Below are positions 1 to 64,000 of a stretch of 64,000 nucleotides of DNA, in pieces. Position numbers and translations under genes: made by a program. Numbering within the stretch: position 1 is the stretch's first letter; every line of letters starts with the position of its first letter. This DNA is from Spirochaetia bacterium. GTDB taxonomy: Bacteria; Spirochaetota; Spirochaetia; UBA9216. The stretch is from positions 1,664,001-1,728,000 of the forward strand of contig CAXXYH010000003.1 of NCBI GenBank assembly GCA_963677925.2, given 5' to 3'. The notes beneath the pieces are model-generated. The model searched no databases. It saw only the letters and a program-made list of their open reading frames with translations, and was not told where the DNA came from.

Positions 1-65
1 ATCTAGCAGATATCCATGATAGAATAAGCAGCAAAGAGCTTGCTATATTAAAAATCGAACCTTAG
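1..65 (+). CDS. 3' end of an upstream gene (partial; possibly DUF4037 family, the usual neighbour of DUF4125)
   Basis: Open frame from position 3 (LADIHDRISSKELAILKIEP) to TAG at 63-65, directly followed by the GAGGA RBS of the next gene. Family guess is from context only. Confidence 0.4.
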   Translation, partial: LADIHDRISSKELAILKIEP

Positions 66-75
66 AGGAACTTAT

Positions 76-696
76 ATGAATGCTGGATTAATAGAGAAAA
101 TAATCGATATTGAGTTTGAGATGTTTACAGCTGTGAATAACCAGGGAGGAAAAGCAACCTGTCAGGACGACAGAAAAACCTTTGAAATAATGAGGATCAG
201 CCAGTTTGAGATCTACAATGATGAAATTCTGCAGAGCTGGCTTGAAGATCTCAGAAGAGCAGAGGCTGCCAAAAGAAACCTGATGACAGAGAAATACGCC
301 AGAATGATGGAATATACCTTCCCGGCGGAATATGAGCAGATAAAGGACAGCCTTCCTGAAGTTTCTGATCCTGCAAAACAGGCAGTTGAAGAAATTGCAG
401 CAATTTACCTGCAATGGGATACTGAGCTTGAAGCTGAATATCCTGCCATAACATCAAGGGGAAGAGGAAGCCAGGACACAGAATATGTAACATCAAAGCA
501 GACATATCTGAAAGGCGAGCTTTCAACCTACTCTGAGAGAACACTTTATCTGATTCTTAAATGGCTCCGTGATCATGAAAAGAAAAATGAAAACCTAGCC
601 GCAAAGCTTCTTCTCAATACCGTTAACATGTATGGCTATGAAAACCTTAAGGATGCCGAAGCCGCAATCAAGGCGGGCAAAGAGCAACAAACGTAA
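76..696 (+). CDS. DUF4125 family protein
   Basis: EFEMFTAVNNQGGKATCQDD..TFEIMRISQF, RNLMTEKYARMM and TYLKGELSTYSERTL match the DUF4125 pattern; GAGGA RBS. Confidence 0.8.
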   Translation: MNAGLIEKIIDIEFEMFTAVNNQGGKATCQDDRKTFEIMRISQFEIYNDEILQSWLEDLRRAEAAKRNLMTEKYARMMEYTFPAEYEQIKDSLPEVSDPAKQAVEEIAAIYLQWDTELEAEYPAITSRGRGSQDTEYVTSKQTYLKGELSTYSERTLYLILKWLRDHEKKNENLAAKLLLNTVNMYGYENLKDAEAAIKAGKEQQT

Positions 697-784
697 AAAG
701 TTAATACATTTACTTTTTTCAGTTGCAAGATGTCACCTCTATTATTACTATTAATATAAGTTTTTATTAATAAAGGAGAATCCA

Positions 785-1333
785 ATGAGTATCAAAAAAG
801 AAATGCAGGATGCTATCAATGATCAGATAAATGCGGAGATGTTCTCAGCAAACCTTTACCTTTCCATGGCAACATGGTTTGACAGCGAAGACCTTCCCGG
901 TTTTTCCAACTGGATGAGATGCCAGTATATGGAAGAAACAATGCATGCAATGAAATTCTACAACTTTGTAGACGAACGCGGCGGAAAAGGAGAAATAAAG
1001 GCTCTGGAAGCACCTGACACAACATGGAATTCATATGTTGAAGCATTTGAAGCTGTTGTGAAGCATGAAGAATACATAAGCGACCGGATCAATAAACTGG
1101 TTACACTTTCCAGAAAGATTGAAGATTATGCAACAGAGAATTTCCTGATGTGGTATGTTACTGAACAGGTTGAAGAAGAAGATACAGCAAACCAGATTCT
1201 GGTTAAACTTAAAAGGCTCAAGGATGATTCAAACGGTCTTTTAAGATACGACACCGAAATGGGCGCACGTACACTTAATGCACAGGCAGTACCGACAATA
1301 CTTAATCAGGCAGCAGACACAGCTGCAGGCTGA
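785..1333 (+). CDS. ftnA: non-heme ferritin
   Basis: INDQINAEMFSANLYLSM, EETMHAMK and WYVTEQVEEE ferroxidase motifs; AAGGAG RBS. Confidence 0.93.
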   Translation: MSIKKEMQDAINDQINAEMFSANLYLSMATWFDSEDLPGFSNWMRCQYMEETMHAMKFYNFVDERGGKGEIKALEAPDTTWNSYVEAFEAVVKHEEYISDRINKLVTLSRKIEDYATENFLMWYVTEQVEEEDTANQILVKLKRLKDDSNGLLRYDTEMGARTLNAQAVPTILNQAADTAAG

Positions 1334-1365
1334 TCAATCGATCTGATAATAAAAAAGCATGTTTG

Positions 1366-1404
1366 CGGCTGACCGGGTTCAATATCCTGTCAGCCGTTTT
1401 TTTT
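1366..1404 (+). terminator. intrinsic terminator after ferritin
   Basis: CGGCTGAC (1366-1373) pairs with GTCAGCCG (1389-1396), followed by T8. Confidence 0.8.
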
Positions 1405-1873
1405 ATATACGCATCAGGAGCCTCGCGGTTGACCACATACACATCAGAATCCAGAAAATAACAAATGACCAGGGCCCGTAGACAGAGAAAGCAAGACTGC
1501 CCTTGTAAAGTTTATCTTTTGAGGGATCATCTCCTGCGCCGGGTATATAATCACGGCCGATTGCAAGATCGGACATATCCGGATTATTCTGAAGAAGCTT
1601 TCTCTGCTTTACCAGCCATTTATCTATTGTTTTATGAGCGGCGTTCAGGGGCTGTATCAGTACAACCGATGTAAAAATACCCAGCGCCGCAACAATATAG
1701 ACATAAACAGCTACGCTTGCATAGACTGCAGCAGTCTGAAGCAGAGCAAAGGGAACAACAAGAAAGGACTGGCAGGTAACAAGGATGGTGGATCTCATTG
1801 CAATAAGATTAAACTCGGTCCTTATTTCTTCCTTGTAATACTGAAGTTTCTGAAAATTGGATATTTCATTCAT
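1403..1873 (-). CDS. small 3-TM membrane protein (RipA-like/SLATT-like pattern)
   Basis: 156 aa; E..L...RS..L...QS.L helix, two N-terminal hydrophobic segments, C-terminal PWSFVIFW segment. Promoter TTTACC-17-TAAACT lies 6 nt before the ATG. Confidence 0.6.
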   Translation of the reverse strand: MNEISNFQKLQYYKEEIRTEFNLIAMRSTILVTCQSFLVVPFALLQTAAVYASVAVYVYIVAALGIFTSVVLIQPLNAAHKTIDKWLVKQRKLLQNNPDMSDLAIGRDYIPGAGDDPSKDKLYKGSLAFSVYGPWSFVIFWILMCMWSTARLLMRI

Positions 1874-1970
1874 GATCGGAGTTTATATCAGCCAGATGAT
1901 TAGGTAAAGAGAATTAAACTTCAGCTTTTACATGAAGTTTTAAAAATGATACTATCAGATACGTTAACTT

Positions 1971-3818
1971 ATGGATGAAGAACTTATTTCCGCCGGAAAA
2001 ACAGCTGAAATACTCGGGATTACAAAAGCCAGTATAAAAAACTGGGAAAGACATGGTCTTCTGGTTAGTTTAAATGGAAAGTTCGCGGCGGCTGATGTGA
2101 ATACTCTTCTTGAGAATATCAGAAAAGGAAACATCAGCAGGCTCAACAGCAGGGCTAATAAAAAACAGGCTTCCGGAACTATGAATTCCTCAGGACATCT
2201 TCTGCAGAAAACTGACGCAGCTGCACTGAAGGCTTTTTTAAAGAAGTGCCCCCCTGATGAGACAGATCTTAACACAGTTATTTTTACTTCAGTACTGCAA
2301 CAGCTTCAAAAAGCCGGTCTTATTATTAAAGCTGCAGACGGAAAGATTCAGGCCTTGAGTGAGGCGGATTTCAGATACCCTGCTGTAAAGACATTCATAT
2401 CAGCCTGGCATGCTGAAACAGCCCTGGGCACAATCCCTCACCCCCTCTACCTTCAGCAAATCCCGGAACTGCAGATAGAAGACCCGGCAGGCTGTATCTA
2501 TCAGGCACTGCTGCAGCGTGGGGAAAAGGCTGTAAAAGGCTCATTCTATACTCCCGAAATCACTGCAAAAGAAATGACATCCTCGGCAATTTCGGGGATC
2601 AGGGCCGCCGGAGGTAATCCGGCAGAGAAGCTTCTGTTTCTGGACCCATGCTGCGGTTCCGGACAGTTTCTGCTGTCGTTTGCAGATGCTGGAGCATCAC
2701 CTGAAAATATAATCGGATTTGATTCAGACCCGATTGCCGTCAGGATAGCAACAGCCAATTTGATGACAAGATTTCCTGAAATTGAGTTCTCTCCCAGGAT
2801 TATCTGTACTGATGCTCTTGATATGACACCTGAAAAAATGCATGAGCTTATCGGCAGCAAACCGGATGTTATAGTAACAAACCCGCCCTGGGGCGCCGAG
2901 CTTAAACAGAACAAAGGCGAAGACAGTTTTTCGAGTTTCCTTAAATTAGGCTGCCGCCTTACAGGTGAGGGAGGCATGGTCTCAATGCTGCTGCCCGAAT
3001 CTGTTACCAATATAAAAAAACATAAAACTGCCAGAAAAGAAATACTTGAGAATGCAGAAATAACCTCAATAATACATCACGGCCGGATATTTAAAAATGT
3101 GTTCACCCCGGTCGTGAGCCTTGAATTCAGAAAAAAAACAGATCCGGAAAGGAATGCTCAAAGCAGCAGATATATAGGGAACACAGATTATATCTTTGAC
3201 TTCTATCTGAAATCAGAAGACTCAGAAATAATCGAAAAGATTGAGAAAATGGCTCCAGCGGCTCTTACCGGAAATGCGGAATGGGCTCTTGGTATTGTTA
3301 CCGGTGATAATCGAAAGTATCTTCGAAGCAGAAAAACAGATAGGACAGAACCGGTAATAACAGGCTCTGATATTTATCCCGGATTTTTAAAACCAGCTTC
3401 CAAATTTATAGTTTTTGAAAAGGACAGGCTTCAGCAGGCCGCCTCAGAAGAGCTCTACAGGAAGCCGGAAAAAATTGTTTACCGCTTCATTTCAAAAAAA
3501 CTAATCTGTGCAGTTGATACAGGCGGCAGCCTGACACTTAACAGTGCAAATATTATCATCCCGAATGAGTCTTTTATCAACTGCAGATTACTGGCTGAAT
3601 TATTTAATACAGACCTGTATAATTTCATCTATCAGAAGCGTTTTAATGCCCTGAAAGTCCTTCGTAAAAACCTGGAAGAATTGCCGTTACCGGAAACGGA
3701 AGCTATTGAACAGGTCAGGAAACTTCAGGCTATGCCTGGTAATATTGAATATTTACTTTATAATTATTTCGGTATTTCTGAGAAAGAAGCCGCATATATC
3801 CGTTCAGAAATCAGATAA
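1971..3818 (+). CDS. orphan N6-adenine DNA methyltransferase (gamma/TaqI-like) with N-terminal MerR-type HTH
   Basis: GSFYTP (motif X), FLDPCCGSGQFL (motif I), NPPW (motif IV), GIVTGDN and KIVYRFIS TaqI_C-like TRD; N-terminus TAEILGITKASIKNWERHG is HTH-like. Confidence 0.88.
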   Translation: MDEELISAGKTAEILGITKASIKNWERHGLLVSLNGKFAAADVNTLLENIRKGNISRLNSRANKKQASGTMNSSGHLLQKTDAAALKAFLKKCPPDETDLNTVIFTSVLQQLQKAGLIIKAADGKIQALSEADFRYPAVKTFISAWHAETALGTIPHPLYLQQIPELQIEDPAGCIYQALLQRGEKAVKGSFYTPEITAKEMTSSAISGIRAAGGNPAEKLLFLDPCCGSGQFLLSFADAGASPENIIGFDSDPIAVRIATANLMTRFPEIEFSPRIICTDALDMTPEKMHELIGSKPDVIVTNPPWGAELKQNKGEDSFSSFLKLGCRLTGEGGMVSMLLPESVTNIKKHKTARKEILENAEITSIIHHGRIFKNVFTPVVSLEFRKKTDPERNAQSSRYIGNTDYIFDFYLKSEDSEIIEKIEKMAPAALTGNAEWALGIVTGDNRKYLRSRKTDRTEPVITGSDIYPGFLKPASKFIVFEKDRLQQAASEELYRKPEKIVYRFISKKLICAVDTGGSLTLNSANIIIPNESFINCRLLAELFNTDLYNFIYQKRFNALKVLRKNLEELPLPETEAIEQVRKLQAMPGNIEYLLYNYFGISEKEAAYIRSEIR

Positions 3819-3843
3819 GACTATTAGTGCAGGAGGTTTGTTT

Positions 3844-4881
3844 TTGCCCAAGGAATCATCTCATATTTATCTTAACTTCAGACTGAGAGAATATCTGAAA
3901 TCGCGTAAGGAACTTAAACAGCTCTCGAAACTTATTGAATCGAGCCCGAATCTTTTTATGACCGGAGCAATGGCTCCTGATTCCGTGTTCAATTACATGC
4001 ATGGTGCCGAAAAGAAAACAGTTAAAAGCATTGAAGGCTGGGCTCATGGAGAATCAGGTGAAGACCTGTTCGGATATTTCCGCAGATTTCAAAAACTTGG
4101 TATCCCGACAGCATACGGTCTGCCCTTCGGTCTGGGCGTGCTATGCCACCTCTGTGCGGATATGGCCTTTCATCCCTTTGTTTTTTATTTCTGCGGTGAA
4201 GATCTGCCTGGTTCGAAAGAGGCTACCTACAGGCACCTGGCGCTGGAGACTGAAATAGACATCCATCTAAGATGGTTTTATCCTGAACTCATCCCCGTTC
4301 ACATGCAGGATTTTTATTCACAAATTGAGTGTACGCGCGAAACATTTGCACAGATGCTGAAATCAGTCCATTTATCGGATGAAAATATTGATATTCTTGA
4401 TGCTTCAGTATTTTCATCGATGTACAGGCAGCACTGTTCTCATGACATGCTTTACGGGAAGAAGGCTGCGGATCTCTTCGCTAATTTCCTTACAATGCTG
4501 ACACTTGGAAAAAGAAAAGAACCTGCTCTGCTTTTTTATACCGATCGAAGACTTCCGCCTGCGGAGGGTATGAAAGACGCTTTTGAGAATGAACTCATCA
4601 TTTATAAAAACCCGGTCACAGGAGAGGCACTTGAGACAAGCTTTAATCAGATGGTTGATAAGTTTTTCAGCTTATTTCATGAATATACTCAGCCGCTGGG
4701 AAACCTTCTTGAAGGCAGCCGTCCGGACTGGGACGATATCCTCCCGGAAGTAAACCTGTTGCTAGCCAGGAGCCCTCACAGCGGACGTCCAATGGCTGAC
4801 GGAAAAGAGCCTGAGATGTCGTACTTTGAAATAAAAACTTTCAATGAAATCTGGGGAGCCTTGCCCGTATCAGCCCGCTGA
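3844..4881 (+). CDS. zinc-dependent phospholipase C / P1-nuclease-fold protein
   Basis: GGAGG RBS then TTG at 3844 gives MPKESSH; GAMAPD, WAHG, HLCADMAFHPFV and HLALETEID metal-ligand pattern. Confidence 0.75.
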   Translation: MPKESSHIYLNFRLREYLKSRKELKQLSKLIESSPNLFMTGAMAPDSVFNYMHGAEKKTVKSIEGWAHGESGEDLFGYFRRFQKLGIPTAYGLPFGLGVLCHLCADMAFHPFVFYFCGEDLPGSKEATYRHLALETEIDIHLRWFYPELIPVHMQDFYSQIECTRETFAQMLKSVHLSDENIDILDASVFSSMYRQHCSHDMLYGKKAADLFANFLTMLTLGKRKEPALLFYTDRRLPPAEGMKDAFENELIIYKNPVTGEALETSFNQMVDKFFSLFHEYTQPLGNLLEGSRPDWDDILPEVNLLLARSPHSGRPMADGKEPEMSYFEIKTFNEIWGALPVSAR

Positions 4882-4882
4882 C

Positions 4883-5806
4883 TCAGATTAAAACTGCGAT
4901 CCACAGCGACATTGTAATAATTGAAAAAATAGTTGTCACCGATATTATTTCGCCGGCAAGCCTTGTATCAGCGCCGAATCCGTCTGCCATTGCAAAGGTT
5001 GAAACAGCAGTCGGATTACCTGCAAGCAGGACAAGAACAGCGGTCATCTCGTTCGAATAGTTCAAAAGCCTGCAGGCAGCAAATACCAATAATGGAAGCA
5101 GAACAAGCTTCATTAATGAACTTACACCCCATAAAACCCTTCCGTGTATAAGGCTTGAAAGCTGAAGAGATCCTCCTACACAGAGCAGTGCAAGCGGCAG
5201 AGTCATTCTGGAAAGGTAATTAAGTGACGAATCTATCACCGAATGTACAGGAATTTTTATCAGTGAAAACAATAAGCCTGCTGCAAGACTCAGAAACAGC
5301 GGATTTTTTATCAGTTTAATAATTACATTCAGTAAAACCTGATGCGGTTTCTGTTCTGAGTGATCCCCTAGAACAATAATACACAGGATATTATAGACAG
5401 GCATTGTAAATGCGATAACAACAATAGCTACGGCAACTCCGGAATCAGACAGCAAATTCTGTACAACCGCAAGACCGACAATCGCAACATTGCTTCGGAA
5501 GGAACCCTGAAGTGCACTGGCCCGCATTGGATGCTCGTATTTACGGAGAATAATCCATGTCACAAAAACTGTGATTATGGTTGCAGCAAGGAAGACACCT
5601 ATGCCTCCGAACAGTTCAGACGGTACTGATTCAATAGAGCGCATCTTCTGAAACAGGGTCGCAGGCAGCGCAAAGGTAAAAATGATCTTGTTGGATTTTT
5701 TTATAAAATCATCATTCAGGAAATTGAAACGCCGAAGAATTATCCCGAAAATTATCAGGATAAAAATCGGCACAACGCTGAAAACAGATGACAGAATATT
5801 GCTCAT
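4883..5806 (-). CDS. AEC (auxin efflux carrier) family transporter
   Basis: FTFALPATLF, FRSNVAIVG, KNPLF, LPLAL and PTAVS motifs; about 10 TM segments. Confidence 0.88.
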   Translation of the reverse strand: MSNILSSVFSVVPIFILIIFGIILRRFNFLNDDFIKKSNKIIFTFALPATLFQKMRSIESVPSELFGGIGVFLAATIITVFVTWIILRKYEHPMRASALQGSFRSNVAIVGLAVVQNLLSDSGVAVAIVVIAFTMPVYNILCIIVLGDHSEQKPHQVLLNVIIKLIKNPLFLSLAAGLLFSLIKIPVHSVIDSSLNYLSRMTLPLALLCVGGSLQLSSLIHGRVLWGVSSLMKLVLLPLLVFAACRLLNYSNEMTAVLVLLAGNPTAVSTFAMADGFGADTRLAGEIISVTTIFSIITMSLWIAVLI

Positions 5807-6067
5807 TGCCTGCCTCACATATATCTTCTTGTTTAGCAGTTTATAATATTTTCAGTAGGATTACTATAAAATATATCGTTCATTTATGTATCCAATATTA
5901 TTTATACATATGTTATCATTTCAATTATCAGGTTTCGAATATTAGCATTACCGTTTATTATTGGTTAAAAATTGTAATTTTTAAATCCACAGAACCTGAA
6001 CTTGCTGAAGACAGCACAAGAATTTCTATAATTTTTTTTGATTTTCAGAATTCTTTTTATTGGCAAC

Positions 6068-6592
6068 TTACTTCAGATAATAAGCATCATAAATCACTCC
6101 AGGCCCACCCTGAAATTTCGACATAACTATTCCGAATGCAACAACAGAATTAAGCCATTCATATTTCTTTGAAGCTGTTTCAAAAAAGAGATGTTGTCTG
6201 AAATAATATGATGCCGGATCAATTCTTTCACCAGAATCTCGCGCGGCAAGAACTTCAGAGGACCGATGACTTAAACCTATTGTTGAGAGGCTTATCATTT
6301 CACCACTATCGGTTTGAAGCACATAGCGGGTGTCTACCTTGCGCTTACCCTGATCACTAATCATTGAGCTATTCCAATCCGCCCCTAGAGGCAATACTGT
6401 ACCTCTAAGCTTAGGGCCCTCAAACCGGCCTCCGGTAATTGGGATAACCCTCTTTATAGTAAATCCAACTGGACCAATCTCAATTGGAGGATCGCAATGC
6501 ACTACAATCCGATACAAAAATTCCGCAGCAAGGGGCACAGGCAGATAGCCGCCGCCAAGATTCTTCAGCTCAGTATCAAATTGAGTTCTCAT
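6068..6592 (-). CDS. DUF3237 domain protein
   Basis: RVIPITGGRFEGPKLRGTVLPLGADW, DTRYVLQTDSG and FETASKKYEWLN. Confidence 0.88.
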   Translation of the reverse strand: MRTQFDTELKNLGGGYLPVPLAAEFLYRIVVHCDPPIEIGPVGFTIKRVIPITGGRFEGPKLRGTVLPLGADWNSSMISDQGKRKVDTRYVLQTDSGEMISLSTIGLSHRSSEVLAARDSGERIDPASYYFRQHLFFETASKKYEWLNSVVAFGIVMSKFQGGPGVIYDAYYLK

Positions 6593-7461
6593 ATTTCCGC
6601 CTCCCGCTCAAGAAGTTCACCAAAACGCAACTTGTAATCTTCAAGATTCTTATCCCATGCAGAGTTATCAATAAACGGATTTAAACTGGAATTCTCTTCC
6701 ATCTTTTTACGCCTGTCGAGTACCCCATTTGGACGGGGATGGGTATCGAGTGTAATATCGATTTCTATCCCTTTTAGCTGCTCAATTGATTCAAGATACT
6801 GGTCCCTTGTCGAAAGATCTATTCCATACTTTAAAAGTCTTCCAATATGCAGAGGGAGGTTTCCATTTACTCCGCACAATCCAGCTTTAAGCGTTTTTAC
6901 GCTATCGGGTATCTCAAATAAAAAGGTTGTAGCGCCCGCTGAATGTCCGGGACTGTGTACACACTTTATATCAAACCCACCGAGTGACAATATTTCGCCA
7001 TCTGAGAACTCTACATCCGGCGAAAACATAGCTGCATCAGGACTGTATGATGATTGCAGCTCGGTGTGGTGAGGGAACACCCTCATCGTATGGGCAGCCT
7101 TAGCATGAATAAATGTCTTGCACCCATACCTCCGCTGCAGAAAATAAGTACTTCCAAAATGATCAAGATGCTCATGAGTGTGAATTATATATTTCAACTG
7201 TTCAGGTTTAAAACCCAGACACTCTATTCTTTTACACAGAAGATCTGCAGTATGGGCAAACCCGGTATCAAAAAGGATCAAGCCCTCATTTGTATTGAGA
7301 AGGTGACAGCTAACAACCTTGTCCCCCACCCAATACAGCTCTCCAAAAATACGAAATGGCTCGATCCACATACTCATTGGATCCTTAACATATGAAATAG
7401 TTCGTTTATCCAACCCGAGTTCTATTTCGTCCCAGGCTGCTATTGCTTTAAATTTGTCCAT
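6589..7461 (-). CDS. metallo-beta-lactamase fold hydrolase (subclass B3-like), cytoplasmic
   Basis: EPFRIFGELYWVG, THEHLDH (HxHxDH), PGHSAG, THP; no signal peptide. Confidence 0.85.
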   Translation of the reverse strand: MDKFKAIAAWDEIELGLDKRTISYVKDPMSMWIEPFRIFGELYWVGDKVVSCHLLNTNEGLILFDTGFAHTADLLCKRIECLGFKPEQLKYIIHTHEHLDHFGSTYFLQRRYGCKTFIHAKAAHTMRVFPHHTELQSSYSPDAAMFSPDVEFSDGEILSLGGFDIKCVHSPGHSAGATTFLFEIPDSVKTLKAGLCGVNGNLPLHIGRLLKYGIDLSTRDQYLESIEQLKGIEIDITLDTHPRPNGVLDRRKKMEENSSLNPFIDNSAWDKNLEDYKLRFGELLEREAEI

Positions 7462-7469
7462 AAGTTTCT

Positions 7470-8618
7470 CTATATATCCTTAACCGAACCGTCAAAAGCT
7501 CTCTGTCCCCAGAAATCCTGACGTTCCGAACTTGGCGGAAAATGTGTTTCAATATCTGGAATAAGTTCAATACCAATCCCGGGAGTATCAGGAATCATAA
7601 GACACCCGTCCACAACTTCAAAAGGCTCTACCATCATTTCATTCTCACCGCTGCCCTCATAGAAAGAGGGAAACTCCTGTATACCGAAGTTTGGAATACA
7701 GGCATCAAGCTGCAGGCATGCCGCAGTTGAAACCGGGCCAAGAGGGTTATGCGGTACAATACCTGCATAATGCGCCTCTGCTATTGAAGCAATCTTTTTT
7801 GAAGCAGTTATACCGCCCACTACGCATAGATCGGGCCTAACATATTTCGCCCCGTCTTTGGCAAGCAGCAACTCAAACTCATGTATGTTAATAAAGCGCT
7901 CACCAGTTGCCAACGGAACAGAAGTCTTAAGTGCCATATCAGCCATTGCATTGCAGTTATCGGGCGGAATCGGGTCTTCAATAAACATTGGCCTGTAAGG
8001 TTCAACTCCTTGCGCAAATAAAGCGGCTTCCGCGGGACTCATACTACGGTGAACCTCAAGGCAGAGATCAAAATCATTTCCCACAGCCTCACGGCAAAGC
8101 CTGACTTTTTCTACCGCAATCTGGACCCGGTTAGAAAATATAGATGCGCTCATTTCGGACAGACCGTTTTTTACCCCATCAGTTATCATGAGTCTGGCTG
8201 CTGTAAACCCATTTTCCTTAAGCTTTTTACAGCCTTCAGCCATCCTTTCAGCTGTAAACTCAAAAACCGGAGCATAGGATCTTACACGATCACGGCACTT
8301 ACCACCAAGAAGCTCATATACCGGAACATCAAGAGCTTTCCCCTTTATATCCCAAAGGGCAATATCGATAGCAGATATAGCGCTCATTATTACAGCTCCC
8401 CTGAAATATGTACTTCGATACATTGCCTGCCAGTGATGTTCAACTGTAAGTGGATTTTTCCCTATCAGCTGTTTCCTGAACTTTTCGATAGCACCAATTG
8501 TAGCATCGGGAAAGCTCCAGGCTCCGGCTTCTCCAGTCCCACTGATTCCCGCGTCAGTCTCAATCTTAATAAAAAGATACCTGCTGGCTCTGATTATTTT
8601 TATGTCTGAAATTTTCAT
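7470..8618 (-). CDS. enolase-superfamily acid-sugar dehydratase (galactonate dehydratase-like)
   Basis: KIETDAGISGTGE, SAIDIALWDIKGK, FIEDP, ATGER, PHNPLGP, IQE. Confidence 0.88.
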   Translation of the reverse strand: MKISDIKIIRASRYLFIKIETDAGISGTGEAGAWSFPDATIGAIEKFRKQLIGKNPLTVEHHWQAMYRSTYFRGAVIMSAISAIDIALWDIKGKALDVPVYELLGGKCRDRVRSYAPVFEFTAERMAEGCKKLKENGFTAARLMITDGVKNGLSEMSASIFSNRVQIAVEKVRLCREAVGNDFDLCLEVHRSMSPAEAALFAQGVEPYRPMFIEDPIPPDNCNAMADMALKTSVPLATGERFINIHEFELLLAKDGAKYVRPDLCVVGGITASKKIASIAEAHYAGIVPHNPLGPVSTAACLQLDACIPNFGIQEFPSFYEGSGENEMMVEPFEVVDGCLMIPDTPGIGIELIPDIETHFPPSSERQDFWGQRAFDGSVKDI

Positions 8619-8639
8619 AGTATCTCTCCCGGCCATCTC

Positions 8640-10151
8640 TTATTCTCCTGTTTTATTTGCCGCTCTCGCCTGTTTTCTTGCCTGCAAGGTCGGTTTCAGA
8701 AAGGCATAAACAATACTCAGAATAGAAATAACGAGAAGAGCTGCTGAGATTGGCCTGGTAAAAAACACTAAAACCCCGGTTCGCGAATACTGGATCCCGC
8801 GTCGGAGGTATGTCTCCAACATCGGAGCCAGAATATATGCAAGGATAAGCGGAACTATCGGAAAATCACCCCAGGCCAGAAGAAAAGCTATCAGACCGCA
8901 AATTAAAAGAAGAATAATTGTAAAAATACTATTTGTATCTGAGTAGGCCCCTACAAAACAGATAAGCATGATAATCGGAAGCAGAAAATGAAACTTCACC
9001 TGAAGAAGTTTTGGAAAAAGCCTCATCCCGAAATACTGCACAAACATAGTCAGTACCGCAGCAAGAAGAAGCGCTCCAAACATTACATAGGAAAAATGAG
9101 GATTATTCTCCATGAGCAGTGGTCCTGGAGTAAGGCCTTGAATTGTGAGAGCACCGAGTAGCAGGGCAGTTGTCGAATCACCCGGAATTCCAAGAGACAT
9201 CATCGGGATTATCGCCCCGCCTATCGTAGCATTATTCGCAGTCTCTGTTGCGAATAATCCTTCAATCGTACCCTTTCCGTACTCTTCAGGGTGCTTCGAT
9301 GAATCTTTGGCTTTTGCATATGCAACCACCGCTGAAATACCGGAGCCCATCCCTGGAAGAAACCCGATTCCAAGACCGATAAAAAATGATCTTACCATGT
9401 TCCAAATATTGGAAGTAAATTCCCGAAGAGTGAATCCGAGTCCTCTTATCTTGCTGTCCTTTACCTTCGGTAATGTAACATCCCCCTTTCCAAAATCGAC
9501 AAGTATCTGTCTGACAGCAAAAAATCCTATCATGGTAGCTGCAAGTGGTACGCCGCCATAAAGCCGCATTGTACCAAAGTTGAATCTTACCGTACCGCAT
9601 ATCGGAGCTGAACCAACGCTGCCGATAAGAAAACCGATTGCAGCAGCCGCAAGCCCTTTGAGAACTTTACCGTCGGATAAGGACACAATCAGAGAAATAG
9701 CTAGCATACATAATCCAAAAAGTTCCCAGGGCCCGAGTTTTACAGCCAGCGATGCAATAAGAGGACTCAAAAACAGAGCTATCAGAACACTGAAAAAAGT
9801 TCCAATAAATGATGCAACGATTCCGATCCCCAAGGCCTTGACCGCCTCACCTTTTTTTGCCAAAGGCCAGGCTTCAAATGTGGTGGGAACTGCCGCAGGG
9901 GCACCGGGTATACCTATGAGGGTAGACGCAATAAAACCGCCGGAGATACCTCCAATATATATACTTACAAGCAGTGCAATTGCAGGTTCCGCCTGCATTG
10001 CAAAGGTGAATGGAAGCAAAATAACGATTGCAAGAGCCCCGGCAAGCCCGGGAATCGCTCCAAAAATAATGCCGATTATTACACCAGCCAGAATCAGTAA
10101 AAAAGTAGTCGGCGTAAATAAGGAGCCGGCAACATATAACAGATATTCCAT
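8640..10151 (-). CDS. tctA: tripartite tricarboxylate transporter large permease
   Basis: GAIPGL, IPGAP, ETANNA, SLGIPGD motifs; 503 aa polytopic membrane protein. Confidence 0.92.
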   Translation of the reverse strand: MEYLLYVAGSLFTPTTFLLILAGVIIGIIFGAIPGLAGALAIVILLPFTFAMQAEPAIALLVSIYIGGISGGFIASTLIGIPGAPAAVPTTFEAWPLAKKGEAVKALGIGIVASFIGTFFSVLIALFLSPLIASLAVKLGPWELFGLCMLAISLIVSLSDGKVLKGLAAAAIGFLIGSVGSAPICGTVRFNFGTMRLYGGVPLAATMIGFFAVRQILVDFGKGDVTLPKVKDSKIRGLGFTLREFTSNIWNMVRSFFIGLGIGFLPGMGSGISAVVAYAKAKDSSKHPEEYGKGTIEGLFATETANNATIGGAIIPMMSLGIPGDSTTALLLGALTIQGLTPGPLLMENNPHFSYVMFGALLLAAVLTMFVQYFGMRLFPKLLQVKFHFLLPIIMLICFVGAYSDTNSIFTIILLLICGLIAFLLAWGDFPIVPLILAYILAPMLETYLRRGIQYSRTGVLVFFTRPISAALLVISILSIVYAFLKPTLQARKQARAANKTGE

Positions 10152-10162
10152 TTATCCTCTCC

Positions 10163-10645
10163 TTAATTAATCAGCATTCTAATAAGGTCACCGGTCGGCA
10201 GCTTTATTTTGATAATATAAATAAACACAACATAGAGTATTACAGTGACTGAAACAGTTATAAAAATCTTTTTCCAGATAGACTCTGTTTTTGATAGGTC
10301 AAACATTGAGATCATAATAAACAGCAAAATTAAGGCTGAAATAATGAAACCAAGATACTTGAACATGACAGGAAACATAGCCAGCAGGATTACAAGTTTC
10401 AGAACTCTGAGCCATCCCGCTTTATCCAGAAAAGGACCCTTGCCTTTTTCTTTCTCTGTCTCTTTTTTAAAAAATAGCGCAACAGCGCAAAGCAGCAGCC
10501 CGCCCGAAGCTATATACGGAAAAACTTTCGGCCCGACCATGCCTGAATATCGTGATGTGGGAAGCTGGCTGGTTAAAATGAGGAATAACAAACTGACCAG
10601 GGTCAGTACTATCCCTATTACTCTATTCTTATTCAAGAAAATCAC
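10163..10645 (-). CDS. tctB: tripartite tricarboxylate transporter small permease
   Basis: GPKVFP, LGFIIS, LPTG; 4 TM; lies between tctC and tctA. Confidence 0.88.
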   Translation of the reverse strand: MIFLNKNRVIGIVLTLVSLLFLILTSQLPTSRYSGMVGPKVFPYIASGGLLLCAVALFFKKETEKEKGKGPFLDKAGWLRVLKLVILLAMFPVMFKYLGFIISALILLFIMISMFDLSKTESIWKKIFITVSVTVILYVVFIYIIKIKLPTGDLIRMLIN

Positions 10646-10655
10646 CCCTTATAGT

Positions 10656-10693
10656 AATTGCCCCAACTCCCCGTGCCGGGAATTGGGGCAATT
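10656..10693 (-). other. stem-loop between tctC and tctB (mRNA stabiliser or partial terminator)
   Basis: AATTGCCCCAA (10656-10666) and TTGGGGCAATT (10683-10693) are perfect inverted arms; no long U tract. Confidence 0.65.
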
Positions 10694-10708
10694 TAAAATC
10701 AAATGTGC

Positions 10709-11704
10709 CTATAGACCAAGCTCTGCCGCAAGCTTCTTCAGCATGGCATGTGTATCATGCATGAATTGAACCGATTCTTCTGTTGTTCTTTCAATTACAT
10801 ACCCGCCGCGCTTTTCAATTGCTTCTTTTGATGCCGCATCAGTTGTACCAAAGCCGTCGAGAACTGTATTTATCCTGTCAACAAGTTCAGCAGACATTCC
10901 ATTTGGACCGTAAAGCATAAACTCGCCTTCCCACACAACATCGTACCCCTGTTCTACTGCAGTAGGGAACTGCGTAAAAGCGAAATCACGTTCGCGTCCG
11001 GTAATACCCAGAACTTTCATTTTACCTGCTTTTACATACTGATCTGCATTTCCCATACCTACATTACATATATCAATATGACCTCCGAGAAGTGCAGTAA
11101 TTTTTTCCGCCTCGCTGCCGGCATCTACCATCTTAAAAGTTGCTCCGGATTCCTGCTCAAAAATTGCCATAACAAAGTGAGATGTCAAGCCTGCAGCCGC
11201 TCCCCATATAATGTCCCCGGGACGAGACTTCGCATCTGCTACAAGGTCATCAAAAGTATTCCAAGGGGCATCCGCACTGACTACCAGGGCGTTATTTCCT
11301 GCGTTCACAACCGAAGAAATACAGGTAAAATCTGTATCAGGATCTTTATTGTACACACCGGTATAGCTTGAAATTGGAAAAGATGTATGGAAATAGTAAA
11401 GGGTAAGGCCATCGGGCTCAGAAGTCCGCACCTGCTCAGCTCCTACAGAACCGCCACCCTCGGTTACATTCATAACAGCACATGGGGTGCCTGTTATCCT
11501 CTGAACATAATCAGCAAAAATCCTTGCATGATAGTCGGCGAAACCACCTGCTCTTGATGAACAGATAATCGTAATTGGTCCAGACGGCCAATCTTCAGCT
11601 GTTACAGGGGCGGAAGTGGAACCAGATTCCTGCTGACCTCCTGCAAAGACTGCTGTACCAAAAACTGTAATAAGAATTACAGCTAAAATTAACAGCTTTT
11701 TCAT
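10709..11704 (-). CDS. tctC: tripartite tricarboxylate transporter substrate-binding protein
   Basis: Signal peptide; WPSGPITII..RAGG..D, PDGLTL, ALLGGHID, FPTAVEQG. Confidence 0.9.
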   Translation of the reverse strand: MKKLLILAVILITVFGTAVFAGGQQESGSTSAPVTAEDWPSGPITIICSSRAGGFADYHARIFADYVQRITGTPCAVMNVTEGGGSVGAEQVRTSEPDGLTLYYFHTSFPISSYTGVYNKDPDTDFTCISSVVNAGNNALVVSADAPWNTFDDLVADAKSRPGDIIWGAAAGLTSHFVMAIFEQESGATFKMVDAGSEAEKITALLGGHIDICNVGMGNADQYVKAGKMKVLGITGRERDFAFTQFPTAVEQGYDVVWEGEFMLYGPNGMSAELVDRINTVLDGFGTTDAASKEAIEKRGGYVIERTTEESVQFMHDTHAMLKKLAAELGL

Positions 11705-11824
11705 AAACTCTCCTTTTGCTCTAAAGATATTTTAAAGTGAAATAATTATTCTTGATAATTATTCTTAATCACGATTATAATGTAGGCCTATTGATAAGTA
11801 AAATTAAATGTTTTTCACTACATA

Positions 11825-11839
11825 TTAAGTTTTACTTAA
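11825..11839. promoter_or_regulatory. putative LysR recognition box
   Basis: TTAAG-N5-CTTAA palindrome containing T-N11-A between divergent tctC and lysR; ATAATTATTCTT direct repeat at 11742-11753 and 11755-11766. Confidence 0.55.
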
Positions 11840-11860
11840 CATCAAGTAAGGGGAAAGTAT

Positions 11861-12811
11861 GTGGATATGACATTTTTAAAATATATAATCACAGTAGCCG
11901 AAGAAAAAAAACTCTCTAAAGCTTCTGAACGGCTGTTCATAACCTCATCAGCACTAAGCCAATGTATAAAGAAGCTTGAAGGAGAGCTTGGTATTCCGAT
12001 ATTTGAAAAGATAAATAATCAAACCTTCCACCTCACCGAAGGGGGACGAATATATGTTGAGGCGGCAAAAGAGATCCTTGATAAAAAAGAACATACTTAT
12101 CGAATACTTAAGGATGTACAACATGCAAACCGTGGAAACTTCACATTTGGTTGTTCACCAAAACGCGGTTTGGCAATGCTTTCCAATATCTATCCAAAAT
12201 TTTATAAGGCATTTCCAGATGTCAAAATCGATCTACAAGAAGCTAACCTGAATACTCTCAGGGATTCTGTCTTGAAAGGCTCTGTTGATATAGCTATCCT
12301 CACCCCGCTGAATGAAGAACATAAACAATTAAACCTTGAGCCTATAGATCAAGAGGAGGTGATACTAGCTATCCCCTATACTCACCCTCTTGCACATCTT
12401 GCTGGTAATAATGGAACTGGAACTATCCCTCTTGCTAATCTAAAATTATTCAAATCGGACAACTGGATGCTCGCAAATAAAAACTCCATGCACCGCAACC
12501 TTACAGACCAGCTCTTCCAACAAGCCAGCTTCGTTCCAGATAAAGTACTTTTGGAAACATCTACAACCGGGGTTCACCTCTCAGCTATCGAAGAAGGTAT
12601 TGCTGTCAGCCTTGTTCCAATGCCGCGTAATCCGGATGAAGTTAAGATAATCAAGCTGCACCTTGAACCTAGGCCATATAGAAAACTCTATGCCGCATAT
12701 CGGAAGAGCTATCTTTTGTCTAAAAACCAGCGGTACTTTATTGACCTAATGGCTGAGTTTTACCGTACTGCACGAAATCAAACCCTACCACCCCACAGGA
12801 CTGGTTGGTGA
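11861..12811 (+). CDS. LysR family transcriptional regulator
   Basis: SKASERLFITSSALSQCIKKLEGELG HTH; substrate-binding domain; divergent from the tct operon. Confidence 0.93.
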   Translation: MDMTFLKYIITVAEEKKLSKASERLFITSSALSQCIKKLEGELGIPIFEKINNQTFHLTEGGRIYVEAAKEILDKKEHTYRILKDVQHANRGNFTFGCSPKRGLAMLSNIYPKFYKAFPDVKIDLQEANLNTLRDSVLKGSVDIAILTPLNEEHKQLNLEPIDQEEVILAIPYTHPLAHLAGNNGTGTIPLANLKLFKSDNWMLANKNSMHRNLTDQLFQQASFVPDKVLLETSTTGVHLSAIEEGIAVSLVPMPRNPDEVKIIKLHLEPRPYRKLYAAYRKSYLLSKNQRYFIDLMAEFYRTARNQTLPPHRTGW

Positions 12812-13302
12812 TCTTCACAATGTTCGACAGAGTCATATACAGACCGGATATGGACCTCAGAGATATCGAGATTGAACTGAAACCGGAGAATACTGCCAAC
12901 ATTGACGGAACAGACATGGTGAAGCTGTCCTATCTTGAAGAGGTTTTCGACACAGAGATGTCGGTATTTGAAATCAGAGCCAAAGCTACAAAACAGGGAT
13001 CCAATGAAATAACCGCACAGACCACAGCGACGAACATAGTACTCGGCTATGAAAATATCAATATTGTAGTGGACAAGAAAATCTACCGCATCAACCAGGA
13101 GCGTTATTACGAAGGTGCCTTCCATATGGAAACAGAAGATGAGAGCTTCCTGAACCCAGCATCGCAGTTCTCTGTCGCTCCCTACATGGACAATCACGAA
13201 ATCTTTATTCCGGTCTTTGAAGTATTGGAGGCTCTCGGATGTACACTTGAAAAGCTTAGCGGCTCTGATCCAAACACCGTTTACAAAGTTGTTATTAACT
13301 AA
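12805..13302 (+). CDS. hypothetical protein, probably a C-terminal copper-amine-oxidase-like (stalk) domain fragment
   Basis: VAPYMDNHEIFIPVFEVLEALGCT resembles the AP.......P.R.V.EALG stalk motif; no RBS or signal peptide; overlaps the lysR stop. Confidence 0.45.
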   Translation: MVIFTMFDRVIYRPDMDLRDIEIELKPENTANIDGTDMVKLSYLEEVFDTEMSVFEIRAKATKQGSNEITAQTTATNIVLGYENINIVVDKKIYRINQERYYEGAFHMETEDESFLNPASQFSVAPYMDNHEIFIPVFEVLEALGCTLEKLSGSDPNTVYKVVIN

Positions 13303-13475
13303 TTATTCAAATAAAAGATCCATAATATTGGTGGGGCGGGGACATAGAAAGGAACGCCCCTCCCTTATTACAGACTGCTCTGCATTATTCAAGTTTGAGT
13401 GATACCTGAGGCTCTCGCTATCCATCCTCCATGACAGTTTGACAGCTCAGACCAGTCTTTTTTGCTCCTGCCCTG

Positions 13476-13991
13476 CTATCTGCCCGGGCTGTAACTCAGA
13501 CATCCTGATGGACAGGCTTCTACGCATTTAAGGCATTTCGAACACGCAAAGGCCTCTCCGGGAATCTTTTTATCTTCTTTATATAGACTGAAAGTCTCAG
13601 ACTCAAGGGTAGACAGGTAGCAGGCATTATCGCAGACTCCGCAGCTTTTGCAAGAATCTCTGTCCAGTTTTATCCTGAACAATGAGAATCTGTTAAGAAA
13701 ACCTGAAACCCAGGCAATCGGACATCCCATTTTATGATACTGGTATGTCTGTATGAACTTATCTTCATCGGGAACTGATCCGGTCAGAAGTTCCTTGATA
13801 AATCCCATAGGGCAAATCCAGCGGCAGAAAACCTTTCCAAATATTATTCCTGCTAAAGCCCCGGCGCCTAGAACATACCACAGGCCGATATGCAGATAAA
13901 AGACTGCGGCAAACATCCCTGCCCCGGCAAGCAGCTGTATCCATCTCCTCTTTGATGTAAAAAATGAGGTGATTTGTTTTCCTGATTTCAC
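13476..13991 (-). CDS. membrane-anchored 4Fe-4S binding protein (NapH/FixG-like)
   Basis: GKVFCRWICPMG, GCP, CKSCGVCDNAC, CSKCLKCVEACP; GTG start at 13991 after a GGGAG RBS. Confidence 0.85.
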   Translation of the reverse strand: MKSGKQITSFFTSKRRWIQLLAGAGMFAAVFYLHIGLWYVLGAGALAGIIFGKVFCRWICPMGFIKELLTGSVPDEDKFIQTYQYHKMGCPIAWVSGFLNRFSLFRIKLDRDSCKSCGVCDNACYLSTLESETFSLYKEDKKIPGEAFACSKCLKCVEACPSGCLSYSPGR

Positions 13992-14081
13992 TATGACTTC
14001 TCCCTTTGGTTTACAAAGAGGATACATTCTTTATGGTCTTTTGTCTATATATAATTTTATATACATTGTTTTGTATCTGAT

Positions 14082-14107
14082 AAAAAAAGACCGGCATCGG
14101 CTGCCGG
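14082..14107 (-). terminator. intrinsic terminator downstream of the sugar/dehydrogenase operon
   Basis: Minus strand reads CCGGCA-GCCGA-TGCCGG-TC-T7. Confidence 0.7.
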
Positions 14108-14267
14108 CCAAAAGAAATCTCCACCCGCTTCTTGATGGATGAAACACCGGAACGCCTGGGTAGGGGCTTCCCGGTGTTTTTGCATAATATTTTTTTTCAT
14201 AAAAATATTATGCGTGTAAATCTATGGTAAGAATTAAAAAACTGAAGTTATTTAATTCTATTATACT

Positions 14268-15683
14268 TTAGTACTCTCTGATTTCGAAGTTCTGAGCTAT
14301 CAGTTTCCGGCCTTCCTCGTATGAGGAAACTTCACCGGCTGATACAGCCTGAATCAGAATATTTCCGAGGGCTGTTGCTTCTACAGGCCCGGCAAGAACA
14401 GGGCGTTTGAGAGCCTCAGCCGTCCATGTGTTTATAAGATCATTCTGACAGCCTCCGCCGATAATGTTCAGCTGCTCTACCCTCTTTCCGGTAATCTCCT
14501 CAAGTTTTCCGACTGTTTTCGCATATTTGTCGGCAAGGTTTCTGAATACGCATGCGGCAACCTCACCGGGGTTTGAAGGAACATCAGTTCCGGCATCTCT
14601 GCAGTACTGAATTATTCTGTCCGGCATGCTTCCGTCTGTAAGGCTTGATTTTAAAAACAGCGGATCATCAAGATCCACAGGCCAGTCCGCTGTACGAGCC
14701 TTCTCTGCCAGGCTTACTATCTCACCCCAGCCGAGTTCGTTGCCGCTCTTGTCCCAGTCGGCCTTGCATTCCTGAATAACCCAGAGGCCCATAATATTCT
14801 TAAGGTAGGTAATAAGCCCCTCTCGGCCGCCTTCATTGGTAAAATTGTACTTGAAACTGAGATCATTGATGATAGGCTTCTCAAGCTCAACACCAAGCAG
14901 CGACCAGGTGCCCGAACTCAGGTATGCGGCGTTTCCGCTGCCGGTATACGGCATTGCCGCAACCGCAGATGCCGTATCGTGGCAGGCCGGAGCGGTCACA
15001 ACAACATCGGAAGGCGCACCTATTTCGGCAGCTTCCTCAGGCAGGAGCTTTCCTATTACCGCGCCCGGAAGGACAACATCGCTGAAAATCTCCGGTTTAA
15101 ACCCGGCTGCGGTAATCAGGCTTTCAGACCACTTGCGGGTTTCAGGATTAAGAAGCTGAGTCGTTGATGCCTCTGAAAACTCGTTGCTTATTACGCCTGT
15201 AAGCCAGTAGTTGAGCAGATCCGGTACGGTCAGAAAATGCCTTGCAGCGGCAACCGTTTCAGGAGATTTTCTACTGTGGGCCAGCAGCTGAAAAATGGTA
15301 TTGAGCTGCATGAACTGAATACCGGTTTCCTTGTATATATCCTCTTTGGGAACAAGCTTAAAAAACTCTTCCTCCATACCGTCAGTCCTGCTGTCGCGGT
15401 AGTGGTATGGGTTGGAGATGAGGTCTCCGTTTTTATCAAGCAGGGCATAATCAACACCCCAGGTATCAATTCCAATACTTTTTATCTGATTTCCGTATTT
15501 ATCAAAGGCTTCCTTAAGTCCCTTCTTGATGTCCGTAAACAGGGCAAGAAAATCCCAGTATATTGTATCTTTGATCCTGACAACACGGCTTGGAAACCTT
15601 GTCATGATCTCTATCCCGTAGAGATCACCGACAATCACCCTGCCGCTTGATGCCCCCAGGTCTACAGCTATAAACTTCCTCAT
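14268..15683 (-). CDS. rhaB: rhamnulokinase (FGGY family)
   Basis: AVDLGASSGRV, GIDTWGVDY, YHYRDSRT, ETGIQFMQLNTIFQL, HDTASAV, SSGTWSLLG, FTNEGG, KNIMGLW, GPVEATALGN. Confidence 0.88.
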   Translation of the reverse strand: MRKFIAVDLGASSGRVIVGDLYGIEIMTRFPSRVVRIKDTIYWDFLALFTDIKKGLKEAFDKYGNQIKSIGIDTWGVDYALLDKNGDLISNPYHYRDSRTDGMEEEFFKLVPKEDIYKETGIQFMQLNTIFQLLAHSRKSPETVAAARHFLTVPDLLNYWLTGVISNEFSEASTTQLLNPETRKWSESLITAAGFKPEIFSDVVLPGAVIGKLLPEEAAEIGAPSDVVVTAPACHDTASAVAAMPYTGSGNAAYLSSGTWSLLGVELEKPIINDLSFKYNFTNEGGREGLITYLKNIMGLWVIQECKADWDKSGNELGWGEIVSLAEKARTADWPVDLDDPLFLKSSLTDGSMPDRIIQYCRDAGTDVPSNPGEVAACVFRNLADKYAKTVGKLEEITGKRVEQLNIIGGGCQNDLINTWTAEALKRPVLAGPVEATALGNILIQAVSAGEVSSYEEGRKLIAQNFEIREY

Positions 15684-15698
15684 AAATCAACCGCTCCC

Positions 15699-16796
15699 TT
15701 ATTTTAACATTATCTGGCCGCCGGTTACCGGGAGGGCCTGTCCTGTTTCGTATTTCTGTTCTACAAGATAGAAAACAGCCTTTGACACATCAACAGGATT
15801 ACAGCCCCGGCCCATGGGAACCTTTGCCTCGTAGAATTCTTTTACATCCGCAATTGTCTTCGCACCAGGCACCTTTCCTGCGTTCAAATACTGAACAAAA
15901 AGTCCCCTTTCCGGATCCGACCAGAGAGGGCCTTCGAAGAAGTTCCCCGGACATATTGAGTTGACCTTGATATTGTCTGTTATCAGTTCCAGAGCAAAAC
16001 TCTGGGTAAGGCCGATTCCGCCGAACTTGCCGCCGGCATAGGCGCCGTTCTTGTTTGAACCTTCAAGCCCTGACTTTGAGTTTATCTGAATAACATCGGA
16101 GTAATAGTTTTTGCCGATTGATTCCGCACCCCGGTTCTGCTCAGCCATCAGGCGTGAGGCGAACTTGGTGCAGATGAAGTAGCCGGTGTAGTTTACCTTT
16201 GTCACAAACTCAAAATCTCCGAGATTCATCTCTTTAACGCTCCCGGCCTTAAGAACTCCGGCGTTGTTGATGAAAATATCAATTCCGCCCTTTTTCAGAG
16301 CAATGGTATTCATCATCTGTTCAACAGAAGCTTCATCAGCAACATTGACCTCGACGGCATCGCAGCATTCCCTGCCAATGGCCTTATTAGTCTGTGCGGC
16401 AAACTCCTGTGCACCCTTAAGGTTCATGTCGGCAACAAATACAAAGATATCCTTCTTTACCAGCTGTTCTACAATGCCTGCACCGAAACCCTGGGCGCCT
16501 CCGGTAACTACTGCGATCTTGCCTGCAAGGCCTGAAGGCCATCCGTCGCGCAGGGATGTGCTGATAGCAAAAGAACCCAGCCCGTCAACTGAAACAGCCT
16601 CAGGGACAGTATTATTGGCGGTAATATAGTCATTGTAGAGCTTACCGGGATTCTCAAAAAATGCGTCCGCATCCTTTACCGAAAGAACACCCGTTCCTGA
16701 TTTTACTTCCGGGCTGAAAGTAACAGCAGCTCCTGTTTCACCGTTATATGTAAGCCCGCGGATCAGCGGTGCTATAGCTTCTGCTTTTATGCTCAT
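15699..16796 (-). CDS. SDR oxidoreductase, sorbitol-6-phosphate 2-dehydrogenase-like, with ~90 aa N-terminal extension
   Basis: TGGAQGFG, NNAG, IQINSKSG..GS.KN.AYAGGKFGGIGLTQSFALEL (SrlD-type signature), KVPMGRGC. Confidence 0.85.
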   Translation of the reverse strand: MSIKAEAIAPLIRGLTYNGETGAAVTFSPEVKSGTGVLSVKDADAFFENPGKLYNDYITANNTVPEAVSVDGLGSFAISTSLRDGWPSGLAGKIAVVTGGAQGFGAGIVEQLVKKDIFVFVADMNLKGAQEFAAQTNKAIGRECCDAVEVNVADEASVEQMMNTIALKKGGIDIFINNAGVLKAGSVKEMNLGDFEFVTKVNYTGYFICTKFASRLMAEQNRGAESIGKNYYSDVIQINSKSGLEGSNKNGAYAGGKFGGIGLTQSFALELITDNIKVNSICPGNFFEGPLWSDPERGLFVQYLNAGKVPGAKTIADVKEFYEAKVPMGRGCNPVDVSKAVFYLVEQKYETGQALPVTGGQIMLK

Positions 16797-16797
16797 T

Positions 16798-18135
16798 TTA
16801 TGCTCCTATTAAATCGATTATATTTTCAGGATTAAAAAGATCCATCTTTTTTCCGGCCGCAGCATAGAACTCCATTCTTTCGGAAAGCGGCTTTGATGCG
16901 AATTCCCCTTCAGGATTGAATAGCGCATAAGATTCGTCGGCAGAGGCAAGATGCTCGTGAGCAATAAGAGTCCATGTTGCATCGATAAGATGTGTGAACT
17001 CGGGCTGAAGAATTTCAGGGCATCTGAAAACCTGTCTTGACGAGTTGATATCAACACCGCTGATCTGCATGAACTCATGATTATCGCAGAGAGCCTGTAC
17101 CCGAAGAAGCTGCTTAACAGTGTTTCTCGGCGGCATGTATGTTACAGCCTTGAAGCCTGTTTTTTTCAGTATTTCAAACAGTTCATCAAGATAATCATCT
17201 TCAAACTTTTCAGCCTTCTTGTCACCGGTAGGGCTTTCGGCAACATCGCCGAGGTAGGCATACGAAGGAATAGCATTAATACTGTTGGCAAATGCCACAA
17301 CCTTATCTGCGGCCGGACATTCAGCCTCATTAGGCTGGATAAAAAAAGACGGAACAAGATTGCTCTTTAGAATTCCCAGCAGATCATAAACATAGTGGGG
17401 ATTTTCCTGGTCGAGAAGGAAGCCTTTGATTTTATCAGTCAGCGGTATTCCCAGCTTATCAGCTACAAAATCGACAGTTCCCTGTCCTTTTCCGGCAGCT
17501 TCAATAATTTTGAGACTTAATGCATAAAGGATATGACGCTCGGTAACACCTCCGCCGTCTGCAGATTCGGAAATTGCAAGCACATCCTTCTCAAAATCCA
17601 GGGGTTCAAGAACTCCCTGAGGCAGGATGCTGTTGAGTTTTTCAACCTCCGCCCGGTTTCTGAGATTCCTCTCTTCCCTTATAGGCTTGATAAATTCCGC
17701 TACTTCCGCAAAGCGGCTGTGGGGAACGCCGTGAATACAGATGTATGCGCTGTTTATTGTGTCCGGGTTGTTAATCTTCCTGGTTTCAAGTGAAGTGCCT
17801 GAAAAGTTGACCCGAAGTTCAAATCCGGTTGTCGAACCGATGCCTATGGATTTACAGGCTTCAACCATCTCTGCGGCCGCTCCGATACTGTCATGATCAA
17901 CACTGCCGGCAGCCTTCAGCCCTGATGCCCAGGCCATGAATGCAGCTTTTGAGGGTGAGTAGGGACTGAATGAATAGATTGTATGAATATGATTATTCAC
18001 CTCATCGGTCTTTTCGTTTGCAAGCTTTCCGCTTTTAATCATATCCCCTATTGCAGAAGCAGCAGCCAGACGCTCGGTCCGGCTGCTGCTGTTGAGTTGC
18101 TCTAATAATACTTTTCCGGGATCGGTATTTATCAT
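16798..18135 (-). CDS. PHP-domain metalloprotein
   Basis: [20 protein letters not shown] and TERH motifs; terminal motif reads SGVDINS. Confidence 0.8.
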
Positions 18136-20591
18136 ACACCTTCCCTCTGGGATCTGAGGAGCTCTCCGTTGGTCTGAACAGATGAAGAGCTGTGACCTGA
18201 AAGCGGAATTATGTTTTCATCAATAGCATCGATGATCCACTTTGATGTCGGGAAGAAGTAGTCTTCCATCTCTGCCGGCGGTGTGATCCAGTTCTTTGAA
18301 CCGACAACTACCGGAGGAGCATCAAGGTAATCAAATGCAAGTCTGCTGATATTTGATGCAATGTTGTGGAGGTATGAACCTCTCTCGCTTGCGTCTGATG
18401 AAAGAACAACCTTACCGGTCTTCTTAACAGACTCGATGATCTTGTCATAGTTAAGCGGATTGATAAATCTGAGGTCGATAACCTCTGCACTCATTCCGTA
18501 TTTTTCCTGAAGCTCATCGGCAGCCTTGACTGCTTCATACAGTGTGGCACCGATAGTGATAATAGTTAAATCGCTTCCGGTTCTTCTGACTGCCGGTTCG
18601 CCTTCTTCAATTTCATAGTAGCCTTCAGGAACACCGGCTTTTTCAAACTCTTCTCCTACGCCGTAGAGTTTCTGGCTTTCAAAGAAGATAACAGGGTCTG
18701 TTCCGCTGAGTGCCAGGTTAAGCATACCCTTTGCGTCATAAGGAGTTGCGGGAAACATTGCCTTGAGTCCCGGAATGTGGGCTACAAGGGCCGACCAGTC
18801 CTGTGAGTGCTGTGCGCCGTACTTGTTTCCGACAGAAACGCGGAGGACAAGCGGCATTCTCAGCTCTCCGCCGGACATTGACTGCCACTTGGGCATCTGG
18901 TTGAAGACCTCGTCACCTGATCTTCCGAGGAAGTCGCAGTACATAAGTTCAACCATTGCACGTCCGCCGCTCATAGCGTAGCCTACTGCAGAACCGACTA
19001 TTGCACCCTCTGAGATGGGTGAATTGAACAGTCTGTGGTACGGAAGCGCTTCTGTAAGACCGCGGTATACGGCAAAGGCTCCGCCCCAGTCACGGTTTTC
19101 TTCACCGTATGCGACCAGTGTAGGGTCGGTATAGAAGCCGTGAACTGCTGCTTCAAAAAGCGCGTCACGGTACACAAACTGCTTTGATGCGGGAATCTTG
19201 TTTCCGGCTTCATCGAAGGCGTACCTGATCTTTTTCGCGTTAGCCTTTACTCTCGGGTTCTCTTCAAGAGGCATAAGAACTTCAGGCTCACGGTCATCTA
19301 GCTTTTCCATCTTTGTGTTTGAGAACATTACAGACTCTATGAACTTTCCGTCGACAAATCTTGAGATATTGTCGTCTATAGCAATCTTCATTGTGTTTGT
19401 TATTTTGCCGACAACCTTCTCTTTCAGGCTGTCTGAAGCCTTCTGATCAAAAACACCGTTTTCAATAAGGTACTTTTCAAAATTCTGAATTACATCAGCA
19501 TCCCTGAAAGCATCCATCTCTTCCTTGCTTCTGTAGGATGACGCATCAGAAGGTGAATGACCTGAGAGCCTGTAGGTAATTGTATCCATAAGAACAGGGC
19601 CCTTGCCTTCAAGCAGGAGTTTTTTCTTTCTGGACATTGCATCTGCAACTGCAAGAGGGTTGAATCCGTCTACACGTTCTGCATGCATATTGTCCGGGTT
19701 GACACCGGCGCCGATTCTCGCAGGCTCCTTGTAACCCATGGTTTCACCGTTTGTCTGGCCGCCCATCGCGTAGAAGTTATTGAAAATATTGAGCATGAAG
19801 GGAGGTGCACCGCCCAGGTCCTTGTCCCAGAGATTATTGTACTGGTCCATCGCGGCCAGCATCAGGCCTTCCCATACAGGGCCGCAGCCCATTGAGCCGT
19901 CGCCTATGTTGGCAATTACGATACCGGGCTTACGGTTGATTCTCTTGTAAAGGGCTGAACCGACGCTGATGTCGGCACTTCCGCCTACGATTGCGTTATT
20001 GGGCATGCTGCCGAAGGGGGCAAAGAAGGTGTGCATTGAACCGCCGAGGCCTCTGTTGAAACCGGGGGCTCTTGCGAAAATCTCTGCGAGTGCTCCGTAG
20101 AGAACAAAGTTCTCTGCAAGGTCTTTTACGTTATCGCCCTTGTGGTGCTTATCAACGATGCCTAAAGCTTCACCGTTCATGAAGCCTTCCATTGTTGATT
20201 TCAGGCTTGCTTCATCAAGCTTCTTGATAGCGGAAAAACACTTTGCAAGTATTTCACCGTGGCTTCGGTGTGAACCGAAGATAAAGTCGTCTGTATCAAG
20301 GACGGCGCACTGACCGACCGATGCGGATTCCTGACCGGCTGAAAGGTGTGCAGGGCCCTTGTGGTTGTATTCAAGACCGTTGTAGGAACCTTCCTTCTTG
20401 ATGAGATCGAGCATGGTTTCAAACTCGCGGATAATAAGCATGTCGTAGTACATGCCGATAAGGCCGTCTTTTCCGTACAGCTTAAGTTCTTTCTTGATAT
20501 CAGGCTTATACTGGTTAACCGGTATATCCTTTATTTTGATGGTGCCGGGTTTTCTTACCTCTTCCGGCCTTATTTCAAGTATTTTAGGCAT
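18132..20591 (-). CDS. fused E1 alpha/beta TPP-dependent dehydrogenase (acetoin/2-oxoacid dehydrogenase family)
   Basis: [26 protein letters not shown] motif, GHSPSD; beta part [30 protein letters not shown]. Confidence 0.9.
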
Positions 20592-20620
20592 TTGATAACT
20601 CCTTATAACTTAGCACCGGA

Positions 20621-21946
20621 TTAAAGCATCCAGCATACATCTTTGATAATTTCCGACACACTCGGGTGCGGGAAGATAATTTCTCTCATATCCTTTGTAC
20701 GAAGTTCCGCTTCAATTGCTGCAGCGGCTGTACCTATCATCTCTGAACAGACGGCGCCGATCATGTGAACGCCGAGAATCATGTCGGTATCGGCATCGGC
20801 TATAACCTTGCACATACCGGCTTCCTTTCCGTGTTCGGCGAGAAAGCGTCCGTTTGCCCTCATCTGCATGGCGGCAGATTTCACGTTGTATCCGGCGGCC
20901 TTTGCATCCTTTTCTGTGTATCCGCATCCGGCAACTTCAGGCAGTGAGTAGACAGCCCAGGGAACGGCGTTGTATCTCATTATTCCGCCTGCTCCGAACA
21001 TGTTCATCACGGCAACCTCACCCATTCTTGATGCCGAGTGGGCAAGCAGTGATTTTCCGGTAACATCGCCTACAGCATAAATGCCCGGGATATTGGTCCG
21101 CATGTGCTCGTCAACGGCAACGCCCTTCGGGCTGTAATCTATTCCAAGATTTTCGAAACCGCCTGTATTCGGGCGTCTTCCTACCGACATCAGGACAAGA
21201 TCAGCTTTTACGCTTTCCTTCTTTCCGTCCTTTTCATATTCAACGCCGTCGGCAGTAATAGCAGTAACCTTTGATGAAAGCAGGAAGTTAACCGCGCCCA
21301 TTTCCTTTCGCAGGAGCTTGGCGGTTTCTCCGTCCATCATCGGACATATCTCATCCATCATCTCAATAACGCTTACTTCAACGCCTACATTACTGAAGAA
21401 GGAAGCAAACTCAACGCCGATAACACCGCCGCCGATAACCGCCAGCTTTTTCGGCAGTTCTTCAAGCGCCAGAATTTCACGGTTTGTAACTACATTCGGT
21501 CCGTCAAATCCGGGAATAGGAGGAACGAAGGCAGAAGACCCGGTAGCGATAATCAGGTTCTCACCCTCGTATACAGTTTCGCCGACCTTCACCTTTTTCC
21601 CTCCGGGAAAAACGGCCTCACCGTAAACAACTTCAACCTTGCCCTGCTTCATCAGAAAGGCAATACCCTTGCGGAGGCTGTCAATGGTTTCATTCTTCCA
21701 GGCCATTGCCTCGGAAAAATTAAAGACCGGATTATCAAAATGAACGCCGAACTTTGCGGCTTCCTTTCCGTATGTAAAATGCTTTGCGGCATTCAGAAGA
21801 CTCTTTGTAGGAATACAGCCGTGGTTTGTGCAGACACCGCCAAGGTTCTCCTTTTCAACAAGCAGAACCTTCTTTCCCATATGGCCGGCACGCTCAGCGG
21901 CAACATAGCCTCCGGGACCGGCTCCAACAACTATCAAATCAAACAT
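20621..21946 (-). CDS. lpdA: dihydrolipoyl dehydrogenase (E3)
   Basis: GAGPGGYVAA, GGVCTNHGCIPTK, GGGVIG, HPSVSE. Confidence 0.93.
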   Translation of the reverse strand: MFDLIVVGAGPGGYVAAERAGHMGKKVLLVEKENLGGVCTNHGCIPTKSLLNAAKHFTYGKEAAKFGVHFDNPVFNFSEAMAWKNETIDSLRKGIAFLMKQGKVEVVYGEAVFPGGKKVKVGETVYEGENLIIATGSSAFVPPIPGFDGPNVVTNREILALEELPKKLAVIGGGVIGVEFASFFSNVGVEVSVIEMMDEICPMMDGETAKLLRKEMGAVNFLLSSKVTAITADGVEYEKDGKKESVKADLVLMSVGRRPNTGGFENLGIDYSPKGVAVDEHMRTNIPGIYAVGDVTGKSLLAHSASRMGEVAVMNMFGAGGIMRYNAVPWAVYSLPEVAGCGYTEKDAKAAGYNVKSAAMQMRANGRFLAEHGKEAGMCKVIADADTDMILGVHMIGAVCSEMIGTAAAAIEAELRTKDMREIIFPHPSVSEIIKDVCWML

Positions 21947-21966
21947 AATTCAAACTCCAGTAATTT

Positions 21967-23310
21967 CTACAGTGCGAGGTAGATCCCGATATTCTCAACC
22001 GCGGTCCTGATATCGGCACAGAACTTTGATGCCGGAGCACCGTCTGCAGCCTGATGATCATAGGTCAGTGAGAAGCCGATGTGATCACGGTACTCAACTC
22101 CGTTCGCTGTTCTCACAGGCTTAAGCTGGGTTGAGCAGACACCGAGTATTCCTATCTCCGGCGGATTAATAATCGGAGTAAAGCTGTCAATTCCAAAAGC
22201 GCCTACATTGCTGAGAGTGAAGGTGGCTCCTGTAAGTTCATCGGGCTGGGCCTTTCCTTCACGGCAGGCTGCAATAAGTCTTGCCGCTTCTGCGGAAAGC
22301 TCCTTCAGGCTGAGGCTGTCGGCATTCTTTATTACCGGAACAAGCAGACCCTTGGGAGTATCACATGCGAAACCGAGATGGACACTGTCAAAATATCTCA
22401 TTGTGTCGCCGAGCCAGTGGCAGTTGAACTCAGGATGAAGCTTCAGAACCCTAGAAGCGGCAAACATTACGATATCGTTTATGCTGACCTTTCCAAGACC
22501 GAGTTCTTCAGGAGAGTTCTTGAACTTTGCACGGTAGGCAAGAAGTTCGGTAGCATCTGCTGTAAAATTGTGTGTGAGCTGGGCTGTCATTGAAAGCGAT
22601 TCCATCATCCTCGCGGCGGTAATCTTTCTTACACCCTTAACCTTTTCATCCCTGAAAGCGCCCGGGAACGGCAGGGCTGCCGATGCGGAAGCTGCAGTAC
22701 CAGCTGCCGTAGAAGCAGCTGGTGCAGAGGAAAGGTCCTGAAGTCTGACCCTTCCGCCGATTCCAGTACCCTCTGCGGGTGCAGTAAGCCCCTGCTCTAT
22801 TGCAGCAGCAACAGCTGCAGGAGTAAGGGGTTCCTTTCCGGCAAGAGCACCTAAAACATCACGCTCAATTACACGTCCTCCGGGTCCGCTTCCTGCAAGG
22901 CCTGAAGCATCAAAGCCCTTTCCGGCAGCGAGGTTTCTTGCCCTGGGAGATACGAAGCTGTCTCCGCCGGTTGAGTTCACCGCAGGTGCAGCCTGGGCTG
23001 CCGCAGGTGCGGATGCGGAAGCACCGTCACCTGAGGCTGCAAACTCGGCTTCAAAGCTGCTTATATCTTCACCGGGTTCACCGATAACCGCCATCATTTT
23101 CTGTACAGGCACTTCGGTATCCGGTCCGTAAAAAATCTTTAGAATGGTACCTTCAGCAGTAGATTCAACCTCTATGGTTGCCTTGTCGGTCTCTGCCTCG
23201 CAGACTACATCACCGACATTAACCCGGTCGCCTTCCTTCTTCATCCATTCAAGAATGAGACAGGACTCTACCGAGTTACCCTGCTTTGGCATCAATAACG
23301 CTGTTGCCAT
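21967..23310 (-). CDS. dihydrolipoamide acyltransferase (E2)
   Basis: Single lipoyl domain (ETDKAT), E3-binding SPRAR..GSGPGGRV, FTLSNVG, TPIINPP, YDHQAADGA. Confidence 0.92.
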   Translation of the reverse strand: MATALLMPKQGNSVESCLILEWMKKEGDRVNVGDVVCEAETDKATIEVESTAEGTILKIFYGPDTEVPVQKMMAVIGEPGEDISSFEAEFAASGDGASASAPAAAQAAPAVNSTGGDSFVSPRARNLAAGKGFDASGLAGSGPGGRVIERDVLGALAGKEPLTPAAVAAAIEQGLTAPAEGTGIGGRVRLQDLSSAPAASTAAGTAASASAALPFPGAFRDEKVKGVRKITAARMMESLSMTAQLTHNFTADATELLAYRAKFKNSPEELGLGKVSINDIVMFAASRVLKLHPEFNCHWLGDTMRYFDSVHLGFACDTPKGLLVPVIKNADSLSLKELSAEAARLIAACREGKAQPDELTGATFTLSNVGAFGIDSFTPIINPPEIGILGVCSTQLKPVRTANGVEYRDHIGFSLTYDHQAADGAPASKFCADIRTAVENIGIYLAL

Positions 23311-23427
23311 ATTTCTCTCCTAATAATACATCAATCATTCTGCCGTGACGGCAGGTTCAAAAATGAAGTTTTAAAGCATAGCTTTCAAACTTCTGAAAAT
23401 CGAAAATACACGGATGTGTTCTCGATT

Positions 23428-24180
23428 TTAAACGATCTTCAGGTTAAGTCCTTTTTCTTCCATTTCAGCTCTGACCGTCTGGTCCAATCCCTCATCCGAA
23501 ATAATCAGGTCTGTACTCTCAAGCGGCAGGATTTTCACAAATCCCACCTTGTTGTATTTTCCCGAGTCAGCAAGAAGAACGGTCTTTTCCGACTGTCTGA
23601 CCATCTTTTTAATAATTTCGGAATTCTCAACAAGCTGGGTGGTCATCCCGCTTTGATAAGAGAATCCTTCCGTTCCGATAAAAGCAATTTTCACATGGTA
23701 GGCATCCAGCTGTCTGATTGGCTCCGGGCCCACAACAGCTTCAGCCATCGGACGGAATTCTCCGCCTACAAGCGTAAGGTTTATTGAAGGGTTCATCCTT
23801 GCATACGGAAGAAGCAGGGTTGAATTTGTTACTATTCTGATATCTCTTTTACCCAGGAGATAATTCCCGATATACGCAGTTGTCGTACCTGCACATATCA
23901 TAATGGAATCGCCGTCTTCAACCATTGAAGCAGCTTCCTTTGCAATCCTTCTTTTTACATCAGTCATATCCCTCTGACGCTCAAGAATCTCCGGATGCAT
24001 TGCCGGAACAGCCCCGCCCCGGGTTTTCACGAGCACGCCTTTTTCAACCAGACTGTTAAAATCGCTTCTGACAGTCACGGTTGAAACATTCAGCCGCTCG
24101 CTTATCTCCGAGACGCTGACCCTGCCCTCTTCAGACAGGATCTCAACTATCCGCCTTTCTCTTTCGGTTAAACTATGCAT
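23428..24180 (-). CDS. DeoR/GlpR family transcriptional regulator
   Basis: LNVSTVTVRSD, KTRGGA, AGTTT, VTNS, LADSGK. Confidence 0.92.
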   Translation of the reverse strand: MHSLTERERRIVEILSEEGRVSVSEISERLNVSTVTVRSDFNSLVEKGVLVKTRGGAVPAMHPEILERQRDMTDVKRRIAKEAASMVEDGDSIMICAGTTTAYIGNYLLGKRDIRIVTNSTLLLPYARMNPSINLTLVGGEFRPMAEAVVGPEPIRQLDAYHVKIAFIGTEGFSYQSGMTTQLVENSEIIKKMVRQSEKTVLLADSGKYNKVGFVKILPLESTDLIISDEGLDQTVRAEMEEKGLNLKIV

Positions 24181-24189
24181 GCCTTACCG

Positions 24190-25452
24190 CTAAATTGAGG
24201 TACTGTGAGCAAGAAGATATTTTTCAGCTTCAAGGTTCCACAAGCCGTTATGTTTCTTTACGAGCTTATCAAGTTCGGCAAAAACAGGGTCTGACTTGCC
24301 GAGTTCTTCAAAATCGGCAATTGCTGTAAGCGGCATGCTCTTCTGAACATAAATCAGTTTTTTGCCGCCGGGAATCTTGGGCAGATTGAGTGTTGTCTCG
24401 ACAACTGAATCAAGTCCGCCGATATGGGTTATCATCGATGCCGGATTAAGCTCTCCGCGTCCCATCATCTCAAGAGATTCACGCATATCGGCTGTGTTTC
24501 CGCCGCTTGTTCCTACAAGGTGATGGAACTCATAATGTACATTGTAAAAATTGAGTTCAGCTTTGAACTCTGTATTTGAAGGTCCTGCAAAGAAGTTCAG
24601 ACATCCGTCTTTTGTAAGGATTGAGTCTCCCTGTTCAATAAGAGGTTTCACAGGAGCCATAACCAGTACATCGTCGTAGCCTGCTCCGCCTGTCTGATCC
24701 ATAAGAAGCTTAACAGGATCTGATGTATCCTTTGTATTCAGATAGATGAGCTTTACACCGTTTTTGGCAGCCTCTTCGACGCTGTAGACTTCGGCTGCCC
24801 GTTTAAGTCGGGTGTCATCAATATCAGTGACAACAAGAAGCCCGGGTTTAACCGGATTATGTATGGCGTAATCTATTGCGCCAAGTCCCATCGGACCTAC
24901 ACCGGCGATAATTGCGAGATTTCCGCCTTCCTTGATACCCATGTTATGGATATAAGTGCCCTGGGGAATGTGATACATGGCATGATATGTCCCGACAATA
25001 CAGGAAACAGGTTCACTCAGTGATCCCATGAAGTAGGCATCTCCCTCATAAGGAAGAAGACAGTCCATTTCCATTACTTCGTTGGGAATCAGTATATTTG
25101 TCGCATCACCGCCGATGTAATGGAATGAATAGCCCGGAGCATCAAGGCTTCCCTTATAATTTAGTGCCGGCTGAATTGAAAACTTCTGGCCTGGTTTGAA
25201 CTTATCAGCCCATTTTGAACCTACTTCAAGAATCTCTCCGCAGAATTCATGGCCGATCATTGTAGGATTCTGCGCAACATCATCGGGAACCCTTTTATGT
25301 TCCGGCCCCTGGATAGCAGCCTTATATGAAGACATACAGATACTGTCTGAAATTACTGTTGCGAGTATTTCATCGTCTTTCATTGCCGGAAGCTCAAACT
25401 CCTCGAGCCTGAGGTCGTTCTTTCCGTATATTCGTACAGCTTTGGTTTTCAT
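24190..25452 (-). CDS. zinc-binding dehydrogenase, L-sorbose-1-phosphate reductase-like
   Basis: MKTKAVRIYGKNDLRLEEF, DSICMSSYK, GHEFCG, QPAL, GPMGLG, NFFAGP, NFYNVHY, GTSGG, IPGGKKLIY; GGAGG RBS. Confidence 0.88.
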   Translation of the reverse strand: MKTKAVRIYGKNDLRLEEFELPAMKDDEILATVISDSICMSSYKAAIQGPEHKRVPDDVAQNPTMIGHEFCGEILEVGSKWADKFKPGQKFSIQPALNYKGSLDAPGYSFHYIGGDATNILIPNEVMEMDCLLPYEGDAYFMGSLSEPVSCIVGTYHAMYHIPQGTYIHNMGIKEGGNLAIIAGVGPMGLGAIDYAIHNPVKPGLLVVTDIDDTRLKRAAEVYSVEEAAKNGVKLIYLNTKDTSDPVKLLMDQTGGAGYDDVLVMAPVKPLIEQGDSILTKDGCLNFFAGPSNTEFKAELNFYNVHYEFHHLVGTSGGNTADMRESLEMMGRGELNPASMITHIGGLDSVVETTLNLPKIPGGKKLIYVQKSMPLTAIADFEELGKSDPVFAELDKLVKKHNGLWNLEAEKYLLAHSTSI

Positions 25453-25484
25453 AATTCCTCCTTAAGGTTTCTAAAAACACCATA

Positions 25485-25516
25485 TTTACTTTCTATTTAC
25501 TTTCTTTTACCTTTCT
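25485..25516 (-). promoter_or_regulatory. tandem direct repeats, candidate DeoR operator
   Basis: TTTACTTTCT at 25485 and 25496, TTTACCTTTCT at 25506; about 11-bp period, just upstream of the first gene of the operon. Confidence 0.5.
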
Positions 25517-25626
25517 ATAATATTTACATTGGGTTTACATTGTCAAGTAAATCGCTATCACTTTTATATACATTGATGATTTTTTTAACTCCTTGACAAC
25601 CTTTTTATTCCTAGAATAATAAGTAT

Positions 25627-26055
25627 ATGCACAGACAACACGAATTCAAATGCAAAGCCCCCGTTCAGATACGTTTTGGGGATATTGACGGCCAGGGCCA
25701 TGTAAACAACGCTGTATACCAGAATTATTATGATATCGGGAGGGTAAAATACCTTTCCGAAATGCTTGGTGAACCATATATGCCCGGCGGCAAATCCCTG
25801 GTGGTGGCTTCGGTAAAAACTGATTTTCTTGCACCGGTTTTCCTGCATGATGATATAATAGTAGAATCTGCGGTGATCAAGATCGGCAATAAATCACTCA
25901 CAATGCTGCAGAGAATCAGGGAAAATCATACCGGTGAGATAAAATCCGACTGCACGACAATTTTTGCCGGCTACGATTATGACCGGGCTGAAACTATTGT
26001 AATACCGGACAGATACCGAAACGCAATAAAAGAGTACCAGAACAAGGAAGTGTAA
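25627..26055 (+). CDS. acyl-CoA thioesterase (4HBT/YbgC hotdog family)
   Basis: IRFGDIDGQGHVNNAVY. Confidence 0.9.
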   Translation: MHRQHEFKCKAPVQIRFGDIDGQGHVNNAVYQNYYDIGRVKYLSEMLGEPYMPGGKSLVVASVKTDFLAPVFLHDDIIVESAVIKIGNKSLTMLQRIRENHTGEIKSDCTTIFAGYDYDRAETIVIPDRYRNAIKEYQNKEV

Positions 26056-26056
26056 A

Positions 26057-27775
26057 ATGTTTGAAAAGGCAATGTTTGAAGCTGAATATTCCGCTGACGG
26101 AGTCAGACATACGGTTGTAATGCCGTTTCAGGCTCTTGTCAACTCAGAAGCTGTAGGCTTCAACCTGAGCCATTCAAATGACGGGAAACGGGAAAGCATA
26201 AAGGTATCAGTCATTCCCAGAGCGGAAATAAAGATTCACCGGCTTGAGCTGGTTGCTGAGTATGAATTCCATCAGGATGAAAAAATATTCCTCAACGGCT
26301 ACCAGAGCTGGACTGACAGTGCAGAACACGGCCTTCAGGACAGACAGAAGGGAATTCCCCTTTTAGGAAGAATAGTAAACCCCTACTTTCAGCTGCGGAA
26401 ATACGGAGACTATGATTTCATCCGTCAACCCTCTGCTCCCGGCGAGTTTCACGGTTTTTCGTATGGATATATTAAAAAGCAGGGCTCAAACCAGATTACT
26501 CTTCTTGGTTCTCTGAATGAACAGAACGCCTTCACTGTAATACGTTTTACAGCTGCTGCAAAAGAAATCCGTGTGAGCATGGAATGCAACAACCTTGCCA
26601 CCGACAAACCGGTAACAGCACTTCAACTCCTCTGTGTAACTGATGAGGAAAATAAGGCTTTCGATCAGTGGTTTTCAGCAATGGAGCTGCCGGCGGTAAA
26701 AACTCCCGAAATTACCGGATGGACCTCATGGTACGACCACTATGAAAATATCAGCAGTGACATAATCAATCAGAATCTCGAAGCCTTTACCAACACGAAT
26801 CTCCCTATAGAAATATTCCAGATAGATGACGGTTTTCAGACCGCAACAGGAGACTGGCTGAGCATTGACAAAGCAAAATTCCCCGAAGGGCTTGCCCCGG
26901 TGGTAGACCGTATTCATAAAAGCGGGTATAAGGCCGGATTATGGCTCGCTCCCTTTTCAGCCCAGAAGAACTCAGAGCTTGCAAAACAGCACCCGGAATG
27001 GCTCCTGAGGGATGGCAAAGGGAAGCCGGTTCAGGCAGGCATCAACTGGGGCGGTTTTTACGCTCTTGATATATACAATCAGGAGTTCAGGGACCATCTT
27101 GCTGAAGTTTTCAATACAGTTCTGAATGAGTGGGGCTTTGATATGGTCAAGCTTGACTTCCTCTACGGAGCCTGCCTTGCGCCGGAAACTCAGGGAAGAA
27201 CAAGAGGCGCGGTTATGCATGACGGTATGAAACTTCTGCGGGAACTCACCGGCAGTAAGCTGATTCTCGGCTGCGGAGTTCCGCTTGCTTCGGCATTCGG
27301 ATTGGTCGACTACTGCAGAATCGGCTGCGATGTCAGCCTTGACTGGGACGACGGGTTCAGGGGCAGCCAGATTCACCGGGAGAGACCCTCAACACTGAAC
27401 TCACTTGCAAATGCAATAGGCCGGAGGCATCTTGACGGCAGGGCCTTCAGAAACGATCCGGATGTATTCATATTAAGAGACAGAAATACAAAACTAAGCG
27501 GCGCCGAAAAAGAAACCCTGTTCAGAATCAACGCAGTTACCGGTGCTCTTGTTTTTACATCCGACAATGTTGCGGAATACAGTGACACAAGAAAGAAGAT
27601 GTTTGAATCTCTGAAGGCAAAAAAGAAAATTGAATCTGTCGAGTCTGACAGCGGAACCTATACGATCAGCTATACTGAGGGTGGAAAAGAACATATTCTA
27701 TTCGCAAACCTCTCAGATAAGACCATTTTCTACAGCGGTCTCGAGGTTCCCGCTCACTCCTCAGTTATTTTGTAG
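26057..27775 (+). CDS. alpha-galactosidase, glycoside hydrolase family 36
   Basis: NGYQSW, GWTSWY, FQIDDGFQ, GLWLAPF, VKLDFL, RIGCD, NDPD. Confidence 0.88.
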   Translation: MFEKAMFEAEYSADGVRHTVVMPFQALVNSEAVGFNLSHSNDGKRESIKVSVIPRAEIKIHRLELVAEYEFHQDEKIFLNGYQSWTDSAEHGLQDRQKGIPLLGRIVNPYFQLRKYGDYDFIRQPSAPGEFHGFSYGYIKKQGSNQITLLGSLNEQNAFTVIRFTAAAKEIRVSMECNNLATDKPVTALQLLCVTDEENKAFDQWFSAMELPAVKTPEITGWTSWYDHYENISSDIINQNLEAFTNTNLPIEIFQIDDGFQTATGDWLSIDKAKFPEGLAPVVDRIHKSGYKAGLWLAPFSAQKNSELAKQHPEWLLRDGKGKPVQAGINWGGFYALDIYNQEFRDHLAEVFNTVLNEWGFDMVKLDFLYGACLAPETQGRTRGAVMHDGMKLLRELTGSKLILGCGVPLASAFGLVDYCRIGCDVSLDWDDGFRGSQIHRERPSTLNSLANAIGRRHLDGRAFRNDPDVFILRDRNTKLSGAEKETLFRINAVTGALVFTSDNVAEYSDTRKKMFESLKAKKKIESVESDSGTYTISYTEGGKEHILFANLSDKTIFYSGLEVPAHSSVIL

Positions 27776-27781
27776 GTAATT

Positions 27782-28504
27782 ATGGAAGTAACCTTTATAG
27801 GATCCGGAGATGCATTCGGAAGCGGAGGACGGCTGCAGCCCTGCATCATGGTAAAAAATGGAGAGCATTGCTTCACTTTCGATTTCGGGCTGTCTGCACT
27901 TATAGGCCTGAAACAGCAGCAGCTCTCTCCCAATGCTGTAGACACGATAATTCTTTCGCATCTGCATGGAGATCATTGCGGAGGAATCCCGTTTCTTCTG
28001 ATGGATGCGATGCTTGGCGCAAAACGGGAAGCTCCTCTGAGAATTTTGGGTCCTGAAGGGACCGAACATCACCTCAGCAAAATGCATGAAATACTTTTCC
28101 CCGGAAGCAGTGTCATGACTCCGAAATTCAGTGTTGACTATATTGAACTCAGTCCCGGTGATTCAATCCGCCAGGGTGATTTAACAATAACTGCAATAGA
28201 AGCAATGCATACATTAGAAACAAAGCCTCTTGCGACCAGGGTCGAAAGCAACGGGAAAAGTATTGTATATACCGGTGACGGCGCATGTACTGAAGAGCTT
28301 GTAAATCTGACGGCAGGAGCTGATCTTCTTATCGCAGAATCATATTTCTTTGATAAGCCGGTTAAATGGCACCTGAACTATCCGGATATATCGCTGCTGA
28401 AAGCAAAAAAAACTGTTTTAACACACATGAGCGATAATATGCTGAGACAAAAAGACAATATCCCGGAATTGTGCGCATATGACGGCATGAAAATAAAAAT
28501 ATAG
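27782..28504 (+). CDS. MBL-fold metallohydrolase (RNase Z-like)
   Basis: GSGDAFGSGGR, SHLHGDHCGG, YTGD, LTH. Confidence 0.88.
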   Translation: MEVTFIGSGDAFGSGGRLQPCIMVKNGEHCFTFDFGLSALIGLKQQQLSPNAVDTIILSHLHGDHCGGIPFLLMDAMLGAKREAPLRILGPEGTEHHLSKMHEILFPGSSVMTPKFSVDYIELSPGDSIRQGDLTITAIEAMHTLETKPLATRVESNGKSIVYTGDGACTEELVNLTAGADLLIAESYFFDKPVKWHLNYPDISLLKAKKTVLTHMSDNMLRQKDNIPELCAYDGMKIKI

Positions 28505-28528
28505 AAAAAACCGGAAGATATATCCATG

Positions 28529-28566
28529 TTAATTGAAATCTCATAAACCCGTCATAATTTCCTAAT
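28529..28566 (+). promoter_or_regulatory. Pho-box-like array
   Basis: TTAAT (28529), CTCAT (28540), GTCAT (28551), CTAAT (28562) at an exact 11-bp period upstream of alkaline phosphatase. Confidence 0.65.
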
Positions 28567-28617
28567 CAAACAGGCGCAGGATCTCTCTGAATTCTAAAAA
28601 ATATTTTGGAGAGAGAA

Positions 28618-30075
28618 ATGAAAAAATTAGTATCAATTCTTTTACTGGCAGTAATTCCATTCTGTCTTTTCGCGGAAGGACAGCAGGAAACCGCCGCCGC
28701 AGAAACTTCAGCCCCTGAAGTGAGCGCAAAGTACGTATTCCTTTTTATCGGAGACGGTATGGCAATGCCCCAGATCAATGCTGCAGAAGCCTACCTCAAT
28801 GCACAGAATGGCACCGCCCCCGGAGTAACAAAACTCGGCTTTACTCAGTTCCCGGCTCAGGGACTTACAACAACCTATGATGCAGGTTCTTTCATAACCG
28901 ACTCAGCATCAGCCGGAACTGCAATTGCATCGGGAAACAAAACCCTTTCCGGTGTAATCAACTACGATGCAACAAAAACAAAAACCTTCAAGACGATAGC
29001 TGAATATGCAAAGGAAGCCGGTATGAAGGTTGGTATTCTTTCAAGCGTAAACCTTGACCACGCTACTCCCGCAGCCTTCTACGCAAAACAGCAGAGCAGA
29101 AACAGCTATTACGAAATTAACATGCAGATGGCAAACAGCAATTTCGACTACTTTGCCGGCGGAATGGTACGCCTGGACAAGACTCCCGAAGGAGAAAAGT
29201 CAGCTCTTGATGTGATGAACGAAAGAGGCTGGAATGTAACCACAACAAGGGATGAGCTCAATGCCCTTACACAGGACGGAAAGCAGGTTTACGCATACTA
29301 TGCAACAAGCTTTACAAGAAACTCTCTTGACTATGCAATGGATCAGGAAGCAGATGATATCTCCCTGGTGGAATATGTCGCAAAGGGAATCGAACTTCTC
29401 GACAACGAAAACGGCTTCTTCATGATGGTTGAAGGCGGAAAGATTGACTGGGCCTGTCATGCAAATGATGCAGCAGCTTCAATCCACAACACTATTGAGT
29501 TCGACAAGTCTATTGCCGAAGCAGTGAAATTTTACAATGCACATCCCGATGAGACACTCATAGTTGTAACAGGTGACCATGAAACAGGCGGTCTTGCCCT
29601 CGGTTTCGCAGGAACAAAATACGCTTCCGCTTTCAATGAAATTGACAAGCAGAAAATGTCCTATGAAGCATTCGATAAATATGTATTCGGCCCCTACAAG
29701 GAAGCTCATGCCAACGGCGGTTCACTTGCGGACCTTATGCCGGAAATTGAAAAGAACTTCGGTCTTACAGATCTCTCAGACTACGAAAAAGAACAGCTTA
29801 CAATGGCATTCGACCAGGCTATGGGAAATGTAAAAGTAAAATCCTCTGATGAGCAGACCTACCTTCTTTACGGTGGTTATAACCCGCTTTCAATGACTCT
29901 TACACATATCCTCAACCAGAGAGCAGGTCTCGGATGGACATCATACTCGCATACAGGAGTTCCTGTTGCAACATTTGCCGAGGGTGCAGGTTCCGAAGCT
30001 TTCAACGGCTACTATGACAATACAGACATCTTCAGAAAAATGACTGCAATCATGGGACTTCAGTCAGCTAGGTAA
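28618..30075 (+). CDS. phoA: alkaline phosphatase, secreted
   Basis: Signal peptide; FIGDGM, TDSAS (catalytic Ser), HATPAAF, EGGKIDWACHAND, TGDHETGG, HTG, DNTD. Confidence 0.93.
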   Translation: MKKLVSILLLAVIPFCLFAEGQQETAAAETSAPEVSAKYVFLFIGDGMAMPQINAAEAYLNAQNGTAPGVTKLGFTQFPAQGLTTTYDAGSFITDSASAGTAIASGNKTLSGVINYDATKTKTFKTIAEYAKEAGMKVGILSSVNLDHATPAAFYAKQQSRNSYYEINMQMANSNFDYFAGGMVRLDKTPEGEKSALDVMNERGWNVTTTRDELNALTQDGKQVYAYYATSFTRNSLDYAMDQEADDISLVEYVAKGIELLDNENGFFMMVEGGKIDWACHANDAAASIHNTIEFDKSIAEAVKFYNAHPDETLIVVTGDHETGGLALGFAGTKYASAFNEIDKQKMSYEAFDKYVFGPYKEAHANGGSLADLMPEIEKNFGLTDLSDYEKEQLTMAFDQAMGNVKVKSSDEQTYLLYGGYNPLSMTLTHILNQRAGLGWTSYSHTGVPVATFAEGAGSEAFNGYYDNTDIFRKMTAIMGLQSAR

Positions 30076-30121
30076 AAATTACATCTAAAAATAGATTTAA
30101 AAAGAACCAGTTAATAATCAT

Positions 30122-30164
30122 GAGAGAAGTTTTGACTGCCCGGCAGTCAGAACCTTCTCTCTTT
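30122..30164 (+). terminator. stem-loop (likely leaky terminator) between phoA and yibE/F
   Basis: GAGAGAAG-TTTTGACTGCC / GGCAGTCAGAAC-CTTCTCTC long stem followed by only TTT. Confidence 0.6.
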
Positions 30165-30197
30165 AATCTGGCGAATCGGCGAAAAAAAGGGAATTAT

Positions 30198-31436
30198 ATG
30201 ATATTTGCAGATAAGACCAAAAAGAGGGATATTATTTTCAGCCTTTTCATAATACTGCTCTCAACGGTAATAATATTACTGCCTACAACCCCCGAACCAA
30301 GGACTGCAGGTAATTCTTCCAGAGCAAAGGCCGAGGTAATTTCAACTGACAACTCAGAGCTGGAACAGTACGGAATTGTAAAAACCGGGAACCAGCAGGT
30401 TGAACTTAGGATTCTGAACGGCAGATTCAGGGGAATGGAAGTATCATCTACTAACATACTTATGGGCAAACTTGAACTTGATAAAATGTTCGCCCCCGGA
30501 GACAAGGCTCTGATGGTCATCGACATGGATGAAAACAATAATTTTGTTTATGCAAATATCATTGACCACTACCGGATAAATGTAGAACTTATTCTGCTGC
30601 TTCTTTTTGTGCTGATACTGATAGGTTATGCTGGATGGACCGGTTTCAATGCTGTTTTATCATTCACATTTACAGGCATTGTAATATGGAAGATTCTGAT
30701 ACCGGGATTTCTTTCCGGAATAAATCCGGTCCTCATATCCTTCGGAACCGTGTTAATTCTGTCAGCCGCAATTATTTTTCTTATCGGAGGATTCACAAAG
30801 AAGGGTCTGACAGCCTTCACAGGAACTATTGCCGGAATACTGTTCACTTCGCTTTTTTCTATGATATTCGGTCACGCATTTCATGTTCATGGAGCAGTGA
30901 AACCCTTTTCGGAAACTCTGCTGTATTCCGGTTACGCCTACCTTGATCTCAACCTCATCTTCCTTTCGGGAATCTTCATTGCTTCTTCGGGTGCCGTCAT
31001 GGATATTGCAATGGATATTGCAGCATCGATGCATGAGATCAAACATAAACGCCCCGATATAAGCTTCAGAGAACTTCTGAAATCAGGTTTCAAGGTTGGA
31101 AGGTCTGTGATAGGAACAATGACGACGACCCTGCTGCTCGCTTATTCCGGCGGATTCACCGCACTTCTCATGGTCTTTATGGCTCAGGGAACACCGCTTA
31201 TGAACATACTCAACCTCAGTTATGTAAGTGCAGAGATTCTTCATACTCTTGTGGGAAGCTTCGGTCTTGTACTGGTTGCCCCGCTGACGGCAATCACCGG
31301 GGCACTCATATTCTCACATAAAGATACAGGCTCTTATGATAAATCTTCAGGATTATCAGACACAGCGGCACCGGACACCGTCGTATCAGAAGTCTCATTG
31401 GACAAAGTACCCGTGCTATCAGGACTGTCACAGTAG
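30198..31436 (+). CDS. YibE/F family membrane protein
   Basis: [42 protein letters not shown]; ATG at 30198 after AAGGG. Confidence 0.88.
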
Positions 31437-33316
31437 TCGTCGACTATTTCCTCAGGATTCTCAAAATCCTCAGGACAGCCTTCAGTTTTAAAACGGCTTA
31501 TCTGCGAATTAAGGGTATCGGCTTCGTCGCTTAGACGTGAGCTGATATCAGAAACTATCTCTACACTTGATTTAATTTCATTTACACCCTGTGTTATACC
31601 GCCCATTCTGGAAATAACATCCCGGGTCACACGTTCTACCATACTGTAGGCGACCTCAAGCTGGCTGGAGGCTTCCTCCATTTCCCTGCCGCCGTTCTCT
31701 ACATTTGAAGCGGTACCTCTAAGGCTTGTCATTGCATCAAGTATCTGCTTGCCGCCAATTGAAAGCTCATCCATGCTTCCGGAAATCTCATCCAGTGCGC
31801 GGGCTACTCCCACTACCTCACGATTTATATCAACAAACGAACCCTTTGTATCCTCACCGGCAGAAGCAGCTTTTTCTATATTCTCAATCACCGACTTAAT
31901 AACAGCGCTGATCCGTTTGGAACTTTGTCCTGATGCATCGGAAAGCTTCCTTATCTCTTCAGCTACGACAGCAAAACCTGCGCCGTATTCGCCGGCATGT
32001 GCCGCTTCAATCGCTGCATTCATTGCAAGAAGTCCGGTCTGTGCTGCTACAGACTGTATAATGGAAACCGTTGTTCTTATTTCATCAATATTGGAAGTTA
32101 TCTCCTGGATAATACCTATGGTTTCATTCAGTTTTTCACCGCCTATATTGGCAGTCTTGACAAGCTCTTCAGTCGCATTTTTCTTTTTGCCCGTTATATC
32201 GGCAACATTGTCAATCGAAGCTATCATCTGTGTAACTGCTGATGTTGACTCCTCAATCATTGCAAACTGTTCATCAAGCATGGTCCTGACTTCAGAAACC
32301 TTTGACTTAACTGTTCCCATCCCCTGTCCGGAATCCCTGACCTGAGAATCCAGGCTTCCCATTCCATCCTTAATCTCATTCATCACTGTTGCAATCTGTG
32401 TTGTAGATGCTGTAGAACTTATCGCGGCACCAATCAGCTCGTCTTTCATGGCAATATTTTTCTCGGAAGATTCCTTAATCTTTTCGATCGACTCCCTCAG
32501 TTCTCCTGAAAAACTGTTCAGGTTTCTGCCTAGAGTCCCTATTTCATCCTTGGTGACAGCAGTAAATTTTCTAAGAAGGTTTCCGTGCCTGAGTTCTGCA
32601 ACACCTGACTCAAGCTGGGTAACACTTTTAGCCATCCGGCCCGCCATAATTGCAGCAGCTATAATTATTCCGATAACTATAAGAATAAAAATTATTACAC
32701 TTCTGATGATTACCGATACCGTTTTTCCGGCAACCTCGGTCTCGATAACTTCAAACTGCTTATCAATGACCTCGTAAGCAGAACTAAGTGCTCCATTGCA
32801 TATATCAACACTGCTCTCAAGATCAAGAGCTCTTTCCATTATCTCAAAATAGTCATCATTCCGTTTAATTATTGTTGATGTATAAAAGGTTTTAAGCGAA
32901 ACCATCTTTGAGAAAAGAGTCCGCTCCGCATCATCCATTACAATGGGCATTATATCGACATATCTTTCCCAGCGTTCCTCAAAAAGCTGCTGAAGCTGGA
33001 TCACAGCATCCATTGATCTGTTAACCTTTGCATTCAGATTGCTCAGCCTGCGCTGGCTGGAGACTATATTGAAAACCTCATCCATCTGGCTTTTTGCATC
33101 GTTAACTTCTTCAAACTGCTGCTCAAGCGGTGCCGTAAAAAGCCTGTTCATCTCAGCCCTCACCAGAAGAACCTTTTCACCAAGAAGCCTCAGGTCCTCG
33201 GTTTCCCGGTTAATCTCAAGAACAGGTATAATAAATAGAATAATCAAACCGACAGCAAGAAGAAAAATTACAAATTCGCCGAAAACAATTGCGAAAAGTT
33301 TATTTTTAATAGTCAT
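31334..33316 (-). CDS. methyl-accepting chemotaxis protein
   Basis: Two TMs, HAMP ([11 protein letters not shown]), [33 protein letters not shown]. Confidence 0.95.
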
Positions 33317-33524
33317 TTATCCCCCGGTAATCAACCAATTTGAACAAATAGTTTATTACAGATAGCTGCTAATAAAAACCACAAAAATTTAATTGAAACG
33401 ATTACATCCATATATTCTAGTAAATTTTACATACAGATTCAAACTACCAATGTGAAATTCCAGTTTCAGTATCAGCTCACCCCCGGTCTTTTCAACTATC
33501 CTCATATCGTAGTAAAATCCGCCC

Positions 33525-35588
33525 ATGAAAACACTGGTTCTTGCAGAAAAGCCCAGCGCGGGCAGAGATATAGCACGGGTACTCGGCTGCCGAAAACAGA
33601 CACGAAGCTTTATTGAGGGAGACAAGTACATTGTAACATGGGCAATGGGGCACCTGGTTGAGCTTGCCGATCCAGGAACTTATGACAGCAGATACAACAG
33701 CTGGAATCTCGATGATCTGCCCATGCTTCCCGAAAGGATGAAACATCACGTTATAAAGCGTACTTCCTCCCAGTTTTCAACTGTTAAGAAGCTTCTTCAC
33801 CGGAATGATGTTGCGGATGTAGTGATAGCCACAGATGCAGGAAGAGAGGGAGAGCAAGTAGCAAGGCTTATCCTCAGGCTAGCCGGCTATAAAGGGAAAT
33901 TCTCAAGACTTTGGATAAACTCACTTACCGACAAGGCAATTAAGAACGGGTTTGGTTCACTCAAGCCCGGCCACGACTTCGACAACCTGCTGAGGGCTGC
34001 AGAATGCCGGGCAGAGGCTGACTGGATTATCGGCCTGAATATAACAAGAGCCTTAAGCTGCCATTACGATACCAGGCTCTCAGCTGGAAGGGTTCAGACA
34101 CCTACACTTGCTATGGTAAAAAACCGTGAAGAACAGATTAAAAACTTTATTCCCTCAAAGTACTGGAATCTTGAAGCGGGTTTTGGAAGTTTTTCCGCCC
34201 GATGGCGAGACGGGAAAGGCAATACTCTTATTAAAACCGGGGAAGAAGCTGAAGCACTTAAATCAAAACTTCTTAATTCAGAGGCGGAAATAATCTCAGT
34301 AAAATCATCAGACAAAACAGAACCGCCGCCCCTTGCATATGACCTGAACTCGCTTCAGCAGGAAGCAAACAGAGTACTCGGATTCTCAGCAAAAAAAACA
34401 CTTCAGGTTCTTCAGGGCCTGTATGAAAGACATAAAATAGTAACCTATCCCAGAACCGACTCGCGTTATCTTCCGGAGGATATACGGGAAACAATAAGCG
34501 AGAGACTCTCTGCGCTTAAAAATACCGGCTGGAAAAAACAGGCTCATCAGATAGGTAAAAATGAGATAAAGGCAGGAAAAAGGCTGTTCAACAATGCCGG
34601 AGTCAGCGATCACCATGCAATAATTCCGACTGAAGAAACAGTAATTCCCGAAAGACTTTCCGCAGAGGAAAAAGCGCTGTGGGATATTGTAGTAAAGCGG
34701 TTTATAGCTGTGCTCTCGCCACCCTTCCGCTACAAACGTATAAGTGTGGAAATTACAGCAGGAGGAGAAAGCTTCAGAGCATCTTCCAATATCCTTATCG
34801 ATCAGGGCTGGAAGGCGGTGGAATTTGTTTCCACAGAGTCGGAAACTGATGAGGCCGAGGGGCATGGAAGCCTGAAAGACCTTCAAAAGGGGGATACTCT
34901 CAGCATCAAAGAAATTAATATTTCCACACACCTGACGAAACCGCCGGCACCCTGTACAGAGGCGGTACTTCTGGGGCTTATGGAGGACCCGTCAAAATTC
35001 CTGCGGAACAGCGAATTAAAAGAAAATATAAGAAAGGCCGGACTAGGAACCCCTGCAACAAGGGCTGATATAATTGAAAAGCTTATATCAAACCACTATC
35101 TGGATCGTAAAAACAAGATACTAAGCGTTACTCCGGCCGGAGAAGAAGTCCTTCTTCTGGCACCTGATGAATTAAAATCCCCGGAACTGACGGCACGGTG
35201 GGAACAGCGCCTTGAAAACATTGCTGAAGGCAGGGAGAAAGCCGGAGCCTTCTCGGCAGAAATCAGAGAGCAGACAAAAAAAATGGTCAGTGAGGTTATA
35301 AGCTCCGGAAAAACACTGAAGCCGGCAGCCGCCGGCGGCCCTCCATGCCCTCTCTGCGGAAGGCCCATGATGAGTTCCCACGATAAAAAAGGCCGCGAAA
35401 TCAAAGTATGCCGCTCCCTGACCTGCGGGTACGAGGAAGAACCTGAAAACCGCGGCGGAATGAGCAAGCCTTCCAAGAGAGAGAAAGCAGTGGCCCGCAA
35501 TCTTATGAAAAAATATTCAGCAGACAGCGGAGATACATTCACCCTTGCCGACATGATAAAAGAAAAGCCGAAAAGGAACAGGAAATGA
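33525..35588 (+). CDS. topB: DNA topoisomerase III
   Basis: LAEKPS, ATDAGREGE, SAGRVQTPTL, TYPRTDS, DHHAIIPT, GLGTPATRA; C-terminal CPLC..CxxxxC zinc ribbon. Confidence 0.92.
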   Translation: MKTLVLAEKPSAGRDIARVLGCRKQTRSFIEGDKYIVTWAMGHLVELADPGTYDSRYNSWNLDDLPMLPERMKHHVIKRTSSQFSTVKKLLHRNDVADVVIATDAGREGEQVARLILRLAGYKGKFSRLWINSLTDKAIKNGFGSLKPGHDFDNLLRAAECRAEADWIIGLNITRALSCHYDTRLSAGRVQTPTLAMVKNREEQIKNFIPSKYWNLEAGFGSFSARWRDGKGNTLIKTGEEAEALKSKLLNSEAEIISVKSSDKTEPPPLAYDLNSLQQEANRVLGFSAKKTLQVLQGLYERHKIVTYPRTDSRYLPEDIRETISERLSALKNTGWKKQAHQIGKNEIKAGKRLFNNAGVSDHHAIIPTEETVIPERLSAEEKALWDIVVKRFIAVLSPPFRYKRISVEITAGGESFRASSNILIDQGWKAVEFVSTESETDEAEGHGSLKDLQKGDTLSIKEINISTHLTKPPAPCTEAVLLGLMEDPSKFLRNSELKENIRKAGLGTPATRADIIEKLISNHYLDRKNKILSVTPAGEEVLLLAPDELKSPELTARWEQRLENIAEGREKAGAFSAEIREQTKKMVSEVISSGKTLKPAAAGGPPCPLCGRPMMSSHDKKGREIKVCRSLTCGYEEEPENRGGMSKPSKREKAVARNLMKKYSADSGDTFTLADMIKEKPKRNRK

Positions 35589-36463
35589 TTATATATGATG
35601 AACCTCTTTACAGGCCGCCTTCAGAAGCTGAGAGTCTCATAATACAGGCAACTCTGGGCTGCAGCCATAACCGCTGCGTTTTCTGCGGCATGTATAAGTC
35701 AAAAACCTTTAAAGCCAGACCGATTGAAAAAGTTCTGGGTGAAATAAGCTACGCAGCCGCCAATTACCCGGGCGTCAGAAGGGTTTTTCTGGCAGACGGG
35801 GATGCAATGGCCCTTGGAACCGATACTCTTCTTCAAATATCAGAACACCTGCATAATGAACTTCCCCGGCTTGAACGCATATCCCTGTATGCAAATCCGG
35901 GCAATATCCGCAAGAAATCGGATGAGGAACTTAAAGAAATCAGAGACAGCGGAATCAAGCTGCTGTATCTTGGAATTGAATCGGGCTCCGATCTCATCCT
36001 CAAGAAAATCAGAAAAGGTGCAGATGCAGAACTGATGAACGAAGGCATAAGCCGTTCCAGACAGGCCGGAATAAAAGTATCCGCGACTCTAATAACAGGA
36101 TTAGGCGGAGCGGAACACTGGGAAGAGCATATAAGCGGCAGTGCTGAACTGATAAACCGCACTCCCACTGATTACCTGTCAACGCTCACTCTGATGGTAG
36201 ACCGTAATACGATTAAACAGCTGGAAGAATCATACGGACACAGTTTCACCATGCAGAACGATACCGCCATAATGAAAGAAAACAGAATGCTGATTGAAAA
36301 GCTGAATCCGGAGAGCAATATTGTATTTATGTCGAATCATGCGTCTAATGCACTGCCGCTTCGGGGAATGCTTCCGGCCCACCGTGAAAAACTACTTGCT
36401 CAGATAGACAGTGCGCTAAGCGGTAATGAAAGAATCAGGCCATCGTGGATGCGTGGATTGTAA
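35585..36463 (+). CDS. radical SAM protein
   Basis: YRPPSEA, CSHNRCVFC (CxxxCxxC), FLADGDA, GIESG, SNHASN; ATGA overlap with topB. Confidence 0.9.
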   Translation: MIIYDEPLYRPPSEAESLIIQATLGCSHNRCVFCGMYKSKTFKARPIEKVLGEISYAAANYPGVRRVFLADGDAMALGTDTLLQISEHLHNELPRLERISLYANPGNIRKKSDEELKEIRDSGIKLLYLGIESGSDLILKKIRKGADAELMNEGISRSRQAGIKVSATLITGLGGAEHWEEHISGSAELINRTPTDYLSTLTLMVDRNTIKQLEESYGHSFTMQNDTAIMKENRMLIEKLNPESNIVFMSNHASNALPLRGMLPAHREKLLAQIDSALSGNERIRPSWMRGL

Positions 36464-36470
36464 AGAGTCC

Positions 36471-36728
36471 TCAGCCGGCTTCCCGGTAGCTTTTAAGAGC
36501 ATTTGCAAGCTGGTCGGGGCATGAAGTACTGCGGCTTCCGCATTTTACACCTTCAACACAGCTGATCACCTCGTCGACACTTCGGCCCTCTACAAGCCGC
36601 TTTATTCCGATCAGGTTTCCCGGACAGCCTCCGCGAAACTCAACTGATTCTATTATCTCATTCTTAATCTTGATATTAATTTCTTTAGAGCAGGTTCCTG
36701 ATGTTTTATATGAAATGTGTTTAGGCAT
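36471..36728 (-). CDS. TIGR03905-type stand-alone TSCPD domain protein
   Basis: GTCS, FRGGCPGNL, CG.RSTSCPDQLA. Confidence 0.88.
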   Translation of the reverse strand: MPKHISYKTSGTCSKEINIKIKNEIIESVEFRGGCPGNLIGIKRLVEGRSVDEVISCVEGVKCGSRSTSCPDQLANALKSYREAG

Positions 36729-36817
36729 AGACTTTTTTAACGATTTTTCATAATTTCATCAATGCCCTTGAATTGCTTCCTTATGATTTCTTAGAATATA
36801 GTATAGGATTTTTTAAT

Positions 36818-37216
36818 ATGGACGAAAGACTGAAGGCTCTGGAACAGATTAACTCCGCAGATAAAGGGATTAGCGCAGCAGGAAGGATACTTGGAGAGAC
36901 TGCCCCCTGGGGTGTTCTTATCGAGATTTCAGGAAAGCTTGACAACTACAACTCCAATATTTTTACCGAACATGTATCAAGTATCATATCCGAAAACAGC
37001 ACAATCGATGTACTTATAATAGATATGAAAGAAATAAACTATGTATCCTCCACAGGAATCGGCTCATTGACGAATCTGCTTATCCAGACTCATAAATTCA
37101 ATATCGAATTTAAAATTGCAAGAGCCGGAGAAAAAATCAAATCACTTATTGATCTGCTCGGCTTCACCTCATTTTTTCAGTTTGTCGATGATCTGAATAC
37201 AGTCAGGGGGGAATAG
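36818..37216 (+). CDS. STAS domain protein (anti-sigma factor antagonist)
   Basis: ISGKLDNYNS, DMKEINYVSSTGIG (phosphorylatable Ser), LLGF. Confidence 0.88.
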   Translation: MDERLKALEQINSADKGISAAGRILGETAPWGVLIEISGKLDNYNSNIFTEHVSSIISENSTIDVLIIDMKEINYVSSTGIGSLTNLLIQTHKFNIEFKIARAGEKIKSLIDLLGFTSFFQFVDDLNTVRGE

Positions 37217-37222
37217 CCGCTG

Positions 37223-38446
37223 ATGTATGAGACGTTCAGGGATCTGCTTGAACTGACCCATTTTATCTATTTTACCATCACAGATGAAGGAATCATCAGC
37301 TTCCTTAATCCTGCGGGAAAGGCCTTCTTCGGTGTAAACGAAGCGGAAACCGAACTCAGACTGCCGGACCTCTTCGAACATCACATAGACTATGTGACCA
37401 CACAGAATATACTCCTTGAAGAAGGCCGTCTGACTGAATGCGAGGTGGCTCTTAAATCATCAGCCGGAATGCGTGTAATGTCAATTACTGCTATCCAAAA
37501 TAAGAATCTCGAAGCAAAATCATGCAGAATTAAGGGATTAATGCATGATGTAACTGAGAAAATCAGAAGTGATCAGCAGTCCATTAAAAATAATCTTGAG
37601 CTCGTAGAATTAAACAAAAAACTCAAGGAAACTCAGGCAGCACTTATTCAAAATGAAAAAATGGCTTCCCTCGGGCAGCTTGCCGCCGGTATAGCGCATG
37701 AAATCAATAATCCGTTGAGTTTTGTACAGAGTAATTTTATAAGTCTTCAAAAATACACCCCCGTGATACTCGGCTATATAGAAAAAATCGAAGAGATCTG
37801 CAGAGAGAATTCAGGGACAAATGATAATCTTGCTAAAATCAGGGATGACATGGACATCGAATTCATCCTCAGCGATTTAGACAGCATTCTTTCTGAATCA
37901 CAGGACGGATTCTCCAGGATTATCTCCATAGTCAAGGAAATGAAGTCCTTTTCCCGCTCAGATGCAGCTGAAACAGCAGACTATGATATCAACAACGGAA
38001 TCAGATCTACTATAATAGTAGCCGGCAACGCCTATAAATATTCTGCCGATCTGGAAACCGACTTCGGGAAAGTTCCAAGAATTAGGTGTGTAAGCAGTGA
38101 AATAAACCAGGTTCTGCTTAACATTATCATTAATGCCTCCCAGGCCATGAGCTCTGAAAAAAAAGGGATAATAAAGATAAAAACATGGAGTGAAGACGGA
38201 GCTGTATACTGTTCAATCTCAAATAACGGAGAACCTATACCGCAGAACAGACTAAGCCGTATCTTTGAGCCTTTTTACACAACAAAACCTCCGGGAAAGG
38301 GTACTGGTCTTGGTTTGAGCCATGCACATAACATTATAGTAGAAATTCACAAAGGAGAGCTGATTGTAGAATCCGGTGAATGGACAACTTTTACAATAAA
38401 ACTTCCGGCCCCTGAAGAGAATTCGCAGGTACGGGATGATAAATAA
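37223..38446 (+). CDS. cytoplasmic PAS-domain sensor histidine kinase
   Basis: PAS-like N-terminus, EKMASLGQLAAGIAHEINNPL, QVLLNIIINA, FEPFYTTK..GKGTGLGL. Confidence 0.92.
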   Translation: MYETFRDLLELTHFIYFTITDEGIISFLNPAGKAFFGVNEAETELRLPDLFEHHIDYVTTQNILLEEGRLTECEVALKSSAGMRVMSITAIQNKNLEAKSCRIKGLMHDVTEKIRSDQQSIKNNLELVELNKKLKETQAALIQNEKMASLGQLAAGIAHEINNPLSFVQSNFISLQKYTPVILGYIEKIEEICRENSGTNDNLAKIRDDMDIEFILSDLDSILSESQDGFSRIISIVKEMKSFSRSDAAETADYDINNGIRSTIIVAGNAYKYSADLETDFGKVPRIRCVSSEINQVLLNIIINASQAMSSEKKGIIKIKTWSEDGAVYCSISNNGEPIPQNRLSRIFEPFYTTKPPGKGTGLGLSHAHNIIVEIHKGELIVESGEWTTFTIKLPAPEENSQVRDDK

Positions 38447-38490
38447 AAACTGACAATAGGCGGTTTTCGCTATATAATTAAAATTCCAGG

Positions 38491-38883
38491 ATGGGTGAAA
38501 TGAGTGACATCAGAGATAGAAAATTAAAAGTACTCGTAACTGAAGATGAAGCTATAAACAGAATGTATATTACTACAATTCTTGACAGGATAGGCTGGGA
38601 AGTTCACGAAGCTTCCGATGGTCTTGAAGCCCTGGAAAAAATAAAAAGCGATAAATATGATGTTGTTCTTATGGACATAAGCATGCCTAAACTTAACGGT
38701 CTTGATGCGGTTACACAAATAAGGAACAGTGAGGCCGACGGCACTCATCTGCCCGTAATTGCCCTTACGGCCCATGCCTTCCCTTCTGACAGGAAGAAAT
38801 TCCTTGAAGCCGGCATGGACGATGTTGTAGTGAAGCCTCTTAATGAAGAAGCTCTGATAAATGTTATTTCTAAGCTGGTATAA
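38491..38883 (+). CDS. single-domain response regulator
   Basis: VTEDE, LMDISMP, ALTA, AGMDDVVVKP. Confidence 0.92.
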   Translation: MGEMSDIRDRKLKVLVTEDEAINRMYITTILDRIGWEVHEASDGLEALEKIKSDKYDVVLMDISMPKLNGLDAVTQIRNSEADGTHLPVIALTAHAFPSDRKKFLEAGMDDVVVKPLNEEALINVISKLV

Positions 38884-38940
38884 AGTAAATTTATATCTTT
38901 TTAATTCCATTTTCCGCCGCACTGTGTTATATTGAGCTCA

Positions 38941-39366
38941 ATGATTCTATTTTCCAAACAGTACGAAATCTCATCAGACAATCCTCTTACATACGGCGAA
39001 GCATCAAGCAGTCTAAAAAAAACTCTTAAACAGATCGGCCTGGCAGCAGATATCATCAAGCGAACAGCTATCGCAATGTATGAGGCAGAGATAAATACCA
39101 TAGTTCACGGACACGGCGGAACCGCAGAGGTCACAATTACAGAAGACAGTATTAAGATAATCTTTGAGGATCAGGGCCCCGGTATACCCGATATTGAGCT
39201 TGCGATGCAGGAAGGTTATTCAACCGCATCCGAAGAAATTCGTGAAATGGGCTTCGGTGCGGGCCTTGGTCTGCCTAATATAAAAAAGAATTCGAGCGAT
39301 CTCCTTATTGAATCCGAACCCGGAAAGGGTACCCGGGTAACCATAGGAATAGATCTTCCGAGGTAA
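38941..39366 (+). CDS. RsbT/RsbW-like anti-sigma Ser/Thr kinase
   Basis: YEAEIN..HGHGG, DQGPGIPDIELAMQEGYST, GAGLGLPN, GKGT. Confidence 0.9.
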   Translation: MILFSKQYEISSDNPLTYGEASSSLKKTLKQIGLAADIIKRTAIAMYEAEINTIVHGHGGTAEVTITEDSIKIIFEDQGPGIPDIELAMQEGYSTASEEIREMGFGAGLGLPNIKKNSSDLLIESEPGKGTRVTIGIDLPR

Positions 39367-39368
39367 AT

Positions 39369-40679
39369 ATGTCCGAATATATACACTCAGTATATCTTGA
39401 TGAAGATAAATGCAGGGGCTGCACAAACTGCATTGGACACTGCCCTACCGAGGCTATCAGAGTACGCAGGGGTAAAGCCTTTATCATCAGCGACCGATGC
39501 ATTGACTGCGGAGAGTGCATCAGAGTTTGTCCGCATCACGCCAAAAAAGCCCACTCGGACAGCCTTGATGTGCTGAAAAAACACTCCTTCAACGTTGCAA
39601 TTCCCGCACCTACCCTCTACGGCCAGTTTAAAGACCGCTATTCAATCGATACCGTTCTCTCAGCACTTAAAAGGATAGGATTTGACGATGTCTTCGAGGC
39701 GGCAGCCGCGGCTGATATAGTTACTGCTGAACTCAGAAAGGCTCTTGAGAAGAAACCGGGAAACACTCCGTGGATATCATCATCCTGCCCAGCAATAGTC
39801 AGACTGATTCAGATTCGATACCCCGGCTTGATAGATCAGATAGTCAGAATTGAATCACCGATGGAAATTGCAGCCAGAATTATCAAACAGGATATTTACC
39901 CGGACATTGAGGATATTGGCGTCTACTTCATAAGCCCATGCCCGGCAAAGATAACTGCGGTGCGCTCACCCCTGGGGTCGGACCAGACCTGGGTGGACGG
40001 TGTGATCGCAATCAACCAGATCTATCTGCCTCTTCTTGCTGCCGCAGACACCGTAAAAAATCCTCCTCCGCTGGGAAAAGCTTCTTCCGCCGGTATAGGC
40101 TGGGCAAGAAGCGAAGGTGAAAGCAGCGCAACAGGCTGGACAGAAACGGTTGCTGTCGACGGAATCGACAATGTTATAAACTTCTTTGAAGAACTTGAAA
40201 ACGGTAAAATAAAGCACGTAGACTTTATTGAGGCTATGGCCTGCCCCGGAGGCTGTGTCGGGGGAGCACTCACTGTTGAAAATCCATATATTTCAAAAGC
40301 CCGAATCATAAGAAAAGCCTCTCATATGAAAGCTCGCGAAACTCATGGAGAATTGGCGGAAAATTCAAAGGTTCAGCTTGAGATGAATGCAGAAATAGCA
40401 CCGAAGCATATCCTTTCTCTTGATACTGATTTCAGAAAAGCTCTTGAAAAGATGGCTGAAATAGATAGAATCACAGAGACCCTCCCGGGACTGGACTGCG
40501 GTTCATGCGGAGCACCGACATGCAGGGCCCTTGCTGAGGATATCGTAAGGGATACCGCAAAAAAGAACGACTGCATATTTATACTCAGGGATGAAATCAA
40601 GCATCTTACTGAAAACCTTGCGGAACTCGGTTCATGGATGCCTCCACTGCTGTCGGATAAAAACAATCAGGAGAGCTGA
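39369..40679 (+). CDS. [FeFe]-hydrogenase-like Fe-S protein (putative sensory/group D-like)
   Basis: N-terminal 2x[4Fe-4S] (CRGCTNC..CP, CIDCGEC..CP); SSSCP, SPCPAK, EAMACPGGCVGG; C-terminal LPGLDCGSCGAPTC FeS domain. Confidence 0.85.
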   Translation: MSEYIHSVYLDEDKCRGCTNCIGHCPTEAIRVRRGKAFIISDRCIDCGECIRVCPHHAKKAHSDSLDVLKKHSFNVAIPAPTLYGQFKDRYSIDTVLSALKRIGFDDVFEAAAAADIVTAELRKALEKKPGNTPWISSSCPAIVRLIQIRYPGLIDQIVRIESPMEIAARIIKQDIYPDIEDIGVYFISPCPAKITAVRSPLGSDQTWVDGVIAINQIYLPLLAAADTVKNPPPLGKASSAGIGWARSEGESSATGWTETVAVDGIDNVINFFEELENGKIKHVDFIEAMACPGGCVGGALTVENPYISKARIIRKASHMKARETHGELAENSKVQLEMNAEIAPKHILSLDTDFRKALEKMAEIDRITETLPGLDCGSCGAPTCRALAEDIVRDTAKKNDCIFILRDEIKHLTENLAELGSWMPPLLSDKNNQES

Positions 40680-41371
40680 TGCTTACACCCTACGAAAAAA
40701 AACTCACCGAACATCTGTCGGAATTTACTACTGAACAGAGACTCGAAAAAATAAACCGTGTACTTGATCTTAGAACCCGGTACATGACGGTTGTCCTTGA
40801 GGATATCTTTCAGCCTCATAACGCCAGTGCAGTACTCCGCTCCTGCGACGGGTTCGGTGTTCAGAATGTACATATCATCGAAAACAGGAATACCTTTGCA
40901 CCGACAAAGACTGTAGATATGGGAACCGCCCAGTGGCTGAGTATCAACAAATACAGGGCGGAAAAGGGTACAAGCTCGACCATCCAGACCCTCCGAAAAC
41001 TGAAATCCGACGGCTACAGGATAGTAGCCACAACACCTCATACCAATGATGTAAATCTTGAGGACTTCGATCTTGAAAAGGGAAAGTTTGCAGTTGTACT
41101 GGGAACAGAGCTTGAGGGAATTACAGATGATGTTATGAATGAGGCAGATGAGTTTCTGAAGATTCCGATGTTCGGCTTTGTTGAAAGCTTCAATATTTCT
41201 GTAGCCTGTGCACTCATACTTCATCACCTGAGCTGGAAACTCCGTGATTCCGGAATAGACTGGAAACTCCCGGATGAGGAGAGAGAAGAGGTCCTGCTTT
41301 CATGGCTGAGAGGAACAGTAAAAAATGCGAAAGCCATTGAAAAGCATTTCGCCGATATTAATCTTGATTAG
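40679..41371 (+). CDS. trmH: TrmH/SpoU family tRNA methyltransferase
   Basis: PHNASAVLRSCDGFG, GTELEG, IPMFGFVESFNISVA. Confidence 0.88.
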   Translation: MLTPYEKKLTEHLSEFTTEQRLEKINRVLDLRTRYMTVVLEDIFQPHNASAVLRSCDGFGVQNVHIIENRNTFAPTKTVDMGTAQWLSINKYRAEKGTSSTIQTLRKLKSDGYRIVATTPHTNDVNLEDFDLEKGKFAVVLGTELEGITDDVMNEADEFLKIPMFGFVESFNISVACALILHHLSWKLRDSGIDWKLPDEEREEVLLSWLRGTVKNAKAIEKHFADINLD

Positions 41372-41398
41372 CCTTAAAAACACCGTTATATTCTTAGT

Positions 41399-41992
41399 AT
41401 GGCAGAAATAAAATCAGCACTTGAAATAGCTCTGGCCCGGACAGAGGGAATAGAGACAGACACAGGTAAATTACGCGAAAAAGAACTTAAGATTGAAGGC
41501 CGGAAGGCCGCAATTTCATTTATAGACAGCAAAACCGATGCAAAAGAACTTAAAAAGTTTTTGAAAGAATATAAAAACGAAGAAAAACAGGCTCTTATGC
41601 GCGGCCTTGCAGAGTCGTTTCTATCAAGGGTAAAACTGCCTATGGCAGAAGGCTTTGAAACCGAAATTCAGAGAACTGCAGAAGGCCTTGCGACAATATC
41701 AGATGACCCTTCATCCATCAACCAGATGTTTGATCAGCTGATCCAGTTTTTCGCGCAGTACCTTCAGAATAAAGAGCAGTTTGTAACACAGCTGACACAG
41801 CAGTTCCAGCCCCTGCTCAAGCAGAAAGAAGACGCAATCTTCGCACAGACAGGCAGCCGCATAAAAATCAACCCCATGGATGATCCTGAATTTCAGAAAG
41901 CTTATTCACAGAACATGGGAAAACTTGAGAAACAGTACACCGAGGCTGTAGACCAGGCAAAGGGCCAGCTGAAGGAATTTTTCGAACTATAA
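41399..41992 (+). CDS. conserved hypothetical protein (DUF6657-like)
   Basis: MAEIKSALEIALART N-terminus and P.DDPEFQK C-terminal motif. Confidence 0.7.
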   Translation: MAEIKSALEIALARTEGIETDTGKLREKELKIEGRKAAISFIDSKTDAKELKKFLKEYKNEEKQALMRGLAESFLSRVKLPMAEGFETEIQRTAEGLATISDDPSSINQMFDQLIQFFAQYLQNKEQFVTQLTQQFQPLLKQKEDAIFAQTGSRIKINPMDDPEFQKAYSQNMGKLEKQYTEAVDQAKGQLKEFFEL

Positions 41993-42016
41993 AACTTTCA
42001 AAACCAAGAAGGCAGA

Positions 42017-43156
42017 ATGGCGAAATTAAGTACATTGGAGCAGATAGCGGAGTCTGAAGGGACTCCGGTAGTTGTAGTCGATCACGATGTTCTTCGAAGG
42101 AACTACCGCGAATTCAATTCGATGCTTCCCCGCGTTCAGATCTTCTACGCGGTAAAAGCAAACTCAGAACCGGAGATAGTTAAAACACTTTTTGATGCAG
42201 GTTCAAGCTTTGATGTAGCTTCGATGAACGAATTTCTCCTTGTTCACCGGAACATTGAGAACTGGCCCGAAGACAAACGTCAGAAATTCATCTGGGAAAA
42301 GATTATCTACGCCAATCCCATCAAGGACATAAAAACCCTCAAGGAACTTGACTGCTACAAACCTCTGGTAACCTTCGATAATATCGAAGAGGTCTATAAA
42401 ATAAGAGACAACGCTCCTAACGCCGGACTGGTTTTAAGACTCAGAGTCCCCAATACGGGCGCAATGGTTGAACTTTCTTCAAAATTCGGAGCAGACCCCG
42501 GCGAAGCTGTCGCTCTAATAGAAGAGGCGTATAACTGCGGCCTGACTGTTGAAGGACTCAGCTTTCATGTAGGCAGTCAGACCACCAACTTTGACAACTA
42601 TATTCAGGCTCTTGAACTTGCCGCCGGCATCTTTGCCGAGGCTAAACTTAAGGGTTTTGAAAAGATGAAAATCCTCGATATCGGCGGAGGCTTCCCGGCC
42701 CCATACGATGTGAATGTCGAACCATTCAGGGAGCTTGCACGCAGACTTAATTCAGAACTTGACCGGCTGTTCGGTCCTGAAATTGAAGTTATTGCCGAAC
42801 CGGGCAGGTACATGGTTGCTACAGCCTGTACAGCAATAGCATCAGTTGTCGGAAAAGCTGATCGGGACGGAAAACGCTGCTACTATATTAATGACGGGGT
42901 ATATCACACTTTTTCGGGTATAATTTTCGACCATTGTAAATACAGCCTGAGAGCGTTTAAAACCGGCCCAAAGAGTATCTGCTCGGTTTTCGGACCGACC
43001 TGCGACGCCCTGGATACCATCTCACTGGCTGAAGAACTGCCCGACCTGGACATAGGCGAGCACATATACAGCGAAAATATCGGAGCATACAGCAGCGCTT
43101 CATCAACCTGGTTTAACGGCTTTGCTCCGGCCAAAATAATTCATATAAACAGATAA
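42017..43156 (+). CDS. type III PLP-dependent ornithine/lysine decarboxylase
   Basis: FYAVKAN, FDVAS, KFGA, SFHVGSQ, DIGGGF, AEPGRY, GPTCDALD, GAYS, FNGF. Confidence 0.92.
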   Translation: MAKLSTLEQIAESEGTPVVVVDHDVLRRNYREFNSMLPRVQIFYAVKANSEPEIVKTLFDAGSSFDVASMNEFLLVHRNIENWPEDKRQKFIWEKIIYANPIKDIKTLKELDCYKPLVTFDNIEEVYKIRDNAPNAGLVLRLRVPNTGAMVELSSKFGADPGEAVALIEEAYNCGLTVEGLSFHVGSQTTNFDNYIQALELAAGIFAEAKLKGFEKMKILDIGGGFPAPYDVNVEPFRELARRLNSELDRLFGPEIEVIAEPGRYMVATACTAIASVVGKADRDGKRCYYINDGVYHTFSGIIFDHCKYSLRAFKTGPKSICSVFGPTCDALDTISLAEELPDLDIGEHIYSENIGAYSSASSTWFNGFAPAKIIHINR

Positions 43157-43268
43157 ACAGAATAAAATGCTTGACGTGAGCATTAGAGCTGAATATTATT
43201 TTAACTTGATGTTTTCAAAGCTCTAATAAGGCTTTTTAGACATCTTCATAACTTACTTAACTCCTTTT

Positions 43269-43967
43269 TCAGCGGTCCATTCCAGGCCGCTGTACTTTTT
43301 TAAGCATCTTTGAAATACTGTACATTATCCTCGCTGTAAGCCCCCAGATAACCTCGCTGTCATAACGGTAAACTACAAACCTGTTTCTTGTATGGGACCA
43401 GCTGTTCCAGTAACGTTCAGGAAGTCCAAGAGCCTCGGCCGGAAAAAGCTCAACCCGATCGCCTTTTTCATCTGTAAACCAAGGATCAATAGAGAGCCGG
43501 TAATTATATATTTCGGGTTCGGTATTCATAAAAAAATCAACAGGAATTGAAAACAGCTTTTCAACCTCATCAGGATTAGGCTGAAACACATCCATTGAAT
43601 TAACAAGCAGCCTTCCCATGTAAACATCAACAAAGGCCCCCATTGTCGTCAGCATATACCCGGCAGAACCATGAACTTCAATCATATCCCTGGTAATTCC
43701 GGTTTCCTCTTCAGTTTCACGCACCACAGTTTCAATCGAATTGCCGTCCTCTTCATCAACCATTCCGCCTGGAAAACATATCTCACCGCCCTGCCTGATA
43801 TTGGCGGCTCTTTTTTCAAAAAGTATGGATTCTATTCCATTATTATTGAAAAAAGGGATAACTACAGCGGAACGAAAGGCATCCTCACTGCCGATAATTC
43901 TTCTTTCACAGTCTTCAAAGCGTTTACCCGTATAGTCAACAAGACGATCAAAATAGCTGCTGTCCAT
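43269..43967 (-). CDS. Nudix CoA pyrophosphatase family protein
   Basis: GEICFPGG..RETEEETG Nudix box, PNPDEV, IWGLTARI. Confidence 0.9.
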   Translation of the reverse strand: MDSSYFDRLVDYTGKRFEDCERRIIGSEDAFRSAVVIPFFNNNGIESILFEKRAANIRQGGEICFPGGMVDEEDGNSIETVVRETEEETGITRDMIEVHGSAGYMLTTMGAFVDVYMGRLLVNSMDVFQPNPDEVEKLFSIPVDFFMNTEPEIYNYRLSIDPWFTDEKGDRVELFPAEALGLPERYWNSWSHTRNRFVVYRYDSEVIWGLTARIMYSISKMLKKVQRPGMDR

Positions 43968-44038
43968 AATATCTCCAGTAATCTAAATTTAAACCATCCG
44001 GGCCTTTGAGTACAGAATAAAAACTAATAAAACACGGT

Positions 44039-45178
44039 TTAATCAGCCGGAGTCAGCCTTCTCAGCCTTGCGCCGTCTCGATCCTCCAGGATCCAGACAG
44101 CCCCGTCGGGGCCCTGCTCGACCTCCCGAATCCGTCTGCCCATACTGAACCTTTCCGCTTCAAAGGCCTTGCCGCCGGAGGTATTTACCCGTACAAGACT
44201 CTGCGATACCAGCCCGCCGATTAGGGCATTATCCTGCCAGCCCTGAAACAGTTCATCGTCATAAATAATCAGCCCGGAAGGGGCAATACTCGGAACCCAA
44301 TACTCATCGGGGGCATAGAATTCCGGCCTTGTATCATGATCGGGAATATCAGCACCGGAATATTGATTTCCCCAGGAAACCAGCGGCCAGCCGTAATTTT
44401 CCCCTCTTATTATGCGGTTCAACTCGTCCCCGTGACGCGGACCCATTTCAACGGCCCACAGCTGCCATCTGCTGTCAAAGGCTAAACCTAGAACATTACG
44501 ATGTCCCAGAGTCCAGAAAGATTCTGCAAGCTTGCCCTTGTAATAAAAAGGATTATCTTCAGGCACAGTGCCGTTGTCTTTCAGCCTTATTATTTTTCCG
44601 AGGTTCTGGCTCCAGTCCTGTGCGGGCTGCTGTTTCTGCCTTTCACCGGAGGAAATATACAAATATCCGTCCTGATCAAATACCAGCCGATGTGAATAAT
44701 GTCCGGTTCCGCTTACCTTGGGATACTGACGCCATATAACTTCCAAATCTTTAAGTGAAGCTGAATCGCCGGAGCGTTCCAGCACAGCCCGTGCAACTGC
44801 TGCACCGGACAGACCGGAAGATCCTGCTTCGGCATACGAAATATAAATGATTTTGTTATCCATGTAGCCGGGATGCAGAATTACATCACCAAGCCCGCCC
44901 TGGCCACCATAGGCAGTTTGCGGAACTCCGCTGACTTGAATGCGCCTTCCGCTTTCGATGTTGTAAAGAATCAGACTGCCCGTCCTTTCGGTTACCAGAA
45001 GTTCCTGCTCTCCTGCAAAGGTCATTGCCCAGGGCTGATTAAAAACTCCGTAATCCTCGGCAAGAATCCTGCTGCCGGCATTACCTGTAATGATTTCCGA
45101 TTTGCCCTGCGCAGAACCGGCCAGTACGAAAACTGATAACAGCAGCAACATATTGATCGAAAAATGTAAATTTTTCAT
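44039..45178 (-). CDS. PQQ-dependent soluble aldose sugar dehydrogenase (YliI-like)
   Basis: [42 protein letters not shown]; signal peptide. Confidence 0.9.
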
Positions 45179-45326
45179 AATCACTCCTGTTTATAAAATA
45201 AGTATAAACGGCAGATATTGTTAACTATTTTTGTCATGTATTTTTTTTTCAGGAAGTAAAGAACTTTATATCGATATCTTTCCGCATGCTTCCCAGATCA
45301 CCTTAATCATTCTATAATCCAAAGTC

Positions 45327-47576
45327 ATGGATCTTTTCTCATCAAGCCCCGACACAAACGCGCCTCTCGCCCACCGGATGAGGCCGAGAACCATCGATGA
45401 GTTCATCGGACAGGGCCACATTGCAGGTCCCGGCAGACTGCTTAGAAGGCTGATTCAGGCAGACAGGATGTCGTCTATAATCTTCTACGGTCCTCCGGGA
45501 ACAGGAAAAACTACACTTGCCCAGGTAATCGCCAATACAACCGAAAGCTACTTCATTACAATGAATGCAGTTCTTGACGGTGTAAAAAACCTCCGGGACG
45601 CTATTGCCGAAGCGCAGAACCATCGTGATCTTTATGGAAGACGTACAATCCTATTTGTCGACGAAGTACACCGATGGAACAAGTCTCAGCAGGATGCGCT
45701 GCTTCCCTGGGTTGAAAACGGAACGGTCATATTAATTGGAGCGACAACGGAGAACCCCTACTTTGAAGTAAACAAGGCGCTTGTGAGCCGAAGCCGTATT
45801 TTCCAGCTTAAATCACTCACAACAGATGATTTGTATAATATAGCAAGACAGGCCCTGGCCGACAGTCAGCGCGGCTACGGCAGGTTTAACGTCCATATAA
45901 GCGAAGAAGCTCTGGGTCACCTTGTGGATATCTCTTCAGGTGATGCAAGAAGTCTGCTAAACGCTCTTGAACTGGCGGTCGAAACCTCAGCAGACAAGTT
46001 CCCCCCCGAACCGGGTTCCGAGATTAAAATAGATCTGCAGACAGCAGAAGAGAGCATACAGAAAAAAGCCGTCCTCTACGACAAGGAAGGTGATTATCAT
46101 TTTGATACAATTAGCGCATTCATCAAATCGATTCGGGGCTCAGACCCGGATGCGGCACTGTACTGGATGGCTACAATGATAAGGGCGGGAGAAGACCCCC
46201 GCTACCTTTTCAGGCGGATGCTTATCAGTGCCAGCGAGGACATCGGACTTGCGGACCCTGCAGCGCTCGGTGTTGTTGAATCAGCAGCCGCTTCATTCGA
46301 CAGGGTCGGGCTTCCGGAGGGTCAGTTCCATCTTGCCCAGGCGGCCCTCTACCTCGCAACTGCACCTAAATCAAACTCAACGCTGGCGTTCTTCGACGCA
46401 CTTAATTCAATAGAAAAAGACGGCTCAGGCGAAGTCCCCAATCATCTTAAGGATGCCGGACGCGACAAGGAAGGCTTCGGGCACGGCGAAGGATATATGT
46501 ATCCGCATGCCTACCGCGACCACTGGGTTGCACAGCAGTACCTGCCATCAGGGCTTCAGGGAAGGATATTTTACCAGCCTTCAGATCAGGGATTTGAAAA
46601 AGAGATACGTGATTCGGTTGAGAAAAGAAGGGAAATACAGCTCTCTGCGGCTGTTCAGCCTGAGCACGAGGAAATCCTCACCTTCAGCCCGCCTGACAGG
46701 CAGCAGGAAAGGTGGCTCAAAAGAGTGACCGACAGTTCCGGCACTACACTTTCAATAATCAGAAACTCGATTTTTGAAGATCTTAATATCAAGCGGCATG
46801 ACTGTATTCTGGTACTCGAAAACAGGCCCCCGGTACTTCTCTGGGAGGCTGTAAGAAAAACCCCCGAGGGAGGAGTATGGTACATGCCCTCAGGAGGCAG
46901 AGCTGCAGAGATTGCCGCTCATCATTCCCAGGGACTGCCGGAAGACAGAAGGCCTGTTGAAATAAAACAGGCCCCGGACAGTCCAGGCACCGCAGGCACT
47001 CCTGCAGATTCGCTTCGGAGCGGAAAACTTGCGCAATCACTTGAATCCGGCCTCAAATTCGATCTGATAATACTCTCTGATCTTCTGACAAGGGAACCGG
47101 ATAAAACCGCTTTTCTGCAGCAGACGGCAAAACTGCTTCAACCCGGCGGAAAGGCGGTAATCCATCAGATTATTCCCTCCGGCGCCCAACGGCTTTCGGC
47201 ACTTGCAGAAGTAAGCGAGCCCCTCTCTGCTCATGTGGCTCTCTTAACCGCACTGAAGAACGCCGAAGACGCAATTTACAGACAGCCGGATAACCCCCTT
47301 GTAAACTGGGACGGAAATACAGTGGTGAAGTCGGCGGCGGACGCCGGGCTGAAATATATACACAGCATCGAAACGATAACCGAAAAGCGCTCAATTTCAG
47401 CCGAAGATATAAACAAGTGGTTTGAGCCGGGCGGCAGCTATGGCTCAGTCCTGAAGACACTTCTTTCCACTGAGGATATGTCCCGGCTGATACAGATTAT
47501 CAGTGCTGCAGCCTCAGGAAAAACGGTAGCCTGGCAGATGAAATTCATTAAACTTTCATTTACATTAGTATTTTAG
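45327..47576 (+). CDS. rarA: replication-associated recombination protein A with C-terminal methyltransferase-like extension
   Basis: [56 protein letters not shown]; about 300 extra C-terminal residues (FDLI, LLQPGG). Confidence 0.9.
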   Translation: MDLFSSSPDTNAPLAHRMRPRTIDEFIGQGHIAGPGRLLRRLIQADRMSSIIFYGPPGTGKTTLAQVIANTTESYFITMNAVLDGVKNLRDAIAEAQNHRDLYGRRTILFVDEVHRWNKSQQDALLPWVENGTVILIGATTENPYFEVNKALVSRSRIFQLKSLTTDDLYNIARQALADSQRGYGRFNVHISEEALGHLVDISSGDARSLLNALELAVETSADKFPPEPGSEIKIDLQTAEESIQKKAVLYDKEGDYHFDTISAFIKSIRGSDPDAALYWMATMIRAGEDPRYLFRRMLISASEDIGLADPAALGVVESAAASFDRVGLPEGQFHLAQAALYLATAPKSNSTLAFFDALNSIEKDGSGEVPNHLKDAGRDKEGFGHGEGYMYPHAYRDHWVAQQYLPSGLQGRIFYQPSDQGFEKEIRDSVEKRREIQLSAAVQPEHEEILTFSPPDRQQERWLKRVTDSSGTTLSIIRNSIFEDLNIKRHDCILVLENRPPVLLWEAVRKTPEGGVWYMPSGGRAAEIAAHHSQGLPEDRRPVEIKQAPDSPGTAGTPADSLRSGKLAQSLESGLKFDLIILSDLLTREPDKTAFLQQTAKLLQPGGKAVIHQIIPSGAQRLSALAEVSEPLSAHVALLTALKNAEDAIYRQPDNPLVNWDGNTVVKSAADAGLKYIHSIETITEKRSISAEDINKWFEPGGSYGSVLKTLLSTEDMSRLIQIISAAASGKTVAWQMKFIKLSFTLVF

Positions 47577-47587
47577 TAATATATATC

Positions 47588-47616
47588 TTGACAACTTAGC
47601 ACCTCCTAATTATCTT
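47588..47616 (+). promoter_or_regulatory. sigma70 promoter of rpsD with embedded TTAG-N6-CTAA palindrome
   Basis: TTGACA (47588)-17-TATCTT (47611); TTAG-CACCTC-CTAA at 47596-47609. Confidence 0.6.
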
Positions 47617-47639
47617 AATAAATCTAAACAGGAGGCCAA

Positions 47640-48257
47640 ATGGCAAGATCAAACAACCCGAAGGGCAAAATTGTTAGACGCTTCGGTGATAATATATTCG
47701 AACAGCCGAAATATTCGAAGCTGCTGGACCGAAAACCGAATAAACCCGGTAAAGATCCTAAAACCAGAACCCGCAAAAAAATCAGCGACTACGGGCTTCA
47801 GCTTGAAGCAAAACAGAAACTCAGGTTCACCTATGGACTTTCGGAAAAACAGTTCTACAATCTTTATGAAAAGGCTAAAAAAAGACCGGGCGATACAGGA
47901 ATGAATATGCTTAAAATGCTTGAGCAGAGAATCGACAACACGGTTTTCCGCCTTAACTGGGCAGCAAGCAGAGCCCAGGCAAGGCAGATGGTTTCACACG
48001 GCCATATCCTTGTAAACGGAAAAAGACTTAATATTCCATCAGCACAGATAAATCCCGGAGATGAAATATCTCTGTCTTCAAAAAAAGGAGTCCGCGACCT
48101 GGCCAGACAGAATATTAGCGGCATATCCAGAAGAACCACTTCCTGGCTGAATACTGATAATGATGACTTCAAAGCCGCTGTTGCAGCTTCTCCCGAAGGG
48201 CTTTCAGAGAATGTAAAAGCTAATCAGAGGCTGATAATCGAATACTACTCAAGATAG
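47640..48257 (+). CDS. rpsD: 30S ribosomal protein S4 (cysteine-free type), stand-alone
   Basis: SDYGLQL..KQKLRFTYG, LEQRIDNTVFR, ARQMVSHGHILVNG, IIEYYSR; AGGAGG RBS. Confidence 0.95.
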   Translation: MARSNNPKGKIVRRFGDNIFEQPKYSKLLDRKPNKPGKDPKTRTRKKISDYGLQLEAKQKLRFTYGLSEKQFYNLYEKAKKRPGDTGMNMLKMLEQRIDNTVFRLNWAASRAQARQMVSHGHILVNGKRLNIPSAQINPGDEISLSSKKGVRDLARQNISGISRRTTSWLNTDNDDFKAAVAASPEGLSENVKANQRLIIEYYSR

Positions 48258-49931
48258 GAATCCGGACTTACTATTCTGAGGCGTCTGGAGACAGAAAGAG
48301 AATGAGAAAACGGTTCTTCCGTCCTCTTTTAAAATGTCGAATTCCCCGCCCAGCTGAGAAATAAGATCATTAATCAACTTGAGTCCCAGCCCCTCTGAAT
48401 GCTCGGACTCAAATTTATCCGGCAGGCCTGGACCGCTGTCACTGTATCGGACATGGCCGGTCCCCTCAGTATCGGAATACATGTGAAGACGAATGCTGCC
48501 TTTATTACTGTCAAAAAAAGCATATTTCATTGAGTTTATTATCAACTCATTAAATATCAGCCCGAGAGGTACGAGCTCATTTAATTCCAGGTGCAGGGAC
48601 TCTATTTCAAGCTCCAGATCAATATCATGAAGCCCTGTTATCATACAGAGGTCTTTAACAAGATTCACGAAAAACTCATCAGCAGTGACGCTTGTAACAT
48701 CACTGCCTGAATACAGAGACTCATGAACATATGCAATCGAGTGTATTCGTGATGTTGCACTCATCACAAAATCGGAAATCCTTGGATCAGTCTCACTGGC
48801 TCCCTGAATCTGAAGCAGAGCAGAAATAATTTGCAGATTATTCTTAACACGATGATGTATTTCCGCAATCAGAATATCCTTATCATGCAGAGCTTTCTGC
48901 TGAAGAGTTTCCCGTTTATCAACCTCATCGTTTATTTTTTCCAGCAGATATCCGGACTCGGCAATAAAATGTCTGAATAATGATAAAAGATGACTGTTTT
49001 CAATAAATTCGGTATGTACATCATCAAGCAGCTGCCGAGCTTCACTGATAAAATCTTTGTATAATTCCAGAGTATATGAGGACTCGCTGAGTCCAACTAT
49101 TCTATCTGAAAATGTTTCGGTGGTTTTTACAATTATTTGCTGTTCTTTTTTAAGCAGCTTAATTTTTACAGCCAGCCCTCTCAAATACAGGTAAACAAGA
49201 AGGCAGGTTGCAATTATTACAAATAAAAACAGAAATCCGGATATTACAAGATTTGTAACATCCTGAAAAAAGGCAATATCAAGACTGTCCATCCGATCAA
49301 ACCTGACGGTTTTGACAAGAAATAAGCGCCCTTCGATAAGCATAAACACTTTTGGTTCCAGCATTGAACCTGTCCACCACAATTTGTTTGAATACTGGAT
49401 TCTGGAATTTTTATAAATTGCAAAGATGTCTGCTCCCGCTATCTCGGCAGGAAAAAATTTTTCCGGACTAACATAAGTGGTTATAAGTTTATCTCCAATC
49501 CTTATCACCATATATACCTGCTGAAGTTCAGTCTCAAAATTCGGGTACAGACCAATATGAATTCTGCCATCTGTAAGATTTTTTGTTGAACGATAAAGAT
49601 TACTGGGTGTTATATTCAGACCCTGCAAATTCGGCGTTGTGGATTTTATTATCTCTCCGTCCAGGGTATAAATAAACCCGTCGGCTTTCGGATTATACTG
49701 TATCGATTCTTCTGACAGGAATCCGGATTCCTTTGCAAATCTAAGGTTGGCTTCAAGAGATATCTTCCATTTTTCAGTTCTTTCATTCAACCCCGAAAGC
49801 TGATTATAAGAAAATATAACAAACAGCCCGACAACAATTATTGTAAAAAAGATAATCACCCAGATGATAAATCTGTAAACGGATACATAAATGGAGATGA
49901 CAGAGTTGGATTTTGTCTTTGCTTTATTCAT
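48249..49931 (-). CDS. membrane sensor histidine kinase (HisKA_2 type)
   Basis: Two TMs; EIHHRVKNNLQII, NELIINSMKYAF, DSGPG, GLGL. Confidence 0.9.
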   Translation of the reverse strand: MNKAKTKSNSVISIYVSVYRFIIWVIIFFTIIVVGLFVIFSYNQLSGLNERTEKWKISLEANLRFAKESGFLSEESIQYNPKADGFIYTLDGEIIKSTTPNLQGLNITPSNLYRSTKNLTDGRIHIGLYPNFETELQQVYMVIRIGDKLITTYVSPEKFFPAEIAGADIFAIYKNSRIQYSNKLWWTGSMLEPKVFMLIEGRLFLVKTVRFDRMDSLDIAFFQDVTNLVISGFLFLFVIIATCLLVYLYLRGLAVKIKLLKKEQQIIVKTTETFSDRIVGLSESSYTLELYKDFISEARQLLDDVHTEFIENSHLLSLFRHFIAESGYLLEKINDEVDKRETLQQKALHDKDILIAEIHHRVKNNLQIISALLQIQGASETDPRISDFVMSATSRIHSIAYVHESLYSGSDVTSVTADEFFVNLVKDLCMITGLHDIDLELEIESLHLELNELVPLGLIFNELIINSMKYAFFDSNKGSIRLHMYSDTEGTGHVRYSDSGPGLPDKFESEHSEGLGLKLINDLISQLGGEFDILKEDGRTVFSFSFCLQTPQNSKSGFLS

Positions 49932-51027
49932 CTATATAATCCCCGGGAAGAAAAAAATCATTTATTATATGATTCTCAATTCTTATACCGGACTGCTCAA
50001 GAACTCTAAGATACAGCTCCTCCGGATTTCCATCACCGAATTCATTCAGATAAACGTCGCAGTAACCGTTTCTAAAGTATGCAGGCTTTGAAAATTCCCG
50101 GAGAAGCCGCTCGGGAGAATTTCCGACAACAGACATTTTCTGATGAATAATTTCAAGGACTATAATAGCTGTCAGAGCACCGTAGGAGGGTATGATATTA
50201 AAAGCTTCAAAATACTGACTGAGGACATCCTCATATTTACTGTCCAAATAACCGCTTCTGCTTACTGAATAGAAACCATCTATGTCAGGGATAGCAAAGA
50301 GGGAGCCGAAAGCTGAAACGCCCCAGTCTGCTGCAAAAACATCAGTATCAGGTTTTCTGTCCTTAACAGCATTAATAATGAGCAGCATTTCCATAGATGG
50401 AGAAATGCACATGACTGCATCTGTATTGAGGTCCAGCAATTCTTCGAAGCCTGAATAGTACTCAGTCACCGTGTATTCGCTATGAAAATTTTTAGTAATC
50501 GAATCGGTCAAGCGCTCGGAATAATTAGTATTAATTGAAGCTCGTACTATCAGTATTTTCCTGTACCCCTTCTGTTCAAAAACCTTAGCATAAGCAGCAC
50601 CCATTACTTCAGTGGAAGGCTGTATACGGAAAAAATTGTCTTTCCTGTTACTTAAGATATCAGTCGATGCAGTTACGCCCCAGAAGGGAATCCCTGACTC
50701 CTTTAATTCATCTAGAACAATCAGGCTTGCGCTGCTGATACTGCCTCCGATAATTACAGAGACATTATCATCAATTAATTCACGGCAGGCTTTCCTGATG
50801 CTTTCCTCATCATTCTGACTGGCTTTAAGAATAACTTTAACGGGATGTAGTCCGATATTTTCCAGCCTGTCTTTATAAAAGCTCACAGCCAAAAATTCTT
50901 CATATCCCAGCATCATATCAATGGAGAAGATAACCCCTATTTTATAGGGCCTTGTCAATCTATAGAACAAAAATCCGGAGGAAACAACTGCAATTATTAG
51001 AGTAATACTGATGAGCCTTCTTCTCAT
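49924..51027 (-). CDS. type I periplasmic-binding-fold protein (LivJ-like)
   Basis: N-terminal anchor, YKIGVIF, VIIGG..S, DNFFR. Confidence 0.7.
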   Translation of the reverse strand: MRRRLISITLIIAVVSSGFLFYRLTRPYKIGVIFSIDMMLGYEEFLAVSFYKDRLENIGLHPVKVILKASQNDEESIRKACRELIDDNVSVIIGGSISSASLIVLDELKESGIPFWGVTASTDILSNRKDNFFRIQPSTEVMGAAYAKVFEQKGYRKILIVRASINTNYSERLTDSITKNFHSEYTVTEYYSGFEELLDLNTDAVMCISPSMEMLLIINAVKDRKPDTDVFAADWGVSAFGSLFAIPDIDGFYSVSRSGYLDSKYEDVLSQYFEAFNIIPSYGALTAIIVLEIIHQKMSVVGNSPERLLREFSKPAYFRNGYCDVYLNEFGDGNPEELYLRVLEQSGIRIENHIINDFFLPGDYIDE

Positions 51028-51114
51028 ATTTAAATTATAATTATATGGATGCGGGAATCAAATTTAATACTATTTCGTGTAAGGTTTAAGCGGTTTTTAG
51101 ATTATGCTTTCGGG

Positions 51115-51143
51115 TTGACAAAAATGCTAAAATATAGCATATT
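51115..51143 (+). promoter_or_regulatory. sigma70 promoter of the tRNA cluster
   Basis: TTGACA-17-CATATT just upstream of tRNA-His. Confidence 0.6.
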
Positions 51144-51159
51144 CCTACGCACGTAATAT

Positions 51160-51233
51160 GGTGGATATAGTTCAATCGGTAGAGCACCAGATTGTGGTTC
51201 TGGGTGTTGCGGGTTCAAGTCCCGTTATCCACC
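51160..51233 (+). tRNA. tRNA-His(GUG)
   Basis: G-1 plus GTGGATA/TATCCAC acceptor stem, CCAGA-TTGTGGT-TCTGG anticodon arm, GTTCAAG T-loop; CCA not encoded. Confidence 0.95.
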
Positions 51234-51262
51234 CTAGCGCCTGACTTTGCGTACAGGAGCAT

Positions 51263-51336
<74 letters not shown>

Positions 51337-51364
51337 GTCTTTGTTTTTTGGCAATTTAAATAAC

Positions 51365-51437
51365 GGGCCGTTAGCTCAGCTGGGAGAGCAGCAGACTCTT
51401 AATCTGCGGGTCGTAGGTTCGATCCCTACACGGCTCA
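51365..51437 (+). tRNA. tRNA-Lys(CUU)
   Basis: GGGCCGT/ACGGCTC acceptor stem, GCAGA-CTCTTAA-TCTGC anticodon arm. Confidence 0.95.
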
Positions 51438-51524
51438 AAACTTTTTCAAATATATTGACCTATATTAGAAAAAGTGTAATAATGCGGAAACTTCCTGATG
51501 GAAGCCACGCTCCGCAGTAAAGCT

Positions 51525-51605
51525 GCGAGAGTGGTGAAATTGGCAGACACGCCAGACTTAGGATCTGGTGCCTTTGGCGTAAGGGTTCAAGTCCCTTCTC
51601 TCGTA
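51525..51605 (+). tRNA. tRNA-Leu(UAG)
   Basis: GCGAGAG/CTCTCGT acceptor stem, CCAGA-CTTAGGA-TCTGG anticodon arm, variable arm. Confidence 0.95.
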
Positions 51606-51654
51606 TATCTTTTTTTAAAGATGTGCCCATGGGTACTTAGTTTCAGAACATCAA

Positions 51655-51726
51655 GCGGGAGTAGCTCAGCGGTAGAGCTCCACCTTGCCAAGGTGGATGT
51701 CGCGGGTTCAATTCCCGTCTCCCGCT
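51655..51726 (+). tRNA. tRNA-Gly(GCC)
   Basis: GCGGGAG/CTCCCGC acceptor stem, CCACC-TTGCCAA-GGTGG anticodon arm. Confidence 0.95.
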
Positions 51727-51733
51727 CTACAGT

Positions 51734-51774
51734 AAGGCGATCGAGGGCATTTCCCTAGGTCGCCTTTTTTTTTT
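51734..51774 (+). terminator. intrinsic terminator after the tRNA cluster
   Basis: AAGGCGA...TCGCCTT stem followed by a long T run. Confidence 0.85.
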
Positions 51775-51836
51775 CAGTTTCTCTAGAAACATAATTATTC
51801 ACCGTATAAACATAACGGAAAACAGCGAGGACGCAG

Positions 51837-53204
51837 ATGATCGTAAGTAAAAACCTGGAAACACTTGAGAACTCACAAGTTAAACTGACAGTCACAGTTT
51901 CCAAAGATGCAGTTAAAAAGGAATATGACGAACTGCTGAAAAAATACACCAAATCAGCACATATCAAGGGGTTCAGAAAGGGAAAAGCTCCCGCAAGTGT
52001 TCTTGAACAGAAATTCGGAGATTCCATTAAAGGTGAAGCTACGATGAACCTTATGGAGAACGCTCTGAAGGAAGCCTACGAAGATGTTGAAAAGAAACCT
52101 CTTCCCTATGCTACACCGGTTCTTCAGGAAGATGAAAACGAAGAACTCCTCATCGAACTTGATAAGGACTTCACTTTCGCAGTTGTATACGACACAATGC
52201 CTGAAGTTACAGTCGGTAAATACAAGGGCCTCGAGATTGAATCTCCCGTATGCTCAGTACTGAAGAAAGATATTGACGCGGAACTTGAAACCCTCAGAGA
52301 ACAGAATTCTGTTGTTGTTGAGAAGGCAGAAGGCAGCAAGGCCGAAAAAGACGATATTGTAACCGTAAATTACTGCGAAGTAGATGAAGACGGAAACGAC
52401 ATTGAAGATACTAAAAGAGAAGATTTCGTATTTACAATCGGAACCGGATATAATCTTTACAAACTTGATGACGATGTAACCGGAATGACTACAGGCGAGG
52501 AAAAGGTTGTAGAAAAGGATTTCCCTGAAGACTACGACTACAAGGACCTGGCCGGTACAAAGAAGAAGATTAAAATCAAACTTGTTACTGTAAAAGTTAA
52601 AGACCTTCCGGATCTTGATGACGAACTTGCACAGGACATCAGTGATGAATACAAAACACTCGAAGACCTTAAAAAAGCTACAAAGAAAAAACTTCAGGAA
52701 AATGCAGACAAGAAAATTGAAGAGATTAACAAGCAGAAGCTTATCGATCTTATTCTTGAAGATTCCAAGGTTGATGTTCCCAAATCAATGCTCGATGCTG
52801 AAATTGATCAGGCATGGCAGCATTTTGTTTCACAGTCAAGAATGCCTGAAGAGCAGATCGTTCAGATTCTTGAAATGCAGGGAAAAACCAAGGAAGACAT
52901 GCGTGATGAATGGAGACCCTCTGCAGAGAAGAATGTTAAAACATACCTTATATCTGACAAACTGGTAGAAGAAGAAAAAATAGAAGTAAGTGACGAAGAA
53001 GTTGACGAAGAGATCAAAAAGCAGGGTGAAGCTGCCGGTATGAGCTTCGAAGACACAAAGAACTACTTTGACCAGAACGGCATGACCTCTTATCTTAAGG
53101 ATGAGATGAAAGGAAATAAACTCTTTGATTTACTGCTTAAGAGTGCCGAGATCAAGAAAGGAGCAAAAAAAGATTATCTGGACTTGATGCAGAATAAGGA
53201 GTAA
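51837..53204 (+). CDS. tig: trigger factor
   Basis: GFRKGKAP ribosome-binding motif, FKBP-like domain; upstream of clpP. Confidence 0.95.
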   Translation: MIVSKNLETLENSQVKLTVTVSKDAVKKEYDELLKKYTKSAHIKGFRKGKAPASVLEQKFGDSIKGEATMNLMENALKEAYEDVEKKPLPYATPVLQEDENEELLIELDKDFTFAVVYDTMPEVTVGKYKGLEIESPVCSVLKKDIDAELETLREQNSVVVEKAEGSKAEKDDIVTVNYCEVDEDGNDIEDTKREDFVFTIGTGYNLYKLDDDVTGMTTGEEKVVEKDFPEDYDYKDLAGTKKKIKIKLVTVKVKDLPDLDDELAQDISDEYKTLEDLKKATKKKLQENADKKIEEINKQKLIDLILEDSKVDVPKSMLDAEIDQAWQHFVSQSRMPEEQIVQILEMQGKTKEDMRDEWRPSAEKNVKTYLISDKLVEEEKIEVSDEEVDEEIKKQGEAAGMSFEDTKNYFDQNGMTSYLKDEMKGNKLFDLLLKSAEIKKGAKKDYLDLMQNKE

Positions 53205-53213
53205 ATTAACAGC

Positions 53214-53825
53214 ATGAACGAACAAATGAACAGCCTTGTCCCTGTCGTAATTGAACAGACAGGAGTAGGAGAAAGATCCTACGACATTTATTCACGTCTG
53301 CTGAAAGACCGAATTATTTTCATTGATGGAGAAATCAATGACCTGACTGCCGACTTAGTGGTAGCTCAGCTTCTTTTCCTTGAATCACAGGATCCCGAAA
53401 GGGATATAAGCATCTATATTAACAGTCCCGGCGGCTCAGTAACCGCGGGACTGGCTATCTACGACACAATTCAGCACATAAAAACAGATGTACAGACAAT
53501 TTGCCTTGGACAGGCAGCTTCCATGGGAGCACTGCTGCTCACATGCGGAAGCCCGGGAAAAAGATTTTCCCTGCCCTCTTCAAGAGTACTGATTCACCAG
53601 CCCTGGGGCGGTGTTCAGGGTCAGGCCACCGACATTGGTATCCAGGCCAAGGAAATTGTAAGACTCAAAAAACTTACAATCGATTATTTTGCAAGCCACA
53701 CAGGCAAAGATGCTGCCGTTATAGCAAAAGATCTCGAACGGGATTTCTTCATGTCCGCACATGAGGCTGTTGAGTACGGAATCGTAGATAAAGTACTTGA
53801 GAGAGGTGAAAATGGCACGAAATAA
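53214..53825 (+). CDS. clpP: ATP-dependent Clp protease proteolytic subunit
   Basis: [29 protein letters not shown]. Confidence 0.97.
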
Positions 53826-55056
53826 AACAGACAGCAATAATAAAGTCTGTTCATTCTGCGGCAAAAGCTCGGATGCAGCCAGACGTCTTATTGCAGGACC
53901 GGGTGTATTCATCTGTGACGACTGCGTATACGTCTGTAAGAAAATCCTTGAAGAGGAAGAAGACATCCTCACAGGAGAATACCTGGACGAGGTACCCAAG
54001 CCGCAGGAAATCAAGGAATATCTTGACGAATACATCATAGGCCAGGATTCAGCCAAAAAGGTTCTGTCTGTAGCCGTTTACAACCATTACAAGCGAATTA
54101 CCCAGAACGTTAAACTTGATAAAGATGTTGAGCTTGAAAAGGCCAATGTCCTTCTTATTGGTCCTACAGGAACAGGTAAAACCCTGCTCGCCAAAACTCT
54201 TGCAAAAAAGCTCAAAGTACCCTTTGCAATAGCTGATGCAACTACTCTGACAGAGGCCGGCTATGTTGGTGAAGATGTTGAAAACATACTTCTCAAACTT
54301 ATCCAGAATGCAGGCAATAATATTGCCGCTGCTGAAAAGGGCATCATCTATATTGATGAAATTGACAAGATTTCAAGAAAAGGCGAAAACGTATCAATCA
54401 CAAGAGACGTTTCAGGTGAAGGTGTACAGCAGGCTCTTCTCAAGATAATTGAAGGAACCTCTGCTTCTGTACCTCCTCAGGGCGGAAGAAAGCACCCTAA
54501 TCAGGAAATGCTTAAAATTGATACAAAGAACATCCTTTTTATCTGCGGCGGGGCTTTTGTAGGCCTTGATAAGGTTATTGAAACCAGAATCAGCCAGCAT
54601 CCTATGGGTTTCGGTGCAGATGTACGCCCCAGCGGAAATAAAGATCTTGTAAAGCTTTTTGAAAACCTTCTTCCGGACGACCTTATTAAATTCGGACTCA
54701 TTCCAGAGTTTATCGGAAGGCTTCCTATTAATGTAACTCTCTCCAATCTTGAAGTTGACAGCCTCAAAAAGATTATCACAGAACCGAAGAACTCAATCAT
54801 TCGCCAGTATAAAGCCCTCCTTGAGCTTGATGATGTTGAACTTGATTTTGAAGATTCTGCAATAGAAGCAATCGCCGAGCTGGCTGTAAACCGGAAAACC
54901 GGGGCCAGAGGCCTTCGTGCAATAGTAGAAACCATAATGATGGATATTATGTACGATATTCCTTCTATCGAAGGCGAAAAGAAAGTCCGCGTTACAGCAG
55001 ACGTAGTGAACAACAAAGAAAAACCGGAGATTATATTTTCTAAAAAATCAGCATGA
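53812..55056 (+). CDS. clpX: ATP-dependent Clp protease ATP-binding subunit ClpX
   Basis: CSFC..CDDC zinc finger, [20 protein letters not shown] loop; ATG at 53812. Confidence 0.97.
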
Positions 55057-57398
55057 AGATACTACCATCAGGATCAAAAACCGAAAAACAGGACTTGCCC
55101 TTAGTAGCCCTGAAGGACCTGGTGGTTCTTCCTTTCATGGTTACACCCTTTTTTACCAGCCGTCAGACAACCATTAATGCAATAAACGCCGCCATGGCTT
55201 CTGATCGGATGGTATTCATTTCATGTCAGTCAAATGACGCTGAAGACCCCGAAATCAACGATATTCACCCTACAGGTACTACCGCTAAGATTCTTCAGGT
55301 TCTAAAACTTCCGGACGGGACTGTCCGTGTACTAGTAGAGGGTAAGCAGAGGGCCGTTGTCAGAAAACTAAGGCATGAACGAAACTTTTCTTTTGTAAAC
55401 GTTAACCTTATAAGGCTGCATACGGCGACTCCGGAGCACCTTGTTCCCTCAATGGCTGCCGTACTTAAGGCATTCACTAAATACGCATCCATAAAAAAGA
55501 ATTTCCCGAAAGATTCAGTCACCGCAGCAGAAAAGGCTGAATATCCGGATAAGCTTGTTGATGTTATACTTGCAGCCCTGCCTGTTAAAAAAGAATTGAA
55601 GCTCGAAATCCTGTCGATAGTGGATTCCAACGAGAGGCTTGATTCTCTTTCTGTTTTAATCGAGGCCGAAATCGAGATGCTCAACCTTCAGAATAAAATC
55701 TCCACCCGGGTCCGTCAGAAGATGGAAAAAAACCAGCGTGAATACTTTCTGAATGAGCAGATTAAGGAAATAAACAAGGAACTTGGCAAAGAAAAGGACG
55801 AGGGCCAGGAGATCAACGAGTTCGTTGAGAAGATCGAAGCAAAGAAAGCCCCCTCCGAGGTAATTGAAAAAGCCAAAAAAGAGGGTGCCCGACTGTCGAG
55901 GCTTCAGCCGATGAGCCCGGAGTCCGGAGTCCTAAGAACCTACCTCGAATGGCTGTCAGATCTGCCATGGGGACTTAAAACCCTGGACAACAAGAACCTC
56001 ATCGAAGCCGCCAGAGTCCTCGATGAAGATCATTACAACATGAAAAAACCCAAGGACAGAATCCTTGACTATATAGCCGTAAGGCAGCTTAAAGAGAAGA
56101 TGAAGGGGCCGATACTCTGCTTTGTAGGGCCTCCCGGTACCGGTAAGACCTCTCTAGGTAAATCCGTGGCAAGAGCTCTTAACCGTGAGTTTGTAAGAAT
56201 TTCTCTGGGCGGGGTACGTGACGAAGCGGAAATACGCGGACACCGGAAAACCTACGTCGGAGCGCTGCCCGGCAAGATCATACAGTCAATCAAAAAAGCC
56301 GGCAGTTCAAACCCCGTATTTCTTCTTGATGAAATAGACAAGATGAGCTCCGATTTCAAGGGGGACCCGGCATCAGCTCTGCTTGAGGTTCTGGATCCGG
56401 AGCAGAACAGCACCTTTGTCGACCACTACCTTGAAGTGCCCTATGATCTTTCAGGTATTATGTTTATTACAACTGCAAACTCGATTCACAACATCCCCTA
56501 CCCTCTTCGGGACAGGATGGAAATTATAGAGATTCCCGGTTATACCGATTTCGAAAAAACTACCATTGCAACCGATTTTATAATCCCTAAGCAGAAAGAA
56601 GAGAACGGACTTGCTGAAACAAGCATAGATTTCCAGAAATCCGCTCTTCTTAAGATTATACGAAATTACACTATGGAATCCGGTGTTCGAAGTCTCGAAA
56701 GACAGATTGCCACAATACTTAGAAAAACAGCACGTGAAGCCCTCACAAAGGGCGAAAACCTTGACTCTGAATATAAACGCGTTATTACTTCCAAAAGCCT
56801 TAAAAAGTTCCTGGGCAAGGAACTGCATCAGGATGATCTGGTTTATACCGAGACCCGTTCAGGTCTGGCTCACGGCCTTGCATGGACTGAACTTGGAGGA
56901 ACCCTTCTTCCGATTGAAGCTGCGCTGATAGACGGTAAGGGCGAAGTCATACTGACTGGCAGCCTCGGAGATGTGATGAAGGAGAGTGCCAGAACTGCAT
57001 TGTCTTTCATCCGTGCCAACCACGGACTTTTCGATCTTGATGACGGCTTTTTCAAGGATAAGGGCATGCATATCCATGTTCCCGAAGGAGCCATCCCCAA
57101 GGACGGGCCCTCGGCCGGAATCACCCTGCTTGCAGCACTTCTTTCACTGTTCAAGGATAAACCGGTGAACAAGGGAATAGCGATGACCGGAGAGATTACG
57201 CTCACAGGCCGGATTCTACCCATCGGCGGACTCAAGGAAAAAACACTTGCAGCCTACCGGAACAAGATGACAGATGTCATTATTCCGGAAGGAAACCGCA
57301 AGGATACCGATGAGCTGCCGAATGAAGTGACATCAGCTCTGACCTTTCACTTTGTAAAAACAGCAGAAGAAGCATATCCAATACTCTTTGGCGAGTGA
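55053..57398 (+). CDS. lon: Lon protease
   Basis: [36 protein letters not shown]. Confidence 0.97.
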
Positions 57399-57454
57399 TT
57401 CCTTAATTAAGTTATAGCCGTTGAGTGTGATTACCGGCGGCTTTACACTAAACT

Positions 57455-58666
57455 CTAAGCTTTTGTCTTTCCTGCCAGTCTTTTAACAGCCTCTGAACAG
57501 AATGCTGTTAAAAGCATACAGCCGGCAAGCATAAATGGATACAGCCCCATCGATACATTCTTGAGAAGTATTCCAAAGAGCGGTGGAAAGACCGCACAAC
57601 CGGCATAGGCCGAGGCCATCTGAAAGCCTATTATATACTGTGAATTCTGTTTCCCGAAACGTGCGGGAGTCTCATGGATCATCGAAGGAAATATTGGAGC
57701 CATCCCAAGTCCGAAGAGAAAAAGCGGTGCTATAACCATACCGGAAGGCAGCGGAAGGGCAATCAGAGCTCCTGCTGCTGCAGAAATCAGGACTCCGGCT
57801 CTTATCATAGTAACACTGCTGACTCTTAAAGACACAAAACCTGACAGAAAACGTCCCGCCATTATTCCGCTGTAATACATTGAAACAAAAAGTGCAGCCT
57901 TCTCAACAGGCAGGCCTCTCACTCCTACAAGGTAGCTGCTGCCCCATAGTCCGGCACTGACCTCTGCTGCACAGTAGAATACAAATGTAAGAAGAGCAAA
58001 TGGAACGCCGCGAATTGAGAGCATCTGAAAAGGCTTTAAAGGACGGATCTCATCAGAAGCCCGTACTTCATCCTCATTATCCGGGTTTTCAGAATTAGAT
58101 ACGGATGTTTTCCGGGCATGCATCCGCCATAGGGGCAGGCTTATAAACAGCAGAAAAGCCAGAAACAGCTGAACTGATCCGACCTGCCTGTAACCGACTC
58201 TCCAGGAAAGCTCATGTGCAAAAGCATTTGAAATAAACAGCGGCCCGACAGTGGCGCCTACACCCCAGAAGGAATGAAGCCAGTTCATATGGTGGGCCTT
58301 AAAATGAAGGGCCACATAGTTATTAAGGGCCGTATCTACAGAGCCGGCCCCGAACCCGAGTGTAACGGATAGGACAACAAGCCAGAGGTATGAGGGAACG
58401 AATGATATACCGAGAATTGAAAGTCCGGTCATCAGGCAGCTGAAAAAAGTTACCTTGCCGGTTCCAAGCTTTTTGATTATAACACCGCTGAGCAGGCTCG
58501 ACACAACCGTTGCTATAACAATAAAAACCGATACGAAGCCGGCGTAATCAAGGGGGAGCGCCCAGTCTATGCGCATCTGAGGCCAGGAAACTCCAAAAAG
58601 AGAATCGGGCAGGCCCAGACTGATAAAGGCAAAATAAATGAGAATTAGAAGTAGTATGGTAATCAT
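57455..58666 (-). CDS. MFS transporter
   Basis: FISLGLPDS, GSVDTALNNYVA, WLHSFWGVGA, APIFPSMIHETP; 12 TM. Confidence 0.9.
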   Translation of the reverse strand: MITILLLILIYFAFISLGLPDSLFGVSWPQMRIDWALPLDYAGFVSVFIVIATVVSSLLSGVIIKKLGTGKVTFFSCLMTGLSILGISFVPSYLWLVVLSVTLGFGAGSVDTALNNYVALHFKAHHMNWLHSFWGVGATVGPLFISNAFAHELSWRVGYRQVGSVQLFLAFLLFISLPLWRMHARKTSVSNSENPDNEDEVRASDEIRPLKPFQMLSIRGVPFALLTFVFYCAAEVSAGLWGSSYLVGVRGLPVEKAALFVSMYYSGIMAGRFLSGFVSLRVSSVTMIRAGVLISAAAGALIALPLPSGMVIAPLFLFGLGMAPIFPSMIHETPARFGKQNSQYIIGFQMASAYAGCAVFPPLFGILLKNVSMGLYPFMLAGCMLLTAFCSEAVKRLAGKTKA

Positions 58667-59661
58667 ATGTTCTCCTGAAGGAGAGCATTATCAGATTTAA
58701 GACTCTCCGAATATTTTTCAAGCCCGGCAAAAATCAGGCCTGCAGCGTAACTATTTCTGAAATCCTTTTCAAAAATTATTGAAGGAAGATGCCCGCCAGG
58801 AATTACAGAGGCGGCAGATTTCCGTATACCTTCAATTATCTCATCATCAAGGAATATACCTGATATTATTATCTGCTCCGGATTTATAACGCAGTTGACA
58901 GAAACCGCAGCCTCTGCAATTTTAAATGCGATATCATCCTTTCCCGATCCCGGCAGCCATCCTATCTCACCTGCAAAATTACTTGCTCCGCGATGGATCT
59001 TTCCGCCTATGACAATACCGGCACCCGGGTTATGTCCGTCTGGATAGTAGATATATGCGAGTGAAGATGCTGCTCCGCAGCAGTTTTGGCGATAATATCC
59101 GAAAGCCGCGGCATTCACATCATTCTCGATAACAATGTCTAATGAATACTTTGAATAAAGATATTCTTCCAGATTGACATCTTCAAAATCTCTGAAATCA
59201 CAGTTTCCAATCCTGCCGTTCCAGATAACCCCCGGGATACCTACTGAAATAACCGAAACACCTGGATATTTCCTGAGCATTGAATCTGCCTTTTCCTCAA
59301 GTTCGGGAATTCCAATCCGGCCGTACTGCAGACTTCCCTGTTCTACGACCTCCCCAAGCATATCAGCGACTGCATAATTCAGAGTCAGAACGTCGGCCTC
59401 GGTTCTGGGAAAAATGGAAAGTATATACGCATGATTTCGGTTAAATTTAAAGCGTCTGGAAGGTCTTCCGCCGGTAGAATCTGCCGCATCAACCTCGACT
59501 GCCATTCCCGACTGGATTAGTTCTGCAAGAAGATTACCGCATGTTGCAACACTCAAGCCTGTTTCCCTTGAAAGGGAATTTTTGGTTCCGACATCTTTTA
59601 CTTTAAGCGCTTCAAGCAGCTTCATTTTATTAAAAACCCTTAAATCTATAGTGCTTGGCAA
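58663..59661 (-). CDS. ROK family transcriptional regulator
   Basis: N-terminal HTH, STGGRP, GIPG, IENDVNAAA, GAG, AGEIG. Confidence 0.9.
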   Translation of the reverse strand: MPSTIDLRVFNKMKLLEALKVKDVGTKNSLSRETGLSVATCGNLLAELIQSGMAVEVDAADSTGGRPSRRFKFNRNHAYILSIFPRTEADVLTLNYAVADMLGEVVEQGSLQYGRIGIPELEEKADSMLRKYPGVSVISVGIPGVIWNGRIGNCDFRDFEDVNLEEYLYSKYSLDIVIENDVNAAAFGYYRQNCCGAASSLAYIYYPDGHNPGAGIVIGGKIHRGASNFAGEIGWLPGSGKDDIAFKIAEAAVSVNCVINPEQIIISGIFLDDEIIEGIRKSAASVIPGGHLPSIIFEKDFRNSYAAGLIFAGLEKYSESLKSDNALLQENI

Positions 59662-59817
59662 GAAAACACCTCACTTTCAATATATCTTATCATAAGTATT
59701 TTCTATTAACAAACATTTTTAATCAAGCACTACCCCTGTTTCAAATAATAATTTTGTACTTGATTTACCGTTATCAAAGACTATATAATTGGTTATAGAA
59801 CTCAAGGAGGCAGAGCT

Positions 59818-60219
59818 TTGAAAAAAAACATACTCGTGATCCTTATACTTCTGTGCGTTTCTACAGCAGTTTTCGCTGAAGCCACGGAATCTCCATATTA
59901 TGTAAAAAGTGTACCAATCGTTAAGGTTTATTCAGTTGAACAGGGTTACCGACTCGTTTATATGAACAGTTCAATGAAATATTCAGCCGTATATGTTCCT
60001 ATCGAGTGGTTCGGAGGCGCAGCAGCAAAGGCTGAAGTTGTATATGGCAGATCAGAATCATATCCGTACTTTTCAATCTTCTGGAAAGACGGGGCTTTCG
60101 ATCATATCAGACTCTACCTGAAGTCCGACAGAACGGACCTGACATGGGGTGATGTTGATTCAACCGATGATATTTCAGGCAAGTTTGAAGGAGTCGAATC
60201 AATCGAGCTCAAATTCTGA
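59818..60219 (+). CDS. secreted hypothetical protein
   Basis: AAGGAGG RBS, TTG start, signal peptide ending AVFA. Confidence 0.8.
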   Translation: MKKNILVILILLCVSTAVFAEATESPYYVKSVPIVKVYSVEQGYRLVYMNSSMKYSAVYVPIEWFGGAAAKAEVVYGRSESYPYFSIFWKDGAFDHIRLYLKSDRTDLTWGDVDSTDDISGKFEGVESIELKF

Positions 60220-60233
60220 CAGCAGCAGATAAC

Positions 60234-61391
60234 ATGGATTTGATAAAAATGCAGAAAGCCATCGCGGGGGAAAACCTCGACGGATGGCTTTTTTTTAACT
60301 TCAGACACCGAGATCCCGTTGCAGACCGTATACTCGGGATAAATCCGGAAACAATGAATACCAGGGCATGGTACTATCTGGTGCCTGCCTTGGGAGAACC
60401 GGTAAAGATTCTTCATGAAGTTGAACCCGATCAGTTAAAGAACCTTCCCGGAAATACGGTGATGTATATGGATCGCCAAAGGCTTATCAGCAGCCTGGGA
60501 CAATTCAGCGGACGATGGGGAGCCCAGTACTCGGAAGAGCTAAGTGCCCTTTCCTGCCTGGATTTCGGAACAGCACTGACAATACAGTCTGCCGGGATAA
60601 CCCTCGAATCATCAGCCTCTCTCATCCAGCGTTTCTGCGGCCTTATTGATAATAATCAGATTCAGATGCATGAAGAGGCTGCAGACCATCTCTACGACAT
60701 AGTTGAAAAGGTCTGGGCGCGTCTGTCGGCAGCCATAAGTACACCCGGAAAAAAGCTGTATGAACGTGATGTGCAGCAGTGGATTCTTGATGAATTTAAT
60801 CTTAGAAACCTTGAAACCGAACACCTTCCCGTAGTTGCGTGCGGAAAGGCGTCAGGAAACCCGCATTATGCGGCGGAGGACAACGAAGGCCTCATATTAA
60901 AGGATTCAGTCCTGCAGCTTGATCTATGGGCCAGGCAGAAGAAACCGGGTTCTGTTTTTGCCGACATTTCCTGGGTCGGTTTTACAGGGAAGGATATTCC
61001 GGAGGATGCAGAGAAGCTGTTCTCAACAGTGGCAGAGGCTCGTGATCGCTGCGCCGGTTTCATATCAGAGAGACTTGCTGAAGAAAGATCTGTTACCGGA
61101 GCAGAGGCTGATGAGGCAGCAAGAAGGGTACTGATTGACAGCGGGAATAAACAGTATATAAAGCACAGAACCGGCCACGGCATTGATACGGAACTTCACG
61201 GGAATGGTACAGGCCTCGACTCGGTTGAATTTCCCGACAAACGGTTTCTGCTTGAAGGCTCCTGTTTTTCTATTGAACCTGGCCTGTATCTGCCTGAATT
61301 CGGTATGCGCACCGAGATTGATGCCTATATAAACCGCGGGAGGCTGATAATATCCGGCAGAACACCCCAGAAGAGATTATTAACCATCTGA
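60234..61391 (+). CDS. M24 family (Xaa-Pro) metallopeptidase
   Basis: NPHY, LDLW, ADIS, HRTGHGI, FSIEPGLY, GMRTE. Confidence 0.9.
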   Translation: MDLIKMQKAIAGENLDGWLFFNFRHRDPVADRILGINPETMNTRAWYYLVPALGEPVKILHEVEPDQLKNLPGNTVMYMDRQRLISSLGQFSGRWGAQYSEELSALSCLDFGTALTIQSAGITLESSASLIQRFCGLIDNNQIQMHEEAADHLYDIVEKVWARLSAAISTPGKKLYERDVQQWILDEFNLRNLETEHLPVVACGKASGNPHYAAEDNEGLILKDSVLQLDLWARQKKPGSVFADISWVGFTGKDIPEDAEKLFSTVAEARDRCAGFISERLAEERSVTGAEADEAARRVLIDSGNKQYIKHRTGHGIDTELHGNGTGLDSVEFPDKRFLLEGSCFSIEPGLYLPEFGMRTEIDAYINRGRLIISGRTPQKRLLTI

Positions 61392-62885
61392 ATAAACAGC
61401 TGAATATTGTTTTCTGAATTCAGAGGGCGAATATTCGGTTATTTTACGGAATACTTTACTGAAATACAGATTATCGCTGAAGCCCAGAGTATAAGCAATC
61501 TGGGCAATAGGCATATCCGGCTGATCCCGCAGCAGAGCCTTTGCCTCCTCCATCTTCATCTGAGTCAGATAATCAATAAAGGATGTACGGCAGTATTTTT
61601 TAAAAATTCGGTTCATTTTAGTCTGGGAGATATAAAAATGTCTGCAGATCTCTTCAACACTGATTTTGGAAGTTATATTCTCTTTTAAATAGGATTCAAT
61701 AAGAAGCATCAGTTCCTGGTCACTGGAGGAAATGTTACCATAATTGATTGAGAAGATTTCACATAAAAAATTCAGGTATTCCCTTGTTAAAACCTGGTAA
61801 TCTTCTGATTCATCCACTATTTTCTCAATCTGGTTTTCAATATTCAGTTCTGTAAATTGAGGGAGAATTGAATAATTCTTCTCTACCGATATGGTAATTC
61901 TGAAAAGGAATTTTTTTATAAGCAGAGCTGAAATCTTCTCTGTCTGACAGTATTCAAAAGTTTTTTTAATTAATTCGGAGAAATCATACCAGTGATGGGT
62001 TAAAAGCGCATTCTGCAGTTTCAGCTTGAATCTGCTCTGGAGCTGATTATATATTTCAGTATTATCCGAAAGATATTCCTTATCGCTGACAACTGTACAG
62101 GATTGACCAAGAACCTGATAGGAATCTTTTTCATTTTTAATTTTATTCACTACCCGTTCCAGTCTTCTGATATCACTGAATCTCTGACTGACAACGACAA
62201 CACTTGCCGGCATTTTACTCTTTAATATCTTTTCACCTATTACTCTTGATTCGTCGGATATTCTGTTTATTATTCCAAATATGATTAAAGTACATTCATT
62301 AAAGTATTGATCGAAAATCCAGCATGTCTCATTATCACCGAGAGATTTTTCAATCTCGGTTAAATTTCTGTCATTCACCGATACCGCAGGATAAATCAGA
62401 CAGCAGCAGTACTGAGAATAAGCACTGAAATAGTTTAACAAATCACTGTCCCGGGGAATAATATTTTTCATTATGCACTTTAACAGACCTGTCTGATAAT
62501 TCTTTTTTAAAAATTGAATGTGACTGGAAGCTCGCATTAAAACAGTGTGCAGCAGATTCTTTTCGACGGGTTTAAGAAGATAGTCATCTGCACTTGCTCT
62601 TAATGCATCACGTACAAGATTAAAATCCTGATAACCGCTGAGGACTATTAAAATAATATGCTTATAGATTTTTTTTATTTCTTTAATCAGGGTAATGCCG
62701 TCAATACCAGGCATTTTTATATCAGTAAAGATAATGTCAGGATTAAACTTCCCAATATTCTTAAGTGCATCACTTCCGTCAAAAGCTTCATATACTACTT
62801 CATACTCGGGGCCTATACTCCGAATGGTATCCCGCAGATCATTAATAAAAATCGGTTCATCATCTACAAGCATAATTCTAGGCAT
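61380..62885 (-). CDS. YesN-like response regulator (REC plus AraC HTH)
   Basis: LVDDE, TDIKMP, YLLKP; IAYTLGFSDNLYFSKVFRKITEYSPSEFR. Confidence 0.92.
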   Translation of the reverse strand: MPRIMLVDDEPIFINDLRDTIRSIGPEYEVVYEAFDGSDALKNIGKFNPDIIFTDIKMPGIDGITLIKEIKKIYKHIILIVLSGYQDFNLVRDALRASADDYLLKPVEKNLLHTVLMRASSHIQFLKKNYQTGLLKCIMKNIIPRDSDLLNYFSAYSQYCCCLIYPAVSVNDRNLTEIEKSLGDNETCWIFDQYFNECTLIIFGIINRISDESRVIGEKILKSKMPASVVVVSQRFSDIRRLERVVNKIKNEKDSYQVLGQSCTVVSDKEYLSDNTEIYNQLQSRFKLKLQNALLTHHWYDFSELIKKTFEYCQTEKISALLIKKFLFRITISVEKNYSILPQFTELNIENQIEKIVDESEDYQVLTREYLNFLCEIFSINYGNISSSDQELMLLIESYLKENITSKISVEEICRHFYISQTKMNRIFKKYCRTSFIDYLTQMKMEEAKALLRDQPDMPIAQIAYTLGFSDNLYFSKVFRKITEYSPSEFRKQYSAVYSDG

Positions 62886-62887
62886 TC

Positions 62888-64000
62888 TTATCCTTCCTGA
62901 ATCTCTTTTATATGGATTTTAATTTCGCTTCCGGATCCTGCAATATTATGAATATCAAAAACAAGCTGCTCATCATACAGCAGTTTTAATCGTATAAAGG
63001 TATTTAAAATACCCAGCTTGCTTGATTTTAGATATACGTTATCATTAAGCCAGTTACTGCTGTTATCAAAATGATATATCTCATCCTTTATTCTTTTAAG
63101 TTCACCTTCATCTATTCCTGTTCCATCATCGCTGATAACTATCTCCCAGCCGTCATCAGTCTGTCTTCCAAAAACTGAGATTTCTATAGCCCGGTCCAGA
63201 CCGTACATTCCGTGTTTAAAGCAATTTTCAACAAAGGGCTGCAGAGTCATCCTGGGCAGAAGTTTATTCTGAAGCTGATCCTCGATCACTATCTTATACT
63301 CCATCCTGTGTTCATAACGGTATTTAAGCAGGCCCAGGAATGAATCTATATTTTCTTTTTCTGCCCGCAATGTCACATAGTTTTCTGAAATATCCGATGT
63401 GTACTTCAATATCGTATTTAATTTACTGCAGATATCAGGAATTTTGCCATCACCGAGGTTCTTTGCCATTATTGATATCACCGATATAGTATTATGCAGG
63501 AAATGCGGATTCATCTGGGACTGCAGAAGTTTATAGTAGGCTTTCTCAATCTGCTGCTGAGTCTGGATTGTTTCATCCAATGAATTTTTCAGTTTAAGCG
63601 CCATCTTATCAAAGCTGCGGTTAAGAATAGCAATTTCACCATCGACATTAGAAAAGGCGTAGGCGCTCATATCCGGATTAATATTCTGATAATCAATATT
63701 CTCCACTTTTTTCTTGAGCTCCCGAAGCGGTGTATAGATATGAAGGGCTATTATATATGCTATAACAAAGGATATTGCTGTTCCGAATATTCCTATTATT
63801 ATTATCAGCCGTAGAATATTAAATATCGGCTCATTCAGGATAGTACGGGGAATCATGTAAAGAACAATCCAGTCGGGATATGAAGCAACTCGGCTTACGG
63901 CAACATAGCGGATACCTGACTTCTGCTCTATAAATTTTACTGCAGTATACTCTGACATCTTTTCGGCGTTTTTATAATCATTTATCAGCTTTTCATCACT
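62888..64000 (-). CDS. YesM-like sensor histidine kinase (5'-truncated by the window edge)
   Basis: HAMP, LQSQMNPHFLHNT, LQPFVENCFKHG, DDGTG; frame stays open to 64000. Confidence 0.92.
   Translation of the reverse strand, partial: SDEKLINDYKNAEKMSEYTAVKFIEQKSGIRYVAVSRVASYPDWIVLYMIPRTILNEPIFNILRLIIIIGIFGTAISFVIAYIIALHIYTPLRELKKKVENIDYQNINPDMSAYAFSNVDGEIAILNRSFDKMALKLKNSLDETIQTQQQIEKAYYKLLQSQMNPHFLHNTISVISIMAKNLGDGKIPDICSKLNTILKYTSDISENYVTLRAEKENIDSFLGLLKYRYEHRMEYKIVIEDQLQNKLLPRMTLQPFVENCFKHGMYGLDRAIEISVFGRQTDDGWEIVISDDGTGIDEGELKRIKDEIYHFDNSSNWLNDNVYLKSSKLGILNTFIRLKLLYDEQLVFDIHNIAGSGSEIKIHIKEIQEG

What the first reader, a model, noticed from the sequence alone, without database searches (positions are those of the whole stretch)
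14268..25452. Candidate new sugar-catabolic pathway: ketose kinase + carbonyl-shifting reductase/dehydrogenase pair + TPP/lipoate dehydrogenase complex, with no aldolase
Seen: eight co-directional, mostly tightly packed genes (SorE-like reductase, DeoR, E2, E3, fused E1ab, PHP, SrlD-like SDR, rhamnulokinase) and no intact class II aldolase or lactaldehyde reductase. Established: RhaB/FucK make 6-deoxy-ketose-1-P. SorE followed by SorD/SrlD moves a carbonyl along the chain (L-sorbose-1-P to glucitol-6-P to fructose-6-P). Acetoin dehydrogenase (AcoABCL) cleaves CH3-CO-CHOH-R to acetyl-CoA plus R-CHO. Inference: applying the SorE/SrlD shift to rhamnulose- or fuculose-1-P gives a 1-deoxy-ketohexose-6-P, which is a phosphorylated acetoin analogue. 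The E1/E2/E3 complex could cleave it to acetyl-CoA + tetrose-4-P + NADH, so deoxy-sugars would be used without making lactaldehyde or 1,2-propanediol. With a non-deoxy ketose the acyl product would be glycolyl-CoA. I know of no characterised pathway with this logic.
Basis: partly seen in the sequence, partly recalled or inferred. Interest (0 to 1): 0.9.

Follow-up and report, generated by a model that had tools for sequence, protein, structure and literature searches.

The report
Deoxy-sugar operon with dehydrogenase complex
A conserved eight-gene operon in spirochaetes ties rhamnose and fucose breakdown to its own pyruvate-dehydrogenase-like complex, which points to an undescribed way of splitting deoxy-sugars that has not been tested at the bench.

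Summary
Window 14268-25452 (minus strand) is one tight operon: SorE-like zinc reductase, DeoR, E2, E3, fused E1 alpha-beta, a PHP-fold protein, an SrlD/RhaW-like SDR and the genome's only rhamnulokinase-like kinase. No class II aldolase lies in the window.

The module is conserved as a unit. Among 80 E1-centred genome loci, PHP is present in 60 of 70 loci long enough to show it, SDR in 53 of 61 and ZnADH in 42 of 54. It is tied to L-rhamnose and L-fucose: RhaA/RhaE-like or FucI/FucU genes lie within 10 kb in 26 of 80 loci. All 12 module-bearing genomes of 251 sampled have RhaA and/or FucI, against 45 of the other 239.

One 99%-complete genome has FucU-ABC-FucI beside the module and no class II aldolase at all.

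Against the 'no aldolase' reading, every rhamnose-type case carries an aldolase-like RhaE homologue, and in one genome it is fused to the module's SDR.

The carbonyl-shift plus thiamine/lipoate cleavage route fits best but is inferred (about 0.4). The role of PHP and the fate of the tetrose product are open. I found no paper describing this.

The parts
25517..25546 (-). promoter-like site (TTGACA-18-TATTAT) upstream of the ZnADH gene
   Evidence: 11 of 12 consensus positions. This is a consensus match only.
24190..25452 (-). Zn-dependent medium-chain dehydrogenase/reductase, 420 aa, SorE-like; inferred ketose-1-phosphate reductase
   Evidence: Pfam ADH_N and ADH_zinc_N. Best PDB matches are sorbitol dehydrogenase and ketose reductase, and they are weak. 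GHE motif at residue 67. Orthologues are 62-68% identical in 10 of the 11 other module genomes; in the source collection the listed relatives reach 99%. Some are named L-sorbose 1-phosphate reductase by sources. A 54% paralogue sits in a PTS/PfkB operon.
23428..24180 (-). DeoR-family repressor; inferred to sense a sugar phosphate
   Evidence: HTH_DeoR and DeoRC. Present in 47 of 55 loci with room to show it.
21967..23310 (-). E2 dihydrolipoyl acyltransferase (lipoyl, E3-binding and catalytic domains)
   Evidence: Lipoyl-lysine motif DKA at residues 42-44; catalytic motif reads DHQAADG, with Gln where the canonical motif has Arg. Present in 56 of 58 loci.
20621..21946 (-). E3 dihydrolipoyl dehydrogenase
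   Evidence: TIGR01350 489 bits, above the cut-off of 409. Motifs CTNHGC and HPSVSE. Present in 68 of 72 loci.
18132..20591 (-). fused E1 alpha-beta thiamine-diphosphate component, 819 aa
   Evidence: E1_dh, Transket_pyr and Transketolase_C. All NCBIfam PDH scores are below their cut-offs. The GDG...NN motif carries an insertion. 293 relatives found in species-representative genomes. Orthologues score above 1050 bits and paralogues at most 414 bits.
16798..18135 (-). PHP-fold metal-dependent protein, 445 aa; role unresolved. Its start overlaps the E1ab stop by 4 bp.
   Evidence: No Pfam hit. AF2 pLDDT 93.9. Foldseek matches 3o0f, 2yb1 and RNase AM. Invariant H49, H51, D80, H81, E106, H201, D362 and H393. 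The Asp of the HxH...SDG motif is Phe here. Present in 60 of 70 loci.
15699..16796 (-). SDR, 365 aa: a folded N-terminal domain of about 80 residues plus an SrlD/RhaW-like dehydrogenase; inferred sugar-alcohol-phosphate dehydrogenase
   Evidence: PRK12384 223 bits; TIGR02632 C-terminal half 131 bits. 5o3z 152 bits against 97 for the next match. TGxxxGxG, NNAG and YxxxK motifs. The N-terminal domain is modelled with confidence. 63% identical to the SDR half of a RhaE-SDR fusion in G244.
14268..15683 (-). FGGY kinase, rhamnulokinase-like; inferred L-rhamnulose (and perhaps L-fuculose) 1-kinase
   Evidence: TIGR02627 463 bits, below the cut-off of 528. It is the only such gene in the genome; the next best scores 74 bits.
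14089..14109 (-). terminator-like hairpin with a T-run after the kinase gene
   Evidence: 8 pairs, 6 of them G-C. This is a consensus match only.

Best explanation
The eight genes form one DeoR-controlled operon. It is the common lower part of L-rhamnose and L-fucose catabolism in this spirochaete and many relatives. I put this general claim at about 0.8.

The isomerases (RhaA, FucI) and transporters are encoded elsewhere. The operon's kinase makes the 6-deoxy-L-ketohexose 1-phosphate.

Most likely mechanism (all steps inferred):
1. The SorE-like Zn reductase reduces C2.
2. The SrlD-like SDR oxidises the alcohol next to the methyl end. Together these two steps move the carbonyl and give a 1-deoxy-ketohexose 6-phosphate, a phosphorylated acetoin analogue.
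3. The dedicated thiamine/lipoate complex (fused E1, E2, E3) cleaves it oxidatively to acetyl-CoA, NADH and a tetrose 4-phosphate.

Rhamnulose-1-P and fuculose-1-P differ only at C4, and C4 becomes the aldehyde carbon, so both sugars converge on the same products.

The aldolase-like RhaE homologue that always travels with RhaA would adapt rhamnulose-1-P to the module, for example by retro-aldol/aldol C4 epimerisation, or it would form a parallel branch.

The PHP protein is an obligatory partner of unknown role. It could process the tetrose phosphate or act as a regulatory phosphatase of the complex.
For: Operon structure: tight spacing and bracketing signals.

Conservation, counted over the loci long enough to show each partner: E3 68 of 72, E2 56 of 58, DeoR 47 of 55, PHP 60 of 70, SDR 53 of 61, ZnADH 42 of 54, a kinase 29 of 48, and all seven partners 20 of 40. 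Among 80 PHP-centred metagenome loci, many of them short, E1ab is seen in 60 and SDR in 60.

Link to deoxy-sugars:
- RhaA, FucI, FucU and an aldolase-like gene are the commonest extra neighbours.
- 26 of 80 loci carry rhamnose or fucose genes within 10 kb.
- All 12 genomes with an orthologous E1ab, out of 251 sampled in the phylum, have RhaA and/or FucI, against 45 of the other 239.
- In this genome RhaA, RhaE-like and a rhamnose ABC binding protein lie together without a kinase, and FucI stands alone with a LacI-type regulator. The only rhamnulokinase-like gene is the operon's.
- Lipoate ligase genes lie beside the module in 5 loci and transketolase in or beside it in 3.

Aldolase-independent fucose route:
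- G185 (99% complete) has FucU, ABC transporter and FucI adjacent to DeoR-E2-E3-E1ab-PHP-SDR-kinase-ZnADH-LplA, and no PF00596 match in the genome.
- Of 14 FucI/FucU-linked loci, only 1 has an aldolase-like ORF.

Sugar-phosphate chemistry:
- The SDR's nearest solved structure is sorbitol-6-P dehydrogenase.
- Sources name ZnADH orthologues SorE, and its paralogue lies with PTS EIIA and a 1-PFK/tagatose-6-P-kinase-like gene.
- DeoR regulators and PHP enzymes also point to phosphorylated ligands.

A third complex: the genome has two other unfused E1 alpha/beta sets, so this complex is an extra, pathway-linked one.

From recall, not from any call: SorE plus glucitol-6-P dehydrogenase perform such a shift on L-sorbose-1-P, and acetoin dehydrogenase cleaves CH3-CO-CHOH-R.
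Against: No enzyme activity or metabolite was measured. Every substrate is inferred from family resemblance, and all specific NCBIfam scores are below their cut-offs.

An aldolase-like RhaE homologue with the aldolase-type Glu and three His accompanies RhaA or a RhaI-like isomerase in all 10 module genomes that have one. It lies in the operon in 10 of 80 metagenome loci. It is fused to the module's SDR in G244. By homology to RhaEW (PMC3870299) the SDR could therefore be a lactaldehyde dehydrogenase, and the sugar could be split by an aldolase.

Most FucI-bearing module genomes do have unassigned class II aldolases elsewhere. G185 has one class II FBP-aldolase-family gene 5 kb from FucI.

The predicted tetrose would be D-threose-4-P or L-erythrose-4-P (my own Fischer-projection reasoning). 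That needs further enzymes that I could not name.

PHP has no assigned step. In 4 of 80 metagenome loci its orthologue follows a Ser/Thr protein kinase instead.

Some loci hold E2-E3-E1ab without the other genes nearby (L012, L025, L027, L029, L045). In G057 neither ZnADH nor SDR was found at my thresholds (93% complete).
Confidence: 0.4

Rival explanations
1. Aldolase-first route. A class II aldolase (the RhaE homologue for rhamnose, some FucA-like enzyme for fucose) splits the ketose-1-P into DHAP and L-lactaldehyde. The module's SDR, as a RhaW orthologue, oxidises lactaldehyde to L-lactate. The rest of the module takes the C3 unit to pyruvate and acetyl-CoA, so the complex is a dedicated pyruvate dehydrogenase.
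For: The RhaE-like protein matches the aldolase half of bifunctional aldolase/SDR families (136 bits) and keeps Glu plus three His. It is fused to an SDR 63% identical to the window's in G244, and it lies between PHP and SDR in several metagenome loci. RhaEW of B. subtilis and C. aurantiacus gives DHAP plus L-lactate (PMC3870299, passages read). The E1's best NCBIfam hits are PDH E1 subunits.
Against: G185 has the fucose locus and the module but no class II aldolase, and 13 of 14 fucose-linked loci show none. A SorE-like Zn reductase has no natural role here; its paralogue sits in a PTS/ketose-phosphate kinase operon. PHP and DeoR have no phosphorylated ligand after the split. The SDR scores higher against sorbitol-6-P dehydrogenase (223 bits) than against the RhaEW family (131 bits). 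From general knowledge, NAD-linked lactate oxidation is unfavourable in fermenters, and these usually use pyruvate:ferredoxin oxidoreductase.
Confidence: 0.22
2. Same module, different regiochemistry. After reduction of C2, the SDR oxidises C4, the carbon that RhaW oxidises in RhaEW. The thiamine enzyme then cleaves C3-C4, giving glyceraldehyde-3-P (or DHAP) plus lactyl-CoA instead of tetrose-4-P plus acetyl-CoA.
For: The SDR is orthologous to the SDR half of a RhaE-SDR fusion. In the RhaEW assays neither DHAP nor lactate appeared without NAD+ (PMC3870299, passage), which would fit oxidation before cleavage; that reading is mine. This route avoids the tetrose stereochemistry problem and also merges the two sugars, because C4 loses its chirality.
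Against: The SrlD analogy places the oxidised carbon four bonds from the phosphorylated carbon, which is C5 and not C4 (recalled SrlD chemistry; family match). No lactyl-CoA-handling genes were seen in the clusters. Transketolase lies in or beside the operon in 3 loci, which suits a tetrose-P product better. PHP remains unexplained.
Confidence: 0.13
3. Chance neighbours: an ordinary 2-oxoacid (pyruvate or branched-chain) dehydrogenase operon that happens to lie next to sugar genes, with no shared pathway.
For: Source names include '2-oxoisovalerate dehydrogenase E1 component'. In L012, L025, L027, L029 and L045 the E2-E3-E1ab genes stand without PHP, SDR or ZnADH nearby.
Against: The gene order is kept across Spirochaetia, Kiritimatiellia-type, Victivallales and KSB3 records. 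The PHP start overlaps the E1ab stop. All 12 module genomes have RhaA and/or FucI. The genome already has two other E1 sets.
Confidence: 0.04

Closest known systems
L-sorbose pathway enzymes SorE (L-sorbose-1-P reductase) and glucitol-6-P dehydrogenase SorD/SrlD (recalled from the literature)
   Same: A long (about 410-420 aa) Zn-dependent reductase and an SDR related to sorbitol-6-P dehydrogenase stand side by side behind a step that makes a ketose-1-P. Together they could move a carbonyl from one end of the chain to the other (family matches).
   Different: There is no sorbose PTS; the ketose-1-P comes from an FGGY kinase. The genomic context is rhamnose and fucose. The scores are below the family cut-offs. 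The product would be a 1-deoxy-ketose phosphate, not fructose-6-P.
Acetoin dehydrogenase complex AcoABCL and other 2-oxoacid-dehydrogenase-type complexes (mechanism recalled)
   Same: Thiamine-dependent E1, lipoyl E2 and flavoprotein E3. Acetoin dehydrogenase cleaves a methyl alpha-hydroxyketone to acetyl-CoA plus an aldehyde, which is the reaction type proposed here.
   Different: E1 alpha and beta are fused in one 819-aa chain with an insertion in the TPP motif. E2 has a full catalytic domain with DHQxxDG. Only its lipoyl part matches the acetoin E2 family (79 bits, cut-off 307). The proposed substrate is a sugar phosphate. A PHP protein is an obligatory neighbour.
RhaEW bifunctional L-rhamnulose-1-P aldolase / L-lactaldehyde dehydrogenase (PMC3870299; passages read)
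   Same: The genome's RhaA-adjacent 372-aa protein matches the RhaE half, and the module's SDR matches the RhaW half. In G244 the two are one 653-aa protein inside the module.
   Different: The halves are split in this genome and RhaE is missing from fucose-type loci. The RhaE homologues keep Glu where, according to the paper, bona fide RhaE has Asp. Scores are far below the cut-offs (92-136 and 131 bits against 568-831). RhaEW operons have no ZnADH, PHP or E1/E2/E3.
Classical RhaBAD and FucIKA aldolase pathways to DHAP plus L-lactaldehyde (textbook)
   Same: The same isomerases (RhaA, FucI), the mutarotase FucU and a RhaB-like kinase.
   Different: No RhaD or FucA equivalogue was found above cut-off in this genome. 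In G185 no class II aldolase was found at all. Five extra enzymes are present.
Other routes that handle 1-deoxy- or 5-deoxy-sugar phosphates: DXP synthase chemistry, the RubisCO-like-protein shift of methylthioribulose-1-P to methylthioxylulose-5-P, and LsrG/LsrF cleavage of phospho-AI-2 to DHAP plus acetyl-CoA (all recalled, not checked here)
   Same: They are precedents for moving a carbonyl along a deoxy-ketose phosphate and for releasing the methyl-ketone end as an acetyl unit.
   Different: The enzyme families are different: an isomerase, a thiolase-like aldolase and DXS. None uses a lipoate-dependent complex, and none acts on rhamnose or fucose.

Membership tests
2-oxoacid dehydrogenase-type multienzyme complex | E1 with a thiamine-diphosphate fold (E1_dh, Transket_pyr, Transketolase_C) | tested here: met
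   GDG...NN motif with an insertion
2-oxoacid dehydrogenase-type multienzyme complex | E2 with a lipoyl domain, an E3-binding domain and an acyltransferase domain with catalytic His | tested here: met
   DKA lipoyl motif and DHQAADG, with Arg replaced by Gln
2-oxoacid dehydrogenase-type multienzyme complex | E3 dihydrolipoyl dehydrogenase | tested here: met
   TIGR01350 489 bits, above the cut-off of 409
Pyruvate dehydrogenase complex (specific) | E1 and E2 reach the curated equivalogue scores | tested here: not met
   E1 beta part 229 bits against 321 and 225 against 454; E1 alpha part 169 against 394; E2 284 against 445
Pyruvate dehydrogenase complex (specific) | substrate is a 2-oxoacid | not testable with these tools
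   needs an enzyme assay
Acetoin dehydrogenase AcoABCL | E2 of the AcoC type; separate AcoA and AcoB | tested here: not met
   NF011457 matches only residues 2-262 (79 bits against 307); E1 is fused
SorE L-sorbose-1-P reductase | long Zn-dependent MDR acting on a ketose-1-P | tested here: inconclusive
   The domains, GHE motif and length fit, some sources use the name and the paralogue sits in a PTS/PfkB operon. No curated model matched above 69 bits, and no activity data exist.
Sorbitol-6-P dehydrogenase SrlD | reaches the curated score; classical SDR motifs | tested here: not met
   PRK12384 223 bits against 307. The motifs are present and the nearest PDB entry is 5o3z. There is an extra N-terminal domain.
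RhaEW aldolase/dehydrogenase | class II aldolase domain fused to an SDR, encoded in a rha locus | tested here: not met
   In this genome the two parts are separate genes 1.6 Mb-scale apart on different contigs, and scores are below the cut-offs. The fused form does exist in G244.
Rhamnulokinase RhaB | reaches the curated equivalogue score | tested here: not met
   TIGR02627 463 bits against 528. It is still by far the best match in the genome; the next scores 74 bits.
PHP (polymerase and histidinol phosphatase) phosphoesterases | PHP fold with HxH, DH, E, H and D...H metal ligands | tested here: inconclusive
   The fold is met and HxH, DHD and GxE align with 3e0f. The Asp after HxH is Phe, and the late D-x-H reads D-I-N (ligand roles recalled). 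There is no Pfam hit at E 0.001.
Classical deoxyhexose aldolase pathway | RhaD or FucA aldolase present | tested here: inconclusive
   There is no equivalogue above cut-off in the genome, but it has 8 PF00596 proteins, among them a RhaE-like one beside RhaA. G185 has none.

The most novel reading that the evidence does not exclude
Spirochaetes and some fucoidan-associated lineages degrade L-fucose and L-rhamnose without the classical aldol split. A kinase, a SorE-like reductase and an SrlD-like dehydrogenase turn the 6-deoxy-ketose-1-P into a 1-deoxy-ketose-6-P. A dedicated lipoate/thiamine complex with a fused E1 then cleaves it to acetyl-CoA, NADH and a tetrose phosphate. This would be the first 2-oxoacid-dehydrogenase-type complex known to act on a sugar phosphate. 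The PHP protein would be a new enzyme or regulator of that step. The route would avoid lactaldehyde and propanediol and gain ATP from acetyl-CoA.
Probability: 0.4. Interest if true: 0.9.

Novelty: new variant of a known kind. Interest (0 to 1): 0.78.

Why it matters
L-fucose and L-rhamnose are major sugars of algal fucoidans, plant pectins and mucins. The textbook anaerobic fate is lactaldehyde, then 1,2-propanediol, often inside microcompartments.

A widespread alternative would change carbon and energy budgets assumed for deoxy-sugar fermentation in sediments, guts and termite hindguts. It would also change the meaning of 'PDH/BCKDH' annotations in anaerobes. Such a route would yield acetyl-CoA without free lactaldehyde.

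It would also extend the substrate range of lipoate-dependent complexes to sugar phosphates and give the PHP family a new partner.

The claim can be tested directly in cultured carriers named by the sources: Sphaerochaeta pleomorpha and Gracilinema caldarium.

Even if the aldolase-first rival is right, a pathway-dedicated dehydrogenase complex with a fused E1 inside a deoxy-sugar regulon is not described in the papers I could search.

Tried and rejected
No earlier notes were used.

2. Literature. Ten searches in all combined terms on rhamnulokinase/lipoamide, 1-deoxy/rhamnulose/acetyl-CoA, 6-deoxy/thiamine/lipoamide, RhaEW, fucitol/1-deoxy-tagatose, spirochaete/acetoin dehydrogenase, Sphaerochaeta/propanediol, threose-4-phosphate and Kiritimatiellia/fucose. 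None listed a paper describing this cluster or route. That covers only the held library, and subscription papers are missing. I read passages of PMC3870299 and PMC7356697; of all other papers I saw the listing only. Supplements are closed, so Figures S6 and S7 of PMC3870299 (RhaEW distribution and alignment) were not seen.

3. PMC7356697 reports that Pontiella strain F1 ferments L-fucose to acetate, H2, ethanol and lactate, that strain F21 also makes 1,2-propanediol, and that fucK was not identified in either. I did not check whether these strains carry the module, so this is a lead only.

4. Search for distant PHP relatives in another context. The 80 loci kept were all 50-68% identical orthologues, so it gave more instances of the module rather than an independent clue. 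The exception was 4 loci where PHP follows a Ser/Thr kinase.

5. BLASTP of the SDR's N-terminal 92 residues against the RhaE-like protein was not significant (E 3.1). A shared V-x-G-x-G-x-F-A pattern is suggestive only.

6. Complex prediction of the RhaE-like protein with the SDR gave no verdict.

7. Paralogous fused E1ab genes (36-38% identity) in 21 other genomes of the phylum sample: the six regions I fetched showed no module genes, so I dropped them.

8. Loci with E2-E3-E1ab but other neighbours (L012, L025, L027, L029). The neighbours are regulators, transporters, a glutamate-dehydrogenase-like gene, AtuA and peptidases, plus an alpha-L-fucosidase in L025. There was no consistent alternative partner.

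9. Small genes beside the module in L068 and L020 are an inorganic pyrophosphatase and a HAD phosphatase. These were not informative.

10. I considered a MtnB-like dehydratase or an AraD-like epimerase role for the RhaE homologue. The alignment shows Glu, as in aldolases, and not the Asp of this genome's AraD. That does not settle the matter.

11. Rows dropped before counts. In one search a locus was counted for a partner only if the contig extended far enough, and identity floors of 35-60% were applied. In some searches tblastn hits covering less than 40-50% of the query were ignored. My ORF filter hid some true genes under longer spurious frames (for example RhaA in L126, and the SDR and ZnADH in L125); these were recovered by tblastn.

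Full report
**What is there.** The minus strand of window 14268-25452 carries eight ORFs with almost no spacing. Gaps are -4 to 29 bp, apart from 117 bp between DeoR and E2.
- A 420-aa Zn-dependent medium-chain dehydrogenase.
- A DeoR regulator.
- An E2 with lipoyl, E3-binding and catalytic domains.
- An E3 above its curated cut-off.
- An 819-aa protein that joins the E1 alpha and beta parts.
- A 445-aa protein without a Pfam match.
- A 365-aa SDR whose best family is sorbitol-6-P dehydrogenase.
- An FGGY kinase whose best family is rhamnulokinase.

The 445-aa protein folds with high confidence (pLDDT 93.9). It matches PHP phosphoesterases: 3o0f/3e0f, the pAp phosphatase 2yb1 and RNase AM. A promoter-like and a terminator-like site bracket the eight genes. 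Catalytic motifs of E2, E3, the SDR and the ZnADH are intact. E2 reads DHQAADG instead of the usual DHR..DG, and the E1 TPP motif carries an insertion. No class II aldolase lies in the window.

**Organism and copy number.** The window lies in a 5.04-Mb genome whose closest E1ab relatives are from Spirochaetia. The genome has two further, unfused E1 alpha/beta sets, so this is a third, extra complex.

**Is the cluster a unit?** A scan of one genome per species found 293 stretches encoding an E1ab relative, and the best 80 were kept. They are mostly Spirochaetia, plus records labelled Tichowtungia, Pontiellaceae, Victivallales and KSB3/Moduliflexus. I counted only loci long enough to show each partner:

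| Partner | Present |
|---|---|
| E3 | 68 of 72 |
| E2 | 56 of 58 |
| DeoR | 47 of 55 |
| PHP | 60 of 70 |
| SDR | 53 of 61 |
| ZnADH | 42 of 54 |
| a kinase | 29 of 48 |
| all seven | 20 of 40 |

Clustering all 1034 ORFs of these loci showed that nothing else is widely conserved. A second, PHP-centred scan of metagenomes returned 80 loci, many of them short. E1ab is seen in 60, SDR in 60 and ZnADH in 41. In more distant variants (E1ab about 60% identical) the same six enzymes recur in other orders. The core is E1ab, E2, E3, PHP, SDR and ZnADH. The kinase type and the regulator vary.

**What sugar?** The commonest additional neighbours are L-rhamnose isomerase RhaA with a class II aldolase-like gene and an AraC regulator; L-fucose isomerase FucI with the mutarotase FucU; lipoate-protein ligase; and, in three loci, transketolase. 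With more sensitive queries:
- 14 of 80 loci carry FucI/FucU.
- 13 carry RhaA or RhaE-like.
- 26 carry at least one of the two sets.

In a sample of 251 genomes of the phylum, 12 have an orthologous E1ab (above 1050 bits; the next class scores at most 414 bits). All 12 have RhaA and/or FucI (9 each; in G077 FucI is in fragments and a RhaI-like isomerase is in the cluster). Of the other 239 genomes, 45 do. These genomes are related to one another, so this is an association, not a statistic.

In the window's own genome:
- RhaA, a RhaE-like protein and a rhamnose ABC binding protein (above cut-off) lie together on another contig without a kinase.
- FucI stands alone behind a LacI-type regulator.
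- The only rhamnulokinase-like gene is the one in the operon (462 bits; the next scores 74).

The operon is therefore the shared lower half of rhamnose and fucose catabolism. I hold this general reading at about 0.8.

- Fucose-type loci show no aldolase-like ORF. Only 1 of 14 does, and that one sits beside RhaA.
- Genome G185 (99% complete, 70 contigs) has FucU, an ABC transporter and FucI directly beside DeoR-E2-E3-E1ab-PHP-SDR-kinase-ZnADH-LplA. It has no PF00596 match anywhere. It has one DeoC and one class II FBP aldolase, the latter 5 kb from FucI and probably glycolytic.
- The window's genome has no RhaD or FucA equivalogue above cut-off.

- All 10 module genomes that have RhaA or a RhaI-like isomerase also have a low-scoring class II aldolase-like 'RhaE' homologue, usually next to the isomerase.
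- 10 of 80 metagenome loci read RhaA-aldolase-kinase-E2-E1ab-PHP-SDR-ZnADH.
- In G244 a 653-aa protein between PHP and ZnADH joins a full RhaE homologue (37% identical to this genome's) to an SDR 63% identical to the window's.
- The RhaE homologues keep the three zinc His and a Glu, as aldolases do. This genome's AraD has Asp at that position.
- This is the architecture of RhaEW, which was shown in vitro to turn L-rhamnulose-1-P and NAD+ into DHAP and L-lactate (PMC3870299, passages).
- The same paper notes that bona fide RhaE has Asp at that position, and that neither DHAP nor lactate appeared without NAD+.
- The window's genome also holds five unassigned class II aldolase-family proteins and one AraD.

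**Mechanism.** Four observations point to phosphorylated sugar intermediates beyond the kinase step:
- A DeoR regulator.
- A ZnADH that sources call SorE, and whose 54% paralogue lies with a PTS EIIA and a 1-phosphofructokinase/tagatose-6-P-kinase-like gene.
- An SDR whose nearest solved relative by a wide margin is sorbitol-6-P dehydrogenase (152 bits against 97).
- A PHP-fold protein.

1. The kinase makes the ketose-1-P.
2. ZnADH reduces C2.
3. The SDR oxidises C5.
4. The complex cleaves the resulting methyl alpha-hydroxyketone to acetyl-CoA plus a tetrose-4-P.

The SorE/SrlD and acetoin-dehydrogenase chemistries are recalled from the literature, and none of these steps was tested here.

I add three points of inference.
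- Rhamnulose-1-P and fuculose-1-P differ only at C4, which becomes the aldehyde carbon. Both sugars would therefore give the same products, which explains why one module serves both isomerases.
- C3 of both sugars has the configuration opposite to C2 of D-erythrose-4-P. The tetrose would therefore be D-threose-4-P (with SorE-like stereochemistry) or L-erythrose-4-P, and would need further conversion. Transketolase in or beside the operon in 3 loci fits a tetrose-P product only loosely.
- The strict pairing of RhaE homologues with RhaA, and not with FucI, would fit an enzyme that adapts the C4 epimer. It would equally fit a true aldolase.

**Rivals.**
1. Aldolase-first. RhaE plus SDR act as a split RhaEW giving DHAP and lactate, and the complex acts as a dedicated PDH. 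The G244 fusion supports this. G185, the SorE-like enzyme, PHP and thermodynamics speak against it.
2. The same module with oxidation at C4, giving triose-P plus lactyl-CoA. The RhaW homology supports this and it avoids the tetrose problem. No lactyl-CoA genes were seen.
3. Chance neighbourhood, which the conservation makes unlikely.

My odds are 0.40, 0.22, 0.13 and 0.04. The remainder is for chemistry I have not thought of.

**PHP.** PHP is a core member; its start overlaps the E1ab stop. Its metal site keeps HxH, DH, E and further His/Asp residues but has lost at least one canonical ligand (ligand roles recalled). In 4 of 80 metagenome loci (two of them near-identical contigs) an equally close orthologue follows a Hanks-type Ser/Thr kinase with 10-nt gaps or an overlap. 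That raises the alternative of a protein phosphatase regulating the complex. I cannot decide between a catalytic and a regulatory role.

**Known or new?** Nine literature searches found no description of this cluster or route in the held library. The enzyme families and reaction types all have precedents, so I rate it a new variant of known kinds rather than categorically new. If the cleavage of a sugar phosphate by a lipoate-dependent complex is confirmed, it would be a new pathway of wide distribution.

**Verdict.**
- Observation: confirmed.
- Interpretation: partly supported. The module and its deoxy-sugar link are well supported. The 'no aldolase' claim is true for fucose-type loci and untrue as a general statement. 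The chemistry is plausible but untested.
- Interest: 0.78.

Noticed in passing
L169:5433-10347, L170 (same coordinates), L190:3211-6894, L205:21-3383: Orthologues of the PHP protein (54-56% identical) lie directly after a large Hanks-type Ser/Thr protein kinase (PknA/PknB-like, 151 bits). The gaps are 10 nt or the genes overlap, and no module genes are nearby.
   Followed up: partly
G000:C3:483639-484889 (locus L221:8713-14548): A 54% paralogue of the ZnADH sits in an operon with a PTS EIIA-like protein, a probable PTS permease and a PfkB kinase that resembles 1-phosphofructokinase and tagatose-6-P kinase. This looks like a second ketose-phosphate route.
   Followed up: partly
21 genomes of the phylum sample, e.g. 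L119-L124: A second family of fused E1 alpha-beta proteins (36-38% identical, 760-790 aa) occurs in up to three copies per genome. No E2, E3 or module genes were seen in the six regions examined. In one of them a DeoR-like gene is adjacent, as in the KSB3 loci L039 and L053.
   Followed up: partly
window 21967-23310 and 18132-20591: The E2 catalytic motif reads DHQAADG, with Gln where Arg is usual. The E1 TPP motif GDG...NN carries an insertion of about 12 residues. I did not check whether either is conserved in all orthologues.
   Followed up: no
window 15699-16796 (SDR residues 1-80): The SDR's N-terminal extension is a confidently modelled small alpha/beta domain (pLDDT about 95). It is conserved in length but weakly in sequence, and it is present also in fucose-type genomes that lack RhaE. 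In G244 its place is taken by a whole RhaE domain.
   Followed up: partly
L132 (G077:C42): A variant cluster adds a lipoate ligase, a radical-SAM protein (possibly lipoyl synthase), an ASRT-family small protein and a xylose-isomerase-like TIM-barrel protein with a weak RhaA match.
   Followed up: partly
window 6589-11704: A TctABC tripartite tricarboxylate transporter lies beside a galactonate/mannonate-dehydratase-like enolase-superfamily gene and a subclass-B3-like metallo-beta-lactamase-fold gene (158 bits, below the cut-off of 240). A divergent LysR regulator is at 11861-12811.
   Followed up: no
window 25627-28504: Divergent from the operon are a 142-aa ORF, a 572-aa glycoside hydrolase with weak Melibiase/GH31 matches and an MBL-fold protein. 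These are shared only with the 97%-identical relative L009, not with other loci.
   Followed up: partly
L012:7866-17499: In one relative the DeoR-E2-E3-E1ab genes are followed by a GntR regulator, a sugar ABC transporter, two Fe-ADH genes, a DeoC/LacD-family aldolase and another FGGY kinase. This gene set is reminiscent of AI-2 (Lsr)-type processing.
   Followed up: no
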